Source of the DNA: Haliangiales bacterium | GTDB taxonomy: Bacteria; Myxococcota_A; Polyangia; Haliangiales; SHYZ01 | DNA length: 64,000 nucleotides | NCBI GenBank assembly: GCA_035259575.1 | Contig: DATFWE010000009.1 | Span: 29,800-93,799, forward strand | Direction: 5' to 3' | Shown: in pieces, positions 1 to 64,000 of the stretch | Position numbering within the stretch: the stretch's first letter is position 1 | Layout: each line of letters begins with the position of its first letter | Position numbers and translations under genes: made by a program | The notes under the pieces: generated by a model | What the model was told of the DNA's origin: nothing | What the model saw: only the letters and a program-made list of their open reading frames with translations | The model's database searches: none

Positions 1-1
1 G

Positions 2-2164
<2,163 letters not shown>

Positions 2165-2180
2165 GCGCGCGGGGCTGCTT

Positions 2181-3155
2181 ATGCTGGCGCGGGCCGTCGG
2201 GCCGGGGCCGGCCGAGGAGCTCGACGCGGACCTTTGCGACCTGGCTGCGCGCGAGGGGCTCGCGCCGCTGCTCGGCGCGCGGATCGCCCGGGGCGAGATC
2301 GACGCCGGCAGCGCGGGGGCCGCGCTCGCGCGCGCGCATCGCGAGGAGCTGGCGCGGGGCCTGATGCGCGAGCGTGCGGTGCGCCTGCTCGGGCGCGCGC
2401 TCGCGCAGGCGGGAATCCCGTGGCTGCTGCTGAAAGGCGCGGCCCTCGAGCGCAGTGTCTACGCGCCGGGAGAACGGCCCATGCACGACGTGGACGTCCT
2501 GGTGCCGGCGGCGCGCTTCGCCGACGCGGGGCGTCTCGCGCGAGGCGTCGGCGCGGAGCCGCTCGGGCCGGCGAGCCGCCCCGTGACCGGCCGGTTCGAG
2601 TACGCGGCCGCGTTCGCGCTGCCGCCGGGCGTGGGCGTCGAGATCCACCGTGCCGTCGGTCCGTCGCCGCTGTTCGCGGTGGACGTCGCGGCCCTGTTCC
2701 GGCGCGCGAGCGCGTGCACCGACGGCGCGCTCGTTCCGGACGCGACCGACCTGTTCCTGCTGCTGGCGTTGCACGCGGCGAAGCATGGGTTCTGCCTGCC
2801 GTTCCGCTCGGTCGTCGACGGTCTGCGCCTGGCGGCGGCGGGCACGGTCGATCGGGGCGCGCTCGTCGCCCGCGCGCGCGCGTTCCGAGCGCGCCGGGCC
2901 CTCGCGGCGTGGGTGGGCGTGCTCGAGTCGTTCGGCCTCGACGCCGACTTCGCCGCCGCAGTGCGGGCGGCGCTGCCGCCGACCGCCGTCGCCGCGGCCG
3001 CGATGCTCGCCCGCTCCGCGCCCTGGCCCCACGACGGCGGGGGATGGCCGCGCCGCGCGCGCATCGCCCTCTCCGTCGAGGGCTGGCGCGGGGCCGGCTG
3101 GCTGCTGCTGCGCGCGGCGCTGCGCGTCGCGGATCTCGTGGCGGCGCGGTCGTAG
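2181..3155 (+). CDS. Nucleotidyltransferase-fold protein (uncharacterised NTP_transf_5-like family)
   Basis: Motif block WLLLKGAALERSVYAPGERPMHDVDVLVP resembles the 'uncharacterised nucleotidyltransferase' family. I chose the ATG at 2181 (MLARAVGP..), 17 nt after the Wzc stop. The longer ORF-track start at 2073 overlaps Wzc and encodes low-complexity junk. Confidence 0.6.
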   Translation: MLARAVGPGPAEELDADLCDLAAREGLAPLLGARIARGEIDAGSAGAALARAHREELARGLMRERAVRLLGRALAQAGIPWLLLKGAALERSVYAPGERPMHDVDVLVPAARFADAGRLARGVGAEPLGPASRPVTGRFEYAAAFALPPGVGVEIHRAVGPSPLFAVDVAALFRRASACTDGALVPDATDLFLLLALHAAKHGFCLPFRSVVDGLRLAAAGTVDRGALVARARAFRARRALAAWVGVLESFGLDADFAAAVRAALPPTAVAAAAMLARSAPWPHDGGGWPRRARIALSVEGWRGAGWLLLRAALRVADLVAARS

Positions 3156-3179
3156 ACGAAGAAACCCGTGAACGGTGCC

Positions 3180-4307
3180 CTAATAGCTTCCCGACAGTCG
3201 GTCGTAGAGCGCCTCGTACGCGCGCACGCTGGCCTGGATATCGTAGGCGCGGGTGATCGTTTCGCGGGCGCGCCGGCCGATCGTAGCCGCCTCGGCGCGA
3301 TGGTGCGCGATCCACACCATTCGGTCGACCAGCGCCGCGATATCGCGGGGTGGCACGAGCCAGCCAGTACGCTCGGGCTCGATGAACTCGGGGAGCGCGT
3401 CGGTCGCCGCCCCGATCGTCGGCAGTCCGGCCGACATCGCCTCGAGCACCGCAATGCCGAGCGCCTCGGTGGTGGCTGGGTGGACGTAGGCGTCGAACCC
3501 GCCGAGGAGCCGCGGGATGTCGGTCCGCTCCCCCAGGAAATGGACCCGCCCGCGGGCCCCGACGGCGTCGGCCTGCCGCTCGAGCTCCTCCCGCAGGGGG
3601 CCGATGCCGCACAGGAACAGGCGCGCGGTGGGAACGCGCGCCAGCGTCTGCGCGAACGCATCGATCACGTAGCGCTGCCCCTTGACGGGGACGAGCCGCG
3701 CCACGTTGGCGAAAGCGAGGTCGTCGGACCCGATGCCCAGCTCAGCCCGTACCGCCGCGCGGCTCCCGTCCGCGGCGACGGCAATCGCGCGCGCGTCGAT
3801 CCCGTTGGGGATGATGGTCGGCTCGCTTCGTCGCAGCTCCGGATGCTGCTTCGCGGTGGCGTCGAAGCAGGCGCGGCTGATGAAGACGTTCACGTGGGAC
3901 AGGCCGAGCGTGAGGTCGAGCGCGTTCCGGGTCCTGGGCTGGTACTGATAGTGCATCCCCTGCTCTGTGGTCACGACCGCCTTCACCCGCGCCAGTCTGC
4001 CCACCAGCCGCGCCGCGATCACCGCGTACGGGTTGTGCGCCTGCAGGATCTGGGGGCGCCGGCGGCCGAGCAAGACCGCCAGCCGCGCCAGCGAGCGCGG
4101 GTCGGGGCGGCGCCGTTCGCGGAGGTTGAACACCTCGACGCCGAGCGCTTCGATCGCCGCGCGCAGGGTGTCGCTTCCGCCGATCTGGCAGACGCTGGGC
4201 TCGAAGCGCGCGCGGTCGGTGTAGCGGAGCTGGTTCAGGACGAAGTTCTCTGCACCTCCGGCCGCGAGCGAATTGATGAGGATGAGCAGGCGGCGCGGCC
4301 CCGGCAT
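3180..4307 (-). CDS. Glycosyltransferase, GT4 (GT-B fold) family
   Basis: N-terminus MPGPRRLLILINSLAAGGAENFV and C-terminal EALGIAVLEAMSAGLPTI are typical GT4 signatures (EX7E-type region). The ATG at 4307 overlaps the upstream gene's TGA by 1 nt (TGATG). The rest of the 683-aa track ORF is out-of-frame junk over the next gene. Confidence 0.85.
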   Translation of the reverse strand: MPGPRRLLILINSLAAGGAENFVLNQLRYTDRARFEPSVCQIGGSDTLRAAIEALGVEVFNLRERRRPDPRSLARLAVLLGRRRPQILQAHNPYAVIAARLVGRLARVKAVVTTEQGMHYQYQPRTRNALDLTLGLSHVNVFISRACFDATAKQHPELRRSEPTIIPNGIDARAIAVAADGSRAAVRAELGIGSDDLAFANVARLVPVKGQRYVIDAFAQTLARVPTARLFLCGIGPLREELERQADAVGARGRVHFLGERTDIPRLLGGFDAYVHPATTEALGIAVLEAMSAGLPTIGAATDALPEFIEPERTGWLVPPRDIAALVDRMVWIAHHRAEAATIGRRARETITRAYDIQASVRAYEALYDRLSGSY

Positions 4308-5530
4308 CAGAGAACTTGTCGCAAGGTCGCGGGCTCGGACCGATCGGTCGGGGGACCGTCCGCCGGGTCCACGCGCACGCCACGAGACTCGATCTCCTCC
4401 ACGCTCGCCTTGCGATGGAGCTTCACCCGCAGCGGCTCGCCCGCCTCGGCGAACCGCGTCCCGGTGGCGGCAACGCGGTACGGGGTGACGACCACGTCGT
4501 TGTACCCCTCCTCGCGGTACCACTCGAGGACCTCCTCCACCGAATGGAGGAACGTGTACTTGCACGCATACATGTCGTAATTGCGGACTACGTTGAATGC
4601 CGCGTTCTCCATCGGCTTGTAGGCATCCGGCGGCACCCGCGCGATGACGTCGGCGATGCGTCGGAAGCCGAGCCGCCGGATCCCCTCGGCGAAACGCCGC
4701 TTCGCCCACAGCCCCCGGCAGAACGCCTCGAGGAGCGGGTGAGGAAGGTTCGACACCGCCCCGCGCAGGGGGCCGAACCCATACCACGCGAGGTCGGGCG
4801 GGAGTGGATCGTCCCACTTCGTCATCGGGCGCTCGTACACATAGATGCTGAGCCGTCCGCCGACCTTGACGGTATGCGCGAGCTCGCGGAACCCGCGCTG
4901 GGGGTCCGGCGTGATCATCAGGACGCCGAAGGTCACCGTGTGGTCGAAGGTTCCGGTCTTCACGGGCGGCATCAACAGGTTCCCCTGGATCACATGGACG
5001 TTCGGGTGCGCGGCGGCGTGGTCGGCCGCCATCTCGCATGCGGTGGACAGGTCCATGGCAAGGACGGCCTTCGCGCCCGCCGCAACATACGTGGGAAGAA
5101 AGCGACCGCCGCCGCACCCCGCGTCGAAGACCAGCTTGCCGGCGAGCTCGCTCGGGGGAACGCCCGTTCGGGCCTCGAAGATCGCTTCGTTGTCGAGATG
5201 GTAGGACTGATCGCGCTGCATCTTCTTCCACCAGTTGCCGTAGGCAACCTTGGTGGTGGAGACGTCCTCGACCAGCGCCTTGTCGAAGTCGACGAGGTTC
5301 TTCGGCATGCGCGCGCGCAGCGCCGCCTGGTGCTTGCGAACGAACGCGGGGCGGTCCTGGAACGCCTCGGCGAGCAGCCGGGGGATCGATCCGACGATGG
5401 GGTAGGCGGCGCCGCAGCCGCAGCGCAGAAGACCCTCGGTGACGTGGTCGCCGCTCGACTCGAACGGCTGGACCGTCAGGTCACGGCGGCACAGCGGACA
5501 GGCGATCCAAGCGAGCAACTCCCGGCGCAT
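4307..5530 (-). CDS. Class I SAM-dependent methyltransferase with N-terminal Trm112-like zinc ribbon
   Basis: N-terminal CPLCRRDL..LRCGCGAAYPIVGSIPRLL is a Trm112-type Zn ribbon. The SAM-binding motif I is VFDAGCGGGRF. Composition is balanced over 407 aa. Confidence 0.8.
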   Translation of the reverse strand: MRRELLAWIACPLCRRDLTVQPFESSGDHVTEGLLRCGCGAAYPIVGSIPRLLAEAFQDRPAFVRKHQAALRARMPKNLVDFDKALVEDVSTTKVAYGNWWKKMQRDQSYHLDNEAIFEARTGVPPSELAGKLVFDAGCGGGRFLPTYVAAGAKAVLAMDLSTACEMAADHAAAHPNVHVIQGNLLMPPVKTGTFDHTVTFGVLMITPDPQRGFRELAHTVKVGGRLSIYVYERPMTKWDDPLPPDLAWYGFGPLRGAVSNLPHPLLEAFCRGLWAKRRFAEGIRRLGFRRIADVIARVPPDAYKPMENAAFNVVRNYDMYACKYTFLHSVEEVLEWYREEGYNDVVVTPYRVAATGTRFAEAGEPLRVKLHRKASVEEIESRGVRVDPADGPPTDRSEPATLRQVL

Positions 5531-5608
5531 CCCAGCCTCCTCGTGGCTCAGTGAGTAGCAGGAAGCGGGATGGCCCGCAAGACGCGCGCCGCGGTCCCGC
5601 TCGGTGGC

Positions 5609-7540
5609 TCAGCTCGCCTTGCTGCCGTCCGCCTCCGCCCGGTCGAGGACGTCGAGGACGCGCATCGGCTGGCTCCAGCTGGCCCGAGGGCGCGGTTCCG
5701 CAAACTCGGGCACCATCCGGTGGAGGAGCTCGAGCACCCCATCGCGATCGTGCTCGTCCACGGCCCGGCGCATCTCCTCGACCTGCGCTTCGAACGCGGC
5801 GATATCGATGGGCCGATGGCGCGCCACGAGGATCTTGGGGTGCGCGGTATGCTCCGCCTGCTCGGCCTCGAGGTAGAGCTCCTCGTAGAGCTTCTCGCCG
5901 GGACGGATCCCCGTGTACACGACCTCGATATCCACCTCGGGGCGCAGCCCCGACAGCGTGATGAGGTCGTGCGCGAGGTCCACGATCTTCACCGGCTCGC
6001 CCATGTCCAGCATGAACACCTCGTTGGCCTTGCCCATGGCAGACGCCTGGATGACGAGCTGCACCGCCTCGGGGATGGTCATGAAGTAGCGTCGCATCTC
6101 CGGGTGGGTGATGGTGACCGGCCCGCCGACCGCAATCTGCTCCTTGAGCACCGGCACCACGCTCCCTTGCGAGCCGAGCACGTTGCCGAAGCGTACCGAC
6201 GTGTAGCGCGTGGGGCCGGGACGGCAGCGGATCCACAGCTCGGCGGCCCGCTTGGTCGCGCCCATCACGCTCGACGGGTTCACCGCCTTGTCGGTGGAGA
6301 TGAGCACGAACGTCTCGGCGCCGAGCTGCCCCGCGAGCCGGGCGACGACCTCCGTCCCGAACAGGTTGTTGCGCACGCCCTCGACGGGGTTGGCCTCGAG
6401 CACGGGGACGTGCTTGTGCGCCGCGGCGTGGAAGATCACCTGCGGGTTCTCCGCCGCGAACAACGCTTCCATGTAGGGCAAATCGGTGATGTCGCCCAGA
6501 CGGTAGGCGACGTTGCCGCGCTCGCCGGCCCTGCCGAGCGCCCGCTCCAGGTAGAACAGCGCGTTCTCGTCGTGGTCCAGGCAGACGAGGCTCTTCGGCT
6601 GATGATGGAGGACCTGCCGCGCCACCTCCGAGCCGATCGAACCCGCAGCCCCGGTGACGAGTACGCGCTTGCCGCGGAGGAACTTGCCGATCGCGACGAG
6701 GTCGAGCTCGATGGGCGGGCGGCGCAGGAGGTCGTTGATGTTCACCTCGCGCGCCGAGCCGAGGCCGATCTTACGATCGAGCACCTCCCACAGCGCCGGC
6801 ATCACGCGGAACGGTACGCCCGCGTCGCGGCAATGCCCGATGATGCCGCGCATCTCCGCGCCCGACGCCGACGGCGTGGCCACCACGATCTCGTCGATGC
6901 GGAACCGCTTCACCGCGTCGGCGACGCGCGCGACCGTCCCCCACACGGGCACGCCGTTGATGTAGGCGCCGCGCTTTTCCGCCGCGTCATCGAGGAACGC
7001 CACGACGTGGTAGTTCATACGCAGGCTTTGGCGCGTCTCGCGGAGGAGCGCCTCGCCGGTGTCGCCGGCGCCGATGATGAGCAGGCGCTTGCGGTGGCCG
7101 GGCTCGCGCTCCCCGGGGAGCTGGCGCATGAGTCGGACGATGAGCCGGCTGCCGATCGACAGGCCCACCACCAGCACCGCGTTCACGAAGAACACCGAGC
7201 GCGGGAACTGGTCGTGCTTGTGGAAGATGACCACGTACGTCGCCAGGCCGAGCGCCCCCAGGAACGCGGCCTTGAGGGCGTTCAGGAAGTCGGAGATGCC
7301 GACGTAGCGCCACCACCCGCGCGTGAGCTTGAACGCGTAAAAGGCGGCGTACTGGATCGCGATCGCGGCGGGAAGGGTCCTGACGAACACCTTCTCCATG
7401 AACGCCGGGACCCCGAAGTCGAAACGGAGGAGGACGGCCAGCGAATACGCCGTGGCCGCCACGACCAGGTTCGCGATCGTCGTGAGCGCCACGCGATGGC
7501 GCAGGAGGCGCGGAGCGGGTACGGAGTCTATGTGGGACAC
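5609..7540 (-). CDS. Membrane-anchored NDP-sugar 4,6-dehydratase/epimerase (CapD/PglF/WbpM family)
   Basis: Four N-terminal TM segments precede two Rossmann regions (LLIIGAGDTGEAL; VLVTGAAGSIGSE) and the family-typical block SVRFGNVLGSQGSVVP. GTG start at 7540. Confidence 0.9.
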   Translation of the reverse strand: MSHIDSVPAPRLLRHRVALTTIANLVVAATAYSLAVLLRFDFGVPAFMEKVFVRTLPAAIAIQYAAFYAFKLTRGWWRYVGISDFLNALKAAFLGALGLATYVVIFHKHDQFPRSVFFVNAVLVVGLSIGSRLIVRLMRQLPGEREPGHRKRLLIIGAGDTGEALLRETRQSLRMNYHVVAFLDDAAEKRGAYINGVPVWGTVARVADAVKRFRIDEIVVATPSASGAEMRGIIGHCRDAGVPFRVMPALWEVLDRKIGLGSAREVNINDLLRRPPIELDLVAIGKFLRGKRVLVTGAAGSIGSEVARQVLHHQPKSLVCLDHDENALFYLERALGRAGERGNVAYRLGDITDLPYMEALFAAENPQVIFHAAAHKHVPVLEANPVEGVRNNLFGTEVVARLAGQLGAETFVLISTDKAVNPSSVMGATKRAAELWIRCRPGPTRYTSVRFGNVLGSQGSVVPVLKEQIAVGGPVTITHPEMRRYFMTIPEAVQLVIQASAMGKANEVFMLDMGEPVKIVDLAHDLITLSGLRPEVDIEVVYTGIRPGEKLYEELYLEAEQAEHTAHPKILVARHRPIDIAAFEAQVEEMRRAVDEHDRDGVLELLHRMVPEFAEPRPRASWSQPMRVLDVLDRAEADGSKAS

Positions 7541-7647
7541 GGGGCGCCCATCCTATTCCACACCCAGGTTTTCGCAAGTGAACTCGCGCACTCGCGCACT
7601 ACCAGGGTTGGTGCCCCGCGGCGTGCGGGATGTTCATTCGTCGCGCG

Positions 7648-8232
7648 TCAGAAGACGCGCTCGGGGACAAACACCACATCCCCGGGACGAAGGAGGAAGT
7701 TCGGCGCTTTTCCCTGCCCGATCTCCTCCACGGCCACCTCGATGCGCTCGGTCGTGGCGCCTGTGCCGCGCGTGACGCGGACGCTGTTCTTCTTCGCCAT
7801 GGCCGTGAACCCGCCGGCGCGCGAGATGACCTCGACGATCGACATGTTTTCGGTGTAGGGGAATGTGCCTGGAGATCGCACCTGGCCGAACACGCTCACG
7901 CGGCGCGAGCGATAGTCGGTGACGCGCACCGACACCGAGGGTCGCTTGATGTAGCCGTCGGCGAGCCGCGTCTCGATCTCCCGCTCGATCTGGGGCGGCG
8001 TCTTGCCCGCGACCTCGACCACGCCGATGAGCGGGAAGTTGATCGTCCCGTCGACGGCGACCTCGTAGGCCGCGGTCAGCGCGGCCTCACCGTACACGCG
8101 CACGTCGAACACGTCCCCCGGTCCGACCGCGCTGTCCGCTGCCGGGGGCGGCCCCGACGTGGGGTACGGGCCGCCGGCCGCGTCGGCGCACCCCGCCACC
8201 GCCATCCACAGCGCCAGCGCTCGCAGCCGCAT
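7648..8232 (-). CDS. Short outer-membrane polysaccharide export (OPX/Wza-like) lipoprotein
   Basis: Lipobox LWMAVAGC. A Poly_export motif region (GPGDVFDVRVYGE...TINFPLIGVVEVAGKTPPQIEREI) is followed by one SLBB-like repeat (..VSVFGQVRSPGTFPY..). At 194 aa there is no C-terminal Wza D4 helix. The start lies 7 nt after the upstream stop. Confidence 0.85.
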   Translation of the reverse strand: MRLRALALWMAVAGCADAAGGPYPTSGPPPAADSAVGPGDVFDVRVYGEAALTAAYEVAVDGTINFPLIGVVEVAGKTPPQIEREIETRLADGYIKRPSVSVRVTDYRSRRVSVFGQVRSPGTFPYTENMSIVEVISRAGGFTAMAKKNSVRVTRGTGATTERIEVAVEEIGQGKAPNFLLRPGDVVFVPERVF

Positions 8233-8239
8233 GTTCCGG

Positions 8240-8815
8240 TCAGCTCTTCGGGCTGCCCACGGGCAGCGGATCCACGACGGGGAAGCCGGGCTCGCCGAAC
8301 ACCGTGGGGTCCTCGGGGATCCTGGGCTCCTCCACCGTGACGGTGGTCTTGCCGAGGTAGGTCAGTTCCTCTCCGACGCACTGCTCCGCCTCGGCGGAGA
8401 TGCGCTGGGACTCCTGGTACGCCAGGGTGATCCGACCGAACTGATGATAGCGATCCGCCTCGTCGCCGCGCGCGATGGCGGTGACGAGGTTGGTGTTGGC
8501 TTGGTCGGCGATGTTCAGCACCGCCTTGAGCTGCAGCTCCTTGTCGTTGATGCAGTTGAGCTTGATGACGTCCTTCAGCCGCTTGGCCTGATCCTGAAGC
8601 TGTACGATGTGCTTAAGCATCTCCTCCATGCGCGTCTTGTAGTCGGCGACCTGCTTGACCATGTCGCTCGGGGAGATCTCGGCGCGGGTGGCGCCGGGCA
8701 CCTCGACGTCCGGCTTGGCCGGCACCGGGCCCGCGTCCTGCGCGAGCACGATCCCGCCCGTCAGCAGCGCGCCGACGGTCGCAACCAGGCCAAAAGTAAG
8801 ACGCGTTCGCACCAT
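8240..8815 (-). CDS. Secreted hypothetical protein (helical); last gene of the Glt/Nfs-like cluster
   Basis: Signal peptide (LTFGLVATVGALLTGGIVLAQD) followed by balanced, helix-prone sequence. No family motif recognised. It occupies the GltH/NfsH position but does not look like a beta-barrel. Confidence 0.6.
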   Translation of the reverse strand: MVRTRLTFGLVATVGALLTGGIVLAQDAGPVPAKPDVEVPGATRAEISPSDMVKQVADYKTRMEEMLKHIVQLQDQAKRLKDVIKLNCINDKELQLKAVLNIADQANTNLVTAIARGDEADRYHQFGRITLAYQESQRISAEAEQCVGEELTYLGKTTVTVEEPRIPEDPTVFGEPGFPVVDPLPVGSPKS

Positions 8816-8880
8816 CGGTGAGTATAGGAACCCCGTCCGGGGGTGTCAAACGGGTTGGTTGCCGGAGTGTGATGGATCGT

Positions 8881-10269
8881 TCACAGCTTGCGGAGGATGA
8901 ACGGGATCTCGAACTCCGCCGGGGCCTGGGGCTTCGTGAAGCGCCAGCGGCGCACCTCCTGCTCGATGCAGCTGTCGACCGACGAATCGAAACCGCTGAC
9001 CGACGCCTTGATGACGTTCCCCGCCACGCCGACGGTGAACGCGATGTCCACGCGCCCGCCGAGGTTGGGGTTGGTCTTGAGCCCCCGCTGGTAGCAGGCA
9101 TTCACTTTCTGCTTGTAGAGTCGCCCGATGGTGGTCGCCACCACGTTGGGATCGAGGCCGACCTCCCCTTCGCCCTCGAGCCTGCCCGCCTCGGTGCGGG
9201 TCTTGATCTGCTCCTCGACCTTCTCCCGCCCGGTCGAGCCGGGCCCCTCGGGCCCGGTGACGCCGATCTCCTTGCCCGACGCCACGTCGCCGGTGCCGGT
9301 GGTGCGCGTCCCGCTGGACGTCGTCGCGATCTGCACGCCGCCCTCCTGCCCGACCTTCTTCAGACCCTTGTCGAGGTCGCCCCACGCCTCCTTGTCCGAC
9401 GTCGCGATCGCCGTGCCGTTCTTGCCCTTCGCCGCGAGCTGATTGAGCGTGCGGATGACCGCGCTCGATTCCACCTTGGCCTTGATGTCGGCAGCGCTCG
9501 GCTTCTCCTTCTCCTCGACCTTGGGCTTGTCCTCGCCCTTCTTCTCCGCCTTCTTCTCTTCCTTCTTCTCCCCCTCGTTCTGCATGCCCGGCTTCTCCGG
9601 CTCTTTCGGCGGGGTGGGCGGCTTGGGCCGCGTCATGACGACGCGCGCGAACTGGTCGGGAATGACGTCCGGCGGCGGCGGGTTCGTGTCCTTCACGAAG
9701 AACTTGAAGTAACAGAACACGATGATGTGCACCGCGAGCGAGATGGACAGCACCACCGACAGGTAGGGGTCGATGCGGTCGGTGAAGCTGCCCTTGACCG
9801 AATGCGGCAGTTGGGGGCGCGGCTGCAGCGGGGGCGCCTGCACGAACTGGAACAGCAGCGTCATCTCGCCGATGACGATCTTCCCGCGCGAGGCCTCGGT
9901 GACCGCTATGAGCCAGCCCGACTTGGTCGGGCCCTGGCCCACCCGCTGGGCTCGGCCCGTCTGCTTGAGCTGCGCGAGCGTGAGCACCTGGCCGCCGTCG
10001 CTGATGCGGCCGTCCATCGTCTCGGACACGTGGAGGACGTAGCGCCCCCCCGTGAGCTGGAACAACGGCCAGCTGCGCGGCAGCTCCGGCGTGGGCACCG
10101 AGAACGTATTCCTGGCCGACTGGCCGATGCTCACCGGCCCCCGGTCGCGGATGAGCCGCTCCTCGACGATCTTGTCGCCGAGGATCACCCCGATGCGCAG
10201 GATCTTCGGCCGGGGGACCGCGTCGGCTCGCGGCGGGGATTGGGCTTGCTGTGGCATCTGAGGCTGCAT
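8881..10269 (-). CDS. GltG/PglI-like bitopic protein: cytoplasmic FHA-like N-domain, one TM, K/E/P-rich linker, AgmX/PglI (TonB-C-like) C-terminal domain
   Basis: The C-terminus ..VNACYQRGLKTNPNLGGRVDIAFTVGVAGNVIKASVSGFDSSVDSCIEQEVRRWRFTKPQAPAEFEIPFIL matches the myxobacterial AgmX/PglI tail pattern. TM segment LSVVLSISLAVHIIVFCYF. I chose the ATG at 10269, preceded by GAGGA and lying 8 nt after the upstream stop. The track start at 10344 would overlap the upstream gene. Confidence 0.75.
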   Translation of the reverse strand: MQPQMPQQAQSPPRADAVPRPKILRIGVILGDKIVEERLIRDRGPVSIGQSARNTFSVPTPELPRSWPLFQLTGGRYVLHVSETMDGRISDGGQVLTLAQLKQTGRAQRVGQGPTKSGWLIAVTEASRGKIVIGEMTLLFQFVQAPPLQPRPQLPHSVKGSFTDRIDPYLSVVLSISLAVHIIVFCYFKFFVKDTNPPPPDVIPDQFARVVMTRPKPPTPPKEPEKPGMQNEGEKKEEKKAEKKGEDKPKVEEKEKPSAADIKAKVESSAVIRTLNQLAAKGKNGTAIATSDKEAWGDLDKGLKKVGQEGGVQIATTSSGTRTTGTGDVASGKEIGVTGPEGPGSTGREKVEEQIKTRTEAGRLEGEGEVGLDPNVVATTIGRLYKQKVNACYQRGLKTNPNLGGRVDIAFTVGVAGNVIKASVSGFDSSVDSCIEQEVRRWRFTKPQAPAEFEIPFILRKL

Positions 10270-10277
10270 ATGTCCTC

Positions 10278-10580
10278 TCAGAACGGGCTGTCTTCCACCG
10301 TGCGGAAGACCTTGGGCAGGAAGTTCTGCTTCAGCGTCTCCCACTCGTAGTTGATCGTCGAGCTGAGGAGCCCGTACAGGATCTCCGGCTTGGGGACCTT
10401 GCCGCAGATGACGAAGCCGGTCTTGATGCGAAAGATCTTCTTCCCGTCGGGCCCGATGACCACCTCGTACTTGGTCTTCTGCTCACCTTGCGGCACCTCG
10501 TCCGAGCAGCGCGGCTGCGCCTTCTGCGCCGCCGCGGACAGCGATGCCAGGAGGAGCACTGGGATGATCGCCGCTTTCAC
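10278..10580 (-). CDS. Small secreted protein (GltF/NfsF position)
   Basis: 100 aa with a signal peptide (MKAAIIPVLLLASLSAAAQ). The GTG start overlaps the upstream TGA (GTGA). Assignment rests on position and size only. Confidence 0.55.
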   Translation of the reverse strand: MKAAIIPVLLLASLSAAAQKAQPRCSDEVPQGEQKTKYEVVIGPDGKKIFRIKTGFVICGKVPKPEILYGLLSSTINYEWETLKQNFLPKVFRTVEDSPF

Positions 10581-11689
10581 TTGTCACCCGCTTTCTTCTT
10601 CTGCTGCTGCGCGTCCTTCTTCTTCTTGCGCTCGAGCGCCTTCTGCTCGCGCTCGATGCCCTTCTGCGCGGCGGCGATGTGATCGTCGACGATCGGCACG
10701 CCGCCGGGCCCCGCCCGCTGCTTGTACTCGGCGAGGAACTTCTGCGCGCTCTGCATGCGCGGCAGCCCGTCGAGCCCGGGGAACGGATCCGCGTCGAGGT
10801 AGAGGATCCCCAGGTTGAAGTACGCGGGCGCGTAGCCGGGGTTGATCTGCTGCGCGAGCTTCAGCTCCATCTCCGCCTTGCGCAGGAGGGTGTCGCGCGC
10901 CGTCGGGTCGTCGGCCGAGCGCCCGCGGTAGGCGGCGCCGAGGTAGGTGTGCGCGCGCGCCGACTGGCTCTGGAGCGACACGAGCCGCTCGAACACGTTG
11001 ACGGCGTCGGCGTAGCGCTTGCGCTTGAGGTAGATCGTCCCCTTGTTGTGGAGCGCGGCGATGTAATCCGGCCGCAGGGACGTCGACCGTTCGTACGCCG
11101 ACAGCGCCTCGTCCTCGCGGTGGGTGCGGTCGTAGGTGAGACCGAGGAGCATCCACAGGACCGGGCTCTGGTCGCCCTCGCGCTGGCGCTTGGCGATGGT
11201 GAGCACCGCCTCGACCTTGTCGTCGTACCCCTTGAGATAGTACGCGTGCGCCAGCCGGATCATCGCCGGGACGCTGGACTCGTCTGCGTCGAGCGCGGCG
11301 CGGGCGGCGCGCATCGCCGTGTCGGCGTCGCGGGCCTTGAGCGCCTGGTCGGCCTTGCGCAGCTGCTCCTGGACGATGGCTGAGCGCTTGTCCGCCGGCA
11401 GATCCAGCGTCGGCGGCTTGGGACCCGTCAGGGCCGGAGCGGCGGGCTCCGGCGCGGGCGGAGGAGGAGCCGGCGTCGCCGTCGCCGGCTGCGGCTCGGG
11501 CGGAAGGTCGGTGTAGGTGACCTCGGCGTCGCTCGCGGGCTTCGGCGCCGCCGCCTTCGCGGCCGGCGTCGTCGGCTGCCGGGCCGGCTTCGAGCCGCCG
11601 CAGGCCGCCAGCGCCAACGCCCACGTCAAGACACACCACCGCACGGACGTACCGACGCGTGAGCCCGAGAAACGATCTGGCGGGCTCAT
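10577..11689 (-). CDS. TPR-repeat lipoprotein (GltE/AglT/NfsE-like)
   Basis: Lipobox LALAACGG and a Pro/Ala-rich linker, followed by several TPR units (..AMIRLAHAYYLKGYDDKVEAVL.., ..IAALHNKGTIYLKRKRYADAVNVFE..). The ATG at 11689 overlaps the upstream TGA (ATGA). The upstream part of the 1428-aa track ORF is shadow frame. Confidence 0.7.
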   Translation of the reverse strand: MSPPDRFSGSRVGTSVRWCVLTWALALAACGGSKPARQPTTPAAKAAAPKPASDAEVTYTDLPPEPQPATATPAPPPPAPEPAAPALTGPKPPTLDLPADKRSAIVQEQLRKADQALKARDADTAMRAARAALDADESSVPAMIRLAHAYYLKGYDDKVEAVLTIAKRQREGDQSPVLWMLLGLTYDRTHREDEALSAYERSTSLRPDYIAALHNKGTIYLKRKRYADAVNVFERLVSLQSQSARAHTYLGAAYRGRSADDPTARDTLLRKAEMELKLAQQINPGYAPAYFNLGILYLDADPFPGLDGLPRMQSAQKFLAEYKQRAGPGGVPIVDDHIAAAQKGIEREQKALERKKKKDAQQQKKKAGDK

Positions 11690-14600
11690 GGATTCTGCTC
11701 CTTGTCCACGAGCTCGTCCCGCTGGACCGGATACTGGTCCGCGGCGATGTACGAATTCAGCCGCTGCTGCGCCAGCTTGGACCACTCGTTGGCCACACCT
11801 GCCTTCTTGGCCGTTTCGACCGCGCGCAGCCATTGTTTCTTGGCGAGCTCGGTGTTGGGCGCGACCTGCTGCTCCAGGCTCTCCTGGTAGGACCCGAGCA
11901 CATTCTGTTCGGGATACTGCTTGTCCAGGCGCGTGATCTCGGCCGGCACTGGAGCGTCGAGGAGCTTCTGCCCGGCGAAGAACGCGATGTCCCCCAGGCG
12001 CACGATCGCCGCCAGCGACCACGACGCCTCGAACCGGGCCACCGCCTCGTAGCCGGCCGACGTCGCCTTCGCCACCTTCTGCAGCTCGTCGATGGTCTTG
12101 ACCACCGCCGCCGAGGCGCGCGTCTGGTTCTTGTCGGCGATGTTGCCCAGCCAGCGCACCTTGTACTTCTCGAACTCCTTCTTGTAGTACTGCTCGGCCA
12201 GCCAGAACTGCGCCTCCCCCGCCAGCTCCGACGCCGGCGACGCCGGCTTTTCCCCCGATTCGTCGTACGCGCGGATCGTCGCCTTGTAGTACTTGTCGGC
12301 GGCGTCCTTGTCGCGCGCCTTCTCCATCGCCTTCGCCGTCTTGTGCTGCGCCAGGACGAGCTTGAACCCGGCGCCCGCGTCCTTGCCGTACTGGCGCTTC
12401 CACTGGTCGAACGTGGCGATCATGTCCTTGGTGTTGCCGGCCTTCTCGTAGACGAGCGCCGCGTTGAAGAAGGCGTCGCGCGCCCGCTCGCGGTTCTTCT
12501 GGTCGAACGCAGCGTAGCGCTTGTACAGCGTCGCCGCGCCCGGGTCGTTCTTGCCCCGGTCGTAGTAGACGCGATCGAGATCGCGCAGGAGCGCCGCGTT
12601 GTAGAGCGCGTTCACGCGCGCCTCCTCGAGGTTGAACTCCGGCCGCGATGTGCGCCCCGGCTTGGCCGCCTCGTCGACGACCTGGAGGTACGTGTCCACG
12701 GCCGCCTCGTAATCGAACGCTGCCTGGTAGGACTCCGCAGTGCGGTAGAGCGCCTCGATGTAGTACTCCGACTTGGCGAACTCGGGGACCTTGACGAATT
12801 CCTGGTACAGCGCGACGGCCGTCTTGGGCTTGCCCGCCTTGGTATAGGCGAGCGCCGCGTTGAACATCGCGCCGGCGCGATCGGCGAACACGTCCGTGCC
12901 CGCCTTGTACAGGCCGTAGAACCGCTGCCCCGCCTCGTCGAACCGCCCGTCCTTGTAGGCGTTGATCGCGACGGTGTACTCGTTCGACAGCTTCTGCTTC
13001 TGCGCGACGAGGACGTCCTGCGGCGTCGACCCGCACTTGTCGCCGATGAACTTGTCGGCGGTCGCCTGGAACTTGTCCGTCTGCCCTCGCCCCTGGTAGA
13101 TGGCCAGCATGCCCTCCTTGGCCTGCACCGCCTCGGAGGTCTTGCAGTACGTCGTCATGATGCCCTGGAAGCGGGCGAGCGCGTCGTCGAGCTGGACGTG
13201 GCGGTAGGAGATCATCGCCGCCGCCAGCGCCTTCTGCGACGCCGTGGAATCGTTCGGCACCAGCTTGGCGTACTCGTCGTAGGCGCCCTGGAGGTCCCGG
13301 TACAGCGACGGGACCGACAGCGAGCGCGCGCCCTTGGCGAACGTCTCGGGCGTCGGCACCGGCGGCTCCTTGAGCGCCCCCTGGGCCTTGGCCTGGGCCA
13401 CCGCCTCCTCGTACGCCTTGACCACCGAATCCGCGGCGTCGTCGTGGTACTTGGTGCCGAGCTCCTGGTGGTCGCGCACCCACCGGTAGCGCTCGACCGA
13501 GGCCACGTACTGCTCGCTGAAATAGAGGCAGTCGGCGAGGCGGTAGGTCACCTCGTAGGCGTCGGACGAGTTGGGAAACTCCTGCAGGTACGCCTGGTAC
13601 AGGTTGGCCGCCTCGGCGTAGAGGCGCAGGTAGCCGCGCTTCCCGTCGGGCGTCGGCGCCTTCTGGTACTGCTGCTTGGCCAGCTGCGCGCTGCGGTGCT
13701 GGTTGCGCGCCGCCTCGATCAGCGAGCCCTCGGTGAGGCGGCTGGCGTTGTCCATCGCCTCGCGGTTGGTCTCGTTCGCCGTGTACCACGGGGTGCCGCG
13801 CTTGTACGCCGTGGCCAGTCTCGCCCGCTCGTCGCCCGCCGCCTGCGCGTCGCCCATGAACGCGAGCGCGTCGACGATCTTCTGGTGCACGACGGGGTTC
13901 CTCGGGTGGGTCGGGTAATGATCGAGCGTGAACCGCCAGGCGTTGATCGCCTCGCGGTAGGCGGTGCGGATCTCCGGCGGCACCTCGCCCCCCGGCGGCG
14001 TCCCCGCGGACAGGCGCAGGACGTCGCCGACCTGCTCGTAGACGTCGCGCACGTGCCGCTCGTTCGTCCGGCCCTTGTAGAACGCGTTCAGGCGCTCCAT
14101 CGCCTTCACCGGGTCGGACAGCGTGTTCTCCTCCCACGGGTCGGTGAAGCTGATCGCCAGGTACTGCACCGACTCGCCGCGGAGATCGTTTTTCGGCTGC
14201 CCCTGATCCTCGAGCTTGTCGGAGTAGGCGACCAGCTCGTCGAACGCCTGGATCCCGTCCATGAACTGGTTGTTGCGGTAGTAGGACCAGGCGAGCTTGT
14301 AGAGCGCGATGTCGTAGAACTTGGACTTCGTGTTGTGCGCGACGCGCTTGTAGGCGGCGATGGCGGTGGGCAGCGAGCCGGGCGTGTCGAAGTCGATCTC
14401 GCCGACGCGGATCCAGCCCTCGTCGATGAGGTCCTGGTTCTGCGTCATCGGCTCGCAGCCCTGGTATGGGTCGACCGTCTGCGGCCGCGCGCCCGCGGCC
14501 AGGCGGCGGCGGAGCTCGCGCGGATCCGGCGGAGGCGGCGGCGTCCCCAGCGGGTCGAACTTGTTCCGGCACACGAGGCCCAGGAACGCCTGGCGCGACT

Positions 14601-15207
14601 CGGGCGTCTGGCGCATCTCGCCGCGGTAGTAGGCGTATAGGTAGATGGCCCCGTCGACCTGCCGGTACTTCGGGAACCGTTCGTTGATCTGCCGCCAGAT
14701 GTCGAGGGACGGCGTGTAGTCCGGCCCCGCGTACTGCGGCGGAGCCTCGGGGTCGACCGGCGGCGGCGGCGTGTCGGCGGAGGCCGCCTCCTTCTCGTCC
14801 CACTCCCACTTGGCCTTGTCGAGGTAGAGATCCGCCAGGCGGAACATCGCGTCCGGCGTCCACTTCGGATCGTCGGGGTACTTGACGAGGAACTTCTGCA
14901 ACGCCTCGAGCGCGCTCATGTGACGCGCGCGGTAGTCCTTCTCCGCCCCGTCCATCGCCTTGTGGTAGCGCTCGGCGGCTGCCCTCACCTTGTCCTGGTA
15001 CTCGCGGCGGAGGATGCCGCGCATCTGCTCGACGTGGTCGCCGACGGCGCCGGCGTAGCGATCGGCGTCGCGCTCCACCTCCTTGAGCACATCGAGCTCC
15101 TGCGGGGTGAGCTCGCGCGGCGGCGCCCCCGGTTTGGGCCTCGGCGGCGCGGGCTGCTGCTGCGCCCAGGCCGTCGACGCGACCAGCGCAATGAGGAGCG
15201 CCATCAT
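11686..15207 (-). CDS. Large periplasmic TPR protein (GltD/AgmU/NfsD-like), about 1173 aa
   Basis: Signal peptide MMALLIALVASTAWAQQ starts at 15207. TPR-like helical repeats run throughout (..FRLADLYLDKAKWEW.., ..ALYKLAWSYYRNNQFMDGIQAFDE..). Size and position between the GltC-like and GltE-like genes fit. The 66 codons upstream in the track ORF are the repeat element, not protein. Confidence 0.75.
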   Translation of the reverse strand: MMALLIALVASTAWAQQQPAPPRPKPGAPPRELTPQELDVLKEVERDADRYAGAVGDHVEQMRGILRREYQDKVRAAAERYHKAMDGAEKDYRARHMSALEALQKFLVKYPDDPKWTPDAMFRLADLYLDKAKWEWDEKEAASADTPPPPVDPEAPPQYAGPDYTPSLDIWRQINERFPKYRQVDGAIYLYAYYRGEMRQTPESRQAFLGLVCRNKFDPLGTPPPPPDPRELRRRLAAGARPQTVDPYQGCEPMTQNQDLIDEGWIRVGEIDFDTPGSLPTAIAAYKRVAHNTKSKFYDIALYKLAWSYYRNNQFMDGIQAFDELVAYSDKLEDQGQPKNDLRGESVQYLAISFTDPWEENTLSDPVKAMERLNAFYKGRTNERHVRDVYEQVGDVLRLSAGTPPGGEVPPEIRTAYREAINAWRFTLDHYPTHPRNPVVHQKIVDALAFMGDAQAAGDERARLATAYKRGTPWYTANETNREAMDNASRLTEGSLIEAARNQHRSAQLAKQQYQKAPTPDGKRGYLRLYAEAANLYQAYLQEFPNSSDAYEVTYRLADCLYFSEQYVASVERYRWVRDHQELGTKYHDDAADSVVKAYEEAVAQAKAQGALKEPPVPTPETFAKGARSLSVPSLYRDLQGAYDEYAKLVPNDSTASQKALAAAMISYRHVQLDDALARFQGIMTTYCKTSEAVQAKEGMLAIYQGRGQTDKFQATADKFIGDKCGSTPQDVLVAQKQKLSNEYTVAINAYKDGRFDEAGQRFYGLYKAGTDVFADRAGAMFNAALAYTKAGKPKTAVALYQEFVKVPEFAKSEYYIEALYRTAESYQAAFDYEAAVDTYLQVVDEAAKPGRTSRPEFNLEEARVNALYNAALLRDLDRVYYDRGKNDPGAATLYKRYAAFDQKNRERARDAFFNAALVYEKAGNTKDMIATFDQWKRQYGKDAGAGFKLVLAQHKTAKAMEKARDKDAADKYYKATIRAYDESGEKPASPASELAGEAQFWLAEQYYKKEFEKYKVRWLGNIADKNQTRASAAVVKTIDELQKVAKATSAGYEAVARFEASWSLAAIVRLGDIAFFAGQKLLDAPVPAEITRLDKQYPEQNVLGSYQESLEQQVAPNTELAKKQWLRAVETAKKAGVANEWSKLAQQRLNSYIAADQYPVQRDELVDKEQNP

Positions 15208-15401
15208 TGTTGCACCGCCGGCTCGCGTCCGCGCGGGGGCTCCAGGTCGCGTGGCTGCGCCTCGCTCCAGGGTCGCGCCCGTCCGCGCTTCCGCTCGCCA
15301 GCTCGTGGTTGCACCGCCGGCTCGCGTCCGCGCGGGCGCTCCAGGTCGCGTGGCTGCGCCTCGCTCCACGGTCGCGCTCGGCCGCGCTGCCGCTCGCCGG
15401 C
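15208..15401. repeat. Tandem dimer (2 x 95 nt, joined by TCGT) of the junction repeat family also found at 21627-21720 and 23191-23284
   Basis: Both copies carry (t/g)gttgcaccgcc...ccaggtcgcgtggctgcgcctcgctcca(g/c)ggtcgc... and fill the whole gap between the stop at 15402-15404 and the start at 15205-15207. The dimer is flanked by TCAT on both sides. Confidence 0.85.
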
Positions 15402-17747
15402 TCATGGCTTCTCTCCCGGCTTGGGCGGCTCCGCCTGCTTGTCCTGGATGACGTCGCGAAACTCCGCCTCGAGCGTGTTCTTCTCGCGCGCGAAATCGAT
15501 GCGCAGGCGGTCGGCGTACTTCTGCGCCTGCTCCTTCTGCGCCCACGTCACGTCGAGGAGCCCCACGTCGGAACGGACCACGAAGTCCTTGAACTTCCGC
15601 GCGACGCGCCCGAACGACCCGGCGACAACGTCGGAGCCGACGTCCACCGTCTCGCCGTCGTAGCTGCCGAGCTGCTGCTGATAGCCCACCAGCGCCGCTT
15701 TCTCCTCGGCGATCGCCACCTTGACCTCGCGGAGCTGCCCCTCCACCGCCTGGTCGATGCGGCCGTTGACCCGGCCCACGGTTTGCTCCACGTTGTCGGC
15801 GCGCGCGAGCTGGGACTCGATGTCGCGGACGCGCCCCGCCGAGTCGCCGCCGGCGCGCGACGCGGCCCGCGCGACGACGTCGTGCTCGGCCTTCACGGCT
15901 GCGCGCATCTGCTTCCGCAGCTCCTGCTCCTCGAGGGCCAGCTCGTCGCCGATTCCGGCCTCGTCCGCCGCCAGCTCGGTCTCGTGGTGGAACTTCTCGA
16001 GCTGGCCCCGCAGCGCGGCGATGTCGTCGCGGATCGGCTTGCGCTCGCGCTCGAACTGCTCGGGCGTCATCTTGACCGGCTGGGTGGCGTAGTAGCGCTC
16101 GAGCGCCACCATCTGCGCCTCGAGGCTGTACAGGAACACCTCCACCTCGGTGGCGCGCTTGTCGATCTCGTCCACCGCCTCGCGCGCCTTGCGCTGGCGC
16201 TCCTCGTAGGCGTCGCCGCTGTTGGGCAGCGCGGCGAGCTTGCGCGCCAGCCCCTCGCGCACCGCCGCGACGCGCTGGAGCTCCGCCTGCTCTCCCGCCG
16301 ACAGGCTGCCGAGGACGAGCACGCGCTCCTCGTTGCCGAGCGATGTGCGGACGCGCGTCAGCCCCTCCTGGATCTCCTCCGCCTGGGCGCGCCGCGACGC
16401 CAGCTCGGGGAAGATGCGCACGCGCGACGGCGACGCCACCGCGCGCTCGAGGCGCGCGATACCCTTGGCCGCGTCGTCGAGGTCGACGCGCACCTCGTCG
16501 AGCGTCTTGGTCACGCCGAGGACGCGCCCGGCCTCCGGATCCTCCTTCACCGCCTCCAGCGCCGTCTTGGGCACCTCGATCTGGACGTCGAGCGCCTCCC
16601 CCCCCTTGCCCGTCAGCGCGTTGAAGTATGCCCTGCGGTCGCCGTGCGCAGCCAGGAGCTTGTCGATCTCGTCCTTGCTCTTCTGATAGGTGTCGCGCAT
16701 CTGCTCGAACGTCGTCGTCGCCTTTGCATACTCCTCGCTGGTGTTGCCGAGGCCCTCGGCGCCGATCCCCTGCGCCTTGCGCAGGCGGAGGTTCCCCTCG
16801 AGGAGGCGGATCTCCGGCAGGTCCGACGCCTTGGGGCTGGCGAGCTGCAGGAGCTCGAGCGCGCGCAGCGCACGGTCGTACTGCTTGGCCTTCACGTAGG
16901 CCCAGGCGATCTCCTGCAGCGCGTCGCCGAATGCGGGCGACCGCCGGCTGATCGCCTGGTAGGCGTCGATCGCCTCCTGCGTCTGATTGCGCTCGTAGAA
17001 CACGCGCCCCAGCGCGAGGCGCGACAGCTCCACGATCATCTCCTCGTCCTTGTTCTTCGTCGGCTCGCGCGTGACGCCCTGGAACGCCTTGGCCGCGGCT
17101 GCGAGGTCGCCCTTCTGGGCGTGGGTCACGCCGATGAAGTAGTGCGCCTGCATGGCGTAGGACGACGTCGGCGGGATCGCCTCGAAGAACCGCAGCGCTT
17201 CGTCGTAGCGGCCGGCCGAGTAGGCGTACTTGCCGCGCACGTAGGGCACCGACTCGAGCGCCTTGCCCGCCGGGAGGCGGTCGAGGCGGGCCAGGTAGTC
17301 CTGGATGCGGGCCGGATCTTTGGTGCGGACGACGAGCTCGACCAGGCGCCCCAGCGCCTCGCCGTAGTGCGGCGAGCTCTCGCCGAGCGTGTCGATGACC
17401 TTGTGGAAGTAATCGCGGGCGAGGAGATTGTCGCCCTTCTTGAACAGGCAGTCGGCGAGGAAGAACAGCGCGTCGGGGTACGAGCGCGTCGTCGCGTGCT
17501 TCTCCACGACGTCGTAGAGGAGGACGGCCGCATCGTCGTAGTGGCCCACGCCGTACAGGACCTGCGCGCGGATGAGGCGGCGCTCGGCCATGTCGGCCTC
17601 GTTCTCCTTGGCCGGGGTCAGCTTGGCGAGCCCGTTCTCGAGCTCGATCGCCCGCTGCTCGAGGTAAGACAGCCGGCTTTGCGGATCCTCCTGCGCCTGG
17701 GCCGCCGCGGCGAAGCCGAGGGCGGCCACCCAGAGGAAAGCTCTCAT
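15402..17747 (-). CDS. Periplasmic TPR plus coiled-coil protein (GltC/NfsC-like)
   Basis: Signal peptide MRAFLWVAALGFAAAAQAQ. The N-terminal half holds TPR units (..AQVLYGVGHYDDAAVLLYDVV.., ..MQAHYFIGVTHAQKGDLAAAAKAFQ..). The C-terminal half is long coiled coil. It lies directly upstream of the GltD-like gene. Confidence 0.65.
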   Translation of the reverse strand: MRAFLWVAALGFAAAAQAQEDPQSRLSYLEQRAIELENGLAKLTPAKENEADMAERRLIRAQVLYGVGHYDDAAVLLYDVVEKHATTRSYPDALFFLADCLFKKGDNLLARDYFHKVIDTLGESSPHYGEALGRLVELVVRTKDPARIQDYLARLDRLPAGKALESVPYVRGKYAYSAGRYDEALRFFEAIPPTSSYAMQAHYFIGVTHAQKGDLAAAAKAFQGVTREPTKNKDEEMIVELSRLALGRVFYERNQTQEAIDAYQAISRRSPAFGDALQEIAWAYVKAKQYDRALRALELLQLASPKASDLPEIRLLEGNLRLRKAQGIGAEGLGNTSEEYAKATTTFEQMRDTYQKSKDEIDKLLAAHGDRRAYFNALTGKGGEALDVQIEVPKTALEAVKEDPEAGRVLGVTKTLDEVRVDLDDAAKGIARLERAVASPSRVRIFPELASRRAQAEEIQEGLTRVRTSLGNEERVLVLGSLSAGEQAELQRVAAVREGLARKLAALPNSGDAYEERQRKAREAVDEIDKRATEVEVFLYSLEAQMVALERYYATQPVKMTPEQFERERKPIRDDIAALRGQLEKFHHETELAADEAGIGDELALEEQELRKQMRAAVKAEHDVVARAASRAGGDSAGRVRDIESQLARADNVEQTVGRVNGRIDQAVEGQLREVKVAIAEEKAALVGYQQQLGSYDGETVDVGSDVVAGSFGRVARKFKDFVVRSDVGLLDVTWAQKEQAQKYADRLRIDFAREKNTLEAEFRDVIQDKQAEPPKPGEKP

Positions 17748-17748
17748 G

Positions 17749-18417
17749 TCAGTTCCCCGTCGAGGGCGCGGCGGTGGGCTTTTCTGCCACCACGTTGACC
17801 TTGAATTCGACGGCCGGGCGATCCTTGAGCTGCGTGGTGATCCCGCCCTTCTCGAGGCCGACGACGGTGACCTGGGTCTGCTTGCCCTCGGCCGCGGTGA
17901 ACGTGTAGCTCGAGCGTACGGTGAACTTGTACTCTTTGAGATAGGCGAACACGCCGTAGCCGTTCCCGCGGTAGTCGATGAGCACGCTGATCGTGTGGTT
18001 CCCCGGGGCGATCGGTCCGGACAGGATCTCTATATTTTTGAGATCGTTGAGCTTTCCCGTGTCATCGGCGCGGGCAAAAATCTGCACGCCGTCGAGCGCA
18101 TACACAAGGCGGACCATACGGAAGGACCCGCCCATCTGGTTGTCGTGGATGATGGAGGCGCGGGCGCCGACGCCGCCGCCGAGGACCGCCTCTTTGAGCA
18201 TCCCGACGCGCGCCTTCACGCGCCAGGCTTGCTCCTTCAGGACCTCGACCTTCTGCTCCAGGTTGCGCAGGCGCATGTTGGGCGGAGGCACCTCTTCGGA
18301 CGGTGCGGCGGGTTGCGCCGGGCCGGTGTCCGGCTTCGGCTGCGCCCACGCGAGGCCGGAGAACGAGAGGAAGGCGAGGAATGACGCGCAGCGCGATGGC
18401 AGGCGAGAAGAAAGCAT
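17749..18417 (-). CDS. Secreted protein, short coiled coil plus beta-rich domain (first gene of the Glt/Nfs-like cluster)
   Basis: I chose the ATG at 18417 (MLSSRLPSRCASFLAFLSFSGLAWAQP, a signal peptide). The C-terminal part has alternating beta-type sequence (..FRMVRLVYALDGVQIFA.., ..YKFTVRSSYTFTA..). The stop lies 1 nt before the next start. No OMP-type terminal aromatic residue, so a GltA/B identity is not established. Confidence 0.6.
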   Translation of the reverse strand: MLSSRLPSRCASFLAFLSFSGLAWAQPKPDTGPAQPAAPSEEVPPPNMRLRNLEQKVEVLKEQAWRVKARVGMLKEAVLGGGVGARASIIHDNQMGGSFRMVRLVYALDGVQIFARADDTGKLNDLKNIEILSGPIAPGNHTISVLIDYRGNGYGVFAYLKEYKFTVRSSYTFTAAEGKQTQVTVVGLEKGGITTQLKDRPAVEFKVNVVAEKPTAAPSTGN

Positions 18418-18493
18418 GGACGCACCCCGAAAGGGCTGGTTAATGGGGGGGCGTGTCCGGCCGGCGCTCCCCCCGGTCTTCGGACGAGAACCT

Positions 18494-18522
18494 TGTATAT
18501 CACGCGCACTTGCGCCGAGCAA
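18494..18522 (-). promoter_or_regulatory. Candidate sigma70-type promoter for the Glt/Nfs-like cluster
   Basis: On the minus strand: TTGCTC (18522-18517), 17-nt spacer, TATACA (18499-18494), about 75 nt upstream of the ATG at 18417. Sequence match only. Confidence 0.3.
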
Positions 18523-18548
18523 CACCGTGCCGAAGCGGGTGCTCTACA

Positions 18549-19541
18549 TCACTTCCCGAGGAGGGACCAGAGGCGCTCGAGGACGGCAGGCACACCCTCG
18601 CCCGTCGCCCCGGACACCGCATGGAGCTCGATGCCGCGGTCGGCGAAACGCTCGCGTAGGGCGGAGTAGGCCTCGCGGGCGTGGGTGAGGTCGATCTTGT
18701 TGAGGGCGACCACCTGAGGTCGCCGGGCCAGGACCGGGTCGTACTTGGCGAGCTCGCGGTTGACCACGTCGTGGTCCGCCTCGGGGTCCCGCCCCTCTGC
18801 GACCTCGAACAGATGGAGCAGCACCCGGGTGCGCTCGACGTGGCGAAGGAAGCGGTGACCGAGCCCTGCCCCTTCGGCCGCTCCCTCGATGAGGCCGGGG
18901 ATGTCGGCGAGGACGAAGCTGCGGCCGTCGCCGAGGCCGACCACGCCGAGGTTCGGCGTGAGCGTCGTGAACGGGTAGTCGGCAATTTTCGGGCGGGCCC
19001 GCGAGGCCGCGGCCAGGAACGTGGACTTCCCCGCGTTGGGGAAGCCGATGATGCCCGCGTCGGCCAGGAGCTTCAGCTCGAGGCGCACGGTGCGCTCCTC
19101 GCCCGGCGTGCCCGGCTCGGCGGTGCGCGGCGCCTGGTTCCACGGCGACTTGAAATGGATGTTGCCGCGCCCGCCGTGGCCGCCGCGCGCGACGACCGCG
19201 CGCGCCCCCGGCTGGTCGAGGTCGTGGAGCACCTCGCCCGTGTCGGCGTCCATCACGACCGTCCCGAGCGGCACCTTGACGACGAGGTCCTCGCCGGCCT
19301 TGCCGTACTGGTCGCGGTTGCGGCCCGGCTCGCCGCTCTGGGCGCGGTAGTGCTGCTGGTACTTGAAATCGAGGAGCGTGGACAGCTGCTCGTCGGCGAC
19401 GAACACCACGCTGCCGCCGTCGCCGCCGTCGCCGCCCGACGGGCCGCCGCGGGGAACGTGCGCCTCGCGCCGGAAGGTCGCGACGCCGTTGCCGCCGTCG
19501 CCGGCCTTGACGTAGATCTTGGCTTCGTCGATGAAGATCAC
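18549..19541 (-). CDS. obg: GTPase Obg/CgtA
   Basis: [44 protein letters not shown] is the Obg fold. G motifs [18 protein letters not shown] and NKID are present. The GTG start overlaps the rpmA stop (GTGA). Confidence 0.95.
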
Positions 19542-19804
19542 GCCGCGGGGGCGGCGGGAACGACGGAGACGCGACGCTTGGTCTTGGTGTGCCGCTCGTA
19601 CTTCACGATGCCGTCCACGAGGGCGAACAGCGTGAAGTCGCGGCCCATGCCGACGTTCTGGCCGGGGTGGATGACGGTGCCGAGCTGCCGCACCAGGATG
19701 TTGCCGGCGCGCACGAGCTCTCCGCCGTAGCGCTTGACGCCGCGCCGCTGGCCGGCCGAATCCCGGCCGTTGCGCGACGAGCCCTGTCCTTTCTTGTGAG
19801 CCAT
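19538..19804 (-). CDS. rpmA: 50S ribosomal protein L27
   Basis: [29 protein letters not shown].. is the canonical L27 N-terminus. Confidence 0.95.
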
Positions 19805-19822
19805 GGCGTTCCCCTAGTCAGC

Positions 19823-20134
19823 CTACGAATTGATCCCGGTGATCTTGACCGCGGTGTACTGCTGCCGGTGTCCCGTCTTGCGGCGGTAGCCCTTGCGGCG
19901 GCGGAACTTGAACACGAGGAGCTTGGGTCCGAGCTCCTGGCCGACGATCTCGGCCGTGACCTTCGCGCCGCTGACGAGCGGGGCCCCGACCTTGACGTCG
20001 GCGCCGTCCGCCACGAGTAGGACGTCGGTGAACTCGAGCGCCTTCCCCTTGTCGCCCTCGAGCTTCTCCACGCGGATCGTCGCACCGGGCTCGACCCGGT
20101 ACTGCTTTCCGCCAGTTCGAATGACCGCGTACAT
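19823..20134 (-). CDS. rplU: 50S ribosomal protein L21
   Basis: MYAVIRTGGKQYRVEPG.. is the canonical L21 start, so I chose the ATG at 20134. The track ORF has 19 extra upstream codons. Confidence 0.95.
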   Translation of the reverse strand: MYAVIRTGGKQYRVEPGATIRVEKLEGDKGKALEFTDVLLVADGADVKVGAPLVSGAKVTAEIVGQELGPKLLVFKFRRRKGYRRKTGHRQQYTAVKITGINS

Positions 20135-20195
20135 GGGCATATCCTCAGTCGAAACGGGAAACGAGTGCCGTAGTCTACCCAGGGAGCCCACCAGG

Positions 20196-21626
<1,431 letters not shown>

Positions 21627-21720
21627 TGTTGCACCGCCCCCTCGCTCCGGCGCGCCGCTCCGGGTCGCTCGGCTGCGCCTCGCTCCAGGGTCGCTCGTTG
21701 GCGCGCCTCCGCTCGGGGGC
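21627..21720. repeat. 94-nt structured junction repeat (gatA|gatB)
   Basis: It fills the intergenic gap exactly and is flanked by TCAT at 21623-21626 and 21721-21724. It shares tgttgcaccgc and the core ggtcgctcggctgcgcctcgctccaggg with the 23191 and 15208 copies. Terminal imperfect inverted repeats lie at 21636-21656 and 21700-21720. Confidence 0.85.
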
Positions 21721-23190
<1,470 letters not shown>

Positions 23191-23284
23191 TGTTGCACCG
23201 CTCGCGCGCGACGGCTCGGGGCGCCAGGTCGCTCGGCTGCGCCTCCCTCCAGGGGCGCCTCTCTCCTCGCCGTCGCGCGCTCGC
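23191..23284. repeat. 94-nt structured junction repeat (gatC|gatA)
   Basis: Same length, same conserved blocks at the same offsets as 21627-21720, and flanked by TCAT (23187-23190, 23285-23288). The inverted-repeat arms (23200-23215 and 23269-23284) differ in sequence from the other copy but still pair. Confidence 0.85.
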
Positions 23285-23572
23285 TCATTTCTCGATGATT
23301 CGCGGCACGACGAAGAAATCGTCGACGCGCGCGGGCGCGGCGGCGAGCGCCTCGTCGGCGGACAAAGACGGCGCGGCCGCGTCCTCGCGCAGGGGGCAGT
23401 CGAGCGGCACGGCATGCGTCATCGGCTCGACCCCGGTCGTATCCAGGGCCTGCAGCTTTTCGACGTAGGCGAGGATGCTCTGGAGCTCCCCGCGCAGGCG
23501 CTCGGCCTCGGCCGCGCCCAGGCGGAGGCGCGCCAGCCCGGCCAGCTCCTCGACGTCTTCCCGGGTGATCAT
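23285..23572 (-). CDS. gatC: Glutamyl-tRNA(Gln) amidotransferase subunit C
   Basis: 95 aa. [30 protein letters not shown] is the typical GatC pattern. It lies upstream of gatA. Confidence 0.9.
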
Positions 23573-23575
23573 GGC

Positions 23576-24232
23576 CTACAGCCGGTCGGCCTCCACGGTC
23601 GCGAATTCGGGCGGCGGGCCGAGCGGCGTCGGCGCTTCCCGGGGCGTGAGCGACGGATCCACCGCCGGGATGCGCTTGTCGAAGTCGAGCCAGATGCGCT
23701 TGTCCTTCCGGCAGTCGTAGTAGCGGCACACCGCCGGACGATGATGGTAGACGGTGCAGAACTTCGTCTCCGGGTCGTTGTGGACGCAGTAGCCGTTGTC
23801 CCCCTGCCGGATGAGGTACGGCTGGGTGTAGTTCCATTTCACGACGCGCTCGCCGAGATCCTGCTTCGACAGGGGGAAATGGAGCGTGCAGCAGCGTCCC
23901 CGGCACAGCGGGATGAGCTCGCCGCACGGGATGTCGGGGAGACCGGTCATCGAATATTTGTTGAGCGCCGGCTCGAGGATGATGCGCTCGTGCTCCTCCA
24001 TGCGCTTGAGCTCGCCGGCGCGGACGCGGTCGGTCCGCTCGGCGAGCCGGGCGGCGTCGACGCGCCCCGATTCCACCATCTCCTCGACGAGCGCCTCGAC
24101 GGCGACGACGAAGTCGACGACCCCGCGCTTGGCCTGCGAGCCGAGGACGTGCGCGAAGCGGAGCCCGGCGTCGAGGTCGGCGCGCAGCTCGCCGTCGCGC
24201 GCCGCGATCGCCTCGGGCGCGCGCTCAGCCAT
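23576..24232 (-). CDS. YkgJ-family (UPF0153) cysteine-cluster protein
   Basis: CGELIPLCRGRCCTLHFPL ... GYCVHNDPETKFCTVYHHRPAVCRYYDC is the CxxCxxCC-type zinc/iron-chelating pattern. The stop lies 3 nt before the gatC start. Confidence 0.75.
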   Translation of the reverse strand: MAERAPEAIAARDGELRADLDAGLRFAHVLGSQAKRGVVDFVVAVEALVEEMVESGRVDAARLAERTDRVRAGELKRMEEHERIILEPALNKYSMTGLPDIPCGELIPLCRGRCCTLHFPLSKQDLGERVVKWNYTQPYLIRQGDNGYCVHNDPETKFCTVYHHRPAVCRYYDCRKDKRIWLDFDKRIPAVDPSLTPREAPTPLGPPPEFATVEADRL

Positions 24233-24938
24233 GGCCGGCTTCGGTTAGGTGGAGCAGGTGCTCGGCACCGCGGGCCATGTAGGTGTCGGCGATCTTCGAC
24301 GCGGTGTCGCCGTCGTGCTTGGCCACCGCCTTGACCAGCGCGCGATGGTGCCGGCGCACGGCGTCGGTGGACACGGTGAAATGCGAGAAGAAGCTGGCGT
24401 AGGCGAGGACCGCCTGCCGCACCGTGTTGATGAGAAGCCCGAATACGCGGTTCTTCCCCGCGTGGGTGAGCGCGACGTAGAACTCGAAGTCGAGGCGCAG
24501 GATTTCCTCGGGGGCGCGCGCCTCCTCGGCGGCGTCGGCGATCGCCCGCAGCCGCTCGATGTCGGCGGGCTCGGCGCGCTCCGCCGCCAGACGCGCCACC
24601 TCGCGCCCGTAGATGCGACGGAACTCGAGAATGTCGGCGAGGAGCGCCGGGTGCCCGCCCTGCGCCAGCGGGACCAGGTGCGACACGAGATCGATGCCGC
24701 CGGTCTGCATGAAGTCGAGGACGCGCGTGCCGTCCCCTTGACGGATCTTCACCAGCCCCATGTGCTCCAGCTTCTTCAGCGCCTCGCGCAGCGACGACCG
24801 GTTGACCCCGAGCTCCTTGGCGAGGTTGCGCTCCGGCGGCAGCTTGTCCCCCGGCGCGTACGATCCGCTGAGGATGAGGTTGCGCAGCTGGTCGACGATC
24901 TCTTCCGCAACGCGCTGTTTTTCTATGGGACGGAGCAT
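24225..24938 (-). CDS. GntR-family transcriptional regulator (FadR/FCD subfamily)
   Basis: The N-terminal winged HTH is ..GDKLPPERNLAKELGVNRSSLREALKKLEHMGLVKIRQGDGTRV... The C-terminal domain is helical and FCD-like. It overlaps the next gene by 8 nt. Confidence 0.9.
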   Translation of the reverse strand: MLRPIEKQRVAEEIVDQLRNLILSGSYAPGDKLPPERNLAKELGVNRSSLREALKKLEHMGLVKIRQGDGTRVLDFMQTGGIDLVSHLVPLAQGGHPALLADILEFRRIYGREVARLAAERAEPADIERLRAIADAAEEARAPEEILRLDFEFYVALTHAGKNRVFGLLINTVRQAVLAYASFFSHFTVSTDAVRRHHRALVKAVAKHDGDTASKIADTYMARGAEHLLHLTEAGHG

Positions 24939-24975
24939 GGGGCGAGGGGCGAGATCTTATCAGGTTCCGGGCAAG

Positions 24976-25004
24976 TTGATCGTGGCTTCTCCGTTGACTA
25001 GAAT
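24976..25004 (+). promoter_or_regulatory. Candidate sigma70-type promoter, probably giving a leaderless or near-leaderless mRNA for the 25013 gene
   Basis: TTGATC (24976-24981), 17-nt spacer, TAGAAT (24999-25004). The GTG start codon at 25013 lies 9 nt downstream of the -10 hexamer. Confidence 0.45.
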
Positions 25005-25012
25005 GATGTCTC

Positions 25013-25867
25013 GTGTCGCGTTCCCGCGTCTTTTTGACCCAGGCCGTAGTTTGCGCGCTGCTCTGCGCGGCGTGCACCGGCGCGACCGACGTGCGCCCCG
25101 TCCCGGACGCGGGGGGGCGGAGCTACGCCCGCCTCACGGTGGTGGCGACGGGGACGTCCGTGGCCGTGACCGGGCGGCTGCTCCGCTACAAGAACCTCGA
25201 CGCCGACAGCGCGCAGATCCTGGCCGGGGCGCCCCCGTACGAGGGCGCGCTGCCCGGGGCGTGCATGCTCATCGACGAGGAGACGCTGCTCGACCTGGCG
25301 ATCTCCGGGACGTCCCCCGACGCCTCGGTGCGCCTGCTCGATGCCGGCGAGGTGCTGGTGCGCGCCGCCGGCCACGCCGTGCGGCTGCCCCCGCGCTACG
25401 TCCCCGAGCTGCTGCCGTTCGTGAGCGGCGTCGCCTACACAGCGGAGACGGGCGCCGACACGGCGGCGGACCCGGTGCCGACGGAGGTTCTCGTGTCCGC
25501 GTTCGGCGGCGAGGACGTCGGCGCGTTCTCCGCCGCAGCCGAGCTGCCGCCGACCCCGCGCATCACCAGCGTGGGTGAGCCGGCGCGCGGCTCGTCGCTC
25601 GACCTGGCGTGGGAGGGGCGCGGCTCGGGGACGGTCGACCTCGTGGTCACGCGCGACGCGGGCCGCTCGGTGCGCTGCCGCGTCGCCGACAACGGCCGCT
25701 TCTCCGTCCCCGCCCGCGCGCTGGGGCCGTTGTGGGACGCGGGGCGCTCCGACGTCGCGACCGTGTCGGTCGAGCGCTCGCTGCGGACGCCGTTCTCCGC
25801 GCCCGGGCTCGACGGCGGCGACGTGGTCGTCGTCGCGCGAGACGCGGCGACCGTCCGGGTCCCCTAA
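25013..25867 (+). CDS. Hypothetical lipoprotein
   Basis: Lipobox VVCALLCAACTG. Balanced composition over 284 aa. No family motif recognised. Confidence 0.6.
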   Translation: MSRSRVFLTQAVVCALLCAACTGATDVRPVPDAGGRSYARLTVVATGTSVAVTGRLLRYKNLDADSAQILAGAPPYEGALPGACMLIDEETLLDLAISGTSPDASVRLLDAGEVLVRAAGHAVRLPPRYVPELLPFVSGVAYTAETGADTAADPVPTEVLVSAFGGEDVGAFSAAAELPPTPRITSVGEPARGSSLDLAWEGRGSGTVDLVVTRDAGRSVRCRVADNGRFSVPARALGPLWDAGRSDVATVSVERSLRTPFSAPGLDGGDVVVVARDAATVRVP

Positions 25868-26059
25868 AAACAAACAAGGAATTCGAACAAGGAATTCGAA
25901 GTCGAACGGGGGAGCAGAGAGGGCCGCTCCCGAGCAGCGAAGCGCCTCGCCGGCATTCGAATTTCGAACGGGGAAGCACAGAGGGCCTCCCGCGAGCACG
26001 GAAGGCCCTCTCCGGCATTCGAATTCGAATTCCTTGTTCCTTGTTCCTTGTTCCTTGTT
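25868..26059. repeat. AT-richer palindromic/tandem repeat block in a convergent intergenic region
   Basis: The left arm has ACAAGGAATTCGA twice (25874-25899). Two ~61-62-nt tandem units lie at 25895-25955 and 25956-26017, each TTCGAA..TCGAACGGGG..hairpin..CCGGCA. The right arm is TTCGAATTCGAATTCC plus four copies of TCCTTGT (26018-26058), the inverted complement of the left arm. Confidence 0.8.
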
Positions 26060-27889
26060 CTATTCGACCACCCGCAGCACCGGGCCGGTGCCGTCGTCGC
26101 CGGCGCGCTCGGGCGCGACGACGACCCGATTCCGCCCCTCGCGTTTGGCGCGGTAGACGGCGCGGTCGGCCGCGCCGATGAGCGCAGGCTCGTCGGCGCC
26201 GTGCGCGGGGTACGCGGCGACGCCGATCGAGGTGCGGACGATCGCCCCCACGGTCTCCGCGCCGTTGTCGACGATGATGTGCTCGGCGCCGGCGCGAATG
26301 CGCTCCGCCACCACCTGCGCGCCGGCCAGATCCGTATCCACCAGCAGCACGACGAACTCCTCGCCGCCGTAGCGGATGACCGCGTCGCCGTTGCGGACGG
26401 TGTTGTGGAGGAGCGCCGCGAACGCCACCAGCGCCCGGTCGCCCACCTGGTGGCCGTGGCTGTCGTTCACTTGCTTGAAGTGGTCCAGGTCGCACACGAG
26501 CACCGCGAGCGGGCGCTTGCGCCGCGCCGCCACGCTGAGCTGCTTGGCCAGATACTCGGACAGGAAGGCGCGGTTGTACGCGCTGGTCAGGCTGTCGCGC
26601 AGCGCGCGCTCGCGCGTCGACGACAGGAGCCGGATCGAGCTCAACGTCGTCGACGCGAAGTTGATGTAGCCCTGGCTGCCCTCGAGGGACTCGCGCGGGA
26701 AGCGGCCGCGCTCGGTCGATTGCATGTTGACGATGCCGACGAGCTCGCCCGCCGACACCATCGGCACGCAGCAGTAGGATCCCGCTTCGGGCACGCCGAG
26801 CGGGCAGGCGCACGCGACCGGCGCATCGGAGTCGGCGCTCACCGGGCGGAGCGTGCGCACCGCGCGGCAGCGCATCGGCTCGGACAGGATGGGGTGATGG
26901 CCGACCTCATCCGGCGGCAGTGGCCCCGGCCAGGTCACCTCCAGCCGGTTGCGGCTGGCGTTGCGGACGAGGATCTGGAGCTTGTCCGGCGCCATCGTGT
27001 CGTCCAGCGTGCGGGCGAGCGCCTGGTGGAGCTCGTGCTCGTCGACGAGCTGCTGCACGAACTCGCCGAAGGCGTTGAACGCCACCGCGCGCGCGTGCGC
27101 CTGGGCGCGGGCGCGCTCGCGCTCGCGCGCGGTGCGATCGAGGTCGTGCAGCGCCTGCTGCAGACCGGCGACCTCGCGCACCTTGACCCCCGCCCCCGGC
27201 GCGGCGAACGGCTCGCCGGCGCTGGCCTTGCGCTCGAGCTCGGCGAGCGGTCCGGCGGTCCGGCGCAGGAACGCGCGCATGATCCACAGGCCCATGACGA
27301 AGACGAGGGCGGTGACGCCGTGGCCGATGAGGCGCGCCTCCTGGATGAGGCGATCCGCGCGCGCAATCGCCGCCTCGGAGATGTCGCGCAACACATCGCT
27401 GAGCTCCGCGTGCGCGGCGCGCACGCGCTCGAACAGGCGCTTGCCCTCGATGAACGCGGCGGGGAGGTCCTGGATCGGCCCCTTCTCGCGCGCCCAGATC
27501 TGGGGCGAGGCGTAGGCAGTGATCCAATCCGCCGTGGCGTCGTCGACATCGTCGAGGAGCTTGGACACGCGCTCGCGCTCCCCGTCGAGGAGGAGGCGCG
27601 CGAGCTGGAGGCGCGCGTCGCGCGCCGCGTTCCGTCCCGTCTCGTAGGGCTCGAGGAGGCGCCGGTCGCCGCTCGCCAGGTAGCCGCGCAGGCCGACCTC
27701 TTGGTCGACGAGGCCGAGCAGGCGCGCGCGGGCGGACGCGGCGATCATGTCGTGGCGGACGACCGCGGCGCGGCGGTCGTCGGCGGCGCGAAGGACCCGT
27801 TCCGAGGTGAGGACCGACACCGCCGCCCCGCCGAGCAGGATCCCGCCCATTCCGGCGAGGAGCATGGCGCGCAGGGACCAGCGGAACAT
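26060..27889 (-). CDS. Diguanylate cyclase with CHASE3 sensor, GAF-like domain and GGDEF domain
   Basis: The start MFRWSLRAMLLAGMGGILLGGAAV (TM) is at 27889. CHASE3 pattern ..GLRGYLASGDRRLLEPYE... A second TM follows, then a GAF-like region and a GGDEF domain with RYGGEEF. An RxxD I-site (RNGD) lies 5 residues upstream. The rest of the 1253-aa track ORF is shadow frame over the next gene. Confidence 0.9.
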   Translation of the reverse strand: MFRWSLRAMLLAGMGGILLGGAAVSVLTSERVLRAADDRRAAVVRHDMIAASARARLLGLVDQEVGLRGYLASGDRRLLEPYETGRNAARDARLQLARLLLDGERERVSKLLDDVDDATADWITAYASPQIWAREKGPIQDLPAAFIEGKRLFERVRAAHAELSDVLRDISEAAIARADRLIQEARLIGHGVTALVFVMGLWIMRAFLRRTAGPLAELERKASAGEPFAAPGAGVKVREVAGLQQALHDLDRTARERERARAQAHARAVAFNAFGEFVQQLVDEHELHQALARTLDDTMAPDKLQILVRNASRNRLEVTWPGPLPPDEVGHHPILSEPMRCRAVRTLRPVSADSDAPVACACPLGVPEAGSYCCVPMVSAGELVGIVNMQSTERGRFPRESLEGSQGYINFASTTLSSIRLLSSTRERALRDSLTSAYNRAFLSEYLAKQLSVAARRKRPLAVLVCDLDHFKQVNDSHGHQVGDRALVAFAALLHNTVRNGDAVIRYGGEEFVVLLVDTDLAGAQVVAERIRAGAEHIIVDNGAETVGAIVRTSIGVAAYPAHGADEPALIGAADRAVYRAKREGRNRVVVAPERAGDDGTGPVLRVVE

Positions 27890-27996
27890 TCGACACCGAT
27901 AACGCACGAATTGCGCCAGCCCGTACCGTGAATGATTACGGTACCTTGTGCTGAACGTCGCCCGGCCCTCGGGAATGGGCTCCCGAGCGCCCGCTC

Positions 27997-29943
27997 CTAC
28001 TTCTTGCGGAAGCGGTCGAAGAGGCCCTTCTTGTCGCCGCCCTTGCGCCGCATCTCGAGGAGGCGCACCTCGCGCAGCGCGTCCACGTGCCCCTCGGCCA
28101 GATCGAGGACGCGGTGGAACGCCGCCATGGCGCGCGCTTCGTCGCCGACGTGCTTGTAGAGCTGCCCCAGGTAGAAGAACGCCGGGACGCACTTCGAGTT
28201 CAGCTCGATGGCCTTGTTGAGCTCTTTCTTGATGTCGAGGGCGATCGCGTCCTTGTCGTCGGCGTGGCACCACGTCGCCCACGCGGCCATGGCGTGGTGC
28301 TCCCCCTCGTCGGGGTTGAGCTCGAGCGCGGTCTTGAACTCCTTCTCGGCGAGGGAGAAGAGCTGCCGCCTGAGCGCCATCTCGCCCTTGCGGAAGTGCT
28401 CCTCGGCGGTGAGGATCTTGGTGGCGCGGGCGACCTCGTCCTCGTCGCCGCGCATTGCGCCGTGCCGGCCGCCCTCGAGGAGGTGGGAGTATTCGGCGCG
28501 CTTCTTGTCGTCGCCCAGCACGGCATACGCCTCGCTCAGGCGGGCGAAGATCTTCTCCACCTGCGGGCGGAGGTTCTCGAGCTTGACGATCGACAGGCGA
28601 TCGGGGTGGTACATCTTGGCCAGTTGGAAGTACGCGGTCTTGATCTGGGCGCTGCCCGCGTCGCGCGGAACGCCGAGGATGACGAAGTAGTCGGCGTTGA
28701 CCTCGACCTGTCCGAGCTTGTGGATGATGTGCTCGCGCAGCGTGCCCGCGGCGCCGGCGCCGTCGAGCGTGTGGCGGCCGACCTTGGGGAAGGGCCCGGA
28801 CCCGGACGCGCTCGGCTGCGGCGACTCGGCGCGCGGCGTCGGGGCTTTTGCCTCGGCGTGCGGGCCGGTCTGCCGCGCCTGCGGGCCGGTGGCGCGCACG
28901 TTCGGTCCGGTCGGCGACGGCGGGCGGAGAGGTCCCGTGTCGCGCGCCTTCGGCGCAGTGGAGGACGACGGCGACGGCGGATGGAGCGGCCCGGTTCCCT
29001 GGGGCGGCGTGCGATTCGCGCCGGTGCCGTTCGGGACGCGCGACGGCGGCGCCGGCGGCGGCGCCGGCGGCGGCCCGACGTTGGTCACGCCGGTGCGCGG
29101 GCGCTGCGGCGGATCCGGCGCGAACGGGGACTCGATGCGGGGGTTGGTCGTCTCGGCGATTTCCATCTCCTGGGTCGCCTCGCGCGGGCGCTTGCGCAGG
29201 CGGGGGACGGAGGTCGCGGGCTTCACGTCGACGGCGTCGAAGGCGTAGAGGCCATAGACGACCGCGAGCACCGATTCGCGCGGCAGGGTGAGGCACGCGG
29301 CGACGAGGTCGTCGAGCAGCCAGTAGCCCTTGTTCAGGTAGGCCAGCACCACGAGCTCGTCGTCGGCGAACCCGTAGGCTCCCTGGATCCCGTTCGGGTC
29401 GATGGCCATCTTGAGCGCCGACCCGGACAGCGCGCCGCCCAGCTCGCGTTCCAAACGGTCCTGCCCGCCATGCAGCCGCATGCCCTTGTAGACCACCCAG
29501 CGGGGCTCGAGCGGCTCGGCGGCCTGTTCCTCGGGCGGGTGCGCCCCGGCCTCCACATGGAATGTGGCATGGGGGAGCGCAAACAGTCGGAGCGCACGCC
29601 GCGTCAGCGTCATGCGGACCGCCCGCGAAACATTCTCCGCGGAGAGCGCCTTCATGTCGACGAGAACCTCGAGCTGCCCCTTCTTGCGGTTCTGCGCCAT
29701 CCGGCGCAACGACTCGCCCAGCGCGCTCGGATCGACGAGGCCACCGTCGAGGGCGACCCGCCCCAGCGTGTCCTCGGGCGCCGCGCTCTCGGCTGCGACC
29801 AGCACGCCCGACCGGAACCACACCGCATGGCGCCGCATGTCCTGCTCCAGGCGGAGCGCGCCGGTGAAGCCCTGCACCGCCAGCCTGCCCATGAGCGGCC
29901 CCAGCGGCACGGTTTCGACGTTTCCCGAGCTGGGAAAGGTCAC
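27997..29943 (-). CDS. DUF4388 (PatA-N-like) / Pro-rich linker / DnaJ J-domain / TPR protein
   Basis: N-terminus ..LMGRLAVQGFTGALRLEQDMRRHAVWFRSGVLVAAES.. is the DUF4388 pattern. The J domain DYFVILGVPRDAGSAQIKTAYFQLAKMYHPDR contains HPD. The C-terminal repeats are TPR-like. Confidence 0.8.
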   Translation of the reverse strand: MTFPSSGNVETVPLGPLMGRLAVQGFTGALRLEQDMRRHAVWFRSGVLVAAESAAPEDTLGRVALDGGLVDPSALGESLRRMAQNRKKGQLEVLVDMKALSAENVSRAVRMTLTRRALRLFALPHATFHVEAGAHPPEEQAAEPLEPRWVVYKGMRLHGGQDRLERELGGALSGSALKMAIDPNGIQGAYGFADDELVVLAYLNKGYWLLDDLVAACLTLPRESVLAVVYGLYAFDAVDVKPATSVPRLRKRPREATQEMEIAETTNPRIESPFAPDPPQRPRTGVTNVGPPPAPPPAPPSRVPNGTGANRTPPQGTGPLHPPSPSSSTAPKARDTGPLRPPSPTGPNVRATGPQARQTGPHAEAKAPTPRAESPQPSASGSGPFPKVGRHTLDGAGAAGTLREHIIHKLGQVEVNADYFVILGVPRDAGSAQIKTAYFQLAKMYHPDRLSIVKLENLRPQVEKIFARLSEAYAVLGDDKKRAEYSHLLEGGRHGAMRGDEDEVARATKILTAEEHFRKGEMALRRQLFSLAEKEFKTALELNPDEGEHHAMAAWATWCHADDKDAIALDIKKELNKAIELNSKCVPAFFYLGQLYKHVGDEARAMAAFHRVLDLAEGHVDALREVRLLEMRRKGGDKKGLFDRFRKK

Positions 29944-30209
29944 TCGCGCTTCTCCGCTCGACGGGTCCTCACCTTACGGAGTACGTAGGACAGGGCAAAT
30001 ATGCCCACCATGCTCAACACCACCCCGACGACCCACGGATCAGCGTCCATACGCATTGGATTTTACAAGAGTGTCGGCCAAACGTCTCCCTTGTCAATGT
30101 GGCGACTAGACGTATTCTTCCTTACCCCTCATACGTTGATAGATCTTCCGGGCCTTCCCTTAGGGGCGAAGGCCGCGGACTCATTGGGGTTGCGTTATAC
30201 TCGAGGCGC

Positions 30210-31001
30210 ATGTCCACGTCCTTCCCGCTGGACGGGATGCGCGTGCGTTTTTCCGGCGAAACCCATGTAGGAATGGCGCGCACGCACAACGAAGACTCGC
30301 TCCACATGCCGGTGGACGAGCGCCTCGCGATCGTCGCCGACGGCATGGGCGGACACGCGTCGGGCGAGGTCGCGAGCCGGATGGCCGTCGAGACGATGGT
30401 GGAGTACTTCCGCGACACCGCCGAGGAGCAGGCCCTGACGTGGCCGTACAAGGTCGATCACGAGGGGCGCGCGGACATCACGCGTCTCGTGACGGCGATC
30501 AAGCTCGCGAACCTGCGCATCCACGAGGCGTCGACGCGCGAGGCCGCCAAGAAGGGCATGGGCACGACGGTCGTGTCCGCGTTGTTCCTCGACGACCGGA
30601 TCGTCATCGGTCACGTCGGGGACAGCCGCGTCTACCGCGTGCGCGAGGGGGAGATCGTCCAGATCACCGACGACCATTCCCTCATCAACGACTACATCAA
30701 GATGAAGCGGATGACGCCGGAGGAGGCCGCCAACTGGCCCCACAAGAACGTGATCGTCCGCGCGCTGGGCATGAAGGAGACGGTCCAGGTGGACGTGCAC
30801 GTGGAGACGCCGCGCCTGGGCGATCTGTTCCTGCTCTGCTCCGACGGGTTGTCGTCGATGATCGGCGACGAAAAGATCGTCGACATCGTGAAGCACGAGC
30901 ACGACCTCGACAGGGCGGCCGAGGAGCTGATCGGCGCCGCCAACGAAGCCGGCGGCAAGGACAACATCACCGTGGTGTTGGCCCGGATCGAGCCGGCGTG
31001 A
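30210..31001 (+). CDS. PP2C-family Ser/Thr protein phosphatase
   Basis: ..SGETHVGMARTHNEDS.., ..IVADGMGGHASGEVAS.., ..LLCSDGL.., ..GGKDNITVV... I chose the ATG at 30210; the track ORF begins 37 codons earlier in non-homologous sequence. Confidence 0.9.
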   Translation: MSTSFPLDGMRVRFSGETHVGMARTHNEDSLHMPVDERLAIVADGMGGHASGEVASRMAVETMVEYFRDTAEEQALTWPYKVDHEGRADITRLVTAIKLANLRIHEASTREAAKKGMGTTVVSALFLDDRIVIGHVGDSRVYRVREGEIVQITDDHSLINDYIKMKRMTPEEAANWPHKNVIVRALGMKETVQVDVHVETPRLGDLFLLCSDGLSSMIGDEKIVDIVKHEHDLDRAAEELIGAANEAGGKDNITVVLARIEPA

Positions 31002-31354
31002 TGCGCGTGCTCGTCTGGCTCGTCCTCATGTGCGCCTGCGAGCGCGGGCCGGAGCCGGGGCCGCCGGCGATGCCGCAGGCGGAGAAGGACCGCGCGGTCG
31101 AGATCTGTCGAACCTACGTGGCGCGGCTGTGCGCGTGCGCCGGCGACGATGCCGCCCTGCGCGAGGCCTGCGACCTCGCGCGCGCGCAACCCGAGGCCGT
31201 CGCCATGCACCTCACCATCCTTGCCGGCAAGGGGCCCAAGGGGCAGCTCGCCCCGGAGGAGCGCGCGCTCATGGAGTCGAGCCTGCGCAAGATCGTCGCC
31301 GCATGTGTTAGGGGCGACGCAGAGCTCGATCCCCACAAGTGTCCGCGTAAGTAG
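31001..31354 (+). CDS. Small Cys-rich lipoprotein (hypothetical)
   Basis: MRVLVWLVLMCAC carries a lipobox. 117 aa. The ATG overlaps the PP2C TGA by 1 nt (TGATG). No family recognised. Confidence 0.55.
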   Translation: MRVLVWLVLMCACERGPEPGPPAMPQAEKDRAVEICRTYVARLCACAGDDAALREACDLARAQPEAVAMHLTILAGKGPKGQLAPEERALMESSLRKIVAACVRGDAELDPHKCPRK

Positions 31355-31368
31355 TAAGGTTCGCGCCC

Positions 31369-32871
31369 ATGAGACGGATCCTGTGTCTCGGGCTCGCGGC
31401 CTGCGCGGCCGGGCCCCCGCCAAAGCCTGCCCTTCCGCCGCAGAAATTCGTCGTGACGCCCGGGCCGGCCCCCGTCGACCGCAGGACCAAGGTGCTCGCC
31501 GCCCTGCCCAAGGTGCAGGAGCTCCTGGGCGAGCGCGCCAAGGCGTTCCCCAGCCTCGCCGTCGGAGTCGTCGTCGGCGGGGAGCTCGTGTGGTCGCGGG
31601 GCTACGGCGTGCGCGACGACGATCAGAAGGACGAGGTGACCGCGTCGACGGTATTTCGCATCGGGTCGATCACCAAGATCGTCACCGGGCTCGCCTTGCT
31701 CAAGCTCCGCGACGAGGGGAAGGTCTCGTTCGACGACCCCGTGGTCGAGACGCTGCCCGAGCTGGCGGGGATCGGCTACCCCACGCGCGACAGCCCGATG
31801 CTGACGCTGCGCCACCTCGTGACCCATTGCTCGGGGCTTCCGCGCGACGGCGCCTACGACCCCGACGGGAGCGCCGCCCCGCCCACTGAGGCGGACATCC
31901 TCGCCGAGGCCGCGGGCCGCACGCTCGCGTTCGCCCCGGGGACCGAGGACGCGTACTCCAACCTCGGCCTCGCGGTCGCCGGCGTCGTGGTCCACCGCGC
32001 CTCCGGGGTGCCGTACCCGACGTACGTGTCCGACCGCCTGCTCGCGCCGCTCGGCATGACGGCCACGGTGTGGGACGACACCAAGGTGCCGGCCGGCCGG
32101 CTGGCCCTGGGGCATCGCCGGTTGGGCGACAAGCTCAGCGCCCACCCCCAGCAGTGGCACCTCGGCGCGGGCGCCGCCACCGGCGGGCTCTACTCCACCG
32201 TCGAAGACATGGCCAAGCTCATCGCGTTCGAGCTCCTGGCCTGGCCGCCGCGCGACGACGCGGAGCAGGGCCTCATCCGCCGCGCGACCGTCAGGGAGTC
32301 GCAGCTCGCGTTCGGCCCGGCGCGCGCCGGGCGCGCCAACTTCGGCGTCGGCTGGGTCATCTACGAGGAGCCGAGCGTCGGCTACACCCTGTTCCACAAC
32401 GGCGCGACGCCGGACTACAGCGCCACGCTGTGGCTGGCGCCCCGCCGGCAAATCGGCGTGGTGGCGATGGCCGGCAGCGGCGACTTCAGCCAGCTCGACG
32501 CCGTCGGCCGCGAGGTCCTGGGGATCCTCGCCGCCGCCGTCCCCGAGCCCACGCGGCCGGTCGGGCCGCCGACGCGCGCCGCTCTCGATCGCCTGCTCAA
32601 GCTCCTCGACAAGCCCGACGAGGCGGGCGTCAAGGCCGCGTTCTCGGAACGGTTCCTCAAGGCGGTGCCGGCGGCGACGGCGGTCTCCACGCTGCAGGCG
32701 ATCCACGGCGACATGGGCGCGTGCACGGGCACCGAGCCCCTCAGCGTGCGCAGCGACACCGACGCGACCGTCCGCGTGACCTGCGACAAGGGCGCGTTCC
32801 TGCTCACGCTGTCGGTGAGCGCCGCCGAGCCGTACCTCATCGACCTCCTCAAGCCGACCCCGATCCAGTGA
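31369..32871 (+). CDS. Serine hydrolase, beta-lactamase/transpeptidase-like fold (class C / PBP4*-like) lipoprotein
   Basis: Lipobox LGLAAC. The SxxK motif is in FRIGSITKIVTG, followed by ..YSNLGLAVAG.. (YxN). Confidence 0.85.
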   Translation: MRRILCLGLAACAAGPPPKPALPPQKFVVTPGPAPVDRRTKVLAALPKVQELLGERAKAFPSLAVGVVVGGELVWSRGYGVRDDDQKDEVTASTVFRIGSITKIVTGLALLKLRDEGKVSFDDPVVETLPELAGIGYPTRDSPMLTLRHLVTHCSGLPRDGAYDPDGSAAPPTEADILAEAAGRTLAFAPGTEDAYSNLGLAVAGVVVHRASGVPYPTYVSDRLLAPLGMTATVWDDTKVPAGRLALGHRRLGDKLSAHPQQWHLGAGAATGGLYSTVEDMAKLIAFELLAWPPRDDAEQGLIRRATVRESQLAFGPARAGRANFGVGWVIYEEPSVGYTLFHNGATPDYSATLWLAPRRQIGVVAMAGSGDFSQLDAVGREVLGILAAAVPEPTRPVGPPTRAALDRLLKLLDKPDEAGVKAAFSERFLKAVPAATAVSTLQAIHGDMGACTGTEPLSVRSDTDATVRVTCDKGAFLLTLSVSAAEPYLIDLLKPTPIQ

Positions 32872-33361
32872 TCTTGCGGATGCGCTGATCGCCGAGGCGG
32901 ACAAGGAGCGCCGCCGCCCGGCCCGCGCCCGGGATGGTCGCGTGCGGCGCGAGCTCGACGAGCGGCGCGAGGGCGAACGCGCGCGCGTGGAGGCGCGGGT
33001 GGGGTAGGCGGAGCTCGGGCTCGTCCACCACGCGGTCGCCCCACAGAAGGAAGTCGAGATCGATGGCGCGCGGACCGCCGGGGACCTCGCGCGATCGGTC
33101 GCGGCCGAGGCGTCGCTCGATGTCGAGCAGCGCGCGGAGAAGATCGACGGGCGCGGGGGCGCGCGAGAAGCTCAGCTCGGCCGCGGCGTTCAGGAACGCC
33201 GGCTGCTCGCGCACCGGCCCGACGGGCGCCGTCTCCCACAGCGACGACAGGCGCACGCCGGCCACGCCCGGAAGCGCGGCCAGGCCCGCGGCCGCCCGGC
33301 CGAACGTCGCGGCGACGTCACCGACGTTGCCCCCGAGGCCGATGTAGGCCAGATCGGACAA
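32849..33361 (-). CDS. folK: 2-amino-4-hydroxy-6-hydroxymethyldihydropteridine diphosphokinase (HPPK)
   Basis: AYIGLGGNVGD.., ..LWETAPVGP..QP.FLNAA.., ..GPRAIDLDFLLWG.., ..LPHPRLHARAFAL.PL... Its 3' end overlaps the convergent upstream gene by 23 nt. Confidence 0.9.
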   Translation of the reverse strand: MSDLAYIGLGGNVGDVAATFGRAAAGLAALPGVAGVRLSSLWETAPVGPVREQPAFLNAAAELSFSRAPAPVDLLRALLDIERRLGRDRSREVPGGPRAIDLDFLLWGDRVVDEPELRLPHPRLHARAFALAPLVELAPHATIPGAGRAAALLVRLGDQRIRKITGSGSA

Positions 33362-33364
33362 TGA

Positions 33365-34531
33365 TCAGACAATGCGGCCGATGCGCTCGACGGCCTCCGC
33401 CAGGCGGGCCTCGGGGGCGCACACGGTGAGGCGCACGAAGCCTTCGCCGCCGGGGCCGAACCCGGTGGCGGGCGTCACCACGACGCCCGCCTCGGACAGG
33501 ACCTTCCCCGCAAAGTCGAGCGACGTGGTCCCCCGCGGCACCTGGACGAGGCAATAGAACGACGCGCGCGGGCGGAGGACGTCGAGCCCCAGCCGCTCGA
33601 GGCCGCCGCACAGGACATCCGCGCGACGGCGGTAGGTGGCGCGCATCTCGGCGACGCACGCCTGGTCGCCGGTCACCGCGGCGATCGCGGCCCGCTGCAC
33701 CGCCTCGAACACGCCGGAATCGACGTTGGTCTTGACCTTGCCGAGCGCGCCCACGAGGTCGCGATTCCCGACGGCGAAGCCGACGCGCCACCCGGTCATG
33801 TTGTACGTCTTCGACAGCGAGTAGAACTCGATCGCCACGTCGCGGGCGCCGGGCACCTCGAGGAGCGAGCCGGGGCGATCGGCCTCGTCGAAGTAGACCT
33901 CGCTGTAGGCGAGGTCGGACGCGAGGACGACGTCGTGGGCGCGCGCGAACGCGACGAGCGCCTCGTAGAACCCGCGCGAGGCGAGCGCCGCCGTCGGGTT
34001 GTTGGGGTAGTTGACCCACATGACCTTGGCGCGGCGCGCGACGGCGGCGGGAATCGCCGCGAGGTCGGGCAGGAACCCATTCTCGCGGCGAAGCGGCACC
34101 CCGCCGACCTCACCCCCGACGAAGCGGGTGCCGGTCGCGTAGACCGGGTAGCCGGGGTCGGGGCAGAGGACGAGGTCGCCGGGGTCCACGAGCGCCAGCG
34201 GCAGATGCGCGATCCCCTCCTTGGACCCGATGAGGGTCAGCACTTCCGCCTGCGGGTCGAGCTCGACGCCGAAGCGCCGGCGGTAGAAGTCGGCGCAGGC
34301 GCGGCGCGTCTCCAGCATGCCCGCGTAGGAGGGATACCGGTGGTGCGCCGGGTCGGCCGCCGCCGCCTGCAGCGCGGCGACGATGTGGGGCGGGGTGGGG
34401 AGGTCGGGATCGCCGATCCCCAGATCGATGACGTCCACGCCGCGGGCCTTCTGATCGTTCTTGAGCTCGTCGATGCGGGCGAAGAGGTACGGCGGCAGCT
34501 CGCGGATGCGCTGGGCGATCTTGGGCTTCAT
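33365..34531 (-). CDS. Class I/II PLP-dependent aminotransferase (LL-diaminopimelate/aspartate aminotransferase-like)
   Basis: MKPKIAQRIRELPPYLFARIDELK..VIDLGIGDPDLPTP.., NYPNNPT, and the PLP-lysine motif YSLSKTYNMTGWR. The ATG at 34531 overlaps the upstream TGA (ATGA). Confidence 0.85.
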   Translation of the reverse strand: MKPKIAQRIRELPPYLFARIDELKNDQKARGVDVIDLGIGDPDLPTPPHIVAALQAAAADPAHHRYPSYAGMLETRRACADFYRRRFGVELDPQAEVLTLIGSKEGIAHLPLALVDPGDLVLCPDPGYPVYATGTRFVGGEVGGVPLRRENGFLPDLAAIPAAVARRAKVMWVNYPNNPTAALASRGFYEALVAFARAHDVVLASDLAYSEVYFDEADRPGSLLEVPGARDVAIEFYSLSKTYNMTGWRVGFAVGNRDLVGALGKVKTNVDSGVFEAVQRAAIAAVTGDQACVAEMRATYRRRADVLCGGLERLGLDVLRPRASFYCLVQVPRGTTSLDFAGKVLSEAGVVVTPATGFGPGGEGFVRLTVCAPEARLAEAVERIGRIV

Positions 34532-35157
34532 GAAGCTCCTTCGGGCTCCTCGATGACCGGATTCCTGAGGACGCCGATCGCCTCGATCTCCACCTCCACG
34601 ATGTCGCCGGCGAACAGCGGCCCGACGCCGGGCGGCGTGCCGGTCGTGATGATGTCCCCTTCCTCGAGGGTCATGACGCGGGACACGAACGCGATGAGCG
34701 TCGGGACGTCGAAGATCATGTCCGCGGTGGTCGATCGCTGGCGCACCTCGCCGTTGAGGCGCGTCTCGATGCGCAGGCGCGACGCGTCCAGCCCGGACAC
34801 GACGCGCGGCCCGCACGGGGCGAAGCTGTCGAACCCCTTGGCGCGCGTGTACTGGACGTCCTTGCGCTGGAGCTCGCGCACCGTCACGTCGTTCATGCAT
34901 GTGAAGCCGGCCACGACGTCGAGGGCGCGGTCGCGCGTGACGCGGCGGGCGCGCCGGCCGATGACGACCGCGAGCTCGCCTTCGTAGTGGATCTCACGCC
35001 AGGCGCCACGCGGCCGGACGATGGGGTCGTCCGGGCCGATGATGGCCGAGGGGGGCTTGAGGAACAGGAGGGGCTCCTCCGGGAGTGGCTTCTTCATCTC
35101 CTCCGCGTGGGCCCGGTAGTTGAGACCGACGCCGATGATCTTGGTGGGGCGGAGCAC
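34528..35157 (-). CDS. Fumarylacetoacetate hydrolase (FAH) family protein
   Basis: KIIGVGLNYRAHAEE.., ..HYEGELAVVIG.., ..NDVTVRELQ.., ..GDIITTGTPPGVGPL.. are FAH-family blocks. Confidence 0.85.
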   Translation of the reverse strand: MLRPTKIIGVGLNYRAHAEEMKKPLPEEPLLFLKPPSAIIGPDDPIVRPRGAWREIHYEGELAVVIGRRARRVTRDRALDVVAGFTCMNDVTVRELQRKDVQYTRAKGFDSFAPCGPRVVSGLDASRLRIETRLNGEVRQRSTTADMIFDVPTLIAFVSRVMTLEEGDIITTGTPPGVGPLFAGDIVEVEIEAIGVLRNPVIEEPEGAS

Positions 35158-35182
35158 CCGGGCCTTATAGCACGCCCGTGGT

Positions 35183-36772
35183 ATGCTCGCGCCGATGTCC
35201 GCTCCGCTGCCACCTTCGGGCGGCGACTCCGACGACGAGCCCCCAGGCGATAAAACCTTCGTGGATCCAAATGTTTACGACGGGAAGTGGGACGAGAGCA
35301 CCGTGGACGAGCGGGGCGGCCGAAGGGCTGCCGAAGCGGGCGAGGCGGGATCCGCCCCGGCCCGGGTCGCGCGCCTCCGGGTGACCGGCGGGAGCGACCG
35401 GGGGCGGGAATTCGTGCTCGGGGACGCGGAGACGTCGGTCGGCCGGGGCACGACGAATGGCATCATCCTCACCGACCTCTCGGTCTCGCGGAAGCACCTC
35501 CTCGTCCTCTACGACGGCACGGAATACCGCATCAAGGACCTCGGGTCGGGGAACGGGACCGTGGTGAACGGGGAGATCCTCGAGGGCGAGGGCCCGCTCC
35601 GGGACGGGGACACGATCGACCTCGGCAAGACGACGCTGCGGTTCGCCTTTCCGCCCACCGGGGCGGAACGCCGCGGCTCGGCCGCGCCCGCCAAACCGCG
35701 CCCGCACCCGCTTTCGCCGGACGTCGCTGCGCGGCAGACGCTGCCGCTCGGGACGTCGGGCGCCTCGCCGCCGATGCGTCGGGCGACCGCGTCGTCGTCC
35801 AAGACACCGCCTCCTTCGCCGTCGGGGGGACCGGGCGCGCCGGCCGCCGCGGCGCCGGCGCCGTTCGTGCCGACGGTGCAGACGCCCGCCGTGGCGCCGC
35901 CGCGCCGGACTGCCCGCCTCCTGGCCATGTTCATGGCCGGTGTGGGCCTCCTGGCGCTGGGGTTCGGCATCCTCGCGCTGGTGGGACCACGCCGGTCGAC
36001 GCGAACCGTGGCCGTGCCGATCCCGGCCCCGGTGCCCGTTCCGGTGGCCACGGGGGCCAAGCCCGAGCCCAAGCCCGAGGCCGCCCCGCCGGCGACGCCG
36101 CCCGAGCCCGCCCCGTCGGTGACGCCGCTCGCGGAGGAGCCCAGGCCGGCCAAGCCGGCCGCCGCCGCCGTGGCGCCCCTCAAGAAGAAGGCCGCGGCGG
36201 AGACGGGGTCGGCCGAGCACCCCGCCGAGAAGACCGCCGCGGTGCAGTACCGGGACAAGCAGTTCGCCGAGGCGGCGCGCATCCTGCGCGCCGCGGCCGA
36301 CGCCGACCCCGCGAGCGCCCCGCGCCTCAACGCGATGGCGAAGGACTTCGTGGCGGTGGGCGCGGGCCTGGCGCGCGGCGACGCGGCCGCGGCGGCGAGC
36401 CCCGCCCAGTCGCTCGTCGCCTACCAGGAGGCGCTGGCGGCCGACCTCCGCGCGGGCGGATTCCACGCGCCGGGGATCCGCTCCAAGCTCGCGCGGGTCG
36501 CGCCGGCGGCGGCGGCGTCCTACCTCGGCGCGAACCGCTACGAGCAGGCGCGCGCCGCCTGCGACCTGGCGCAGAACTTCGGCGCCGGCGGGGACGAGCG
36601 CGTCGCCCGCGTGCGCAACGAGCTCGAGGCCAAGGCGCGCGAGCTGTTTCAGGCCGCACAGGAGCTGTCGCGCGACAAGCCCGACGAGGCGCGCTCGCTC
36701 TACCGGCGCATTACCCAGATCGTGCCGGAGGGGAGCCAGTGGCACGAGAAGGCGTCGAGCTCCCTGCGCTAG
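35183..36772 (+). CDS. FHA-domain membrane protein with Pro/Ala-rich linker and helical C-terminal domain
   Basis: FHA core ..VGRGTTNGIILTDLSVSRKHLLVLYDGTEYRIKDLGSGNGTVVNGE... TM segment LLAMFMAGVGLLALGFGILALV. The start could also be the ATG at 35195. Confidence 0.8.
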   Translation: MLAPMSAPLPPSGGDSDDEPPGDKTFVDPNVYDGKWDESTVDERGGRRAAEAGEAGSAPARVARLRVTGGSDRGREFVLGDAETSVGRGTTNGIILTDLSVSRKHLLVLYDGTEYRIKDLGSGNGTVVNGEILEGEGPLRDGDTIDLGKTTLRFAFPPTGAERRGSAAPAKPRPHPLSPDVAARQTLPLGTSGASPPMRRATASSSKTPPPSPSGGPGAPAAAAPAPFVPTVQTPAVAPPRRTARLLAMFMAGVGLLALGFGILALVGPRRSTRTVAVPIPAPVPVPVATGAKPEPKPEAAPPATPPEPAPSVTPLAEEPRPAKPAAAAVAPLKKKAAAETGSAEHPAEKTAAVQYRDKQFAEAARILRAAADADPASAPRLNAMAKDFVAVGAGLARGDAAAAASPAQSLVAYQEALAADLRAGGFHAPGIRSKLARVAPAAAASYLGANRYEQARAACDLAQNFGAGGDERVARVRNELEAKARELFQAAQELSRDKPDEARSLYRRITQIVPEGSQWHEKASSSLR

Positions 36773-36803
36773 CGGGGATCGCGCCGAAGGCGCGAGAACC
36801 CCG
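36773..36803. terminator. GC-rich hairpin between convergent genes (candidate bidirectional terminator)
   Basis: In cggggatcgcgccgaaggcgcgagaaccccg, the inner stem TCGCGCC/GGCGCGA pairs around GAA and the outer stem CGGGG/CCCCG closes it. A T-containing tail ctactctttcc follows. It lies immediately after the TAG at 36770-36772. Confidence 0.45.
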
Positions 36804-36820
36804 CTACTCTTTCCGGCTCT

Positions 36821-37210
36821 TCAGCGCCTTTTGGCCAGCACCCGCTCGATCGCTTTTTCCAGCTCGTCGAACTCGAACGGCTTGTCGATGTGCTCGTCGG
36901 CGCCGTAGAGCGGCGACGTCATCTCGTTCATCTTCTCGCCGATGGCGGTGAGGATGATGATGCCGATGTCCTTGGTCGCCTCGTCCTGCCGAAGCGCCCG
37001 CGCCACCTCCCAGCCGTTCTTGAGGGGCATCATCACGTCGAGGACGATGACGTTCGGCCGGCGCTGCCTCGCCTCGGCGATCGTTTTTTCGCCGTCTTGC
37101 GCCTCGGAGACCTCGTAGCCGCGTTTGGCGAGACGCAGGCTGAGCATCCCGAGGATCTCGGGGTCGTCGTCCGCCACGAGGATCTTGGCCTTGGTCGCCG
37201 CCTTCGCCAT
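36821..37210 (-). CDS. Single-domain response regulator (CheY-like receiver)
   Basis: KILVADDDPEIL.., phospho-acceptor context VIVLDVMMP, ..IIILTA.., and ..DKPFEFDEL... Confidence 0.9.
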   Translation of the reverse strand: MAKAATKAKILVADDDPEILGMLSLRLAKRGYEVSEAQDGEKTIAEARQRRPNVIVLDVMMPLKNGWEVARALRQDEATKDIGIIILTAIGEKMNEMTSPLYGADEHIDKPFEFDELEKAIERVLAKRR

Positions 37211-37276
37211 CGCTTCACGCTACGACGAACGTGGAGCAGGAATCAAGCCATCCCAAACACATGCTAAGACCAGCCA

Positions 37277-38245
37277 ATGCCTAAGGTTTGGCGCCGCCTG
37301 CTCCTCGTGGCCCTGGTGGCCGTGGCGGTGTTCGCCGGCTTCTCCATCTACGCCGACGTATCCAAGCTGGGCGATCGGCTCGCGCACCTGGCTCCCGGGG
37401 CGGTGGTCGCGGCGCTCCTCCTGGCGCTCGGCAACTACGTCATCCGGTTCTGGCGCTGGGAGCTCTACCTGCGCGCCGTCGGCGTCGAGGCGCCGAGGAA
37501 GACGAGCCTCCAGGTGTTCGTGGCGGGGTTCGCCATGTCGGTGACGCCGGGGAAGCTCGGTGAGCTCGTCAAGGCGGTGCTCCTGCGCGAGGCGGCCGGC
37601 GCGCCGGTGGAGCGGACCGCCCCCGTCGTCGTGGCCGAGCGCGTCACGGACCTGGTCGCGCTCGTCATCCTCGGCATCGTCGGCGTGGCCGCGTACGGCG
37701 TGGCCCGGTCGATGGTGGTCGCGGCGGCGGTCGTCACGGGCGCCGGCCTGGCCGTGCTGTCGTCGCGACGGCTCGCGGGCGGTGTCATCGCGCTGGTCGC
37801 GCGCATCCCGCGCGTCGGGCGCATCGCGCCGCGCCTCTACGACGCGTACCGCCACATGGGCGCGCTGGTGCGGCCGCGCCCCCTCGCGTGGGCGACGGCG
37901 CTGGGCATCGCCGCGTGGCTGTGCGAGTGCATCGGCTTCGCCGTCATCTGCCGCGGCTTTCCCGGCGCCGACGTCCCGCTCGGGCTGGCCACGCTCATCT
38001 ATGCCGCCACCACCGTCGCCGGCGCGCTGTCGTTCCTCCCCGGGGGGCTCCTCGTGACCGAGGCGTCCATGACGCTGCTCCTGGTCGAGTGGGCGCACGG
38101 CCTCGACCGGCCGGCCGCCGTCGCGGCGACGATCGTGACGCGCTTGTGCACGCTGTGGTTCGCGGTGATCCTCGGGATCGTCGCGTTCGCCGCGCTCCGC
38201 CGCGACAAGCCGGCCGCGGCGGCCGCCCTGGCGCCCGAGCGGTGA
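37277..38245 (+). CDS. UPF0104 / lysyl-phosphatidylglycerol-synthase-TM-like ('flippase-like') integral membrane protein
   Basis: About 8 TM segments. The family-like N-terminus is ..RLLLVALVAVAVFAGFSIY...LGNYVIRFWRWELYLR... First gene of the tightly spaced plus-strand operon. Confidence 0.7.
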   Translation: MPKVWRRLLLVALVAVAVFAGFSIYADVSKLGDRLAHLAPGAVVAALLLALGNYVIRFWRWELYLRAVGVEAPRKTSLQVFVAGFAMSVTPGKLGELVKAVLLREAAGAPVERTAPVVVAERVTDLVALVILGIVGVAAYGVARSMVVAAAVVTGAGLAVLSSRRLAGGVIALVARIPRVGRIAPRLYDAYRHMGALVRPRPLAWATALGIAAWLCECIGFAVICRGFPGADVPLGLATLIYAATTVAGALSFLPGGLLVTEASMTLLLVEWAHGLDRPAAVAATIVTRLCTLWFAVILGIVAFAALRRDKPAAAAALAPER

Positions 38246-38246
38246 C

Positions 38247-38666
38247 ATGACGGACGAGGAGCGTCCGCCGTTCGTCCTCCGCTGGGTCCTCCTCTTCGGG
38301 GCGGGCCTGGTGGCGACGGCGATGACGCTCATGGTGATCTTCCTCCGCCAGCCCAAACCGCCGCCGCTGGGGACGCCCGCGCTGGAGCGGCAGGGAGAGT
38401 ACCTGGTGTGCCACCCCGCGGGCCGCGGGTACCTCATCCTCGCGTCGGCCCAGGACGGCCGCGTGACGATCCACATTCCCCGGCGCGGCGCGGGCGCGAG
38501 CGCGCTCGTCGACGATCAGGCCGGCATCCCCCTCGCCGACCTGCCGCACGGGACGATCTACGCCTTCTTCAGCCTGCACCCCATCTCCGTCGGCACGGTC
38601 ATGTCGCGCCTGGCGCGCGGCGTGGAGGAAGTTCCCGAGGCCACAACCGTCGTCTTCCGCTGGTAG
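38247..38666 (+). CDS. Hypothetical membrane-anchored protein
   Basis: The ATG lies 1 nt after the upstream stop. N-terminal TM WVLLFGAGLVATAMTLMVIFL. No recognisable family. Confidence 0.5.
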   Translation: MTDEERPPFVLRWVLLFGAGLVATAMTLMVIFLRQPKPPPLGTPALERQGEYLVCHPAGRGYLILASAQDGRVTIHIPRRGAGASALVDDQAGIPLADLPHGTIYAFFSLHPISVGTVMSRLARGVEEVPEATTVVFRW

Positions 38667-38675
38667 TATTCACCC

Positions 38676-39176
38676 GTGACGCATTTCGCCTTCGCGCACG
38701 ACTTCGACGCCGATCCGGAGCGCTACTGGCGACTGTTCTTCGACGAGCCCTACAACACGGATCTCTACGCCCGGCTGAAGACGAAGGACCGCACGGTCCT
38801 CGTCCATACGGAGGACGACGCCACGATCCACTTCGAGCAGAAGGTCGTCCCCCGCCGCGATCTCCCCGGCGTCATCAAGAAGATCGTCCGCGGCGACCTC
38901 GGCTACGTCGAGACCGCGACGTACCACAAGGGCAAGAGCTACATGGACGTGAAGATCGAGCCGACGCTGTTCCGGGATCGCACCAGGGTGCGCGCCCGCT
39001 ACACCGTCACGGCGCTCGCGCCGGGGAAGGTGCGGCGGACGTTCGAGGGGGACATCCACGTGGACATCCCGCTCATTGGACGGCGCGTGGAGGCGGCGGT
39101 GCTCGAGGACGTGAAACGCAGCTATGACGTGGCCGCCGAGGTCACGAGGGAGTGGCTCGCAAATGGCGCGCGGTGA
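38676..39176 (+). CDS. SRPBCC-superfamily protein (DUF2505-like)
   Basis: 166 aa. ..DADPERYWRLFFDEPYNTDLY.. and the C-terminal ..IPLIGRRVEAAVLEDVKRSYDVAAEVTREWL resemble DUF2505/polyketide-cyclase-like lipid-binding folds. Recalled from memory, not searched. Confidence 0.55.
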   Translation: MTHFAFAHDFDADPERYWRLFFDEPYNTDLYARLKTKDRTVLVHTEDDATIHFEQKVVPRRDLPGVIKKIVRGDLGYVETATYHKGKSYMDVKIEPTLFRDRTRVRARYTVTALAPGKVRRTFEGDIHVDIPLIGRRVEAAVLEDVKRSYDVAAEVTREWLANGAR

Positions 39177-39951
39177 CGTGGAGTTCGACTTCCAGCGCTA
39201 CGTGGCGCTGCGGCGCGGGCAGGCGGAGAAGCGCGCGCGCGACGGCGCGGCCTACGCCTACCGCGGCGAGCATCGCATCCGCCGCACGCTGACGGTGGCG
39301 CGCCCGGTGGCGATCGCCATCGAGGCGACGGTGCGGCTGTGGCAGTCCAAGGCGCGCGACGAGCTGTTCGCATCGGGCGTCAAGGCCACCGGCGCCGACC
39401 ACCCGCGCGCGCACCAGCTCGTCGCGCGCGCGGCGAAGGTGCTGGGCATCCCGGCGCCGCCGACGTACGTCGCCGGCGAGGGCCGCGAGGTGCTCGCGCT
39501 CGGCACGGACGAGGAGGCCTACCTCGTCGTGCCGGCCAAGGCGCTGGACTCGTTCGACGACGCCGAGCTGTCGTTCGCGCTGGGCCACGCGCTGGGCCAC
39601 GTCCACAACGGGCAGGTCGTCTTGACGACCGCGCTCTACTATCTCAGCCACGACGCCGCGTTCTACGTGCGCTGGGTGGTGCAGCCGGCGATCCTGGCGC
39701 TGAAGGGCTGGCTGCGGCGCGCCGAGATCACCTGCGACCGCGCCGGGCTCCTCGCCAGCCCGAGCCTGGACGCGGCGACGGCCGTGCTGGACAAGCAGGG
39801 CGTGCGCGGCGGCCGCCGCGACAAGCGCCTGGCGGCGCTGCGCCTGTTCGCCGACTCCGCCTTCTTCCGCGCCCACGCCGGGACGGGCCCGGGCGGCCTC
39901 AGCGCCACCGAGCTCGACGACGAGGTGGCCAAGATCGTGAGCCTGCTATGA
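39163..39951 (+). CDS. M48-like metalloprotease homologue with a degenerate active site (HALGH in place of HExxH)
   Basis: The context ..ELSFALGHALGHVHNGQVV.. and the downstream ..AEITCDRAGLL.. resemble M48/HtpX-like peptidases. The codon at the Glu position is GCG (Ala). The ATG at 39163 overlaps the upstream gene by 14 nt. Confidence 0.65.
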   Translation: MARGDVEFDFQRYVALRRGQAEKRARDGAAYAYRGEHRIRRTLTVARPVAIAIEATVRLWQSKARDELFASGVKATGADHPRAHQLVARAAKVLGIPAPPTYVAGEGREVLALGTDEEAYLVVPAKALDSFDDAELSFALGHALGHVHNGQVVLTTALYYLSHDAAFYVRWVVQPAILALKGWLRRAEITCDRAGLLASPSLDAATAVLDKQGVRGGRRDKRLAALRLFADSAFFRAHAGTGPGGLSATELDDEVAKIVSLL

Positions 39952-41696
39952 CCTTTCTCCCCCAGCACCAGGCGGTGAAGCAGCGCCTCCTCGAGGCCCT
40001 GCGCGGTCTCGCCGATCTCGCCGGCGCCGCCGGCATGAAGACGCTCCGCGCCGACCTCGTCGAGACGCGCGTGCCCAAGCTCGAGGAGGAGCGCTTCCAC
40101 CTCGTCGTCCTCGGCGAGTTCAACCACGGCAAGTCCACGTTCGTGAACGCGCTCCTCGGCGCGGACGTCCTGCCTACCGGCATCACCCCCACGACCGCCA
40201 CGATCAACCACGTGGTGTGGGCGGACCGGCCCCGCGCCAAGGCGGTCTTGACCGGGGGCAAGGAGATCGCCGTCGATCCCAAGGCGCTCGCCGACTGGGT
40301 CACCGTCGACGGGAGCCACGCCGCCGAGACGCACTACGTCGAGGTGGGCTGGCCGGCCGCGTTCCTCGAGGACAAGCTCACGCTCGTCGACACGCCCGGG
40401 GTGAACGACCTCAACGAGCAGCGCGCCGAGATCACCTACGAGTACGTGCCGCGCGCCGACGCCGTGCTGTTCCTCCTCGACGCGGGGCAGGCGCTCAAGG
40501 AGTCCGAGCGCGCGTTCCTCGCCTCGCGCCTGCTCGAGCGCTCGCGCGACCGGATGATCTTCGTCGTGTGCAAGGCGGACCTGCTCACGCCCGAAGAGCT
40601 CGCCGACGTGGTGCGCTACGTCGAGGACAACCTCGGCCGCCTGGTCGACGATCCGCCCGTGTTCGCCGTATCCGCCCGCAAGCACCTCGCCGGCGACAGG
40701 GCGGCCGGGCGCATGGAGCCGCTGCTCCAGCACCTCGCCCGCTCGCTCACCGAGGACCGCGGGCGCGTCCTCCTCGACAACGCCGCCGCCGAGGGGCTCC
40801 GCGCCGCCGGGTACCTCAAGCAGAACCTCGGCGTCAAGCGCAGCGCGTTCGAGCTCAGCCTCGCCGAGCTCACCGAGCGGGTCGAGAAGGTCCGCTCGCA
40901 CCTCTCGGCCACGAAGGACAATCTCGAGCGCCTGCACGACAAGATCCGTTCCGAGGGCGACGCGATCAAGGCGCGCGTGCGCCTCGACGTCGAACAGTTC
41001 GCCGAACGCTTCCAGCGCGCCATCATCGGCGAGATCGACAAGGCCGACGCCCACGACGTGAAGCGTTACCTGCCGCTCTACATCCAGGACAAGTTCAAGG
41101 AGTGGGCCGAGCTCGAGGGCGAGGCCTGCGCCGAGCTGCTCGAGCGGCTGGCGGAGGAGGCGATCACCGTCACCAACGAGAACGCGCGCGCGGCCACGGC
41201 CGCGGTCGCCGAGCGGCTCGGGCCCACCGACGCGCGATTCCAGGTCGACGTCGATACGTTCCGCTACGACGTCTCGGTCTACGCCGTCGGCGCGCTGGGC
41301 ACCACCGTGTTCCTGTTCGTGAACACGCTGGTCGGGGGCGTCCTCACGCTCGCCGCGCCCATCCTGGCGATCGTGCTCCACTCGCGCGCCGCGGCCGAGA
41401 TCAAGGACCAGGCGATGGAGAAGGCGCCCGAGGCGATCCGCCAGGCGGCGGCGCTGATGCGCCCGCACTTCGAGCGGCTGGTGAACGAGTTCGTGACGCG
41501 CCTGGGCGACTTCGTGACCGCGGCGGGCGACAAGCTCTACCGCGGCATCACCGAGGTGCTCGACCAGGCGATCGCCGAGCGCCGCGCCCGCGGCGACGCG
41601 GTGGCGCCGCTGGCCGCCGAGGCCGAGGAGCAGATCGCGCGCCTGTCCGCCCTCGAGGAGGGGATCACCCAGCTCCGCGCCGATCTGTGGAAGTGA
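39948..41696 (+). CDS. Bacterial dynamin-like GTPase (BDLP) with hydrophobic paddle
   Basis: G1 GEFNHGKSTFVNALLG, G2/G3 ..TPTTA.. and LVDTPGVND, G4 CKADL. The stalk is helical. A hydrophobic membrane-insertion segment is YAVGALGTTVFLFVNTLVGGVLTLAAPILAIVL. The ATG overlaps the upstream TGA (ATGA). Confidence 0.85.
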   Translation: MTFLPQHQAVKQRLLEALRGLADLAGAAGMKTLRADLVETRVPKLEEERFHLVVLGEFNHGKSTFVNALLGADVLPTGITPTTATINHVVWADRPRAKAVLTGGKEIAVDPKALADWVTVDGSHAAETHYVEVGWPAAFLEDKLTLVDTPGVNDLNEQRAEITYEYVPRADAVLFLLDAGQALKESERAFLASRLLERSRDRMIFVVCKADLLTPEELADVVRYVEDNLGRLVDDPPVFAVSARKHLAGDRAAGRMEPLLQHLARSLTEDRGRVLLDNAAAEGLRAAGYLKQNLGVKRSAFELSLAELTERVEKVRSHLSATKDNLERLHDKIRSEGDAIKARVRLDVEQFAERFQRAIIGEIDKADAHDVKRYLPLYIQDKFKEWAELEGEACAELLERLAEEAITVTNENARAATAAVAERLGPTDARFQVDVDTFRYDVSVYAVGALGTTVFLFVNTLVGGVLTLAAPILAIVLHSRAAAEIKDQAMEKAPEAIRQAAALMRPHFERLVNEFVTRLGDFVTAAGDKLYRGITEVLDQAIAERRARGDAVAPLAAEAEEQIARLSALEEGITQLRADLWK

Positions 41697-41700
41697 AGGC

Positions 41701-44385
41701 ATGGGCTTCTGGGACCGCCTGTCGCGCCGTCTCGACGAGCTCAGCGAGGAGCTCCTCCCCGACGCCATCCGCGACGACGTGGGCGGCGCGCGGGAGATGG
41801 TCGCGCGCGGGGACTACGGCGCCGCCATCGCCACGCTCGAGCGCGCCCTGGCCCACAAGCCGGACCACGCCACCGCGCGATACCTCCTTGGCGTCGCGCG
41901 CCTGCGCACGGGCGACACCGTCGGGGCGATCGACGCGCTGGCGCGCGCGCGGGAGCTGCGCCCCGGATTCACCGAGGCGCTGATCGCGCTGGGGGAGGCG
42001 TCGCTGGCCAAGGGGGAGCCCGACGCGGCCATCCCGTTCCTGCGCGAGGCGCTCGCGGCCGGCGGCGCGGCCGAGGAGCTCGCCGACGCGTACCTCGCTC
42101 TCGGGCGCGCGTACCTGGCGAGCGGCGCGCGCGCCAAGGGCCTGCGCGAGCTGCGCAAGGCGCTCGCCGAGGACCCGGCCGACGAGGAGGCGGCGGCGAC
42201 GCTCGCCGAGGCGCTCCTCGACGACGACAAGCTCGACCCCGAGGAGGCGCGCGCGTTCTTGAAGGGCACGTCGCCGCCGGTGCTCGCCGCGCTCGGGCGG
42301 CTCGAGCTGCGCGCCGGCCGCTGGGAGGCGGCGGAGAAGGCGCTCGCGCGCGCGCTCGAGGGTATGTTGCCGCCGGAGGTGCGCCTGGCCGCCCTGGTCG
42401 GCCTCGGCGACGTGCTGGCGCGGCGGGGCGATCGGCGCGGCGCGCACGATGCCCTGCTCCGCGCGCTCGCGCTCGCCCCGCAGGACGCGTCGATCCACCT
42501 CCGGCTGGCGCGCGTCCTCGCCGCGGCGGCCAGCCCCGAGGCCGCGCTCGACGCCTACGAGCGCGCCGCAGCGCTGGGCGCGGACCCCGCCGTCCTGTCC
42601 GAGGCGTTCGACGTCGCGATGGCCGCGGGGCTCGCCGCGCGCGCCGCGGGCTACCTCGAGGGGGGGCTCGGCCCGCGCGAGCGCGCGCTCGCCGAGGCGC
42701 AGGCGGAGCTCGACGCCGACCCCGCCCGGGCGATCGCCGCCGCGCGCGCGCTCCTCGAAGATAACGCCGGCTACGCGCCCGCGGAGAAGCTCCTGCGCTC
42801 AGCGCTCGGCCGCGAGCTGGGCGACGGGCCGGCGGGCGACCCCTACGCCCTCGCCCAGCGCGTCCACCGCGTCGCCGCCCGCCGCTTCCCCGAGCTCGCC
42901 GGAGAGGCGCTGGCGATCGTCGAGTCGTACGACCGGCCGCTCCTCGTCACGGTGATGGGGGAGTTCTCGAGCGGCAAGAGCACGTTCGTGAACGCGTTCC
43001 TCGGCGCCGACGTCGCGCCCGTGGGCGTGACGCCGACCACGGCGACGATCAACGTCGTCAAGTACGGGCGCGAGCCCGGCGCGCGCATCGTCTACCAGGA
43101 CGACCGCACCCGCGACGTCCCCTGGGAGGAGGTGCCAGGCGTCCTCGGCGCGCTCGATGCCGACGAGGCGCGCCGCATCCGCTGGGTGGAGGTGCTCTAC
43201 CCCCTCGAGACGCTCGCCCGCGTCAGCATCGTGGACACCCCCGGGCTGAACTCGATCCTCCCCGAGCACGAGGCGACGGCGCGCCGGTTCATCGCCGAGG
43301 CCGACGCGATCGTCTGGCTGTTCACCGTCGGGCAGCCGGGCAAGGCGACCGAGCGCGAGGCGCTCGAGCGCATCCGCGCCGACGGCCGGCGCGTGCTCGG
43401 CGTCGTGAACAAGATCGATCAGGTGACGCCGGAGGAGGCCGAGGCGGTGACGGCGCATCTCCGCGCCGAGCTCGGCGAGCTCCTCGACGACCTGGCGCCG
43501 GTGTCGGCCCGGCGGGCGCTGGCGGCGCGCGAGGCCGGCGACGCCGCGGCGCTGGCCGCGGCCGGCTGGCCCCGCCTCGACGCGGCGCTCGAGGAGCGGT
43601 TCTTTCACCAGGCGCGCACCATCAAGCGCGACATCGCGCGCCGGCGCCTGGCGGGCGTCATCGAGCGCGCCCGCGGCGACGCGCGCGCCCGCGCCGACTC
43701 CGCCGGGGCGCGCGCCGCCGCGTTGGCCCGCGCGGCCAACGGCGCCCGCGCCGACGCGGCGCTCTTCGCCCGCGTCACCGTCCCCGAGGAGCGCCAGCGC
43801 CTGGCCGAGCGGGTCGCCGAGACGTACCGGGGCGCGGCCCGCGAGGTGCTCGAGCTGGTGCGGCCGCGCAAGTCGCCGTTCGGCTCTCACCGCGCGACCG
43901 GCGCGGACCGCGACTACCTCATCGGCTACCTCGACCGCGGCCTGGCCGAGGCGCTCGAGCCGATGCGCGAGCGCACCGTCGCCGATCTACACCAGGCCGG
44001 CGAGGCCGCCGCCGCCGCCGCCCCCGAGGCCGCCGCCGCGCTCCGCGCCCACGTGGAGGACGCGATCGCGCTGGTGGAGGCGCGCGCCTTCGACCGGGCG
44101 CGCGCCTACGTCCGCGGGTACCTGCGCGGCGGACGGATCGACGATTTCTTCGGCCGGGTCCTGCCCAAGGTCGAGCTCGTCACAGACAACGTGTACCATG
44201 CGCTGGTGAGAGACGCGCCCGATCTGGAGCTGGAGCTGGGAGCGCCGCTGGGGCGGCAGGGCGAGGCGGCGCTGCGCGCGCTCGCGACGCGCCTCGACGC
44301 GCTGGCGGCCGCGGCCGCGGCGGCGGCGCTGGAGGCCCGCGTCGTCGCCGACGCGGCCGACGCCTGGCACGAGGAGCTCGCGTGA
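41701..44385 (+). CDS. TPR-domain / dynamin-like GTPase fusion protein
   Basis: The N-terminal ~390 aa hold TPR-like repeats (..GDYGAAIATLERALAHKPDHATARYLLGVA..). The dynamin G domain follows with GEFSSGKSTFVNAFLG, IVDTPGLNS and NKID. The C-terminal stalk is helical with no hydrophobic paddle. Confidence 0.85.
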   Translation: MGFWDRLSRRLDELSEELLPDAIRDDVGGAREMVARGDYGAAIATLERALAHKPDHATARYLLGVARLRTGDTVGAIDALARARELRPGFTEALIALGEASLAKGEPDAAIPFLREALAAGGAAEELADAYLALGRAYLASGARAKGLRELRKALAEDPADEEAAATLAEALLDDDKLDPEEARAFLKGTSPPVLAALGRLELRAGRWEAAEKALARALEGMLPPEVRLAALVGLGDVLARRGDRRGAHDALLRALALAPQDASIHLRLARVLAAAASPEAALDAYERAAALGADPAVLSEAFDVAMAAGLAARAAGYLEGGLGPRERALAEAQAELDADPARAIAAARALLEDNAGYAPAEKLLRSALGRELGDGPAGDPYALAQRVHRVAARRFPELAGEALAIVESYDRPLLVTVMGEFSSGKSTFVNAFLGADVAPVGVTPTTATINVVKYGREPGARIVYQDDRTRDVPWEEVPGVLGALDADEARRIRWVEVLYPLETLARVSIVDTPGLNSILPEHEATARRFIAEADAIVWLFTVGQPGKATEREALERIRADGRRVLGVVNKIDQVTPEEAEAVTAHLRAELGELLDDLAPVSARRALAAREAGDAAALAAAGWPRLDAALEERFFHQARTIKRDIARRRLAGVIERARGDARARADSAGARAAALARAANGARADAALFARVTVPEERQRLAERVAETYRGAAREVLELVRPRKSPFGSHRATGADRDYLIGYLDRGLAEALEPMRERTVADLHQAGEAAAAAAPEAAAALRAHVEDAIALVEARAFDRARAYVRGYLRGGRIDDFFGRVLPKVELVTDNVYHALVRDAPDLELELGAPLGRQGEAALRALATRLDALAAAAAAAALEARVVADAADAWHEELA

Positions 44386-45083
44386 GGCCGCCGCGCGAGA
44401 TCATGACGCTCGGGCTCGACGAGGCCGGCCGCGGCCCGGTGCTCGGTCCCCTCGTCATGGCCGGGGTGTGCGTGCGCACGCGCGCGGCCGCGTCGATGAC
44501 CCGCGCGGGCGTCCTCGACTCCAAGGAGTTCGGCACCGGCGACGAGGCGCACGCGCGCCGCTCCGAGCTCGCCGCGCGCATCCGCGAGCTCGCCGCGTCG
44601 ATCGTCGTGCGGGTGATCGACGTGGCCGAGATCGACCGGCGCGTGCGCCTGCACGAGCTCAACGTGCTCGAGCGCGAGCACGCCGCGGAGATCATCGAGC
44701 GATCGAGCCCGGCCAAGCGCATCGTCGCCGACGGGGAGCGCATGTTCGCCGCGCTCAAGGTGCGCTTCCCCCACCTCGAGGCGCGCGACCGCGGCGAGTC
44801 CTGCCACGTCGCGGTGGCCGCGGCGTCCATCATCGCCAAGGTGCGCCGCGACGAGCTGTTCCACTGCATCCGCCGCCGTTACGAGCCGGAGTTCGGCCCC
44901 ATCGGCGGCGGCGGCTACGAGAACGCGCGCACGCACGCGTTCCTGCGCGCCTACGTGTGCCGCTACGGCCGCCTCCCGCCCGAGGCGCGCCGCTCGTGGA
45001 GCTGGGCGAACGTCGACTACCTGCCGCGCGGCTACAGGCCTCTCGCCGACCTGCCGCCGGTGGGGCAGCTGTCCCTGGTGTAG
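44382..45083 (+). CDS. rnhB: Ribonuclease HII
   Basis: ..LGLDEAGRGPVLGPLVMAGV.., ..DSK.., ..IVADG.., ..VAAASIIAKVRRD... The GTG start overlaps the upstream TGA (GTGA). Confidence 0.8.
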   Translation: MRPPREIMTLGLDEAGRGPVLGPLVMAGVCVRTRAAASMTRAGVLDSKEFGTGDEAHARRSELAARIRELAASIVVRVIDVAEIDRRVRLHELNVLEREHAAEIIERSSPAKRIVADGERMFAALKVRFPHLEARDRGESCHVAVAAASIIAKVRRDELFHCIRRRYEPEFGPIGGGGYENARTHAFLRAYVCRYGRLPPEARRSWSWANVDYLPRGYRPLADLPPVGQLSLV

Positions 45084-45093
45084 ACTTCCGCGC

Positions 45094-45951
45094 ATGGGCA
45101 ACGCCACCGTCGCGTTTTTCGGCGCGGGGATGATGGGGGCCGGCTTCGTCAAGGCGCTGCGGCGCCGCGGCGTGGACGTCGCGGTGTGGAACCGCACCAT
45201 CGCCAAGGCGCAACCCCTCGCCGCGGTCGGGGCGCGCGTCGCCGCGGACCCGGCGGCGGCCGCCGCCGGCGCGGCGCGCGCCCACCTGTCCCTCTCCGAC
45301 GACGCGGCGGTCGATGCGCTCCTCGAGCGCATCGTCGATGCGCTGCCCCCGGAGGCGCCGATCATCGACCACACCACCGTGTCCCCGGCGGGCGCCGCGG
45401 CGCGGGCGGCGACGCTCGCCCGCCTCGGCCGCCGCTTCCTCCACGCGCCGGTGTTCATGGGGCCGGCGCAGGCCGAGGGCGCGCAGGGGCTGATGCTGTG
45501 TTCGGGTCCGTCGGATCTCTACCAGTCGCTAGCCACGGAGCTATGGGCCATGACCGGCGAGGTGTGGTACATGGGCGAGGAGCCAGGGCGCGCCGCCGCC
45601 TTCAAGTTGTTCGGCAATGCGATGATCGTGACCATCGCGTCCGGGCTGGCCGACGTGTACGCCATGGCGCGGGCGCAGGGCATCACGCCCGAGGACGCGC
45701 ACGGCCTGTTCGCCAAGCTCCCCGTCGGCAAGCAGATCGACTTCCGCGGCGCCAAGATGGCGCGCGGCGATTTCGCCGCGTCGTTCGAGCTGGCCATGGC
45801 GCGCAAGGACGTCCGCCTCATGCTCGACGCGGCCGGCGGCTCGACGCTGGCCGTCCTTCCCGCGATCGCGGCGCGCATCGACGCGCTCCTCGCGGCCGGG
45901 CACGCGCGGCAGGATCTGGGCGTGCTCGCGGTGGACGCGGTGCGGCCCTAG
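45094..45951 (+). CDS. NAD(P)-dependent oxidoreductase, 3-hydroxyisobutyrate/6-phosphogluconate dehydrogenase-like
   Basis: N-terminal Rossmann motif VAFFGAGMMGAGFVKAL, followed by ..AAAFKLFGNAMI... The C-terminal domain is helical. Confidence 0.85.
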   Translation: MGNATVAFFGAGMMGAGFVKALRRRGVDVAVWNRTIAKAQPLAAVGARVAADPAAAAAGAARAHLSLSDDAAVDALLERIVDALPPEAPIIDHTTVSPAGAAARAATLARLGRRFLHAPVFMGPAQAEGAQGLMLCSGPSDLYQSLATELWAMTGEVWYMGEEPGRAAAFKLFGNAMIVTIASGLADVYAMARAQGITPEDAHGLFAKLPVGKQIDFRGAKMARGDFAASFELAMARKDVRLMLDAAGGSTLAVLPAIAARIDALLAAGHARQDLGVLAVDAVRP

Positions 45952-47675
45952 TACCCCTCCGCCCCGCCCCCGCGCCGCGGGTCGGGCGAGGCGGTCCACA
46001 GCTCGCCGCGCCGGACGATCGTCGGCGCGACGCCGACCGACCCGCCGACCTTGGTCGTGTGCCCCATGCGCTCGAGCGCGCGCACCGTGTCCGGCGGGAG
46101 CCCGTTCTCCTCCGTGAACAGGACGTCGGGCAGGTGCTGGTGGTGGACGCGCGGCGTCGCGACCGCCGTGTACGCGTCCATGCCGAAGTCGAGCGCGTTG
46201 GACATCACCTGAAACACGCCGGTGATGATGCGCGAGCCGCCGCGCGCGCCGGTCACCAGCACGACGCGCCCGTCGGGGCCGACGACGATCGTGGGCGACA
46301 TCGACGACAGCGGGCGCTTCCCCGGGCCGACGGCGTTCGCCTCCCCTTGCACCAAGCCGAAGATGTTGGGCGTGCCCGGCTTCACCGCGAAATCATCCAT
46401 CTCGTCGTTGAGGAGGAACCCCGCGCCCGCGACCGTGACCCCCGAGCCGTACAGACGGTTGAGGGTGTAGGTGAGCGCGGCCACGTTCCCCTTCTCGTCG
46501 ACGACGGCGAAGTGCGTCGTGTCGGTGCCCTCGCGAAAGCCCGGGCCGGTCCGGTCCGACGGTGTGGCCTTGTTGAGATCGATCGTCTCGCGCCGCCGGG
46601 CGGCGTACGCGTCGGACAGGATGGTGTGGTTCCACGGCACGAAGTCGGGATCGCCGAGGAGCGCGTTGCGATCGGCGTAGGCGCGGCGCATCGCCTCCGC
46701 GACGAGGTGGATGTGCTCGACGGAGTGCCACCCCAGCGCCGCAAGATCGTACCCCTCGAGGATGTTGCCGATCTCGGCGAGCGCGATGCCTCCCGACGAT
46801 GGCGGCGCCATGGAGATGACGTGGTTCTTGCGGTAGTCGAACTCGATCGGCTCGCGCCACTTCGCCGAGTACGCCGCGAGGTCCGCGCGCGTGATGAGCC
46901 CGCCGCCCCGCGCCATCTCCGCGGCGACGAGATCGGCCGTCTCGCCCCGGTAGAAGCCGTCGGGCCCGCGCTCGGCGATGCGCCGCAGCGTGCGCCCGAG
47001 GTCGGGGTTCACGAACGTCGCCCCCACCTGCGGCGGCGCGTCGTGCGGCCAGTACAGCGCCGCCGACGCGGCGTAGCGCTGCATGTCCTTGCCCTCGTCG
47101 GCGATCGACGCGTGGAACCGTTCGGTGACGGGGAACCCCTCCTCCGCGATGCGGATCGCCGGCGCGAGGAGCTCCGCCCACGGCTTGGTGCCGAGCCTGC
47201 GGTGAAGCTCCCACAGGCCGGCGACCGTGCCCGGCACGCCCGCGCTGCGCGGCCCGTACACGGAGTCCTTGGTCGGCGTCCCGTCGGGACCGAGGTACAT
47301 GTCGCGCGTCGCCGCGGCCGGCGCGGTCTCGCGGAAATCGAGTGCGTAGGTCTTGCCGTCGCCGGTGCGGACGACGGCGAATCCGCCGCCGCCGAGGTTC
47401 CCCGCCACGGGATAGGTGACGGCGAGCGCGAACGCGGTGGCCGTCGCGGCGTCGACCGCGTTGCCGCCGGTGCGCAGGACCTCGATGCCCACGTGCGTGG
47501 CGAGCGGCTCCTCGGTCACGATGATCGCGTGGGCGCCGGTGGCGACCGCTCCCGTGACCGGGAAGCGCCAGCCTGCCGGAACCGTCGGGACGGCCGTCGC
47601 GGCAGGCGTCGCGCTGGGCGTCGGGCGCTGGCAAACCGCAAGGGCGAGGAGGACGAGGGGCGCGAACCGGCGCAT
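45948..47675 (-). CDS. ggt: Gamma-glutamyltransferase
   Basis: The start MRRFAPLVLLALAVC is at 47675. ..GGNAVDAA.., ..GGGGF.., the autoprocessing/nucleophile context GTDTTHFAVVDEKGN, and ..MDDF... The upstream 86 codons of the track ORF are junk. Confidence 0.9.
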   Translation of the reverse strand: MRRFAPLVLLALAVCQRPTPSATPAATAVPTVPAGWRFPVTGAVATGAHAIIVTEEPLATHVGIEVLRTGGNAVDAATATAFALAVTYPVAGNLGGGGFAVVRTGDGKTYALDFRETAPAAATRDMYLGPDGTPTKDSVYGPRSAGVPGTVAGLWELHRRLGTKPWAELLAPAIRIAEEGFPVTERFHASIADEGKDMQRYAASAALYWPHDAPPQVGATFVNPDLGRTLRRIAERGPDGFYRGETADLVAAEMARGGGLITRADLAAYSAKWREPIEFDYRKNHVISMAPPSSGGIALAEIGNILEGYDLAALGWHSVEHIHLVAEAMRRAYADRNALLGDPDFVPWNHTILSDAYAARRRETIDLNKATPSDRTGPGFREGTDTTHFAVVDEKGNVAALTYTLNRLYGSGVTVAGAGFLLNDEMDDFAVKPGTPNIFGLVQGEANAVGPGKRPLSSMSPTIVVGPDGRVVLVTGARGGSRIITGVFQVMSNALDFGMDAYTAVATPRVHHQHLPDVLFTEENGLPPDTVRALERMGHTTKVGGSVGVAPTIVRRGELWTASPDPRRGGGAEGY

Positions 47676-47716
47676 CGCGCCCAAACATAGCACCCTGTTA
47701 GCGTTGCGCCGGCGCG

Positions 47717-49207
47717 TCAGTGCGCGGCCTTGTTCTCGTTCTTCTCCGCGGCGTCGACGTTGTCGTTGAGACGCGGCGCGGACTGGGCCGGCGCCGGTGC
47801 CTTCTTGACCGCCTTCGCGCGCTGCTGCTGGTCCATGCATCCGCGGAACGCCGGGTCGCCCGCGACGTTCTTCTGGAAGTACGTGGGATCGACGCGCGAG
47901 ATCTTGTCCCGCAGCGCCAGCGCCTCGGGGCACGCGCCCGCGCTCGCCTGCTTGCGCGCCTGCTGGTGAAGCTCGGCGGACTGCGACGGCGGCGACGGCT
48001 TCGCCGGCGCCTGCTTCTGCTCGTATTGCTTCGGCGCCTGGTTGGCCGCGGCCTGCGTTTTCTGGTTGGCCGGCGCCTCGGGCTCAGCGTTCGCCGTCTG
48101 CAGCGCCTTGGGCGGTGGCGGCGCCGGCTCGGGCGCGGGCGCCGCCGGCGCCGCGGCCGCGCGCCGATCGCCCGTGGGCGCGGCGCCACCGACGGTACCG
48201 GCCTTGCGCTGCTCCGTCTGGGCGAGGTCGTTCGCGGGCGCTTGCTGCGCCCCGCGCGACTCGAGGCCCTTCTGCCCCTCCTGCGTCGGCGCCGGACGGT
48301 CCGCCGGCGCGCGCGTCGCGAGCTTCCCTTCTTTGGTCGCGTCGGGCACGGTGATCTCGCCGGTCACGGTCTGGGCGCGTTCCAGATCGTCGGCGTGTTT
48401 CGCGTCCCCGCCCTTGCCGCCGGCGGTGTCCTTGTTGGCGAGATAGCCGTCCTCCGTCTTGTACCGCGACGGCGCCACGGTCTTGTCCGCTGCTGCCTCG
48501 CGGAGCGACTTCTCCTCGCGCGGCGTGCTGGTGCGCCCGGTCCGATCGGGCCGGAGCTTGGCGTCCCGGGTATCGGCTAGACCGTCGATGTCGGTAGACG
48601 CCCGGAACTTCGTCGCGACGGTCTTCGACTTCGCCACCGGCGCCGGAGCGACGGCCGGCGTGGCCCCCGGCTTGGCCTCCTCCGCCTCCGGCGGCGCCGC
48701 GGCCACGACGGGTTGATCGAAGCGGCCAGCCTCCTTCGCCTTGTCCGACTCTCCGGCGCGCGCGCCCTCGTCGGCCGGGCGGACCGGCTCCGCCTTCGAC
48801 GCGGTCGTGACCCCGGCCGGGGCCATGCCCTTGTCGCGCCTGAGCGTGAGCACGCTCGCCAGCCCGGCCACGAGCAGCACCGACGCCGCCGCCCCGACCC
48901 AGGCCGGGTGGCGCGCCAGCGGCGCGAAAAACTCCCTCAGGCGGGCGAGGATCCCGACGCGCTCCTCCGCGACCTTGGGCGCGCGCCGCGCGGCCTCGTG
49001 CAGCAGCCGCGCGGAGACCGCCGGCGACGGCTCAAGCTGGGGGATCGCCCGCAGCGCCTGCCGGGTGCGCGCCAGGCTCGCCAGCTCGGCCTCGCAGCGA
49101 GCGCAGTCGTGCACGTGCTCCTCGAAGGCCTTGGCCTGGGGCTCCCCGAGCTCCTGGTAGAGAAAATCCACCATCAGCTCGTCTATGTCGCGGCACTGCA
49201 TCATCAC
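47717..49207 (-). CDS. Anti-sigma factor (zf-HC2) with one TM and a long low-complexity periplasmic region
   Basis: The N-terminal zf-HC2 pattern is ..HVHDCARCEAEL... TM segment WVGAAASVLLVAGLASVL. The start overlaps the sigma-factor stop (GTGATGATG). The C-terminus has Cys pairs (ACPEA..FRGC). Confidence 0.75.
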   Translation of the reverse strand: MMMQCRDIDELMVDFLYQELGEPQAKAFEEHVHDCARCEAELASLARTRQALRAIPQLEPSPAVSARLLHEAARRAPKVAEERVGILARLREFFAPLARHPAWVGAAASVLLVAGLASVLTLRRDKGMAPAGVTTASKAEPVRPADEGARAGESDKAKEAGRFDQPVVAAAPPEAEEAKPGATPAVAPAPVAKSKTVATKFRASTDIDGLADTRDAKLRPDRTGRTSTPREEKSLREAAADKTVAPSRYKTEDGYLANKDTAGGKGGDAKHADDLERAQTVTGEITVPDATKEGKLATRAPADRPAPTQEGQKGLESRGAQQAPANDLAQTEQRKAGTVGGAAPTGDRRAAAAPAAPAPEPAPPPPKALQTANAEPEAPANQKTQAAANQAPKQYEQKQAPAKPSPPSQSAELHQQARKQASAGACPEALALRDKISRVDPTYFQKNVAGDPAFRGCMDQQQRAKAVKKAPAPAQSAPRLNDNVDAAEKNENKAAH

Positions 49208-49854
49208 GGCATCGCCTTCGCCAGGTCGGCGTATTCCTCCAGCTCCTCCCGCAATTTCTCCAGCGCGTAGCGCATCCGGCTCTTGACGGTGTTCTCGGGA
49301 CAGCCGACGACGTCCGCGATCTCCTTGAACGGCATGTCGAGAAACTCACGCATCAAGAACACTTCCCGTTGGTCTTCCGAGAGCTTGGCGATCGCCCGAT
49401 GAAGCCTGCCATGGAGCTCCTTGTCGAGCACGTGACGGTCGGTGCCGGCCGCCTTGGGGTCGGGCACCACGTCGAGGAGGGTCGCCCCCTCTTTTCCGTC
49501 GCCGTTCATCATCGGTACGTCCAGGCTCGCGGCCTTTCTGTGCTTCCCCCGTCGCGACGCGTCCACGCACAGGTTACGCGCGATGGTGTAGAGCCATGTC
49601 GTGAACTTCGCTTGCTTCTGATAGGCCTCTGCTCCTTTGATGACCCGAAGAAACACCTCTTGCAGGAGATCCTCGGAATGAGCGGGATCCCCGACGAACC
49701 GGAGGATGAAGTTGAAGACCGGCTTCCGGTGGCGGGTGAGGAGCAGCTCGAACGACCGCACATCTCCCTTCTGGTAGCGGAGCATGAGGCCCTCGTCTGA
49801 CTCGTCCCGCGACACGGGTTCCTCCGACCCCGCCGGCCGCGCGAGGTAAGCCAT
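49204..49854 (-). CDS. ECF-type RNA polymerase sigma factor
   Basis: Region 2 is ..DLLQEVFLRVIKGAEAYQ..FTTWLYTIARNLCVD... Region 4 is ..REVFLMREFLDMPFKEIADVVGCPENTVKSRMRYALEKLR. Confidence 0.9.
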   Translation of the reverse strand: MAYLARPAGSEEPVSRDESDEGLMLRYQKGDVRSFELLLTRHRKPVFNFILRFVGDPAHSEDLLQEVFLRVIKGAEAYQKQAKFTTWLYTIARNLCVDASRRGKHRKAASLDVPMMNGDGKEGATLLDVVPDPKAAGTDRHVLDKELHGRLHRAIAKLSEDQREVFLMREFLDMPFKEIADVVGCPENTVKSRMRYALEKLREELEEYADLAKAMP

Positions 49855-49926
49855 GATCCTATCTTAGGCACTCATCGCCAATCAATCCTCCGTTGCCCAT
49901 GCCAACGCATCGGGAGGCCACAGGAT

Positions 49927-50730
49927 CTAGCGGGTCGGACGAATTTGGCAGGTGGGGCAGAAATAGGTCGCGCGCCCCTGGTGGACGGAGCGGCGGACGA
50001 CCCCGCCGCAGCGAACGCACGGCTCCCCGTCGCGGCCATAGACGCGGAGGCGCCGCTGATTTCTGCCCTCGCGGCCTTTGCCGTCGCGGTAGTTGCGAAG
50101 GGTCGTGCCTCGGTTGCGGATTCCTGCCGCGAGCACGTCCCGGACGGCCCGCCAGAGCGCCCTGCGCGCATCCTCCCCGAGTCGGTCCGCGCGCGAATCG
50201 GGGTGGATGCCCGCGGAAAACAGCGCTTCGCTCGCGTAAATGTTACCGATTCCCGCTACTTGGGACTGGTCGAGGAGGAACGGCTTCACCGCGCGCTTGC
50301 TCCGCGCGAGGAGGGCAGAAAAGCGGGCGACGGTGAACGTCCGGTCGAACGGATCGATGCCCACGTCCTCGGGCGGCCGCGTCGTGACCTGCCCGAACCG
50401 GCGCGGGTCCACGTAGCGGAGCTCCCTGCCGGTGTCGAGCCGCCAGACGACGTGGGTGTGCGCCGCCTTCGGGCCGGGCTCGGTCACCGACAGGCTGCCG
50501 CTCATGCCGAGGTGCACGATGACCGAGCCGCCCTCGACGTCGATCGTAAGGTACTTGCCGTGCCGGCGGAGCGCGAGGATCTGGCCGCGCGCCCGCCGCA
50601 GGGCGCGCACGTCGATGGGGCGGTTCATGTGGAGCGGCTTGCCGCTCGTCCACACCGACAGGATGCGCGCGCCGACCAGGTGCGGCAGGAGATCCCGGCG
50701 GATCGTCTCGACCTCAGGCAGCTCCGGCAT
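49927..50730 (-). CDS. mutM: Formamidopyrimidine-DNA glycosylase
   Basis: MPELPEVETIRR.. starts at the ATG at 50730. H2TH region ..LLDQSQVAGIGNIYASEALF... C-terminal zinc finger CVRCGG..FCPTCQ. Confidence 0.9.
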   Translation of the reverse strand: MPELPEVETIRRDLLPHLVGARILSVWTSGKPLHMNRPIDVRALRRARGQILALRRHGKYLTIDVEGGSVIVHLGMSGSLSVTEPGPKAAHTHVVWRLDTGRELRYVDPRRFGQVTTRPPEDVGIDPFDRTFTVARFSALLARSKRAVKPFLLDQSQVAGIGNIYASEALFSAGIHPDSRADRLGEDARRALWRAVRDVLAAGIRNRGTTLRNYRDGKGREGRNQRRLRVYGRDGEPCVRCGGVVRRSVHQGRATYFCPTCQIRPTR

Positions 50731-51535
50731 GGGCCTCCGCGAGCGCCGCGAACTCCGCCAGCTCGAGCGTCTCGCCGCGGCGGCCGCCGTCGATGCCGGC
50801 GCGCGCGAGCATCGCGTCGGCGTGGGGGAACGCCGCGCGCAGGGCGTTGCGCAGCGTCTTCCGGCGCTGGCCGAACGCGGCGTGGACGACCCGGCCGAAC
50901 GCGCCCTCGTCGCGCAACGCAAAGCGCGGCCCCGGAAGCGGCGTGAGGGCGACGACCGAACTGTCGACCTTGGGCGCGGGGTGGAACGCGCCCGCGCGGG
51001 CGCGCGCCACGGTCCGGACGTCGGCGTACATGGTCACCATCACGCCGAACGCGCCGTACTCCGGCGTGCCGGCGCCGGCGACGAGGCGATCCGCCATCTC
51101 CTTCTGCAGCATGAGCACCGCGCGGCGGACGTGCGCGCGCGCATCGATGATGCCGAACACGAGCGGCGACGCGATCTGGTACGGGAGGTTGCCGACGACG
51201 ACGACCGGACCGCCTGCCGCGAGCGCGGGGTAGTCGAGGGCGAGCGCGTTCTCGGCGCGGATCGTCACGTTGGGCAGGCCGGCGAGCTCCTTCTCCAGCA
51301 CGGCGAGCATGTCACGATCGCGCTCCACCGCCACGACGCGGCCGCGCGTCGCCGCCGCGAGGCGCGTCGTGAGCGTGCCGAGGCCGGCGCCGATCTCGAC
51401 CACATCCTCGTCCCCCGCGACGATCGCCGCCGCCACGATCGCGCGGTACACGCGCTCGTCGACGAGGAAGTTCTGCCCCCACGATTTCTTGGCGCGGAGC
51501 CCATGCTTGGCGAGGAGCGCGCGCGGGTCGGTCAC
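50714..51535 (-). CDS. rsmA: 16S rRNA (adenine1518/1519-N6)-dimethyltransferase
   Basis: ..KKSWGQNFLVD.., ..VVEIGAGLGTLT.., ..VVGNLPYQIASP... The GTG at 51535 overlaps the tsaD stop (GTGA). Confidence 0.9.
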   Translation of the reverse strand: MTDPRALLAKHGLRAKKSWGQNFLVDERVYRAIVAAAIVAGDEDVVEIGAGLGTLTTRLAAATRGRVVAVERDRDMLAVLEKELAGLPNVTIRAENALALDYPALAAGGPVVVVGNLPYQIASPLVFGIIDARAHVRRAVLMLQKEMADRLVAGAGTPEYGAFGVMVTMYADVRTVARARAGAFHPAPKVDSSVVALTPLPGPRFALRDEGAFGRVVHAAFGQRRKTLRNALRAAFPHADAMLARAGIDGGRRGETLELAEFAALAEAHAGAA

Positions 51536-52536
51536 GGCAGGGGGAGGCTGCTCTCGGCGTTGAGGTCGAGGCCGTCGCGCTCGCCGCGCCGCACGCGGTG
51601 GTAGCCCGCCGCCGCGATCATCGCCGCATTGTCCGTGCACAGGCGCGGGGGCGGGACGAACAGGCGGAAGCCGTCCTCCTCCCCGGCGGCGCGGAGCGAT
51701 TCGCGCAGCGCGCCGTTGGCGGCCACGCCGCCGGCGAGCTGGAGATGGCGCACGCCGAGGCGACGCGCGGCGTCGCGCGTCTTGGCGACGAGCGAGTCGA
51801 CGACCGCGCGCTGGAAGCTCGCGCACAGGTCGGCGAGCGCGTCGCCCGCGGGGCGCCCGTGCTGCTTCACCCAGTTCGCCACCCACGTCTTGAGCCCGCT
51901 GAAGCTGAAGTCGAGATCGCCCTTGCCCGCCATCGGACGGGGCATGCGCAGCGCGCGCGGATCGCCGCCGCGGGCGAGGCGCTCGATCGTCGCGCCGCCG
52001 GGATAGCCGAGCCCGAGGAGCTTCGCGACCTTGTCGAACGCCTCGCCGGCGGCGTCGTCGCGCGTGCGCCCGAGCTCGCGGTAGCGCCCGTGATCCAGGA
52101 CCTCGACGAGCGACGTGTGTCCGCCCGAGACGAGGAGCGCGAGGTGCGGCAGCTCCGGAACATCCGCCGTTTCGAGATACACGGCGGACAGGTGCCCCTC
52201 GAGGTGGTGGACGCCGACGAGGGGCAACCCGCGCGCCCACGCGACCGCCTTGCCCGCCTGCATCGCCACGAGGAGCGCGCCGACGAGGCCGGGGCCGCGC
52301 GTCACCGCCACCGCATCGAGATCGGCCAGCCCGACGCCCCCCTCGGCGAGGGCCTCGGCGACGACCGGGACGATGTTCACGACGTGGTGGCGCGAGGCGA
52401 GCTCCGGCACGACCCCGCCGAATTTCTCGTGCACCTTCACCTGCGACGACACGACGTCGGCGAGGATCCGCCGGCCGTTCTCGACGATGGCGGCCGCCGT
52501 CTCGTCGCACGAGCTTTCCAGGCCGAGGATCTTCAC
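51532..52536 (-). CDS. tsaD: tRNA N6-adenosine threonylcarbamoyltransferase
   Basis: [17 protein letters not shown].., ..HHLEGHL.., ..SGGHT.., ..GGVAAN... The GTG at 52536 overlaps the upstream stop (GTGA). Confidence 0.95.
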
Positions 52537-54806
52537 AGGGTGTCGAGCGCGGCGCGGATGTCGTCGGCGTCGCGCGCATCGGGGCGGAGCTCGAGGTATT
52601 TCTGCAGCGCGTTCTTCGCGCCGGCGGTGTCGGAGACGAGCAGGATCTTTCCTTTCGTGCGCCACGCGTCGGCGTTGCCGTCGTCGGCGGCGAGCGCCTG
52701 GTTGCATACGGCGAGCGCTTGCGCCATCTCGCCCTTGTCGAGGAGCGTCTCCGCCTTGAGGACGAGCGCCTCGCTGCCGGAGGGGTTCTCGGCGAGCGCA
52801 CGATCGAGGAGGGCGAGCGCCTCGTCGGGGCGAGCGCGCCGCACGCGCCGCGCCGACCGCACGAGGTCGGCGTAGGCCTTGGCGGCGGGGTCGACCTTCG
52901 GCGAATCGAGCTTTGCCGCCGGCTCCGCCTTCGCTTCCGCCTTCGGCGTGGGCTCGGACTTGGGCGGCTTCGGCGCGGTCGTCGCGGCGACCGGCGCGGC
53001 CTTCGTCGCCGCCGGTTCCGCCTTCGCGGGCGCCGGTCGGGCCGCCGGCGGCGGCGGCTTCGCGGGCTCCGGCTTCGCCGCCGCGGGCTCCGCCTTCGCA
53101 GCCGCCGCGGGCTCCGCTCGCGTCGGCGCGGCCTCGATCGTCGCCGGGCCGGAGCTCGGCATCGCGACGGCGGCAGGGCGAGGGGGCCACGCCAGCGCCT
53201 GCTCGTTCGCCGCGTCGGGCCGTCGCCGGCTCGCGATGGCGAACGCCAGCGCCGTCGCCGCCACGATCGCGGCGCCCCACACGACGATCTGGCGCTTGCG
53301 GCGCGCCCTGCCCTCCGCCACCCAGGTGACCACTTCGTCGACGCTCGGCCCGTCGTGGGCCCTGACCTCGGAAGGCTCCACAGCCTCCATCTGGCCGCTC
53401 GTGCCATTCTTGCGCGCCGCGCCCCCGGGAAGGATCGTCACGCGCGGCGGCGTCGACGCAACGCGGTTCGTCTCCGCCTGGGTGAGCGGCGGTTCCGGCG
53501 ACGACACCGTCCCCGCCGCGGCGGCGCGGTCCGCGCCTTTCGAGGTGATCATGCGCGGGCCGGAATCGTCGTCGGGGTCGAACGGCTCCGGCAGCGGCGT
53601 GATGTCCTCGCGGAACTCGTGCACCGCATCGTCCACCGGCGCGGCGGCCACCGCGGCGGCCGCCGCGGGGCGCTCGTCCTCGATCGGAAGCGGCACAGCC
53701 TCCGGCTCGGCGACGAGCAAGCGCCCGGACGGCTCGAAGTCCTCGATCGTTGCGATCGTCGGAAGCGGCAAGGAGGGCCGCATCATCGTGAGGGGCAGCG
53801 GCGTGGGCTCGTGGCGCCACGTCTCGGGGCCCTCCCGCTTCTCCCCTTCCTCCACGCGCCTGGACTCGAAGATGAGTCCCTCGAAATAGAGCTTGGAGAT
53901 GATGTTCAGCGCCTCGAGGTCGGAGAACTCGCAGTCGTCGACGACCTGCATGAGGGAGCGGCGCCCATCGAACAGGCGGAGCATCCCGTTGACCTCGTCG
54001 GGGATCTCGGCGAGGCGCTCGGCGAGCTCCCGGTAGTCGATCTCGAACACTGTCTCGAGCGGCGGCAGCTGCTCGAGCAGGCGGCCCCACTCGTCGAGGC
54101 GCCGCATCCCCTCCATGAGGAGGCCCTGGGAGCTGAGCTCGATGACGTCCTTGCGGCGGATGTTCTTGAACTCGACCTCGAACTCGCCGTCGGTCCAGAT
54201 GAGGAGGCGGTACACGGCCTCCTCGCCCTCGAGGCGCCCGAGCTCGGCGTCGATCACCTTGCCGTTGCGAAAGTAGATCGCGGCGCGCCGCGTCCCCGTT
54301 CCGATGAAGTGGATGACGCCGGATTTCCTAGAAATTTCGATGGTCTGGATGAGATCGACCACCGCCATATCGGAGAGCGTGCCGGAGAACTTGGTGCGCG
54401 CGTCGCGCCGTTCGTCGAGCTGGAGCCGTTGCTGCTTGCGTTGGAGCAGGAGCTTGACCCGCGTGATGATCTCCTTGATGTAAATCGGCTTCTCGAGGTA
54501 GTCCTCGACGCCGAGCTCGAGCCCGCGGATCTTGTCCTCGACGGACTTCACGCCGGTCAGAAAGATGAAGGGGATCTGGGAGCGGTCGGAGTTCTGCTTG
54601 AGCCGCTTGCAAAAGTCGAATCCATCGACCTCCGGCATGCGGGTGTCGGAGATGATCAGGTCGGGGGCGACGGTCTCGACCTTCTCGAGCGCGTCGTGGC
54701 CGTTGGTGGCCGTCGTGACGTTGAAGCCGGCTTTCTTGAGCGACACCTCGAGGACACGAAGGCTCTTCACGTCGCCGTCCACGATGAGGAGGCTCTGCTT
54801 GGCCAC
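52533..54806 (-). CDS. Response-regulator receiver / DUF4388 (PatA-like) / TM / Ala-Pro-Lys-rich linker / TPR protein
   Basis: The receiver is ..[11 protein letters not shown].., [14 protein letters not shown], ..FLTG.., ..YLEKP... DUF4388 pattern ..[26 protein letters not shown]... TM segment [19 protein letters not shown]. The C-terminal repeats are TPR. GTG start at 54806. Confidence 0.8.
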
Positions 54807-55095
54807 GGCGGAGGAATTTTAGCACCCGCGCGCGGGGCCTATAATCAATTCCGTGCAGGTCGACGTCGGCGAGCGCTCGGAGTCCCTCGACACTTGCCGT
54901 CGAGCATCCGGCCTGTGCCTGACGTTCGCGTCGCGCGACACGACACGCGACGCCATGCGCACGACGAGCTCGATCGTCCCGCGCAGGCGCATTCGATCTC
55001 TCGCTCGCGCCGGCTCACGCAGCGGGCTCGGGGCGCCTCCGCCGAACATCTGCCGCCCACCCGGAGTAGAATTGCATGTCATGTAGTGTCACTTC

Positions 55096-55629
55096 ATGAA
55101 CGCACAGGCGGGCAATAAGTACGTCCAACTCCTCCTGTTCTGGAACCGCCGCATCAACCTCACCGCGATCCGGAATGAGGTGGGCATCCGTTCGACGCAC
55201 TTCGGCGATTCCCTCGCCGCGGCGGCGCATGTCCCGTCCGGAGCAGCGACCCTCGTCGACGTTGGGAGCGGGGCTGGATTTCCGGGTGCGGTCATCGCCC
55301 TGTCCAAACCCGAGCTCCGCGTGACGCTCGTCGAGCCCAACCACAAGAAGGCCGCGTTCCTCGAAGCGCTGCGGCGCGAGGTGCCCATCCCGAACATCCA
55401 GATCATCGCCCACCGCGTCGACCGCCTCGCCGAACGCTTCGACGTGGCCACATCCCGCGCCACGTTTCCTCTCCCAAAGTGGCTGTCCCTCGGCGCCCGG
55501 CTCGTTCGACCAGGCGGCCTCGTCCTCGGCTTCGAGGGCGCACAAGCCGCCGAGCTCCCCCCCGGAGCCCAGCGCATCCCCTACGCCCCCGGCCGCTCGA
55601 TCATCCTCTACGTTCCACGTGAAACGTGA
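55096..55629 (+). CDS. rsmG: 16S rRNA (guanine527-N7)-methyltransferase
   Basis: ..LLLFWNRRINLTAIR.., SAM motif LVDVGSGAGFPG, and ..LVEPNHKKAAFL... At 177 aa the N-terminus is somewhat short, bounded by an in-frame TAG at 55084. Confidence 0.85.
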   Translation: MNAQAGNKYVQLLLFWNRRINLTAIRNEVGIRSTHFGDSLAAAAHVPSGAATLVDVGSGAGFPGAVIALSKPELRVTLVEPNHKKAAFLEALRREVPIPNIQIIAHRVDRLAERFDVATSRATFPLPKWLSLGARLVRPGGLVLGFEGAQAAELPPGAQRIPYAPGRSIILYVPRET

Positions 55630-55660
55630 CGCTCCCGCGCTCGCGTTCCACGTGAAACGT
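55611..55660 (+). promoter_or_regulatory. Direct duplication of a 17-mer containing a near-palindrome (candidate operator in front of bioF)
   Basis: CGTTCCACGTGAAACGT occurs at 55611-55627 (over the rsmG stop) and again at 55644-55660 (just before or overlapping the bioF start). Each copy contains GTTCCACGTGAAAC, a 14-bp near-palindrome around CACGTG. Copy spacing is 33 bp. Confidence 0.35.
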
Positions 55661-56844
55661 TGCTAGATTCCGCCCGCGTGACGCCCCTGTCTCTAGACGA
55701 GCTCCTCTCTGCCGAGCTCGCCGATCTCGACGGCCGCGGGCTCCGGCGGACGCTTCGGCTCGTCGGATCGCCGCAGGGTGCGGTCATTGACCTCGATGGC
55801 CGCCTCGTTCTCAACTTCTCCTCCAACAACTACCTCGGGCTCGCCCACCATCCCAGCCTTCGCTGGACCTCGGACCACGGCGTGGGCTCCGGCGCCTCCC
55901 GGCTCATCGTCGGGAACCTTCGCGCCCATCGCGAGCTCGAGGCTGCGCTCGCCGACTTTCACGGCGCGCCCGCCGCCCTTCTCTTCTCATCCGGATACCA
56001 GGCCAATCTCGGCGTTCTCCAGGCCCTCGCCGGCCCCGACGACGTCATCCTCTCCGACCGCCTCAACCACGCCAGCATCGTCGACGGTTGTCGCCTGTCC
56101 CGCGCCCGCGTCGAAATCTATGCCCACGCGGACCCGTCCGACCTCGCGCGCCGGCTTGCCCGTGCCGGGGGCCGACGCCGCTTCGTCGTCACGGACACGG
56201 TCTTCTCGATGGATGGCGACCTGGCCCCGCTGCGCGAGATCCGCGAGCTCTGCGATCGCCACGCGGCGTTCCTCGTCGCCGACGAAGCGCACGCCACCGG
56301 CGTCCTCGGCCCCGGCGGACGCGGGCTCGGCGCCGAGCTCGGCGTGGCCCTGGACGTCCACGTCGCCACCCTCGGAAAGGCGCTCGGAACCTTCGGCGCC
56401 TACGTCACCGGCTCGCGCACGCTCGTCGATCTTCTCGCCAATCGCGCGCGGAGCTTCATCTTCACCACCGCGCCCGCGCCGGGCCTCGCCGTGGCCGCGC
56501 GCGCCGCCCTCGCCGTCGCCGCCGGCGACGAGGGCCATCGGCTGCGGGCCAACCTTCAGGCACATGTCGCGAGGCTCCGCGATGCCCTGGCCGCGCGGGG
56601 CCTCCTTGCGCCCGGTGCGGGTCTGACCCCTATTTTTCCGCTCCTCATCGGCGACGAACGGCGGGCGCTCGGCGCGACGCAGGCGCTCCTCGCCGACGGC
56701 ATCTACGCCCAGGCCATCCGGCCTCCGACGGTACCCCCGGGCACCGCCCGCCTCCGCATCTCGGTGATGGCCACCCACACGCCGGCGCACATCGAGGCCC
56801 TCGTGGCCACGCTCGACCGGCTCGATCTGGGGCGTCGCGCGTGA
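55660..56844 (+). CDS. bioF: 8-amino-7-oxononanoate synthase
   Basis: ..[15 protein letters not shown].., ..SGYQANLG.., ..[13 protein letters not shown].., ..DEAHATG.., and the PLP Lys in ATLGKALG. The start is uncertain: TTG at 55660 or GTG at 55678. Confidence 0.9.
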
Positions 56845-58127
56845 GCGCCCTCGGCGACAAGGACAAGCGCTACGTCTGGCATCCGTTCACGCAGATGCAG
56901 GACTGGCTCGCCGACGAGCCCCTCGTCATCGAGCGCGCCGAGGGGAGCTGGCTCTTCGACACGACCGGAAGGCGCTACCTCGACGGCGTCTCCTCCCTGT
57001 GGGTCACCGTCCATGGCCACCGCCGCCCGGAGATCGACGCCGCCATCCGCGCCCAGCTCGATCGCGTCGCGCACTCCACGCTGCTCGGGCTCGCCAACGT
57101 GCCCTCCATCGAACTCGCCGAGCGCCTGGTGCGCATCGCCCCGCCGGGCCTCGACAAGGTCTTCTACTCGGACAGCGGCTCCACGGCCGTGGAGGTCGCC
57201 CTCAAGATGGCGTTCCAGTACTGGCGACAGCGCGGGCGCCCAGACAAGTCCGGCTTCTTGACGCTCGCGGACGCCTACCACGGCGACACGGTCGGCGCCG
57301 TGAGCGTCGGCGGCATCGATCTCTTCCACCAGATCTTTCACCCGCTGCTGTTCCCCACCCAGCGCATCCCGGCGAGCTTCGACGCGCTGATCCAGGCGTT
57401 CGATCGGCACGCCCCCACCCTGGCCGCGTTCGTCGTCGAGCCGCTCGTGCAGGGCGCGGCAGGCATGCTCCTCCATCCGCCCGGCTTCCTGCGCGCGGCG
57501 CGGGACCTGTGCCGGAAGCACGACGTCCTCCTCATCTGCGACGAGGTGGCGACCGGCTTCGGCCGCACCGGGACGATGTTCGCCTGCGAGCAAGAGGAGG
57601 TCACGCCGGACTTCCTCTGCCTCGCCAAGGGCATCTCCGGCGGATATCTGCCCCTGGCCGCGACGCTCACCACCGACGCGGTCTACGGGGCCTTCCTCGG
57701 CGCCTACGGCGACAAGCGGACGTTCTTTCACGGCCATACGTACACCGGCAACCCGCTCGCCTGCGCCGCGGCGCTCGCGTCGCTCGACATCTTCGAGAAG
57801 GACCGCGTCATCGCCAACCTGCGGCCGAAGATCGAGCTCCTGTCCCGGCTGCTCCACAGCCAGGTCGCGCCGCTCGCGCACGTGGGCGAAATTCGCCAGC
57901 GCGGCATGATGGTCGGCATCGAGCTCGTCGCGAACCGCACGACTGGCGCGGCCTACCCCTACGACGCGGCCATCGGCGCCAAGGTCTGCCGCGCCGCCCG
58001 CGCCCACCAGCTTCTCCTCCGGCCGCTCGGCCCGGTCGTCGTGCTCATGCCCCCGCTGTCGATCACCCTCGACGAGATCCGCCACCTCGTGGCCGGCGTC
58101 GCGGCCAGCATCCGCTCCGAGACGTGA
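56841..58127 (+). CDS. bioA: Adenosylmethionine-8-amino-7-oxononanoate aminotransferase
   Basis: ..YVWHPFTQM.., ..[17 protein letters not shown].., ..[15 protein letters not shown].., ..[12 protein letters not shown]... The GTG at 56841 overlaps the bioF TGA (GTGA). Confidence 0.9.
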
Positions 58128-58780
58128 GGACGTACTTCGTCACGGGCACCGATACCGGTGTCGGAAAGACCTTTGTTTCCGCGGGGATACTGGCCTCGCT
58201 GCGTCGGCGCGGGGTCGCCGTCGCGGCGCTCAAGCCGGTCGAGACGGGCTGCGATCCCGACCCCGCCGACGGTGCTCTCCTCGGCGCCGCCGCCGGGCGC
58301 GCGCTCGTCCCGTACACGTTCCGCCCGCCGATCGCCCCGGCCGTGGCCGCTCGCCTCGAGGGACGTCCGGTATCGTTCGAGCGCATCCGCGCCGCGCTCG
58401 TCTCGCTCGACGCCGATTTCTGCCTCGTCGAGGGCGCCGGCGGCCTGCTCGTCCCCTACACCGACGATCTCCTCGCCGCCGACCTTGTCGCCTTCCTCGG
58501 GCTGCCGCTCCTCGTCGTCGCGCGGGCGTCGCTCGGCACCATCAACCACACGCTCTTGACGATCGCCGAGGCGCGCCGCCGGGGCCTCCCGATCGCCGGC
58601 GTGATCCTGGACCGCGTCGTCGCCCAGGCCGGCCCCGACGAGCCGCACAACGTCGGCGAAATCGAGCGGCACGGGGGCGTCCGCGTCCTCGGCACCGTTC
58701 CGCACGTCGCCGGCGCGCGCGACCCCGCGGCGCTCGCCGACGCCGTCGAGCGGGCGTTCGATCCTATGTCGTTGCGATGA
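58124..58780 (+). CDS. bioD: Dethiobiotin synthase
   Basis: [16 protein letters not shown].., ..[10 protein letters not shown]... The GTG overlaps the bioA TGA (GTGA). Confidence 0.9.
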
Positions 58781-59306
58781 ACCGGTCGCGCAGCCACGCC
58801 GGCACCTCGCGCAGGACCCAGCGCAGCCCCGCCAGCGGCCGGCGAAACTGCACGCTGTCGGCGAGGTAGAGCCCGAGCGGCTCGAAGCCCACCCGGCGGA
58901 ACCACAACATTGAGCGCCGCAGGTGGAACGGCTGCGTCACCACCCACACCCGCCGCCGCGCCGGGAGGAGCAGCGCGGCGACGTTCTTCGCGTTCTCTGC
59001 GGTGTAGCGCGCCGCGGTCTCGACCAGGAGCGCCTCGGGCGGAACGCCGCGCGCCCGCGCCGCCGCGGCCATCGCCTCCGCCTCGGCGATCGCCGCGCCG
59101 CGCGTGCGCCCGCCGGTCATCACCACGAGCGGCACGCGCCCGGCGCGCCACAGCTCGACCGCCGCGGCGACGCGCTCCTCGAGCACCTCGGTCAGCGAGC
59201 CGTCCGGCCGCAGCGGCGCGCCGAGCACCACCGCCGCGTCGGCGGCGCCGCCCTCGTGCCTCTCGACGAGCGGCGCGGTGGCGAGCTCGAGCAGCCGGCG
59301 CATCAT
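58764..59306 (-). CDS. DUF218 (YdcF/ElyC/SanA-like) protein
   Basis: ..AVVLGAPLRPDGSL.., ..LVVMTGG.., ..EAEAMA.., and ..VVTQPFHLRRS.. are typical DUF218 blocks. The ATG at 59306 overlaps the mnmE TGA (ATGA). Confidence 0.8.
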   Translation of the reverse strand: MMRRLLELATAPLVERHEGGAADAAVVLGAPLRPDGSLTEVLEERVAAAVELWRAGRVPLVVMTGGRTRGAAIAEAEAMAAAARARGVPPEALLVETAARYTAENAKNVAALLLPARRRVWVVTQPFHLRRSMLWFRRVGFEPLGLYLADSVQFRRPLAGLRWVLREVPAWLRDRFIATT

Positions 59307-60631
59307 TTGCCGATGCAGAAGCGGGCGAACAGCGCCCGGAGCACGTCGTCGCCCACCTCTTCCCCGACGATCGCGCCCAGGCGCTGGGCCGCCTCGCGCA
59401 GATCCGCGGCGACGAGCTCGGCCGCGCGGCCGGCCCGCGCCGCCGACGTAGCGCGCCGCGCCGCCGCGACCGCCTCGTCGAGCAGCGCCTTCTGCCGCTC
59501 CGATTGCACGAGCACCTCCTCGCTGCCCTCGCCGGCGGCACCGAGGATCTTCGCCAGGACGGCGCGGCGCAGCGCATCGAGCCCTTCGCCGGTCAGCGCC
59601 GACACCCCCAGCGCGCCCGCCGGCGCCGGGCGAAGGTCGATCTTGTTCCACACGGCCAGGGCGCGCGCGTCGGTCGGCTCGTCGAGCGGGCCATCGCCGC
59701 CCGCCTCGCGCAGCGACAGGATGACGTCGGCGCGCGCCGCGCGCGCCCGGCCCAGCTCGACGCCGCGGCGTTCGATCTCATGGTGGGACGCGCCCTCGAC
59801 GACTCGATCGCCCGCCGTGTCGATCAACGTGACCGGCACGCCGTCCCACACCACGCGCGCGTCGACGTAATCGCGCGTCGTCCCCGGCTCGGCGGCGACG
59901 ATCGCCCGCTCCTCGCCGCACAGCGCATTGAGCAGACTCGACTTGCCCACGTTGGGCGCCCCCACGATCGCCACCTCGATGCCGTGCCGCAGCGCCCGTC
60001 CCACCGCGTACGTGGCCGACAGCGCCGCCGCCGCCGCCGCGATCTGCTCGGCGCGCGCCGCCACCGCCGCCGCCGGGAGGAAATCGAGATCCTCCTCGGG
60101 AAAATCGATCGACGCCTCGACCTCGGCGAGGAGCGCCACCGCCTCCGCGCGCGCCGCGGCCACGCGCTCCCCCAGCGCGCCCGACAGGGCGACCTGGGCC
60201 GCGCGCAGCGCCCGCTCCGACGCCGCCGCGATCACGTCGGCCACCGCCTCCGCGCGCGCCAGGTCGAGCCGGCCGTTCAGGAACGCGCGCCGCGTGAACT
60301 CCCCCGGCTCGGCGGGACGCGCCCCCAGCGCCACCGCCGCGCGCAGGAGCCGGCCCAGGTTCACCGCGCCGCCGTGGCCGTGCACCTCGGCGACGTCCTC
60401 GCCGGTGTACGAGCGCGGCGCGCGCATCGCCACCACCAGCACCTCGTCGAGACGCTGGCCGGTGGCGGGGTCGCGCGCGCGCGCGAGGATCATCCGCCGG
60501 TCGTCGAGAGCGTCGCGCCCGACGAGCGCGGCCGCCAGCGCGACCGCGCGCGGCCCGGACATGCGCACGATCCCCACGCCGCCGGCGCCGGGCGGTGTCG
60601 CGATCGCCGCGATCGTGTCGTCGTCCCTCAC
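59303..60631 (-). CDS. mnmE: tRNA modification GTPase MnmE
   Basis: DTIAAIATPPGAGGVGIVRMSG.., G1 GAPNVGKSSLLN, ..DTAG.., and the C-terminal CIGK. The GTG start overlaps the jag TGA. Confidence 0.95.
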   Translation of the reverse strand: MRDDDTIAAIATPPGAGGVGIVRMSGPRAVALAAALVGRDALDDRRMILARARDPATGQRLDEVLVVAMRAPRSYTGEDVAEVHGHGGAVNLGRLLRAAVALGARPAEPGEFTRRAFLNGRLDLARAEAVADVIAAASERALRAAQVALSGALGERVAAARAEAVALLAEVEASIDFPEEDLDFLPAAAVAARAEQIAAAAAALSATYAVGRALRHGIEVAIVGAPNVGKSSLLNALCGEERAIVAAEPGTTRDYVDARVVWDGVPVTLIDTAGDRVVEGASHHEIERRGVELGRARAARADVILSLREAGGDGPLDEPTDARALAVWNKIDLRPAPAGALGVSALTGEGLDALRRAVLAKILGAAGEGSEEVLVQSERQKALLDEAVAAARRATSAARAGRAAELVAADLREAAQRLGAIVGEEVGDDVLRALFARFCIGK

Positions 60632-61092
60632 ACCTTGTCGGGCGCGGGGACGATGAGGAGGCGGCGGAAGATGCCCTCCCCCTCGCTGCGCGTGGTCACC
60701 CCCGGCACCTTGTCCAGCGTGATGTGGATGATCCGACGGTCGTGCGGGCTCATCGGGTTCATCGTGATCGTCGTCCGGGTGCGCACCGCCTTTTCGCCCA
60801 GCCGCTTGGCCATGTCCACCAGCGTCGCCTCCCGCCGCGCCCGGTATCCCTCCGAGTCGACGACGATGGGGTGAAACCCCTCCGGCTCGTCGCGGTGCAC
60901 GACCTTGGACACGAGGTACTGCAGCGCCTCCAGCGTTTGCCCCTTCTTGCCGATCACGAGCCCCGCCTCGGGGCCGTGGATGTCGAGCAACGTACGCTCG
61001 CCCTCCTCGCGCACGTCGATGGTGGCGTCGATGCCCATGCGCTCGAGGATCCCGACGAGGACCTCGCGCGCGCGTTCCGCTTCCCGCGCCAT
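60628..61092 (-). CDS. jag: Jag/KhpB-like RNA-binding protein (KH plus R3H domains)
   Basis: KH-like ..GLVIGKKGQTLEALQYL... R3H ..MSPHDRRIIHITL... It holds the conserved position between yidC and mnmE. Confidence 0.85.
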   Translation of the reverse strand: MAREAERAREVLVGILERMGIDATIDVREEGERTLLDIHGPEAGLVIGKKGQTLEALQYLVSKVVHRDEPEGFHPIVVDSEGYRARREATLVDMAKRLGEKAVRTRTTITMNPMSPHDRRIIHITLDKVPGVTTRSEGEGIFRRLLIVPAPDKV

Positions 61093-61106
61093 GACGCCTG
61101 ACTATA

Positions 61107-62936
61107 TCAAGCTTTCTTCGCCGCCACGCCCTTGTCCCGCTTCTTTTGCGGCTTGGCGTCGGTCTTGGCTTCGGGCTTGGCTTCGGGCTTGGCCTCGGGC
61201 TTCTTGGCGTCCGGCTTGGCCTCCGCCTTGGGCGGCGTCGGCGCCGGCTTCTTCTTGTCCTGCGCGTTCATCCACTGCTGGTGGCCGATCGACAGCCCGG
61301 TGTTCGTCAGCATGTAGATGCCCAGGCCCGACGGAAACACCAGCGAGAAGAAGCCGAGCATCGCCGGCATGAGGTACTGCATGATCTTCTGCTGCTGCGA
61401 GTCCACCGCCGCCGGCGACAGCTTGGTCTGGAGGAACGTGACGCCGGTCAGGACGATCGGGATCACGTAGTAGGGATCCGGCACCGTCAGGTCCTGGATC
61501 CAGCCCACGAACGGCGCGCGGTAGAGCTCCGCCGCCGCCGACAGCGTCTGGTACAGCGCGAACCAGATCGGCATCTGCAGCAGGAGCGGCAAGCAGCCTC
61601 CGAGCGGGCTGATCTTGTGCGACTTGTAGAGCTTCATCAGCTCTTCCTGCTGCTTCATCTTGTCGTTGGCGTACTTCTCGCGAAGCTTGTCGAACTCCGG
61701 CTTGAGCTTGCTCATCGCCTTCATCGACCGCATCGACTTGGTCGTCCAGTACAGCGTGAGCAGCTTCACCGTGATGGTGAGGAGGATGATCGCCAGGCCC
61801 CAGTTGATCACCCAGCCGTGGAACACCTTGAGCAGCGCCAGCATCGGCCGGGCCAGGAACGAGAACCACCCCAGGTCGACCGCGTCGGCGAGGTGCGTCT
61901 CGCGCCCGCCCACGATCGAGATCTGATCCAGCTCCCCGTGGAGCTTGGGGCCCGAGTAGACGATGAGCGATTGCTTGAGGCTCTGCCCCGGCTCCAGCGT
62001 CGACGGCGTGTTGAACGTGAGGCGCGACTCGATGATCCCGCGCCGCTCCGCCGCCACCATCGAGCTCGCGCACACGACCGGGTCGGAGCCCAGCGGCGCC
62101 GCCGCGAACAGGAAGTACTGGTGCGCGATGCCGCCCCAGCGGACGTCTCCGCCGTGCACAGTCGGCGCCGCCGCCAGCCCCTTGACCGCGTCGTGGCGCG
62201 CCTTGCCGTCGACGTAGCAGGCGGCGTCCCACCAGGGCTCGGCGTAGGTGAACGTGCCGCGCTCCTTGGCCATCGGGTCCTGGTAGCCGAAGAGCTCCAC
62301 CGAGGCCTCGACCATGCGCTTGGGCCCGCCGGCCGGCGCGGCGTTCGTCACCGTGAAATCGAGGAGGAACCCGTACTTGGACGGGACGTTGCGGCGGAAC
62401 GTCTTGGTGATCTCCACGGTGCCGTCGCCCGAGCGCCACTTGAAGGAGATGGCGTCGTCGGACTGGTTGGTGAGCTCCCACGTCGCGCCCGCGGGCACGA
62501 GCCCGACGCGCTGCTCGTCGGCATTCGTGCCGCCGGATGCGGGCGCGGCCACCTGCACCTGCAGCGGGAAATACGCCGGGGCGGGGCCGGTCCGCACCAT
62601 GTCGATCGGCTTGCCGTCGATCTCGAACTGCGCGCCCTTGAGCGTCAGGCTCGCCAGCGCGCCGCCGCAGCGAGAGAACGTCGCGGTCCACTCGGGCGTG
62701 TCCCACCGCGGCGCTTCGTTCGGCGACTCCGGCACGCACGCCGGCCCCGCCTCGGGCGCTCCCGGCGCCGGGGCCGGGGCCGCCGTCGCGGCCGCGGCCG
62801 CCTTCGTCTCCGCGGCCGCCGGCTTTTGCGGCGGCGCGGGGGGCGGCGCCTTGGGCGGGAACAGCAGCATCCACGCCAGGTACATGGCGGCGACGATGCC
62901 AACCGCCAGGAGCAGCCGTTTGCCTTGATCTTCCAT
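61107..62936 (-). CDS. yidC: Membrane protein insertase YidC
   Basis: An N-terminal TM and a large periplasmic P1 domain are followed by the conserved core ..NWGLAIILLTITVKLLTLYW..PLGGCLPLLLQMPIWFALY... The C-terminal tail is basic and repeat-rich (PEAK repeats). Confidence 0.95.
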   Translation of the reverse strand: MEDQGKRLLLAVGIVAAMYLAWMLLFPPKAPPPAPPQKPAAAETKAAAAATAAPAPAPGAPEAGPACVPESPNEAPRWDTPEWTATFSRCGGALASLTLKGAQFEIDGKPIDMVRTGPAPAYFPLQVQVAAPASGGTNADEQRVGLVPAGATWELTNQSDDAISFKWRSGDGTVEITKTFRRNVPSKYGFLLDFTVTNAAPAGGPKRMVEASVELFGYQDPMAKERGTFTYAEPWWDAACYVDGKARHDAVKGLAAAPTVHGGDVRWGGIAHQYFLFAAAPLGSDPVVCASSMVAAERRGIIESRLTFNTPSTLEPGQSLKQSLIVYSGPKLHGELDQISIVGGRETHLADAVDLGWFSFLARPMLALLKVFHGWVINWGLAIILLTITVKLLTLYWTTKSMRSMKAMSKLKPEFDKLREKYANDKMKQQEELMKLYKSHKISPLGGCLPLLLQMPIWFALYQTLSAAAELYRAPFVGWIQDLTVPDPYYVIPIVLTGVTFLQTKLSPAAVDSQQQKIMQYLMPAMLGFFSLVFPSGLGIYMLTNTGLSIGHQQWMNAQDKKKPAPTPPKAEAKPDAKKPEAKPEAKPEAKTDAKPQKKRDKGVAAKKA

Positions 62937-62938
62937 GC

Positions 62939-63154
62939 CTACCTCTTCACCGGGTCGAAGCCGCCTCTACAGAACGGATGACATCGGAGGAGGCGCAGTA
63001 GCGCGGCCGCCGTGCCCCGCCAGGCTCCGTGCACCTCGATCGCCTCCCGCGCGTACTCCGAGCAGGTGGGCAGAAACCGACACGACGGCGTGCGTTTGAG
63101 CGGCGACAGCCACCGCCGATAAAACCCGATCAACGCCAGCAGGAGCCGCCTCAT
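62939..63154 (-). CDS. yidD: Membrane protein insertion efficiency factor YidD
   Basis: LIGFYRRWLSPLKRTPSCRFLPTCSEYAREAI..HG.. is the canonical YidD sequence. The ATG at 63154 overlaps the rnpA TGA (ATGA). Confidence 0.9.
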   Translation of the reverse strand: MRRLLLALIGFYRRWLSPLKRTPSCRFLPTCSEYAREAIEVHGAWRGTAAALLRLLRCHPFCRGGFDPVKR

Positions 63155-63411
63155 GACATGCTTCTCGCCCGGACGAGCAACGTGCGGAGATCTTGATCCA
63201 CGGCGGGGTGACTCGCCACCCCCGCGGAATTGCGGGCCAGGATCACGAGATTTGCCCTCTCGGGCAGCTCGGGGATGTGCCGGCGCACGTACTCCCGAAC
63301 CCACCGCTTGAGGCGGTTGCGCACCACGGCGTTCCCCACCTTCGACGACACCGTGATGCCGACGCGCGTCTCCACGTCACCGTCCTTGCGCTCCCTGTTC
63401 ACGATCAGCAC
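63151..63411 (-). CDS. rnpA: Ribonuclease P protein component. Coordinates give the minimal ORF from the first canonical start; the conserved N-terminus continues in frame up to 63519
   Basis: ..RVGITVSSKVGNAVVRNRLKRWVRE.. is the RNR motif region. The 36 in-frame codons upstream (63519-63412) encode VRPTSEAFPKRVRLRTRSEYLSVQRLGRRVTGELFL. This aligns with the N-termini of E. coli and B. subtilis RnpA but contains no ATG, GTG or TTG. Confidence 0.8.
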   Translation of the reverse strand: MLIVNRERKDGDVETRVGITVSSKVGNAVVRNRLKRWVREYVRRHIPELPERANLVILARNSAGVASHPAVDQDLRTLLVRARSMS

Positions 63412-63519
63412 GAGAAAAAGCTCACCCGTTACCCTGCGCCCGAGGCGCTGGACCGAAAGGTACTCCGAGCGGGTGCGCAGTCTGACTCGTTTGGGAAAGG
63501 CTTCCGACGTCGGCCTGAC

Positions 63520-63678
63520 CTACTTCTTCGCGATCGTCACGGTGAGGCGCTTGCGGCCCTTGGCGCGCCGCCGCTTGAGCACCTTGCGTCCCTCTTGCGT
63601 CTGCATGCGCTTGCGAAATCCGTGAACGCGCTTGCGGCGCTTGTTGTGCGGCTGATACGTGCGCTTACCTTTGGCCAT
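63520..63678 (-). CDS. rpmH: 50S ribosomal protein L34
   Basis: Not in the ORF track (52 aa). My translation is [56 protein letters not shown] lies 9 nt upstream of the ATG at 63678. The TAG stop is at 63522-63520. Confidence 0.9.
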
Positions 63679-63701
63679 GGCATTCTCCGTCGGGACGCGT
63701 A

Positions 63702-63730
63702 TCGTTAGCGCTTGCCCTCCAGCGTGTCAA
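63702..63730 (-). promoter_or_regulatory. Candidate rpmH promoter
   Basis: On the minus strand there is a perfect -35 TTGACA (63730-63725) and a 17-nt spacer. The -10 TAACGA (63707-63702) is weak. It lies about 25 nt upstream of the rpmH ATG. Confidence 0.3.
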
Positions 63731-64000
63731 GCGCCAACGCCCGCGCGCCAACCCCATGGAACCGCACTGGGTTTGGCGCGCCGTTCACAGGCGAGCGAAC
63801 CGCCTCCCGCGTGCGTCGTTTTTGACCCGCAGTTGCCATTCGAGATCACACGGCTTTTGAGGGCGCGTCATTTTTTCTTGCAGCAGGGCTTTTGCCTTTG
63901 CTACGGATCCATTCCGCGCACGAGTCCCGGGTTCTCGCCAACGCAGATCGCGACATCGAACCGTCGAAAACCGAGGAACAGGAAACGCTTGGGTTGGTCC

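Follow-up and report, generated by a model that had tools for sequence, protein, structure and literature searches.

The segment at positions 15204 to 15405 of the window (the whole stretch of DNA that was analysed, 64,000 nt) consists of two head-to-tail copies of a short interspersed repeat, placed exactly in the ATGA stop/start overlap of two co-transcribed genes. It is probably an inserted repeat with a relay-ORF design like that of the mycobacterial MIRU, for which both translation and mobility are what we infer. The repeat family, carried by uncultured soil myxobacteria, is previously undescribed, and judging from sequence its host is an uncultured member of the Myxococcota, not Mycobacterium.

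The dimer at the gltC/gltD junction

The genes on the two sides resemble gliding-motility genes and encode GltC-like and GltD-like TPR proteins. The top NCBIfam match of the former is gliding_GltC at 71.5 bits, with the cutoff far above this score (450 bits), and the latter is recognized by synteny with relatives. The junction contains the following features:

15402..17747, minus strand: upstream gene, GltC-like TPR protein, 781 aa
11686..15207, minus strand: downstream gene, GltD-like TPR protein, 1173 aa counted from 15207
15204..15405, minus strand: whole insert between the two genes, a tandem dimer (2 x 99 nt and one flanking ATGA)
15303..15405, minus strand: upstream unit A, ATGA...ACGA on the gene strand, 99-nt period
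15204..15306, minus strand: downstream unit B, ACGA...ATGA on the gene strand, 99-nt period
15402..15405, minus strand: left ATGA, with the GltC-like stop TGA (15404-15402) and an overlapping ATG (15405-15403) that opens the 66-codon frame
15303..15306, minus strand: decayed inner junction, ACGA in place of ATGA, preceded by the tail AACC, not AACA
15204..15207, minus strand: right ATGA, whose ATG (15207-15205) is the junction-proximal GltD-like start (MMALLIALVASTAWA...)
15208..15405, minus strand: 66-codon open frame with MSRRAAARPSATVERGAATRPGAPARTRAGGAT twice, in phase with the GltD-like start
15352..15367, minus strand: invariant apex motif GGAGCGAGGCGCAGCC of unit A, from the family alignment
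15253..15268, minus strand: invariant apex motif GGAGCGAGGCGCAGCC of unit B, from the family alignment
15204..15216, minus strand: unpaired conserved tail GGTGCAACA plus ATGA of unit B

Two 95-nt copies with a TCGT joint and TCAT flanks had been reported in the preliminary description, and all of its coordinates hold: TCAT (ATGA on the gene strand) stands at 15204-15207 and 15402-15405, TCGT at 15303-15306, and the cores occupy 15208-15302 and 15307-15401. At the inner junction the sequence is TCGTGGTTGCACC, and at the outer one TCATTGTTGCACC. Deletion of the insert in silico yields GAGAAGCCATGATGGCGCTC, which agrees with the earlier proposal that its removal would leave an ATGA stop/start overlap. 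It was likewise confirmed that the frame from the ATG at 15405-15403 stays open for 66 codons into the start at 15207, giving a 1286-aa ORF in which ERGAATRPGAPARTRAGGAT is found twice.

Units A and B are 91–92% alike and differ at about 9 positions, which excludes a duplication by assembly. TRF describes the dimer with a period of 99, 2.1 copies, 91% matches and a score of 352, and a repeat search within the window gives 92% identity between the copies. Chance does not account for the repeat: the tail GGTGCAACAATGA is present 4 times where 0.3 are expected, a number reached in 0 of 100 shuffles, and the unit at 15204-15306 scores 90.9 bits (E ~1e-22) against a covariance model of the family.

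Other copies of the family

Two single copies are also present in the window:

21623..21724, minus strand: single copy at the gatA/gatB junction, 98-nt period, mini-ORF of 33 residues
23187..23288, minus strand: single copy at the gatC/gatA junction, 98-nt period, mini-ORF of 33 residues

Outside the window, soil metagenome contigs contain at least 13 further copies, which separate unrelated gene pairs and share the orientation of the genes in every case. Real copies occur at 12 loci in the metagenome scan, in which L028 and L033 are one and the same copy, and the covariance model gives 18 matches at E < 1e-9. The element is thus not confined to gatCAB, as had been suggested from the window, with at least 10 other unrelated gene pairs hosting it in these contigs. 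At most sites, a long ORF stops exactly on the left TGA and another begins on the right RTG. Units measure 95–102 nt, apart from one of 150 nt produced by an internal insertion.

Tandem arrays other than the window dimer are present at L021 (1649-1820), L036 and L042, only as dimers or trimers. Proteins P0121 and P0126-P0128 contain in-frame tandem units of 33 aa (99 nt), and P0122 contains an in-frame 102-nt unit followed by a 98-nt unit. In P0127, an in-frame repeat unit precedes a prepilin N-methyl motif; this extension is probably untranslated, judging from the motif, because it must be near the N-terminus. P0128 may carry a Tat-like signal, as its sequence suggests.

The nearest named proteins come from Kofleriaceae or Haliangiales MAGs, and one MAG with the label Haliangiales contains a peptide related to the repeat. 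When GTDB representative genomes were scanned with a pattern, only ten matches resulted, which were judged to be chance since none of them has the central motif or a good score against the element model.

A hairpin with variable stem and invariant apex

On the sense strand, each unit forms one long hairpin with compensatory stem changes and tandem G.A mismatches, and its apex CTGGAGCGAGGCGCAGCCGAGCGACC and unpaired 3' tail GGTGCAACA are essentially invariant across the family. The ends of the hairpin are asymmetric, pairing from the first 5' base and leaving a 9-nt tail at the 3' end. Folding predicts a single long hairpin of -55.5 kcal/mol for unit A and a value of -50.4 kcal/mol for unit B. 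Across the alignment, 81.9% of the cells are paired compared with 73.0% in shuffles and 22–40% in slid controls, and changes on both sides affect 13 pairs, a result matched by 0 of 500 shuffles. G.A or A.G accounts for 66 of the 80 non-Watson-Crick cells and C.T for none, and this bias points to a structure on the sense strand. Folding of single sequences gives modest z-scores (-1.5 to -3.6, and -0.19 for the whole dimer). The sequence of the inverted-repeat arms is not conserved between copies; conservation across the apex extends to third codon positions.

Such a structure could alternatively be a host intercistronic RNA element (for stabilisation, processing by RNase III/E or protein binding) that would set the relative expression of neighbouring cistrons, like REP in enterobacterial operons, with an incidental mini-ORF. 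The compensated stem together with the invariant apex and tail would suggest sequence-specific recognition of a structured RNA, the G.A mismatches are specific to the sense strand, and the earliest description of REPs was as regulatory elements between cistrons (PMC3184786, reference list). Open frames carry no information here, the other sense frame and the antisense frames being nearly stop-free too at about 75% GC. Nevertheless, this explanation appears unlikely. Presence and absence of copies at three syntenic junctions of close relatives fits selfish insertion better, the flanking gene pairs are functionally unrelated, and neither the exact RTGA-to-RTGA layout nor the 23-nt scars that remain in phase would be needed by a stabiliser. 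Rfam gave no family match at gathering thresholds over the window and only two chance-level matches (E 2–7) over 15100-15500. An intrinsic terminator was also considered and rejected, with no terminator-like site in 14900-15700 and a tail that reads GGUGCAACAAUGA.

Filled and empty junctions

Comparison of orthologous junctions had been set beforehand as the test of a DNA insert. In six relatives (L011-L016, with GltC-like identities of 87, 80, 72, 70, 70 and 83%, in order), the gltC/gltD junction holds 0 copies and shows a plain ATGA overlap (GTGA in L011). This bare overlap indicates that the dimer is an insertion and not a protein repeat. Two neighbouring sites differ as well: L011 has a copy after the gatB stop, a site at which the window has none, and after gltD a dimer stands in L042 and a bare ATGA (at 11689) in the window. 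RTGA stands at both unit ends, and the left and right R are identical at 11 of 15 sites and differ at 4; the agreement is not significant as a sign of target duplication (one-sided Fisher p ~0.14).

Tandem partners are mutual nearest relatives (91%, 100%, 99% and 84% identity), which favours local duplication over two separate insertions. From these identities, the gltC/gltD dimer is most likely a local duplication of one resident 99-nt copy. The preliminary description had proposed that the element can stack at one site; this is borne out by tandems at no fewer than three other loci (at least L021, L036 and L042), but stacking through separate insertions is unlikely.

The family might instead consist of non-autonomous derivatives of an IS200/IS605 or REP/RAYT single-strand transposon, inserting 3' of (R)TGA without true duplication, so that the terminal RTGA of the element itself recreates the target and favours tandem stacking. 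Constant orientation to a non-palindromic tetranucleotide at all sites, the single hairpin with asymmetric ends, the recurrence of tandem arrays and the unequal RTGA at 4 of 15 sites, together with CTGA against ATGA at the two ends of the L011 copy, would all be in keeping with this. On the other hand, stems differ widely among copies, unlike hairpins recognised by TnpA, private indels common to tandem partners fit local duplication, and selection can also yield constant orientation; a transposon of this kind appears rather unlikely. A true N-terminal repeat domain of the GltD-like protein, for which the 66 open in-phase codons could be cited, as could the short form (MMALLIAL...) that has no basic residue before its hydrophobic core, unlike the five orthologues read (L011, L013-L016) with Arg there, is effectively refuted as the origin of the 198 nt, because the 66 codons, whose conservation had been named as the refutation of a DNA insert, are missing from 6 of 6 related contigs, the same sequence stands in a different phase at gatC/gatA and gatA/gatB, third codon positions are conserved across the apex and the stems covary as base pairs.

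Reading phase and the putative relay ORF

The usual period of the family is 98 nt, which results in a 33-codon ORF from the upstream stop to the downstream start and makes a translation relay between the flanking genes possible. A phase table was compiled for 19 units. The period is 2 mod 3 (relay) in 13 of them and 0 mod 3 (in frame) in 4; the remainder are L035, which is off phase, and the L011 copy, which is decayed and uncoupled. Two 23-nt deletion scars (L026, L036) have retained the relay phase, each ending on the start of a real gene. The 98-nt phase goes back largely to a single ancestor, and among 7 independent length variants 1 is off phase against about 2.3 expected, a difference that is not significant (p ~0.26). 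An SD-like 4-mer precedes the left start at 11 of 15 sites but the right start at only 2 of 15; at the gltC/gltD junction, SD-like GGGAGAG is present within gltC, just upstream of the left ATGA.

Both units of the window dimer carry one extra base (99 nt instead of the usual 98), so the ORF continues in frame through 66 codons and joins GltD before its signal peptide. The in-frame fusion with GltD is a peculiarity of this +1-nt variant, common to both units.

Proposed mechanism

In a 98-nt unit, the RTG on the upstream stop would open the 33-codon ORF, whose TGA would overlap the downstream start. The downstream gene would have its Shine-Dalgarno within the 3' end of the upstream gene, and after insertion this site would therefore serve the mini-ORF. 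Ribosomes would read through and melt the hairpin, stop at the AUGA and start again on the real gene; in this way coupling would be relayed across the unit and the insertion would be nearly neutral, the same logic as proposed for mycobacterial MIRUs.

In the gltC/gltD dimer, where the ORF has no stop, the frame would continue across the two units to the GltD-like start. In this fused 99-nt arrangement there would be no role for the inner ATGA, which has decayed to ACGA. GltD might then be made with a 66-residue Arg-rich extension before its signal peptide, to be lost if the signal peptide is cleaved, or it might start at 15207 from the weak GGUG tail. In the tail of unit B, this GGUG is a possible weak SD, separated from the start codon by an A-rich spacer.

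We tentatively propose that a selfish family converged on the MIRU trick independently, as a relay cassette with phase-filtered lengths and with in-frame tandems before removable N-termini. The cassette would have four parts, namely a start codon placed on the upstream stop, a hairpin, an A-rich tail left exposed, and a stop codon placed on the downstream start, and it could colonise coupled junctions at almost no cost because ribosomes would be handed across. A phase filter would retain 98 nt as relay, 99, 102 and 150 nt as in-frame fusions and the 23-nt hairpin-deleted scars in phase. In-frame tandems would be favoured before cleaved N-termini, such as the Sec signal of GltD and possibly the prepilin leader of P0127.

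Implications

Few sites in bacterial genomes are as constrained as translationally coupled RTGA overlaps, and relay-ORF insertion, if true, would be a recurrent solution and not a mycobacterial oddity. With its three phase classes (relay, fusion and scar), the family is a natural system in which to study chained termination-reinitiation, and a hairpin with variable stem and invariant apex raises the question of its recogniser. In practice, the units mislead gene callers, as seen in the 1286-aa ORF of the window and in database proteins of 67–218 aa that are translated repeats. They also break short-read assemblies, several contigs ending within a copy, and might serve as VNTR-like strain markers for uncultured Myxococcota.

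Comparison with known systems

A classical MITE is defined by terminal inverted repeats shared with an autonomous IS and by a target-site duplication. The arms of the present repeat are inverted, with a sequence that varies between copies and with asymmetric ends. Palindrome-associated elements of the IS200/IS605 type are similar in their specific tetranucleotide, single orientation, hairpin-dominated structure and possible tandem re-insertion; they differ in that one hairpin is present here, not two subterminal ones, and in that its stem sequence is not conserved. REP/BIME sequences are also short GC-rich interspersed palindromes in transcribed intercistronic or 3' regions of operons and may affect mRNA. 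REPs, however, are 20–40 nt long with a conserved 5' GTAG, usually follow stop codons and contain no ORF, and BIMEs alternate in orientation, whereas the present units are about 98 nt long, arranged head to tail and bounded by RTGA. Membership in REP/RAYT was rejected on the length of about 98 nt and a 5' end without GTAG.

In Rickettsia palindromic elements (RPE), the frame of a palindromic repeat joins the host protein (PMC3184786 section 15), comparable to the 99-nt variant, which would add 2 x 33 residues to GltD. RPEs lie inside coding sequences, whereas the present repeat lies at a gene boundary and stops, in its standard form, on the next start codon.

By published description, the closest known analogue is the mycobacterial MIRU. 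MIRUs are inserted at start codons, carry an ORF with -4 nt coupling, and show direct repeats of four nucleotides, inverted repeats rich in GC and tandem arrays (Supply et al., 1997, summarised in PMC12548453 section 11 and PMC3184786 section 9). Both families comprise units of 40–100 bp between operon genes in the direction of translation, with a small ORF overlapping the flanking stop and start by 4 nt, an arrangement found in 13 of the 19 units here, the window dimer being the fused 99-nt variant. Tetranucleotide direct repeats at filled sites, relatives with empty sites, GC-rich internal inverted repeats and head-to-tail tandem arrays are likewise common to both. Unlike MIRUs, the present repeats belong to a different host phylum (uncultured Myxococcota by protein similarity), have been seen in tandem only as dimers or trimers, and consist almost entirely of one long hairpin, whose stems covary and whose apex is invariant.

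Organization of the gltC/gltD Insert

The genes around the insert lie on the minus strand, and on the gene strand it reads ...GAGAAGCC-ATGA-[95 nt]-ACGA-[95 nt]-ATGA-TGGCGCTC..., bounded by the following codons:

15404-15402, minus strand, first TGA: stop of the 781-aa GltC-like TPR protein
15207-15205, minus strand, last ATG: start of the GltD-like protein, MMALLIALVASTAWAQQQ...

On re-reading of the sequence, all coordinates given for the dimer in the preliminary description were correct. TRF recovered it with a 99-nt period, 2.1 copies, 91% matches and a score of 352, while a separate repeat search gave 92% identity and also tied in another pair of copies, located at 21.6 kb and 23.2 kb. 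The tail GGTGCAACAATGA occurs four times in the window (0.3 expected). An exact look-up of the GltC-like protein returned a sole match, a 2.6-kb Logan contig that ends inside the repeat, 32 nt past the stop.

Both units carry one added base after GGAGC (alignment column 72), bringing each to 99 nt, and as a result the ORF from 15405 runs without a stop through both units into GltD. The open frame described earlier was borne out, with 66 codons in phase and ERGAATRPGAPARTRAGGAT duplicated in the 1286-aa ORF. The inner junction is ACGA, not ATGA, and an inner ATGA has no role in this read-through arrangement. The dimer units are mutual nearest relatives (91%), as are the tandem partners on three other contigs carrying the element (L021, 100%; L036, 99%; L042, 84%). 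This closeness of tandem partners makes local duplication of one resident 99-nt copy the most likely origin of the array. The divergence of about 9% between units indicates that the dimer is neither recent nor an assembly artefact.

Two other features of the window were also recorded. An AT-rich intergenic island (25866-26065) in this genome of about 75% GC contains 2.2 repeats of a 62-nt unit (25894-26029) and several TTCGAA palindromes; the unit is flanked, in inverted orientation, by about 2.2 copies of AACAAGGAATTCG on one side and 4.4 copies of TTCCTTG on the other. ARAGORN called an 88-nt tRNA-Gln(CTG) at 28047-28134 (minus strand), which overlaps a long high-GC3 ORF (27997-29973) and is probably a false positive.

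Empty and Filled Junctions in Relatives

All homologues of the GltC-like protein came from metagenomic Myxococcota; among the named ones, Kofleriaceae MAGs were nearest, sharing about 40% identity. The gltC/gltD junction was read in six contigs from closer relatives (GltC-like identity 87, 80, 72, 70, 70 and 83%), and in all six it is a four-base overlap, ...GAGAAGAAGCC-ATGA-GGCGC..., with GTGA in L011, the contig whose GltC-like protein is 87% identical. The bare site predicted by the preliminary description is thus present in all six, and the competing reading, in which the 66 codons are a conserved protein N-terminus, is excluded by the same six junctions. The dimer is an insertion, and the main interpretation, that of an inserted element stacked at one site, is upheld.

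Filled and empty sites also differ at neighbouring junctions. L011 carries a degenerate copy (636-737) adjoining the gatB stop, where the window (20190-20215) has none and its gatB extends a few codons beyond that of L011. This copy lies closely upstream of a promoter-like TTGACC-17 nt-TAGACT preceding rplU; its junction is not coupled, its apex and tail are decayed and its RTG frame contains stops. L042, with a GltC-like protein 51% identical, has a tandem array after gltD (10001-10211), whereas the gltD/gltE junction of the window is a bare ATGA at 11689. The array comprises a 102-nt unit with a replaced apex, a canonical 98-nt unit and an apparent third unit beginning at the contig end. About 10-12 apparently empty RTGA (R, A or G) stop/start overlaps between long high-GC3 ORFs occur in the window, of which examples are given below; by a rough count, about one fifth of such junctions are occupied by the element.

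Examples of unoccupied RTGA overlaps in the window
39948, 44382, 56841: plus strand
59306, 52536, 34531, 19541, 11689, 10580: minus strand

Distribution and Anatomy of the Family

Scanning of GTDB species representatives with the pattern GGCGCAGCCN{25,50}GGTGCAACAATG yielded 10 matches in unrelated taxa; none had the central motif or scored well with a covariance model of the element, and they were judged to be chance matches, the source lineage being absent from the representatives. A centre-plus-tail scan of metagenome contigs found 25 loci, of which 12 clearly belong to the family; almost all of these lie on short JGI (Ga...) contigs. The covariance model, built from 14 copies, matched at 18 places with E < 1e-9, and copies in L011, L021, L036 and L042 were new among them. 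No match was found by blastn against plasmids.

On the gene strand, the element consists of a left RTGA, a GCGAGCG-rich 5' arm, the invariant apex CTGGAGCGAGGCGCAGCCGAGCGACC, a complementary 3' arm, the invariant and unpaired tail GGTGCAACA and a right RTGA. At most sites the left TGA ends a long ORF and the right RTG starts another. Copies follow the orientation of the flanking genes without exception, and the gene pairs are unrelated across sites.

Genes flanking copies of the element
gatC/gatA (copy at 23187-23288, minus strand): window
gatA/gatB (copy at 21623-21724, minus strand): window
ORF ending ...RCTGYHNIVKAV and its downstream neighbour: CoxS/CoxL-like, read from sequence
ORF ending ...DIYVKLLRGQP and its downstream neighbour: ABC-type ATPase, read from sequence
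SDR-like gene: GGGSGIG motif, read from sequence
trpF-like gene: read from sequence
Probable lipoprotein gene: read from sequence

On the 1.8-kb contig L021, an identical 28-nt upstream flank with the end ...GGAGGGTGCCCTAGTGA is found twice (1-28 and 1620-1648), each time before a different copy, which could reflect gene paralogues or an assembly artefact from mixed strains.

Hairpin Structure

A 31-pair hairpin was evaluated on a MAFFT alignment that had not been fitted to any structure. Paired cells amounted to 81.9%, against 73.0 +/- 0.9% in shuffles, and 13 pairs were changed on both sides, a number reached by none of 500 shuffles; with partners slid by 1-3 columns as a control, only 22-40% of cells paired. 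The stems at the three window sites differ yet remain complementary (GCCGGC/GCCGGC, GCCCCC/GGGGGC and CGCGCGACGGC/GCCGTCGCGCG). Non-Watson-Crick cells number 80; G.A or A.G accounts for 66 of them, occurring as tandem GA in GCGAGC/GCGAGC, and C.T for none, indicating that the structure is better on the sense strand, as mRNA or sense single-stranded DNA. Folding of single sequences gave energies between -50 and -55 kcal/mol, for which the z-scores are modest (-1.5 to -3.6). In the dimer, each unit forms a hairpin of its own. Rfam returned no match at either threshold. The element is not a terminator; a search of the dimer region for promoters and terminators found neither.

Reading Frame and a Possible Translational Relay

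From one RTGA to the next, the period is usually 98 nt. At this length, the RTG on the upstream stop opens a 33-codon ORF, M-S-x-R...AVQQ, whose TGA overlaps the downstream RTG. Motifs resembling Shine-Dalgarno sequences (GGAG, GAGG, AGGA or GGGA) precede 11 of 15 left starts and only 2 of 15 right starts, suggesting that after insertion the ribosome-binding site of the downstream gene serves the mini-ORF; the real downstream gene retains GGUG-CAACA-AUG only. From this arrangement we infer a translational relay, in which the mini-ORF would be initiated the way the downstream gene formerly was, ribosomes would melt the hairpin and terminate on AUGA, and re-initiation would follow on the real gene.

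Several length variants bear on this reading. The copy L021b has a 95-nt period and keeps the relay phase, as do two 23-nt RTGA-to-RTGA scars, one in L026 (19 nt past the copy at 310-411, minus strand) and one at L036:234-260, each with an 8-codon ORF ending on the start of the real gene. The scars combine the tail with the beginning of the 5' arm and resemble hairpin-deleted remnants; their size is that expected if a deletion had run from the GCGAGCG repeat of one arm to that of the other. In-frame variants measure 99 nt (window), 102 nt (L042a) and 150 nt (L036b); the last (L036:84-237) has an insertion of about 52 nt within the apex, ACCCGCCAGCGGGGCCCAGCATGGATGCGGCTTCGCCGCGGTTCAGATCTCC, that is also found in the preceding partial tandem copy. 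The sole off-phase copy is L035, at 97 nt. Among seven independent variants, the excess of permitted phases is not significant. The open frame itself was rejected as evidence of translation, other sense and antisense frames being nearly stop-free at this GC content.

A Possible GltD Extension and Related Proteins

Profile searches with doubled mini-ORF peptides retrieved only five proteins, indicating that the protein database mostly holds no record of these mini-ORFs, and a whole-library search with the 66-residue extension retrieved only six. Four of these six (P0121, P0126, P0127 and P0128) contain in-frame tandem 33-aa units in the same shifted frame as the dimer. In P0128 the array is followed by MTTRRAFLAG, which from its sequence reads as a Tat-like signal. 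In P0127 it is followed by a prepilin N-methyl motif; this motif must be N-terminal, so the extension of P0127 is probably not translated.

The short form of GltD (window 15162-15207, minus strand), MMALLIALVASTAWA, lacks any basic residue preceding the hydrophobic core, whereas the five orthologues read (L011 and L013-L016) have an Arg there, with starts MRR.., MSERMR.. or ..MMRG... Given the short form and the dimer features, including the in-frame protein arrays, translation of GltD from 15405, with removal of the Arg-rich extension along with the signal peptide, and initiation at 15207 appear about equally likely.

Comparison With Known Systems

Likeness of the stems to their flanks, as expected of guides, was not seen by eye. 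An attC-like site, prompted by the tail GCAAC, was rejected because the opposite end has no complementary core and conservation lies at the apex rather than the base. SECIS-like recoding of the upstream UGA was likewise rejected, as the element is found behind many unrelated genes and greatly exceeds a bacterial SECIS in length. REP identity is ruled out by a length of about 98 nt, a 5' end without GTAG and head-to-tail units. Movement in an IS200/IS605-like or RAYT-like mode would be compatible with the constant orientation and tetranucleotide target of the element.

Passages of the MIRU literature describe 40-100-bp units arrayed in tandem between operon genes, with ORFs that overlap the adjacent genes at their ends and are coupled at start codons by -4 nt; filled sites show direct repeats of a tetranucleotide, and the inverted repeats are GC-rich (PMC12548453; PMC3184786; PMC2734929). 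What stands is a MIRU-like family, previously undescribed, that occurs in uncultured Myxococcota and is clearly designed in both structure and reading frame; its mobility and translation we infer. Compared by published properties, mycobacterial MIRU is its closest known analogue: each of these functional features is found in the element family, and its host belongs to a different phylum.

Follow-up and report, generated by a model that had tools for sequence, protein, structure and literature searches.

A repeat between gatA and gatB

In the window (the whole stretch of 64,000 nt that was analysed), the gatA and gatB genes of a Haliangiales bacterium are held apart by 94 nt with the same tetranucleotide at each end, which raises the question of what occupies this junction, how it came there and how the operon tolerates it. 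The preliminary description had proposed that a single element fills the whole gap between the gatA stop and the gatB start and that TCAT (ATGA on the coding strand) stands on both sides. Both statements proved correct, the sequence being as described and lying on the minus strand. The GatB protein shares 100% identity with that of a Haliangiales metagenome-assembled genome. The genes and repeat copies concerned are these:

20196-21626, minus strand: gatB, 476 aa, downstream of copy B (Pfam GatB at 20199-21626)
21623-21724, minus strand: copy B, period 98 nt, body 94 nt (cmsearch 104 bits, E 1.6e-21)
21721-23190, minus strand: gatA, 489 aa from the ATG at 23190 (Pfam GatA/Amidase at 21724-23190)
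23187-23288, minus strand: copy A, period 98 nt (cmsearch 106.5 bits)
23285-23572, minus strand: gatC, 95 aa, upstream of copy A (Pfam GatC at 23288-23572)

On the coding strand gatA ends in CCG TGC CCA TGA, and the left ATGA of copy B (21724-21721) unites this stop TGA with the ATG of a mini-ORF. The 94-nt body follows (21720-21627), and the right ATGA (21626-21623) unites the TGA stop of the mini-ORF with the ATG of gatB, which opens with ATGAATTGGGAG. Counted from ATG to TGA inclusive, copy B measures exactly 102 nt, or 34 codons, and thus contains an in-frame mini-ORF that was absent from the earlier description. The gatA gene precedes copy B and follows copy A. Copy A has the gatC stop TGA (23287-23285) on its upstream side and the gatA start ATG (23190-23188) on its downstream side, and copies A and B each encode a mini-ORF of 33 aa.

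By repeat search and alignment, four units were found in the window, all on the coding strand and with the same boundaries. The other two form a tandem pair between TPR genes, and a further junction of this kind is empty:

15303-15405, minus strand: copy C, first of the tandem pair, period 99 nt
15204-15306, minus strand: copy D, second of the tandem pair, 93% identical to copy C, period 99 nt
11686-11689, minus strand: empty target ATGA, stop of the 1173-aa TPR gene and start of the next TPR gene

The left ATGA of copy C (15405-15402) overlaps the stop of a 781-aa TPR gene, the internal junction between copies C and D is ACGA, and the right ATGA of copy D (15207-15204) contains the start of the 1173-aa TPR gene (MMALLIALVASTAWA...). 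Since the period of copy D is 99 nt, the pair C + D is in frame into this start codon. ATGA occurs 286 times in the window on both strands, and all three occupied sites are gene junctions. Among the other ATGA stop/start junctions previously listed for the window, those at 11686, 34528, 39948 and 59303 were confirmed, while the one at 63151 has a short partner ORF, below the length filter. A weak covariance-model match at 40661-40753 of the window (E = 0.6) was taken as chance.

Occurrence of the family in metagenomes

About 30 further units were found in soil-metagenome contigs, so that the refuting case of no copies beyond the window fails. Seventeen metagenome loci were matched by a core-plus-tail pattern from which the flanks had been left out, and a covariance model recovers further units, with cmsearch scores of 85-115 bits. 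The same architecture is present in independent assemblies from JGI, ENA and NCBI samples. The units are hosted by unrelated gene pairs (gatCAB, TPR proteins, AAA ATPase, lipoproteins), and decayed, nested and deleted copies are present as well.

Arrays are found at several loci, with two units in the window pair C + D, three in L016, at least three in L007, at least four in L019 and at least two in L027. Neighbouring units of an array share 93-98% identity, while the mean of the family is 79%, which suggests that arrays grow locally. The units of L007 lie at the same gatA/gatB junction as copy B, and copy B is only 75% identical to them, whereas copy A reaches 90%. By these identities the two filled gatA/gatB sites are occupied by different subfamilies, which points to independent insertions at one junction.

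A search of genome contigs with the 24-nt core returned no family members; it gave only the bare core motif, in other phyla, and two probable chance matches, L004 and L005. The same 23-nt apical core is found in repeats of Actinomycetota and Planctomycetota metagenome-assembled genomes. Just six called proteins were matched by a peptide profile search, and a peptide search with the translation of the 99-nt-type units gave no match. No matches to the element were found in collections of viral contigs and plasmids. Rfam at the gathering threshold gave no match in the window and one tRNA only in the related loci; a permissive Rfam scan of the element gave a chance match (E = 5.6). Our literature search found no paper on a myxobacterial equivalent; an 87-bp repeat was reportedly described in Myxococcus xanthus by Fujitani et al. 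in 1991.

Target sites

Nearly all copies have the same arrangement, in which the unit follows the TGA stop of one gene and precedes the NTG with which the next gene, in the same orientation, starts. All three window sites, and nearly every metagenome copy with readable flanks, show the unit within co-oriented operon genes and in the orientation of these genes; all of the about 30 units point the same way. On the left the boundary is NTGA, where N is A in 12 of 19 loci, G in 5, and T and C in one each. Given third codon positions of ~90% GC, this distribution identifies N as belonging to a start codon. Upstream ORFs ending at the left TGA are open for 96 to 875 codons, and those beginning at the right NTG have 121 to 1173 codons. 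Insertions outside start/stop overlaps are seen at the L007 gatB stop and in L010. It had been predicted that copies lie at stop/start junctions with a flanking TCAT; nearly all of them lie at such junctions, with NTGA as flank, and the refuting expectation, that they lie mostly elsewhere, fails.

Every complete copy has TGA on both sides. The full NTGA is identical left and right in 13 of the 19 loci, and the base before TGA differs in 6 (for example GTGA...ATGA in L018, L025 and L011a, and CTGA...ATGA at the L007 gatB stop). A Fisher test of the association between left and right N, calculated by hand on the tabulated flanks, gives p of ~0.13-0.19.

The orthologous junctions of relatives were expected to show uninterrupted ATGA, and plain ATGA or GTGA overlaps were found for all three window sites. 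The empty gatA/gatB junction is ATGA in L008, L009, L031 and L032 and GTGA in L028, and in L028 the gatC/gatA and the TPR/TPR junctions are also empty, both with GTGA. Conversely, the orthologue of the junction that is empty in the window at 11686-11689 is filled in L027, with at least two units. The difference between a filled and an empty site is exactly one tetranucleotide together with the element, and the number of units at gatA/gatB is 0, 1 or at least 3 across three relatives. Judging from these empty and filled orthologous junctions, and from the differing gatA/gatB subfamilies, the element is an insertion-polymorphic, target-specific repeat.

Hairpin, core and tail

The body of copy B contains the following parts:

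21636-21720, minus strand: long imperfect hairpin, 85 nt, with outer stem GCCCCC/GGGGGC and inner stem GGCGCGCC/GGCGCGCC
21660-21690, minus strand: conserved apical core, CCCTGGAGCGAGGCGCAGCCGAGCGACCCGG, capped by a GGC-GCA-GCC triloop and almost without variation among all copies
21627-21635, minus strand: unpaired 3' tail, GGTGCAACA, 9 nt between the hairpin foot and the gatB ATG

GC pairs are interspersed in the hairpin with tandem G·A/A·G mismatches, and the GCGGTGCAA of the 3' tail is invariant across the family. Fourteen pairs are changed on both sides, a number that none of 500 shuffles reaches and that compares with 1 to 7 in slid-register controls. The non-Watson-Crick oppositions comprise 96 G·A/A·G and no C·T, which identifies the folded strand as the sense strand. 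RNA folding z-scores range from -1.5 to -3.6, modest for this GC content, and the DNA folding z-score of copy B is 0.05. Because the thermodynamic signal is weak in a GC-rich background, the case for the hairpin rests on covariation, from which we consider that it is real and on the sense strand. The inverted-repeat ends around a conserved core noted earlier correspond to this long imperfect hairpin with compensatory changes.

The extreme termini are different from each other. The left end reads GCGAGCG... and the right end ...GCGGTGCAACA, the reverse complement of which is TGTTGCACC..., and complementarity starts only inside. The first suggestion, a target-site duplication by a small MITE/REP-like element, is supported with two caveats: the duplication is certain for TGA only, as N differs in 6 of 19 loci, and with termini that are not inverted repeats a MITE in the strict DDE-transposase sense is not supported.

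Three functional candidates were rejected. The right-end GTGCAAC has no complementary partner at the left end (R''/R' test for RYYYAAC/GTTRRRY core sites, by inspection), which argues against an integron attC site, and an intrinsic terminator was discarded for want of a T-run. A strong built-in Shine-Dalgarno sequence in the tail was also dismissed, as the pairing of GGTGCAACA with the anti-SD amounts to -5.2 kcal/mol, near the random mean of -4.9; at best it is a weak SD.

The mini-ORF

Each unit forms a mini-ORF, usually of 33 codons, whose ATG overlaps the upstream stop and which usually ends at a TGA overlapping the downstream start. In 18 of 22 classifiable loci or arrays the total length is 2 mod 3, so that the mini-ORF ends on the downstream start; in three it is 0 mod 3 and the frame continues into the downstream ATG, and one is out of frame. 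The class of 2 mod 3 also includes the L007 and L016 arrays and all variants with lengths of 95, 152, 161 and 102+98 nt. When restricted to independent length variants, of which ~9 of 10 avoid the bad frame class (p ~0.1), these frame-class statistics are only suggestive. Internal array units have 99 or 102 nt, which makes a whole array one continuous ORF. In L036 the JGI gene caller itself predicts a gene, a 54-aa ORF and a gene, joined by -4 overlaps.

The complementarity of the left flanks to the anti-SD averages -7.9 kcal/mol, whereas random 20-mers give -4.9 (p = 1e-4). The mini-ORF, with a third-position GC of 0.76 against ~0.9 in genes, contains the codons CGA, CAA and GCA, which would be rare in a high-GC genome. 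Few stop codons fall in any of the six frames of a sequence this rich in GC, so that the open frame alone is uninformative, and no coding signature was found in the mini-ORF by third-position GC or stop frequency. The frames of the C + D and L019 arrays continue into genes whose products begin with signal peptides.

Comparison with known elements

The preliminary description knew of no described element with this target. That statement has to be withdrawn, since published accounts of MIRUs give insertion at start codons, an ORF coupled at -4 and direct repeats of a tetranucleotide (PMC12548453; PMC3184786). As far as the summaries of MIRUs (Supply et al. 1997) in PMC12548453, PMC3184786 and PMC2734929 go, the likeness is extensive. 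Both are GC-rich repeats of 40-100 bp within operons and co-oriented with the genes, both lie at start codons and contain an ORF with a -4 overlap to the stop before it and to the start after it, both have direct repeats of a tetranucleotide where a site is filled and relatives in which the site is empty, and both form tandem arrays of variable copy number; neither has a known mobilising enzyme. The differences concern the host, here Myxococcota instead of Actinomycetota, and the body, which in our element is a covarying 85-nt hairpin containing tandem G·A mismatches, with a conserved apical core and an invariant 3' tail. Arrays differ too, as the internal units of 99 or 102 nt make each array one ORF, whereas each MIRU unit, of 77 or 53 bp, has a -4 coupled ORF to itself. 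As the host is a Haliangiales metagenome-assembled genome and the comparison was by description, we do not file the element as a MIRU; it carries the features of a MIRU-type functional class.

With REP/REPIN-RAYT systems the element shares short GC-rich imperfect palindromes in many copies, a hairpin kept by compensatory changes, a non-autonomous nature with presumed recognition as single-stranded hairpins, and co-transcription that can affect the mRNA. It lacks the GTAG-type 5' tetranucleotide, has a single 85-nt hairpin in place of a pair of 20-35-nt REPs, lies exactly at stop/start overlaps in a fixed orientation whereas REPs are loosely extragenic, and contains a framed mini-ORF; it has no known linkage to a RAYT gene.

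Correia/NEMIS, ERIC/IRU and YPAL are bacterial MITEs transcribed within operons (PMC2229807). They have ~100-170 bp and a long stem-loop in RNA, filled and empty sites, co-transcription with neighbours and, in some cases, ORFs fusing to genes (PMC2229807). Unlike our element, with asymmetric ends and NTGA, they have terminal inverted repeats and a TA duplication, occur in both orientations and are not bound to stop/start overlaps.

PATEs, derived from IS200/IS605, are also inserted beside a specific tetranucleotide in one orientation, with hairpin ends recognised on one strand and no need for target-site duplication. The element fits the description of one orientation, one strand and a position 3' of a tetranucleotide, which is not specific to PATEs. 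PATEs have distinct left-end and right-end hairpins with guide sequences, whereas the covariation here supports a single hairpin, and no TnpA(Y1) partner was seen in the window. The Rickettsia palindromic elements (RPEs) are likewise palindromic, with a length and frame that permit translation and spare host gene expression, but they lie in frame inside coding sequences and not between genes at a stop/start overlap.

A proposed relay of translational coupling

Starting from the repeat family as observed, with its junction location, fixed orientation, filled and empty orthologues, covarying sense hairpin and frame arrangement, we infer translation of the mini-ORF, a coupling relay and a mode of movement. 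We suggest that the element is probably a selfish, MIRU-like, non-autonomous repeat of ~98 nt in soil Haliangiales-like Myxococcota, made harmless by a predicted relay of translational coupling. Insertion would take place, in one fixed orientation, at an NTGA where the upstream TGA stop overlaps the next ATG or GTG start. It would leave NTGA on each side, so that the upstream gene would retain its stop and the downstream gene a start. The mini-ORF, starting at the old start codon, would inherit the old Shine-Dalgarno sequence and the old stop/start overlap, and would stop at a TGA overlapping the new start of the downstream gene. [quoted passage not shown] The operon would largely keep its expression, and the insertion would therefore be tolerated. 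Arrays may enlarge through local tandem duplication, and dispersal would need an enzyme supplied in trans; a Pfam scan of 36 window ORFs revealed no transposase, integrase or HUH protein. The relay follows a logic already put forward for mycobacterial MIRUs.

Several observations count against the relay. The in-frame reading of C + D and L019 would add a long N-terminal extension and not give a clean relay, the stable hairpin begins 2 nt past the mini-ORF start and could block initiation, the SD of the tail is weak and the mini-ORF has no coding signature.

Mobility and alternative explanations

One alternative concerns only how the element moves and can stand beside the relay model. In it, the element would move as a single strand through an HUH/Y1 enzyme, in the style of IS200/IS605 or REP-RAYT, landing 3' of NTGA without duplication, and the right RTGA would be borne by the element. 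We hold this as a tentative possibility, short of an even chance. It accords with the one orientation of every copy relative to an asymmetric target, the strand-specific structure with G·A mismatches and never C·T, the asymmetric ends (9 unpaired nt ahead of the right ATGA, and termini that are not inverted repeats), the N mismatch between the two sides in 6 of 19 loci, and the apical GCGCAGC, which would match the very stable GNA DNA triloop. It is weakened by the single hairpin, with no separate left-end and right-end hairpins, by the left ATGA being too near the hairpin foot for a guide tetranucleotide to fit in, and by the absence of a GTAG-type motif and of a Y1 transposase in the window. 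Moreover, selection could equally yield the fixed orientation, and the left-N mismatches could be explained by third-position drift in the last upstream codon under GC pressure. Rather unlikely, in our judgement, is a classical MITE moved by a DDE transposase with a 3- or 4-bp duplication (TGA or NTGA), where selection would purge insertions that are off the junctions or wrongly oriented. The TGA on both sides of every complete copy, the NTGA match in 13 of 19 loci, the exact difference of element plus one tetranucleotide between filled and empty sites and the few insertions off start/stop overlaps (L007 gatB stop, L010) speak for it, and MIRUs have been interpreted so (PMC3184786). Nevertheless, the extreme termini are without inverted repeats (GCGAGCG... 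against TGTTGCACC...), all of the about 30 units have one orientation, the 286 ATGA sites of the window bear no trace of decayed intragenic copies, and no related autonomous insertion sequence was found, nor a transposase in the 36 window ORFs.

The preliminary description had named a modular structured intercistronic RNA as its alternative. Such a module could have been selected by the host, for instance to stabilise mRNA, to offer RNase a processing site or to attenuate translation and set subunit ratios; it would then not be selfish, and its spread would be secondary. A sense hairpin kept by compensatory changes across copies of ~79% identity, constant co-transcription with the flanking genes and an invariant apical core and tail are consistent with this. 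We regard it as very unlikely, since it leaves unexplained the presence/absence polymorphism at orthologous junctions of close relatives, with 0 to at least 3 copies at gatA/gatB; the units also sit between unrelated gene pairs, decayed, nested and deleted copies exist, no Rfam family matches, and the RNA folding z-scores (-1.5 to -3.6) are modest. An RNA role may still have arisen as a consequence of insertion. An assembly artefact or chance similarity in GC-rich DNA has a negligible probability and is already effectively refuted: the source is a metagenome-assembled genome and several metagenome contigs break inside arrays, but the architecture recurs in the independent JGI, ENA and NCBI assemblies, with 85-115 bits in cmsearch, consistent flanks and a covarying hairpin.

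A bolder version of the favoured MIRU-like relay is distinctly unlikely, though of interest. The repeat would be an active single-hairpin mobile element whose machinery reads NTGA overlaps as single-stranded DNA, with a built-in translational relay and convergent with MIRUs. If this were true, an active NTGA-recognising element would be a transposon invisible to operon expression, it could expose the class of enzyme that moves MIRU-like elements, and the 23-nt apical core shared with the Actinomycetota and Planctomycetota genomes would mark a cross-phylum recognition site.

Significance

The target is already known from MIRUs, and what is new is a structurally richer family in an unrelated phylum. 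For annotation, 33-codon ORFs and 98-nt operon gaps of this kind should not be taken for new genes or regulatory regions. MIRUs have been used for decades to type M. tuberculosis. The diverged copies, filled and empty sites, covarying hairpin and invariant core and tail offer starting material for a search for the mobilising enzyme, and junctions with 0, 1 or several mini-ORF units are a natural test of the distance over which a coupling relay works. A second lineage suggests that insertion at stop/start overlaps with a coupling mini-ORF may be a general strategy of small selfish DNA in gene-dense, high-GC genomes.

Copies of the element in the window

The window DNA (Haliangiales, Myxococcota, metagenome-assembled genome) has a GC content of 68-75%, and the identities of GatC, GatA (Amidase) and GatB are backed by Pfam. 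All sequence features attributed to the gatA/gatB junction in the preliminary description are present: on the minus strand, gatA ends in ...CCG TGC CCA TGA, followed by 94 nt and then by gatB from ATGAATTGGGAG, and the 94-nt sequence is bracketed by ATGA at 21724-21721 and 21626-21623. A repeat search with alignment found four units in the window, which share the coding strand and the type of boundaries:

23288..23187, minus strand: unit A, from the gatC stop to the gatA start
21724..21623, minus strand: unit B, from the gatA stop to the gatB start
15405..15303, minus strand: unit C, in tandem with D, with a 781-aa TPR gene upstream
15306..15204, minus strand: unit D, in tandem with C, with a 1173-aa TPR gene downstream, which opens with a signal peptide

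Every unit has the layout NTGA (N being any base), GC...stem...CTGGAGCGAGGCGCAGCCGAGCGACCYGG...stem...GCGGTGCAACA, ATGA. A covariance model trained on 19 units detected no more of them in the window beyond A-D.

Two other features of the window were recorded. An AT-rich palindromic block amid GC-rich DNA (25868-26070), unrelated to the element, consists in order of AACAAGGAATTCGAA twice, two 62-nt tandem units (25902-25963 and 25964-26025, 84% identical), TTCGAATTCGAATTCC and (CCTTGTT) x4, and its minus-strand RNA folds with a z-score of -5.7. At 28047-28134 (minus strand), ARAGORN predicts a tRNA-Gln(CTG) that, at 88 nt, is unusually long; it falls within the stop-to-stop ORF 28000-29973 that is used for a DnaJ/DUF4388/TPR protein.

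Distribution of the family

A metagenome scan returned 17 soil-metagenome contigs; its pattern comprised the core and the GGTGCAA tail only and thus placed no condition on the flanks. The covariance model scored these matches at 85-115 bits and found extra units in the same contigs and in L027, a contig syntenic with part of the window. In the species-representative genome collection there was no family member, the bare core motif alone being found in other phyla. The viral contigs and plasmids searched contained zero members, and the family has no counterpart in Rfam. The 23-nt apical core GGAG[CT]GAGGCGCAGCCGAGCGACC is matched exactly in MAGs from other phyla:

L001 7800, minus strand: exact core-motif match in an other-phylum MAG
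L002 6344-6472, minus strand: exact core-motif match in an other-phylum MAG
L003 1941-1964, plus strand: exact core-motif match in an other-phylum MAG
L006 2794-3122, minus strand: exact core-motif match in an other-phylum MAG

The hosts are Planctomycetales, a 'Streptomyces' MAG with adjoining GTAGG motifs, Gaiellaceae, with the motif 3' of a terminator-like hairpin, and Acidimicrobiia, with five tandem 64-nt units. None of the four listed matches has the NTGA-flanked 98-nt architecture.

Filled and empty sites

In L008 and L009 (a relative with 88% GatB identity) gatA and gatB meet in an uninterrupted caccATGAcgtggga, while L007 (91% GatB identity) carries at least 3 tandem units at this junction, its contig beginning within the array. 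More distant relatives, L028-L035 (73-75% GatB identity), have direct ATGA or GTGA overlaps at gatA/gatB and no element within 10 kb on either side; the gatC/gatA and TPR/TPR junctions of L028 are likewise plain GTGA overlaps. At the junction 3' of the 1173-aa TPR gene, the window has an empty ATGA (11689-11686) and the syntenic L027 has at least 2 units; in L027 the TPR/TPR junction, filled in the window, is element-free. These loci show a dispersed repeat, polymorphic for insertion, bound to NTGA and found in a single orientation. The main proposal of the preliminary description, a small mobile element at ATGA junctions, is supported by the repeat family, the NTGA sites and the filled and empty relatives.

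Since the gatA/gatB units of L007 are only 75% identical to unit B but 90% to unit A, the two filled gatA/gatB sites arose independently, or one was replaced; in both cases the junction was struck repeatedly. Identity between tandem neighbours is 93-98%, compared with 79% on average across the family, which indicates that arrays grow through local duplication.

A solo remnant, aGTGA-GCGAGCGGTGCAACA-GTGA, occurs in L012 (21-120, minus strand), where the flanks and both element ends are kept and the hairpin is wholly missing. It would fit an excision footprint, or else a deletion in which the GCGAGCG direct repeats, one in each arm, served as end points.

Target site

The left TGA of the metagenome copies terminates, in frame, an ORF of 96 to 875 open codons, and the right NTG leads into a same-strand ORF of 121 to 1173 codons. 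At external left boundaries, TGA is preceded by A in 12 loci, by G in 5, and by T and C in 1 each. Third codon positions in this genome are ~90% G+C, and the excess of A and scarcity of C despite this identify the left NTG as a start codon. The targets are therefore -4 'NTGA' stop/start overlaps, the commonest prokaryotic gene spacing (PMC12548453). In the 20-nt stretch preceding the left NTG, anti-Shine-Dalgarno complementarity averages -7.9 kcal/mol, versus -4.9 in random window 20-mers (p = 1e-4). The downstream gene has thus kept its original ribosome-binding site, now ahead of the element.

Two copies occupy ATGA/GTGA sites without a stop/start overlap, one at the gatB stop in L007, 60 nt upstream of rplU (the empty L008 counterpart is gagaATGAtcttgacc), and the other 3' of a TAA stop in L010. 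Because of these copies, recognition seems to depend on the NTGA sequence itself and not on the overlap. If so, intragenic insertions would be purged by selection; of the 286 ATGA occurrences in the window, those that are occupied are all junction sites.

The gatB stop varies among relatives. L008 (2690-2700) ends in gaATGAtcttgacc; in the window (20196-20210, minus strand) the end is caATCAtcTTGAcc, TGA having turned into TCA with two codons gained; and in L007 (1678-1785) the element sits exactly at the stop as CTGA...ATGA.

Hairpin, core and tail

Each unit forms an imperfect hairpin of ~85 nt, from 2 nt past the left ATGA to 9 nt before the right ATG. Covariation was checked with the full 32-pair structure specified on a MAFFT alignment of 19 units: standard pairs fill 78.6% of cells, 14 pairs have changes on both sides, and none of 500 shuffles attains any of the five measures used. 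With the 3' partner shifted by 1 to 3 columns, 23-39% pairing and 1-7 double changes are left. Purine-purine pairs strongly dominate among the non-Watson-Crick oppositions: 96 are G·A or A·G and 13 are G·G, against 13 A·C, 5 G·U and 0 C·T; the mismatches form tandem GA/AG steps, replaced by Watson-Crick pairs in some copies. As purine-purine mismatches would be pyrimidine-pyrimidine clashes on the complement, the selected fold is that of the sense strand, as mRNA or as single-stranded DNA of the same polarity. Folding-energy z-scores by themselves are modest in this GC background, at -1.5 to -3.6 for RNA and, for DNA, 0.05 (unit B) and -3.2 (unit A).

No variation is seen in the apical 30 nt or in the tail GCGGTGCAA. 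Since the tail is a weak Shine-Dalgarno sequence (-5.2 kcal/mol), its conservation may reflect recognition by a mobilising factor.

Reading frame across the element

The preliminary description of the gatA/gatB copy missed a key feature, a mini-ORF inside the element. In units A and B the left ATG to the right TGA spans 102 nt (34 codons), a 33-codon frame opened by an ATG overlapping the upstream stop and closed by a TGA overlapping the downstream start. Total length modulo 3, over independent loci and arrays, gives these classes:

2 mod 3, 18 loci/arrays: the mini-ORF closes on the downstream start (clean relay)
0 mod 3, 3: the frame enters the downstream ATG (window C+D, 99+99 nt; L019 array of 99-nt units; L021b)
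1 mod 3, 1: out of frame (L018)

The first class includes L011 (95 nt through two compensating indels), L019b (152 nt) and L036 (161 nt), both with a nested extra hairpin, and arrays in L007 (99, 99, then 98), L027 (102 then 98) and L016 (three units, one continuous frame). Array-internal units measure 99 or 102 nt, not 98 nt, so an array is a single continuous ORF, not a re-initiation chain. JGI gene calls for L036 place a 54-aa ORF between two genes, overlapping each by 4 nt, and those for L027 include a 67-aa ORF spanning two units. Stops are scarce in all six frames of the mini-ORF sequence, and its third-position GC, 0.76, is below the gene level.

The reading frame of the element is shown to tie the upstream stop to the downstream start. 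Avoidance of out-of-frame lengths reaches only p ~0.1 (binomial on tabulated periods, ~10 independent length changes); the stronger argument is positional, since the mini-ORF takes up what relatives show to be the functional start of the downstream gene, with its SD and its overlap with the upstream stop.

Several variants were also seen. Long forms with a second, nested GC-rich hairpin are found in L016 (minus strand, about 219-640), L019 (948-1108), L036 (977-1141) and L021 (84-237). The nested hairpin lies 3' of GCCGAGCG in L016, L019b and L036, where the inserted sequence differs by locus and the mini-ORF frame is intact (periods of 152 and 161 nt); the L021 insert follows CCCTG. In L037 (425-533) the left stop is lost, with CCCA instead of NTGA, and the upstream ORF continues through the element in the consensus frame as a C-terminal extension. 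Both arrays of 99-nt units (window 15204-15405; L019 1-346) are in frame with downstream signal/lipoprotein-type peptide starts (MMALLIALVASTAWA; MTRLVLLAVPALALGAC).

We lean slightly towards a coupling relay across the element that lets operon expression survive insertion. Ribosomes ending the upstream gene would re-initiate on the mini-ORF, unwinding the hairpin, and would then terminate at the next start codon and re-initiate there. The same rationale, operon expression outlasting insertion, has been given for mycobacterial interspersed repetitive units, MIRUs (PMC12548453).

Mobility and relationship to known elements

No transposase was found in the 64-kb window. Mobility may proceed by an HUH/Y1-type single-strand mechanism, with the right RTGA borne by the element, as the fixed orientation, the strand-specific fold and the asymmetric ends suggest. 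The left and right N differ in 6 of 19 loci, which also favours this mechanism. A conventional 3-4-bp target duplication may apply instead: TGA is always doubled, and mismatches can be produced by GC pressure on the left N, an unconstrained third-codon position.

The tested features fail for a DDE-type MITE (terminal inverted repeats and both orientations required), REP/REPIN (GTAG motif and short palindromes), an IS200/IS605-derived element (two end hairpins) and an attC site (complementary core sites). We found no myxobacterial equivalent described in the literature.

The closest described system is the MIRU. MIRUs, of 40-100 bp at ~41 loci, lie within polycistronic operons, their ORF ends overlap the flanking genes, and they have tetranucleotide direct repeats, empty sites in M. 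leprae and variable tandem copy number (PMC3184786; PMC12548453; PMC2734929). The element agrees with MIRUs in every functional criterion tested, the comparison being one of described features, and its arrays extend by local duplication, as at MIRU-VNTR loci. It differs in host phylum, and further features set it apart: its long hairpin covaries, its core and tail are invariant, and its arrays are continuous ORFs. We do not file it as a MIRU, given the other host phylum and a comparison that covers described features. With the MIRU precedent, the target is not without a described parallel. The element is MIRU-like and not categorically new, a second, clear-cut case rich in informative copies, which could make long-open MIRU-type questions tractable, such as movement and the effect on coupling.

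Follow-up and report, generated by a model that had tools for sequence, protein, structure and literature searches.

The window, that is, the whole 64-kb stretch of DNA that was analysed, carries on its minus strand the genes gatC, gatA and gatB, the coordinates of which are given in Table 1 together with those of the other features. The GatB, GatA and GatC products were identical to HKA86242, HKA86243 and HKA86244, respectively, of the public MAG 'Haliangiales bacterium' and the gene boundaries matched exactly, so the gene ends given here follow the public annotation. The sense strand of gatC ends with GAG AAA TGA, the TGA being the complement of positions 23285-23287, and the ATG of gatA is the complement of positions 23188-23190, which leaves a gap of 94 nt (23191-23284) between the stop and the start. 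A preliminary description of this DNA had placed 94 nt between the two codons at these same positions, and both the coordinates and the public annotation agree with it. The TCAT that it had reported on both sides of the gap was found on the plus strand at 23187-23190 and 23285-23288; on the sense strand this is ATGA, a stop/start overlap present twice, and the junction reads GAGAA ATGA (94 nt) ATGA GCCTCC. The gap between gatA and gatB (21627-21720) is likewise 94 nt long and is flanked by ATGA on either side, and its conserved blocks are those of the gatC/gatA gap, at identical offsets, as had been claimed. Comparison of the two gat copies over the unit of 102 nt that extends from ATGA to ATGA showed that they are 77% identical. 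The unit is defined in this way throughout, and the inserted DNA is 94 nt plus one ATGA (about 98 nt).

Table 1. Genes, copies of the repeated element and parts of the gatC/gatA copy in the 64-kb window.
Feature	Positions	Strand	Details
gatC	23285..23572	minus	95 aa
gatA	21721..23190	minus	489 aa
gatB	20196..21626	minus	476 aa
Element copy at the gatC/gatA junction	23187..23288	minus	102 nt; covariance-model score 93.7 bits
Mini-ORF of the gatC/gatA copy	ATG 23286-23288 to TGA 23187-23189	minus	33 codons, from translation
5' ATGA	23285..23288	minus	gatC stop TGA 23285-23287 overlapped by the mini-ORF ATG 23286-23288; empty site in L092
Long imperfect hairpin	23200..23284	minus	sense positions 5-89 (about 85 nt); from folding and covariation
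Outer arms of the hairpin	23269-23284 and 23200-23215	minus	
Conserved apical core of the hairpin	within 23200..23284	minus	CCTGGAGGGAGGCGCAGCCGAGCGACCTGG, with GGC-GCA-GCC tip
Unpaired 3' tail	23187..23199	minus	GGUGCAACAAUGA; SD-like GGUG 5 nt before the gatA ATG 23188-23190, which is overlapped by the mini-ORF stop TGA 23187-23189
Element copy at the gatA/gatB junction	21623..21724	minus	103.5 bits; 94-nt insert 21627-21720; own mini-ORF; empty site in L097
Tandem pair of element copies	15204..15405	minus	two 99-nt periods; junctions ATGA, ACGA, ATGA

The pair of gat copies described earlier was confirmed, but the count for the window is four, since the tandem pair of Table 1 belongs to the same family. 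On one side of it is a 781-aa TPR gene, which has its stop at 15402-15404, and on the other is a 1173-aa TPR gene that encodes a signal peptide and starts with the ATG at 15205-15207; a location between bamA and skp was ruled out, the neighbours on both sides being TPR proteins. The core and tail patterns each gave four matches in the window, compared with 0.46 and 0.30 expected, respectively. A covariance model built from the four copies and run without filters on the whole window gave 92 to 108 bits for the copies and 19.5 bits for the next best match in the 64 kb. No Rfam family matched the element in the window, with only chance-level matches (E > 1) within 21500-23400, and a scan for promoters and terminators returned nothing at the element copies and no terminator-like site at any of them. 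An intrinsic terminator has a G+C-rich hairpin followed by a U-run, whereas the tail of the element is GGUGCAACAAUGA.

In the whole 64-kb window, no tRNA gene or other Rfam family was detected at the gathering threshold. A different repeat from that of the gat junctions is located at 25866-26070, an AT-richer intergenic stretch with nested symmetry. It has (AACAAGG)x2 and GAATTCGAA motifs on its left side, two 62-nt direct repeats in its middle (25902-25963 and 25964-26025, 84% identical) and TTCGAATTCGAATT and (CCTTGTT)x4-5 on its right side.

We then compared the gat junctions of the window with those of relatives, which were found by a search for GatC homologues, followed by examination of their contigs. 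The closest relative, the GatC of which is 91% identical and which is represented by four contigs (L092 to L095), each from a different sample, has a 4-nt overlap between gatC and gatA, atcatcgagaaATGActcccgtg, with no element. A relative with a GatC 84% identical (L097) has an overlap between gatA and gatB, cacaccATGAcgtgggag, also with no element. The filled site of the window corresponds to the relatives' empty site plus 94 nt and a second ATGA. Because the junctions of close relatives are empty and have a single ATGA, the gat copies are insertions accompanied by duplication of the ATGA, and the presence of two insertions in the gatCAB operon, which had been proposed from the window alone, was established for both junctions. 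About 98 nt were inserted exactly at the ATGA stop/start overlap of translationally coupled genes, and the TGA of gatC and the ATG of gatA were kept.

Examination of the same contigs showed that the junctions differ in their occupancy. At its gatA/gatB junction, L092 carries a tandem of two units, the identity of which is 90% to the gatC/gatA copy of the window but only 76-77% to its gatA/gatB copy; element occupancy is not orthologous between the window and L092. At the same junction, L094 has at least three units. The units are located at 5757-5957 in L092 (two units) and at 4262-4503 in L094 (at least three, the contig ending in the third), and the inter-unit junction is ATAA, not ATGA. This difference in unit number between L092 and L094 looks like that of a VNTR, with counts that are uncertain in short-read assemblies. 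The gatC/gatA junction of L097 has a 64-nt remnant that is truncated at its 5' end. The GatA of L097 has 501 aa compared with 489 aa in the window, and the extra 3' sequence of its gene (2780-2814), gcaccATGGCGAGCGGACACACCATGA, resembles the head of the element fused to its tail; this extension of gatA may be what a deleted element left behind, translated now as additional C-terminal residues.

In a syntenic contig (L099), at least two units follow the second TPR gene, a position that is unoccupied in the window, and the site that corresponds to the window's tandem pair, between the two TPR genes, has no element. This TPR/TPR junction was not counted as a clean empty site, as it has no ATGA overlap and the genes have diverged. 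The short-read contigs on which the window's gatC and its 781-aa TPR gene are found (L004 and L098, Logan SRR5262249) each end inside the element, which is consistent with a high-copy repeat breaking the assembly. The empty sites, the remnant, the varying unit numbers and the contigs that end in the element lead us to conclude that gain, loss and change of copy number occur over short evolutionary distances.

The family is not confined to the window. When metagenome contigs were scanned with the 21-base core, 87 loci were obtained, mostly from soil; nhmmer found 118 matches in them, of which 81 are near-full copies that amount to 75 distinct units. The metagenome units fall in 95 arrays, 16 of which are made of two to four units. 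Among the 185,579 species-representative genomes of GTDB, the pattern GGCGCAGCCNNGCGACCN{20,36}GGTGCAAC gave three chance matches, all inside unrelated coding sequences; this core-plus-tail pattern was probably too strict, because many family members are without the GGTGCAAC tail. A scan of viral contigs for the element gave nothing, and neither a transposase nor another mobilising gene was found in the examined loci of relatives and family copies. Analysis of the ends of the 75 units showed that 40 start with ATGA, GTGA or TTGA and 38 end with ATGA or GTGA, while 29 have one of the three tetranucleotides at both ends, and 21 of these 29 are exactly 102 nt long. In about a third of the units, NTGA is absent from both ends; these have a stop codon of their own and, in the tail, a real Shine-Dalgarno sequence, e.g. 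GAAGGAGaccgcgATG.

Several members of the family have an unusual structure. In a subfamily (L100, 8471-8626, and L060, 951-1106), a 54-nt G+C-rich hairpin is nested in the apical core, for a total of 156 nt. The L100 copy is located between two mevalonate-pathway genes and was called as a 51-aa ORF with a 4-nt overlap with both neighbours. Another locus (L085) has its upstream flank and the left half of its element in common with L061, and the right half and downstream flank in common with L034 and L056; this mosaic resulted either from recombination between copies or from chimeric assembly through the repeat.

Folding of the sense RNA of the gatC/gatA copy gave -55.2 kcal/mol (z = -3.6), and none of 200 shuffled sequences folded as well. 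All four copies of the window form a single long imperfect hairpin (-50 to -55 kcal/mol) that leaves the 13-nt tail unpaired; over the 75 copies, the last 9 nt of the unit are unpaired at 90% on average. The stem is broken by symmetric GA/GA internal loops, and the tip is GGC-GCA-GCC. Tandem 5'-GA-3'/3'-AG-5' mismatches and GNA triloops are stabilising motifs in RNA and DNA alike. The arms of the gatA/gatB copy differ in sequence from those of the gatC/gatA copy, and the fold bears out the earlier observation that they nevertheless pair. The sense strand was more stable than the antisense strand for 60 of the 75 copies with RNA parameters and for 67 of the 75 with DNA parameters.

The preliminary description had taken this pairing of differing arms as a sign of selection on a hairpin instead of chance similarity, and had named covariation over more copies as the check. 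We first counted covariation on a model-fitted alignment of 73 distinct copies, in which 18 of the 26 pairs, with 122 cells in total, had changes on both sides; shuffled alignments gave 26 +/- 4 and registers slid by one to three columns gave 14 to 46. Because such an alignment leans towards the model, the count was repeated on a MAFFT alignment of 65 units that was made without reference to structure. The nested hairpin was obtained again when RNAalifold was applied to it, and its full ladder of 31 pairs had 123 cells changed on both sides, compared with 35 +/- 4 in shuffled and 32 to 51 in slid alignments; 19 of the 20 outer-arm pairs covaried. The non-Watson-Crick cells are mainly tandem G.A/A.G (192), with G.U (18) more frequent than A.C (7). 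Both counts are far beyond the shuffled and slid-register controls: the hairpin is maintained across the family and the resemblance of the gat copies is not due to chance. The apparent invariance of the core is in part an artefact of the search, because the metagenome copies were retrieved with the exact 21-base core pattern. In the second unit of L099, which was found by another route, both G.A positions of the core are converted to C-G and G-C pairs.

We next determined the orientation of the element relative to its flanking genes, which were called by GC by codon position. Of the upstream genes, 45 of 51 are on the strand of the element (p = 2e-8), and so are 46 of 49 downstream genes (p = 7e-11). 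Both flanking genes are co-oriented with it in 36 of 43 arrays and both are opposite in none. Nearly all copies thus point in the same direction as the genes on either side of them. The TGA of the 5' NTGA serves as the in-frame stop of the upstream gene in 18 of 45 arrays, and the ATG of the 3' NTGA as the start of the downstream gene in 25 of 46.

Translation of the gatC/gatA copy from the ATG that overlaps the stop of gatC gave a mini-ORF of 33 codons that ends at the TGA overlapping the ATG of gatA, and the gatA/gatB copy has the same arrangement. The distance from ATG to ATG is 98 nt, or 2 modulo 3, and it is this that results in an ORF of 33 codons with its start on the upstream stop and its stop on the downstream start. 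The upstream gene, the mini-ORF and the downstream gene are in three different frames in the gat copies. The 5' TGA is preceded by A in 32 copies, by G in 16 and by T in 5; as C was never seen at this position, a possible start codon is completed in every case. All 29 coupled-type units have an open ORF, and the variant with the 54-nt nested insertion still has an in-frame ORF that overlaps both neighbours by 4 nt.

Termination and re-initiation were simulated on the 15 distinct arrays with both NTGA junctions. The relay was complete in 14 and broken in none, including arrays with units of non-standard length (92+98 and 99+98), although most relay-type copies simply have the ancestral 102-nt length and the cases with indels are too few for statistics. 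The remaining array is an in-frame fusion, the tandem pair of the window (99+99 nt), where the frame is open through both 99-nt units and continues in frame into the downstream signal-peptide gene. Two 101-nt units are out of frame. The relay is not universal, because the tandem pair is read in frame into the signal-peptide protein and about a third of the units are without NTGA ends. The ORF listing has an ORF at 11686..15546 (minus) that goes through the tandem pair, and a gene caller could wrongly extend the downstream protein by 66 residues.

Openness of the mini-ORF was dropped as a sign of translation, as the same inserts placed in reverse are equally open, with an in-frame ORF in 21 of 22 cases. 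For the same reason, the relay ORF does not explain the orientation bias: it would work either way round, and the bias must have another cause. An insertion mechanism that is orientation-specific relative to the non-palindromic ATGA is therefore one live possibility, and an asymmetry at the RNA level, that is, an unpaired SD-like tail beside the downstream start together with better folding of the sense strand, is another candidate.

The peptide encoded by the mini-ORF was also examined. Variability by codon position was 0.64, 0.74 and 0.72 bits, with no periodicity and no excess at third positions, and copies with compensating indels or a shift of one base (L066, L015 and L060) encode a different middle peptide. 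A profile of the doubled 33-aa peptide matched only 11 weak database proteins, one of them (P0129) from Haliangiales. From these patterns, the peptide is not the object of selection.

Taken together, these results are best explained, with a probability of about 0.7, by an undescribed, non-autonomous, MIRU-like mobile intercistronic repeat with a REPIN/MITE-like hairpin, in soil Haliangiales-like Myxococcota. Insertion with duplication of the ATGA, a maintained hairpin, sense orientation, tandem arrays and turnover between relatives characterise the family. A ribosome that ends translation of gatC could re-initiate on the mini-ORF and melt the hairpin while translating; termination on the AUGA would then be followed by re-initiation on gatA, and the two genes would stay coupled in spite of the insertion. 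Because the tail is unpaired and has GGUG 5 nt before the AUG, the gatA start could also be open to direct initiation, and GGUG may act as a weak SD. The mini-ORF peptide itself would be without function. The odds that ribosomes translate the mini-ORF and are passed on by it from the stop of the upstream gene to the start of the downstream gene are about even. The hairpin is probably kept because the element depends on it for its spread in single-stranded form, because a compact mRNA fold is tolerated, or both; a requirement for the hairpin in mobilisation as single-stranded DNA is weakly suggested.

A more specific version of this explanation, which we put forward tentatively and consider somewhat doubtful, is that the element is actively mobile in a strand-specific manner and recognises ATGA. 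It would move as a single-stranded hairpin that is cut and joined beside a guide-recognised tetranucleotide, in an IS200/IS605- or RAYT-like manner, with the stop/start overlaps of coupled genes as its natural targets. If so, the 98-nt length, the SD-like tail and the sense-only orientation would be adaptations that make insertion into an essential operon nearly harmless, and the origin of the element would be separate from that of the mycobacterial MIRUs.

The strong sense orientation, the better folding of the sense strand, the stability of the hairpin (-50 to -55 kcal/mol), the covariation of its arms and the presence of G.A or G.U instead of C.U or A.C mismatches would also be expected of a host-selected, REP/BIME-like cis-regulatory RNA hairpin that sets the mRNA levels of gatC, gatA and gatB as a block to 3' exonucleases or as a processing site for RNase III or E. 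However, close relatives are without the element at the same junctions, which makes it dispensable for gatCAB expression, copies are also located between unrelated genes (those for TPR proteins and the mevalonate pathway, and many others), the copy number varies and no Rfam family was matched; we consider it unlikely that such a role is the explanation. A cis-regulatory effect, such as the REP-type differential mRNA stabilisation raised in the preliminary description, would be compatible with the MIRU-like mobile repeat, as a selfish insert can have side effects of this kind, but the data do not require it. The features found here in addition to those of the preliminary description, namely the ORF overlaps, the duplicated ATGA, the sense orientation and the tandem arrays, speak for a mobile element of the MIRU-like kind more than for a regulatory hairpin of the host.

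Two other explanations were considered. The sequence is palindromic and its fold is favourable with DNA parameters too, as would be the case for a protein-binding or structural site in DNA (for a nucleoid protein or for gyrase, as in BIMEs, or as a cruciform) to which transcription and translation are irrelevant. Such a palindrome would have little reason to be in one orientation, yet 36 of 43 arrays are co-oriented on both sides, the mismatches are strand-asymmetric and the placement on the stop and start codons is exact; we regard this explanation as very improbable. The least probable, in our estimation, is a real small-protein gene encoding a repeated 33-aa Arg/Ala-rich peptide. Such a gene would agree with an ORF that is open in every coupled-type unit and with a conserved stretch of 12 residues, but conservation follows the nucleotide core without a third-position excess, the copies with indels or a shift change the middle of the peptide, the reverse complement is equally open and the database matches of the profile were few and weak.

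[quoted passage not shown] As summarised in PMC3184786, which cites Supply 1997, MIRUs are intercistronic elements of 40-100 bp with empty and filled sites, tetranucleotide direct repeats, G+C-rich inverted repeats and ORFs that overlap the adjacent genes; PMC12548453, also citing Supply 1997, describes this architecture in the same terms. On the features given in these summaries, the family shares with MIRUs the intercistronic position in operons with gene-like orientation (here 45 of 51 upstream and 46 of 49 downstream), the small ORF that overlaps the stop and the start of its neighbours with a spacing of -4 (here 33 codons, from ATGA to ATGA), the tetranucleotide direct repeats with empty and filled sites (here ATGA, with L092-L095 and L097 empty), the tandem arrays of variable copy number and the G+C-rich inverted repeats. 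It differs from them in its host, Haliangiales (Myxococcota) and not Mycobacterium (Actinomycetota), and in that the whole unit is one long hairpin with covarying arms and tandem G.A loops, which do not define MIRUs. The family is MIRU-like by architecture alone and is not filed as a MIRU, and sequence kinship to MIRUs is not expected. Our search of the literature found no such element described in myxobacteria and no 'MIRU-like' elements outside mycobacteria.

REPINs and REP-BIMEs (Bertels & Rainey 2011, PMC3116915) resemble the family as non-autonomous hairpins of about 100 nt with arm changes that preserve the hairpin and a conserved tetranucleotide 5' of the palindrome, and as abundant, lineage-restricted repeats that break assemblies and are intercistronic in mRNAs. 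In contrast to the family, which has one orientation, they are extragenic and in either or alternating orientation, with no seating on a stop and a start and no bridging ORF. A REPIN is made of two inverted short REPs (20-40 nt) with a GTAG-type head, whereas the family has a single hairpin with a 5' ATGA that doubles as stop and start. REPINs are defined by an associated RAYT gene, the RAYTs being REP-associated tyrosine transposases (PMC2817692). The Neisseria REP2 and the Borrelia upstream repeats, as presented in PMC3184786, are counted among the closest known systems; in that account, REP2 differs from the family in having a promoter and a location upstream of genes instead of one that bridges a stop/start overlap, and in having no duplicated ATGA.

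The family has the terminal inverted repeats and target-site duplication of MITEs, with arms beyond which 4 nt remain at the 5' end and 13 nt at the 3' end and a 4-bp duplication of ATGA. Rickettsia palindromic elements (RPEs) and ORF-compatible MITEs are palindromic mobile repeats that are read through by ribosomes and leave host genes intact. The family is similar to RPEs in being palindromic and in having a length and a composition that permit read-through by ribosomes, but RPEs are located within coding sequences, into which they insert, and are translated as part of the protein, whereas the family forms a separate ORF between genes, in a third frame.

These repeats have practical consequences for the study of soil Myxococcota. 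They break short-read assemblies, may serve as VNTR-like strain markers and could mislead gene callers, as annotations sometimes list the mini-ORFs as hypothetical proteins and arrays that are in frame can be taken for N-terminal extensions. The arrangement of a stop, a hairpin, a weak SD and a start resembles that of engineered bicistronic designs. For the biology of the family, the element would be a second, phylogenetically independent case of selfish DNA located on the ATGA overlaps of coupled genes, which is the strategy of MIRUs. With clean evidence of insertion from paired empty and filled sites and a strongly covarying hairpin, the family is tractable for two questions, namely how MIRU-type elements move and whether the relay ORF carries ribosomes across the insertion. 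Such a relay, if it is real, would allow gatCAB, or another essential operon with coupled genes, to tolerate an insertion.

Follow-up and report, generated by a model that had tools for sequence, protein, structure and literature searches.

The window analysed here, a 64,000-nucleotide stretch of DNA from a Haliangiales bacterium, contains a tightly packed block of plus-strand genes built around two genes for bacterial dynamin-like proteins (BDLPs, or DLPs), with a divergent response regulator gene on one side and a convergent gamma-glutamyltranspeptidase (GGT) gene on the other. The features are as follows.

36821-37210, minus strand: receiver-only response regulator, divergent, 66 nt from g1; syntenic context, presumed divergent promoter region
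37277-38245, plus strand: g1, flippase-like polytopic membrane protein (LPG_synthase_TM/UPF0104), 322 aa; order-level accessory
38247-38666, plus strand: g2, orphan with a single N-terminal TM segment, 139 aa; lineage-specific insertion
38676-39176, plus strand: g3, DUF2505 protein, 166 aa; sporadic accessory
39163-39951, plus strand: g4, soluble M48-like protein, predicted pseudo-protease, 262 aa; core, directly upstream of the DLP gene with an ATGA overlap
39586-39600, plus strand: HALGH, degenerate zinc-site motif in g4 (residues 142-146), with Ala for the catalytic Glu of HExxH
39948-41696, plus strand: g5, bacterial dynamin-like protein with a hydrophobic hairpin, 582 aa; core
41701-44385, plus strand: g6, TPR array plus dynamin-like GTPase without paddle, 894 aa; second DLP of the pair
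44382-45083, plus strand: g7, RNase HII, 233 aa; GTGA overlap
45094-45951, plus strand: d1, NAD-binding dehydrogenase of the 3-hydroxyisobutyrate/6-phosphogluconate dehydrogenase type, 285 aa
45948-47933, minus strand: GGT gene, convergent, overlapping the end of d1

The initial annotation had described seven plus-strand genes at 37277-45083, and all of them are present as judged from the ORF coordinates and from third-position GC contents (GC3) of 0.92-0.98, which are coding-typical in a window of 72% GC. The spacers given for them (1 nt, 9 nt, -14 nt, ATGA, 4 nt and GTGA) are exact, and the domain calls (UPF0104, SRPBCC/DUF2505, M48, BDLP, TPR-BDLP and RNase HII) pass HMM search. For g4, homologous proteins begin in agreement with the start at 39163, which is also the one called in public assemblies. 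The seven genes are indeed co-directional, but an eighth co-directional gene had been overlooked: d1 (NAD_binding_2, 95.8 bits; GC3 0.95) starts 10 nt past g7, so the block runs on past 45083, and all spacers across 37277-45951 are 10 nt or less or are overlaps. A scan of 36500-46500 returned 0 promoter-like and 2 terminator-like sites, which is chance level and uninformative for a 72% GC myxobacterium; no sigma-70-like promoter was seen in the region between the response regulator (Response_reg, 83.8 bits) and g1, which is likewise uninformative at this GC content. As the scan stays at chance level, we infer co-transcription of the block from the spacing alone.

The dynamin-like pair and its M48-like neighbour

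The expectation of a tandem BDLP pair is borne out. Dynamin_N matches both g5 (101 bits, residues 52-209) and g6 (91 bits, residues 416-572), and motifs G1 to G4 can be read in each (GEFNHGKS, TPTT, DTPG and CKAD in g5; GEFSSGKS, TPTT, DTPG and NKID in g6). The hydrophobic paddle postulated for g5 corresponds to a hairpin at residues 444-483 (nt 41277-41396; KD19 maximum 2.06). For g6, the proposed TPR-BDLP fusion is recovered as multiple TPR families over residues ~30-300 together with the G domain, and no hydrophobic segment was detected (KD19 maximum 1.48); without paddle or hairpin, g6 is of the soluble partner type. The solved structures nearest to g5 in phmmer searches against PDB were Campylobacter jejuni DLP1/2 (5OWV), Nostoc BDLP (2J68) and IniA (6J72), and the one nearest to the G domain of g6 was 5OWV_C. 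For the fold of g5 we turned to P0135, a natural M48-DLP fusion with a DLP part that is a relative of g5; in alignment A2 the fusion shares 37% identity with g5. In Foldseek searches, the AF2 model of P0135 (pLDDT 82.9, pTM 0.62) matched 2J68/2J69 over 674 columns with an E-value of 2e-22 and IniA 6J72 with 2e-16, and 5OWV was also matched. On the basis of this related model and of an alignment with LeoA, g5 is predicted to contain neck and trunk helical bundles of the BDLP kind.

The gene directly upstream encodes a diverged member of the M48 family. g4 matches Peptidase_M48 (PF01435) at 25.1 bits against a gathering threshold of 20.3, over profile positions 5-98 of 186 only, whereas its relatives reach 80-104 bits; all NCBIfam HtpX models score far under their cut-offs (27 versus 341). 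No hydrophobic segments were found in g4, which marks it as soluble. The top PDB matches of its AF2 model (pLDDT 80.5) in Foldseek are all M48 or M56 proteins, with weak E-values of 0.02-0.4 (3CQB, 3C37, 2YPT, 8EXQ and 6SAR), and these structural neighbours comprise the HtpX domain 3CQB, the M48 peptidase 3C37, ZMPSTE24, BlaR1 and BepA. The degenerate active site that had been noted is confirmed: HALGH stands in place of HExxH at residues 142-146, so that g4, although homologous to M48 proteins, is no competent peptidase. Both zinc-site His residues remain and the third-ligand Glu is kept (RAEITCD, residues 186-192, with the Glu at nt 39724-39726), as is the third-ligand E..D in 199 of 202 family members. 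In addition, ~36 residues that include FRSHPYLPKR in homologues are deleted in g4 and its clade, and with them the C-terminal HPxxxxR motif is gone. Judged from its sequence, with HALGH and this deletion, g4 is a pseudo-protease in the window and predicted to be catalytically dead.

This state is a local degeneration within the family alignment, in which 183 of the 202 relatives (91%) retain HExxH; an example of an intact motif is HECGH in the Sorangium orthologue. The non-HExxH motifs of the 202 members are of nine kinds: HAxxH, HTxxH or HVxxH in the clade of the window, and NExxH, RExxH, HQxxH, GQxxH, HExxQ and RQxxK in other lineages. The alignment indicates that catalytic residues have been lost repeatedly in the DLP-linked M48 family.

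Conservation of the M48-DLP pairing

Among 81 related loci in GTDB Myxococcota genomes, a DLP gene follows the M48-like gene in 71 of 71 cases, mostly with gaps of approximately -1 to +16 nt. A second DLP gene lies downstream in 48 of 50 related loci, with an alignable TPR part in 32 of those. A second Polyangia clade carries a minimal M48–DLP–TPR-DLP operon between unrelated flanking genes. The adjacency extends to metagenome loci with GC contents of 24-74% (56/62 under a strict rule, ~60/62 when overlapping starts are counted), and single M48-DLP loci were also found in Sorangium, in the cyanobacterium Waterburya, in a planctomycete (Pirellulales) and on unassigned contigs; at the Sorangium locus there is no adjacent second DLP gene. 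The gene order is M48-DLP-DLP in Myxococcota and DLP-M48-DLP in Pirellulales and Waterburya. A rule that the M48 gene always precedes the paddle DLP had to be rejected, because the paddle-type DLP of Pirellulales and Waterburya lies upstream of the M48 gene and the downstream DLP has no hairpin; the partner DLP may therefore differ outside Myxococcota. Furthermore, M48 and DLP parts are joined in four divergent natural fusion proteins, P0135 and three others that are 52-54% identical to it. A frameshift artefact can be dismissed, given the in-frame junction of P0135 and the existence of the three other fusions.

The limits of the association are also visible. M48 relatives without the N-terminal region of ~65 residues that is typical of the family were not beside DLP genes in the contexts inspected, and distant representatives with extra domains (P0254 and P0213) have no DLP neighbours; these contexts mark the boundary of the family and not an extension of the DLP association. 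A search of PLSDB plasmids with the DLP-linked M48 protein P0273 gave 9 matches, all partial and without the N-terminal region, and hence no DLP-linked M48; neither of the two plasmid contexts inspected (Thermus and Rhodococcus) contains a DLP gene. The truly conserved unit is an M48-like gene plus a DLP gene, usually with a second DLP gene. The initial annotation had regarded the coupling of a BDLP pair to a flippase-like protein, a lipid-fold protein and a pseudo-protease as uncharted. The link between BDLP pair and pseudo-protease is strongly conserved, and an M48-bacterial dynamin pairing was not found in the literature searched (full text, with subscription journals outside the coverage); the flippase-like and lipid-fold genes, however, are accessory. 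Likewise, when conservation of the neighbourhood is followed across phyla, it is the M48-DLP core that recurs and not the seven-gene set.

These distributions bear on a reading in which the two DLPs function in cell division or sporulation, and the M48-like gene has no connection with them and stays next to them through operon inertia. A role of this kind is known for the tandem DLPs DynA/DynB of Streptomyces, which stabilise FtsZ rings, and many Myxococcota sporulate. Operon inertia nevertheless fails as an explanation, because the adjacency persists across phyla and differing gene orders and is fixed as fusions in four proteins; there are also no division genes in the neighbourhood. We consider this reading highly improbable.

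Genes around the core

g1 matches LPG_synthase_TM (PF03706; 170 bits, profile positions 2-302 of 302) and the flippase-like model TIGR00374 (84 bits), and its ~6-8 hydrophobic segments make it polytopic. With the model for bifunctional MprF (NF033480; cut-off 600) the score is only 28 bits, and g1 is only 322 aa long; it therefore has no synthase domain and is a stand-alone UPF0104-type protein rather than MprF. In 55 of 71 Haliangiales-type loci g1 is the gene immediately before the M48 gene; the second Polyangia clade and the versions in Sorangium, the cyanobacterium (Waterburya) and the planctomycete (Pirellulales) lack it. g2 (GC3 0.94; TM segment at residues 8-34) matched no Pfam family and has only 7 homologues in 5.8 billion proteins, 64-100% identical, the identical one being annotated 'Haliangiales bacterium'. 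It was found in none of the 81 related loci but is present in L083, a close relative whose M48-like protein is 88% identical and which repeats the full layout of the window. By sequence comparison, g2 is a genus-level orphan. g3 (DUF2505, PF10698; 95.5 bits) occurs in 4 of 74 loci (L002, L012, L017 and L068) and in L083, always between g1 and the M48 gene. A tie between the presence of g3 and the loss of HExxH was considered and rejected, since L002, L012 and L017 have g3 together with an intact HExxH.

At the other end of the block, g7 scores 96.8 bits on RNase_HII (PF01351; threshold 25.8) and 105.4 bits on TIGR00729, under the equivalog cut-off of 123.3. RNase HII is encoded downstream in 33 of 43 Haliangiales-type loci with syntenic flanks, and the genes conserved along with it (HPPK, FAA hydrolase, an FHA protein and the response regulator, the last upstream in 53 of 61 related loci) amount to order-level synteny. 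In the second Polyangia clade, where the flanks are different, RNase HII is absent and a convergent Fpg gene is found instead. RNase HII is thus probably a housekeeping passenger. No counterpart of d1 was found in any of the 81 related loci.

The spacing of the seven genes had been taken as an argument for a shared function, which would make all seven, or eight with d1, one lipid/membrane surveillance system. The uninterrupted run of short spacers and overlaps over 37277-45951, the same layout in L083, the place of g1 upstream of the M48 gene (55/71) and the same position of g3 in four more distant loci are in keeping with this. However, g2 (0/81 loci) and d1 (0/81) are confined to the immediate lineage in our comparison, g3 is sporadic (4/74), g1 is missing from the second Polyangia clade, Sorangium, Pirellulales and Waterburya, and the conservation of RNase HII follows the synteny of the whole region. 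What is conserved is the M48-DLP core, and not g1, g2, g3 and RNase HII, which are patchy or bound to synteny; we regard a single system of seven or eight genes as quite unlikely. The longer block is a core with lineage-specific accessories (g1, g2 and g3) and housekeeping passengers (RNase HII and the dehydrogenase), and it illustrates that tight spacing in a high-GC operon is insufficient proof that all members form one system.

Discussion

These observations are best accounted for if the M48-like protein serves a membrane-acting BDLP pair as its dedicated partner or regulator. Taken as a whole, namely a g4-g5-g6 module with a dedicated M48-like partner and a GTP-driven membrane role, we give this explanation a probability of about 0.55. 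The role itself is probably to tether, fuse or repair membranes when the envelope is under stress; repair is extrapolated from other BDLPs.

According to the proposed mechanism, the hairpin observed in g5 would anchor this protein to the cytoplasmic face of the inner membrane. g6, having no membrane segment, may pair with g5 as in C. jejuni DLP1/DLP2 or IniA/IniC, and would supply a TPR platform of ~300-400 residues for the recruitment of partners. The ATGA overlap between g4 and g5 could couple their translation and thereby provide the M48-like protein in stoichiometric amounts, and the adjacency and the natural fusions suggest that it binds the DLP directly. Most relatives retain HExxH and probably have an active zinc protease, which by analogy with OMA1-OPA1 may process the DLP or a DLP-bound client and so control assembly or membrane attachment. 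With its predicted catalytic death, such a proteolytic mechanism does not apply to the g4 of the window, which has Ala for Glu and ~36 residues missing but keeps both His residues and the third-ligand Glu; here it could act only as a non-catalytic subunit that binds, caps or regulates. Where g1 is present, it may tune how lipids are distributed.

In the main rival reading, the module would belong with the 'Dynamins' (LeoA/LeoBC) as an anti-phage or conflict system, with the DLPs sensing or resisting phage-induced events at the membrane and the M48-like protein as effector or regulator. In Bacillus, an operon of two DLP genes gives protection against jumbo phages, and both GTPase sites are needed for it (Millman et al. 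2022). In PADLOC, g5 matches LeoA (PDLC03839) at 92 bits and nearly full length (g5 residues 134-565) and g6 matches LeoBC (PDLC03841) at 44 bits, both being models with no curated thresholds. Outside Myxococcota, the modules adjoin extra DLPs, Ser/Thr kinases, a kinase with a weak NACHT-domain match and plasmid or mobilisation genes, and related M48 proteins on Thermus plasmids adjoin HEPN and HNH genes. Against this, the window and 80 related genomes have stable, vertically inherited housekeeping flanks (HPPK, FAA hydrolase, FHA protein, response regulator, RNase HII, Fpg and GGT) and no defence island, there is no further PADLOC match in the cluster, PLSDB plasmids yielded no DLP-linked M48, and the published Dynamins system is without an M48 component (Millman et al. 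2022). We therefore consider a defence role possible but doubtful, and a membrane-acting DLP pair with a dedicated M48-like partner remains our preferred reading.

Bacterial dynamin-like proteins are widespread, and their partners and regulation are poorly known. A dedicated M48-family partner beside the DLP in essentially all loci examined, from Myxococcota, Cyanobacteria and Planctomycetota to metagenome contigs, provides a concrete and testable hypothesis for the control of bacterial dynamin GTPases. Cultured hosts such as Sorangium cellulosum exist for such tests, and the active and dead M48 variants form a natural series by which catalytic and scaffolding roles could be separated.

Among known systems, C. 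jejuni DLP1/DLP2 (5OWV/5OXF) resemble the window in being encoded by two adjacent, co-oriented DLP genes, provide the best solved-structure sequence matches for g5 (5OWV_A/C) and for the G domain of g6 (5OWV_C), and share the expectation that one partner binds the membrane and the other pairs with it. This sequence similarity does not extend beyond the G domain and a portion of the stalk; neither C. jejuni protein has a TPR array, and no M48-like partner has been described for them. Nostoc punctiforme BDLP (2J68/2J69) and mycobacterial IniA (6J72) have in common with g5 the G domain, the helical neck and trunk and the hydrophobic paddle, a likeness that comes partly from the model of the P0135 fusion with its 37% identity to g5 (A2). 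The iniBAC operon includes IniB but no M48 gene, and no protease partner has been described for BDLP. The 'Dynamins' system (LeoA/LeoBC; Millman et al. 2022) is likewise a tandem DLP operon, with modest PADLOC matches to g5 and g6, but it lacks the M48-like third gene, and the cluster of the window lies in housekeeping synteny and not in a defence island. HtpX and other M48 peptidases resemble g4 in Pfam and NCBIfam matches, structural neighbours, the two His residues and the third-ligand Glu. Unlike HtpX, g4 has no TM helices, carries HALGH and has lost the C-terminal HP...R motif, and its family has its own conserved N-terminal ~65 residues, in which YA[FY]xx[DE] can be read.

The pairing also echoes mitochondrial OMA1-OPA1, in which the M48 metalloprotease OMA1 cleaves the dynamin-like fusion GTPase OPA1 (PMC6056715). 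In both cases an M48-family protein is tied to a membrane-anchored dynamin-superfamily GTPase, here through adjacency and fusions; this is a functional analogy only, as OMA1 is membrane-embedded whereas g4 is soluble and without the catalytic Glu. As a tentative proposal, to which we attach limited weight, the DLP-linked M48 clade could be the bacterial counterpart of OMA1-OPA1, with a dedicated M48 protease that binds a membrane-anchored dynamin of the fusion type and, where intact, cleaves this dynamin or its clients and thereby switches it from one assembly state to another, and that has become a regulatory pseudo-enzyme in several lineages including this one. If true, this would define a new, phylum-spanning class of dynamin machines in bacteria, in which a protease or pseudo-protease is an obligatory subunit.

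Organization of the gene block

The initial annotation described seven plus-strand reading frames as a single operon built around two bacterial dynamin-like proteins (BDLPs, here DLPs). Each frame was borne out by its GC3 of 0.92-0.98 (window GC ~72%), the junctions (1 nt, 9 nt, a 14-nt overlap, ATGA, 4 nt and GTGA) are exactly as claimed, and HMM searches upheld every domain call. The seven genes do occupy 37277-45083, but the block does not end there: an eighth co-directional gene, d1, absent from the original list, starts 10 nt past the RNase HII gene.

37277-38245, +, g1: LPG_synthase_TM/TIGR00374 flippase-like protein, MprF synthase domain absent in HMM searches; polytopic by hydropathy
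38247-38666, +, g2: no family assigned in HMM searches; single N-terminal TM segment by hydropathy
38676-39176, +, g3: DUF2505 by HMM search
39163-39951, +, g4: M48-like protein; weak Peptidase_M48 match (25.1 bits versus a cut-off of 20.3; first half of the profile only); no membrane segment by hydropathy
39948-41696, +, g5: Dynamin_N by HMM search; 40-residue hydrophobic hairpin (paddle) at residues 444-483 by hydropathy
41701-44385, +, g6: Dynamin_N, with a TPR array within the first ~300 residues, by HMM search; no membrane segment by hydropathy
44382-45083, +, g7: RNase HII by HMM search
45094-45951, +, d1: NAD-binding dehydrogenase, 3-hydroxyisobutyrate/6-phosphogluconate dehydrogenase type; GC3 0.95

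The co-directional block ends only at a convergent gamma-glutamyltranspeptidase gene, which the end of d1 overlaps by 4 nt. Upstream, a divergent receiver-only response regulator gene lies 66 nt from g1, and any promoters of the two must therefore sit in or overlap window positions 37211-37276, where no sigma-70-like site was detected. Because promoter and terminator scans of the cluster gave chance-level results only, it is the spacing alone that argues for co-transcription. Elsewhere in the window, GC falls to 0.66 at 54-56 kb, and GC skew shifts to clearly negative values (-0.07 to -0.13) in the final ~10 kb (54000-64000).

Conservation among Myxococcota

With g4 as the query, 845 relatives were found, and 442 genomes encoded one when one genome per GTDB species was scanned. 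The best 80 of these 442 genomes are without exception MAGs of Kofleriaceae, Haliangiales or Polyangia. The GTDB representatives in the results did not include the window's genome, and the top M48 match among them is 48% identical. The window proteins were compared by tblastn with the loci of these 80 genomes and the related locus L001 (81 loci).

Table. Neighbours of the M48 gene in the related loci
DLP directly after M48 gene: 71/71 loci; gaps of approximately -1 to +16 nt in most
Second DLP further downstream: 48/50 loci, 32 of them with an alignable TPR part
g1 directly upstream: 55/71 loci
RNase HII downstream: 33/43 loci
DUF2505 (g3): 4/74 loci
g2: 0/81 loci
d1: 0/81 loci

The flanking genes (HPPK, FAA hydrolase, FHA protein and response regulator) are also syntenic across these loci, so the retention of g1 and RNase HII within the order cannot be told apart from vertical synteny. 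Decisive as to what is conserved is a second Polyangia clade (L047, L048, L050, L058, L064, L065, L067, L080 and L081), which keeps only M48-DLP-TPR-DLP, flanked by a TadA-like deaminase gene (divergent) and an Fpg gene (convergent). One relative, with an 88%-identical M48-like protein, matches the window's layout exactly, g2 and g3 included. Homologues of g2 number only seven among 5.8 billion proteins (64-100% identical), the 100%-identical match being annotated from a Haliangiales bacterium MAG. The proposal that all seven genes form one system is thus weak for g2, g3 and RNase HII, as it would be for d1, and membership of g1 in one functional system with the DLPs is only possible.

In a Kofleriaceae subclade (L014, L056, L059, L060, L066, L073, L075, L076 and L078), a co-oriented ~335-aa gene is inserted between DLP and TPR-DLP (for example, L060:12809-13831, +). 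Its product has a lipobox-like N terminus, a conserved GTPENPVP motif, a lipoprotein-like appearance and no Pfam match, and could be an exported protein that partners the module in this lineage only.

The M48-DLP pairing beyond the order

At E <= 1e-30, 337 representatives emerged from an exhaustive profile search, and a metagenome scan anchored on distant members yielded 80 loci spanning 24-74% GC. Of the 62 metagenome loci with room, 56 have a DLP directly downstream of M48 under a strict rule, and 60 do when overlapping starts are included; the two misses have only ~700 nt of flank. In the protein representative P0135 (906 aa), M48 and Dynamin are fused at an in-frame junction, and three further fusions from other samples are 52-54% identical to it. 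The fusion locus shares HflX-APH synteny with Sorangium, in which the order is HflX(-)-APH-M48-DLP with no second DLP adjoining. Locus L088 reads FHA-M48-DLP-TPR-DLP-RNase HII, with g1 missing. The pairing also occurs on two unassigned contigs and, judged by cluster names, in Chloroflexota, Armatimonadota and Sandaracinaceae. Neighbourhood conservation therefore holds for M48-DLP across the order and across phyla, but not for the full seven-gene layout; the conserved unit is M48-like plus DLP, usually with a second DLP.

The cyanobacterium Waterburya carries DLP-M48-DLP on a contig that also bears mobilisation genes, lasso-peptide-like genes and a third DLP; a Pirellulales MAG (L093) carries DLP-M48-DLP-sigma factor with a divergent kinase-DLP-DLP arm. 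Such neighbours in other phyla favour the main rival explanation, an anti-phage role of the 'Dynamins' type; the stable synteny with housekeeping genes in Myxococcota speaks against it. Outside Myxococcota, M48 follows the DLP that bears the paddle and precedes one with no hairpin, so the DLP served by the M48 protein may differ between phyla.

The association has a boundary within M48 relatives: no adjoining DLP was found at the inspected loci of relatives without the family's N-terminal ~65 residues, or of those with zinc-ribbon, TPR or other extensions.

Several further features accompany these loci. In Waterburya sp. (L085/L086), Mob_Pre and DUF3854 genes share the module's contig and a Lipase_3 gene precedes the module; the biosynthesis genes that follow, before the third DLP, encode PqqD, transglutaminase-core and Asn synthase proteins. 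Additional DLP pairs and Ser/Thr kinases accompany the module outside Myxococcota: L093 has four DLPs and one kinase; in L089 there are three DLPs and a kinase that weakly matches a NACHT domain, and two zinc-ribbon proteins are encoded immediately before M48. In Polyangiales-type loci (Sorangium L092:9937-10665 and 11 metagenome loci), HflX and an APH-family kinase lie upstream, and after the M48-DLP pair come a ~242-aa protein and, often, a histidine kinase. The ~242-aa protein has no family in Pfam and may be a small GTPase, given its P-loop-like motif YYGPALSGKTTNL. On Thermus thermophilus plasmid pTthSNM3-3c (L174, 30536-31459), a related soluble M48 protein without the DLP-linked N-terminal region has an adjoining HNH endonuclease gene and a Swt1-family HEPN gene ~2 kb upstream, a defence-like context from which DLPs are absent.

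The M48-like protein as a proposed partner of dynamin-like proteins

Both GTPases retain motifs G1-G4, and the nearest sequence relatives of g5 and of the g6 G domain are the C. jejuni DLP1/DLP2 pair, Nostoc BDLP, IniA and mitofusins. The natural fusion was modelled with AF2 (pLDDT 82.9, pTM 0.62), and the model matches BDLP 2J68/2J69 over ~674 columns (E 2e-22), and also IniA.

In the family alignment HExxH is intact in 183 of 202 members, and 199 retain the third-ligand Glu-Asp (AEITCD). Nine different motifs make up the 19 exceptions to HExxH (HAxxH, HTxxH and HVxxH in the window's clade; NExxH, RExxH, HQxxH, GQxxH, HExxQ and RQxxK elsewhere), which suggests that catalysis was lost repeatedly and independently. 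The degenerate site noticed earlier in g4, HALGH, is real, but degeneration goes further: ~36 residues, including the FRSHPYLPKR motif carried by relatives, are also gone. The AF2 model of g4 has a pLDDT of 80.5, and the top of its PDB fold search contains only M48/M56 proteins, with weak statistics. The conserved N-terminal segment is predicted at low confidence, as might be expected if it folded upon binding a partner.

The best-supported reading of these comparisons is that the M48-like protein would be dedicated to a heterotypic BDLP pair that acts on membranes, as its physical partner or its regulator. In most lineages the M48-like protein would probably be an active protease whose substrate is the DLP or a client bound to the DLP; in the window, g4 would act as a non-catalytic subunit. 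The support is comparative, and interaction, substrate and physiological role are putative.

No description of the M48-DLP pairing was found in the full-text literature searched, and NCBIfam has no dedicated model for g4, giving only far-sub-threshold HtpX matches. BDLP operons as such are known; what appears to be new here is one with an obligatory M48-family partner. OMA1 also belongs to family M48. A functional precedent is its cleavage, as a metalloprotease, of the dynamin-like OPA1 (PMC6056715). We regard this likeness to the M48-DLP pair as analogy and claim no homology; OMA1 is membrane-embedded, whereas g4 is soluble.
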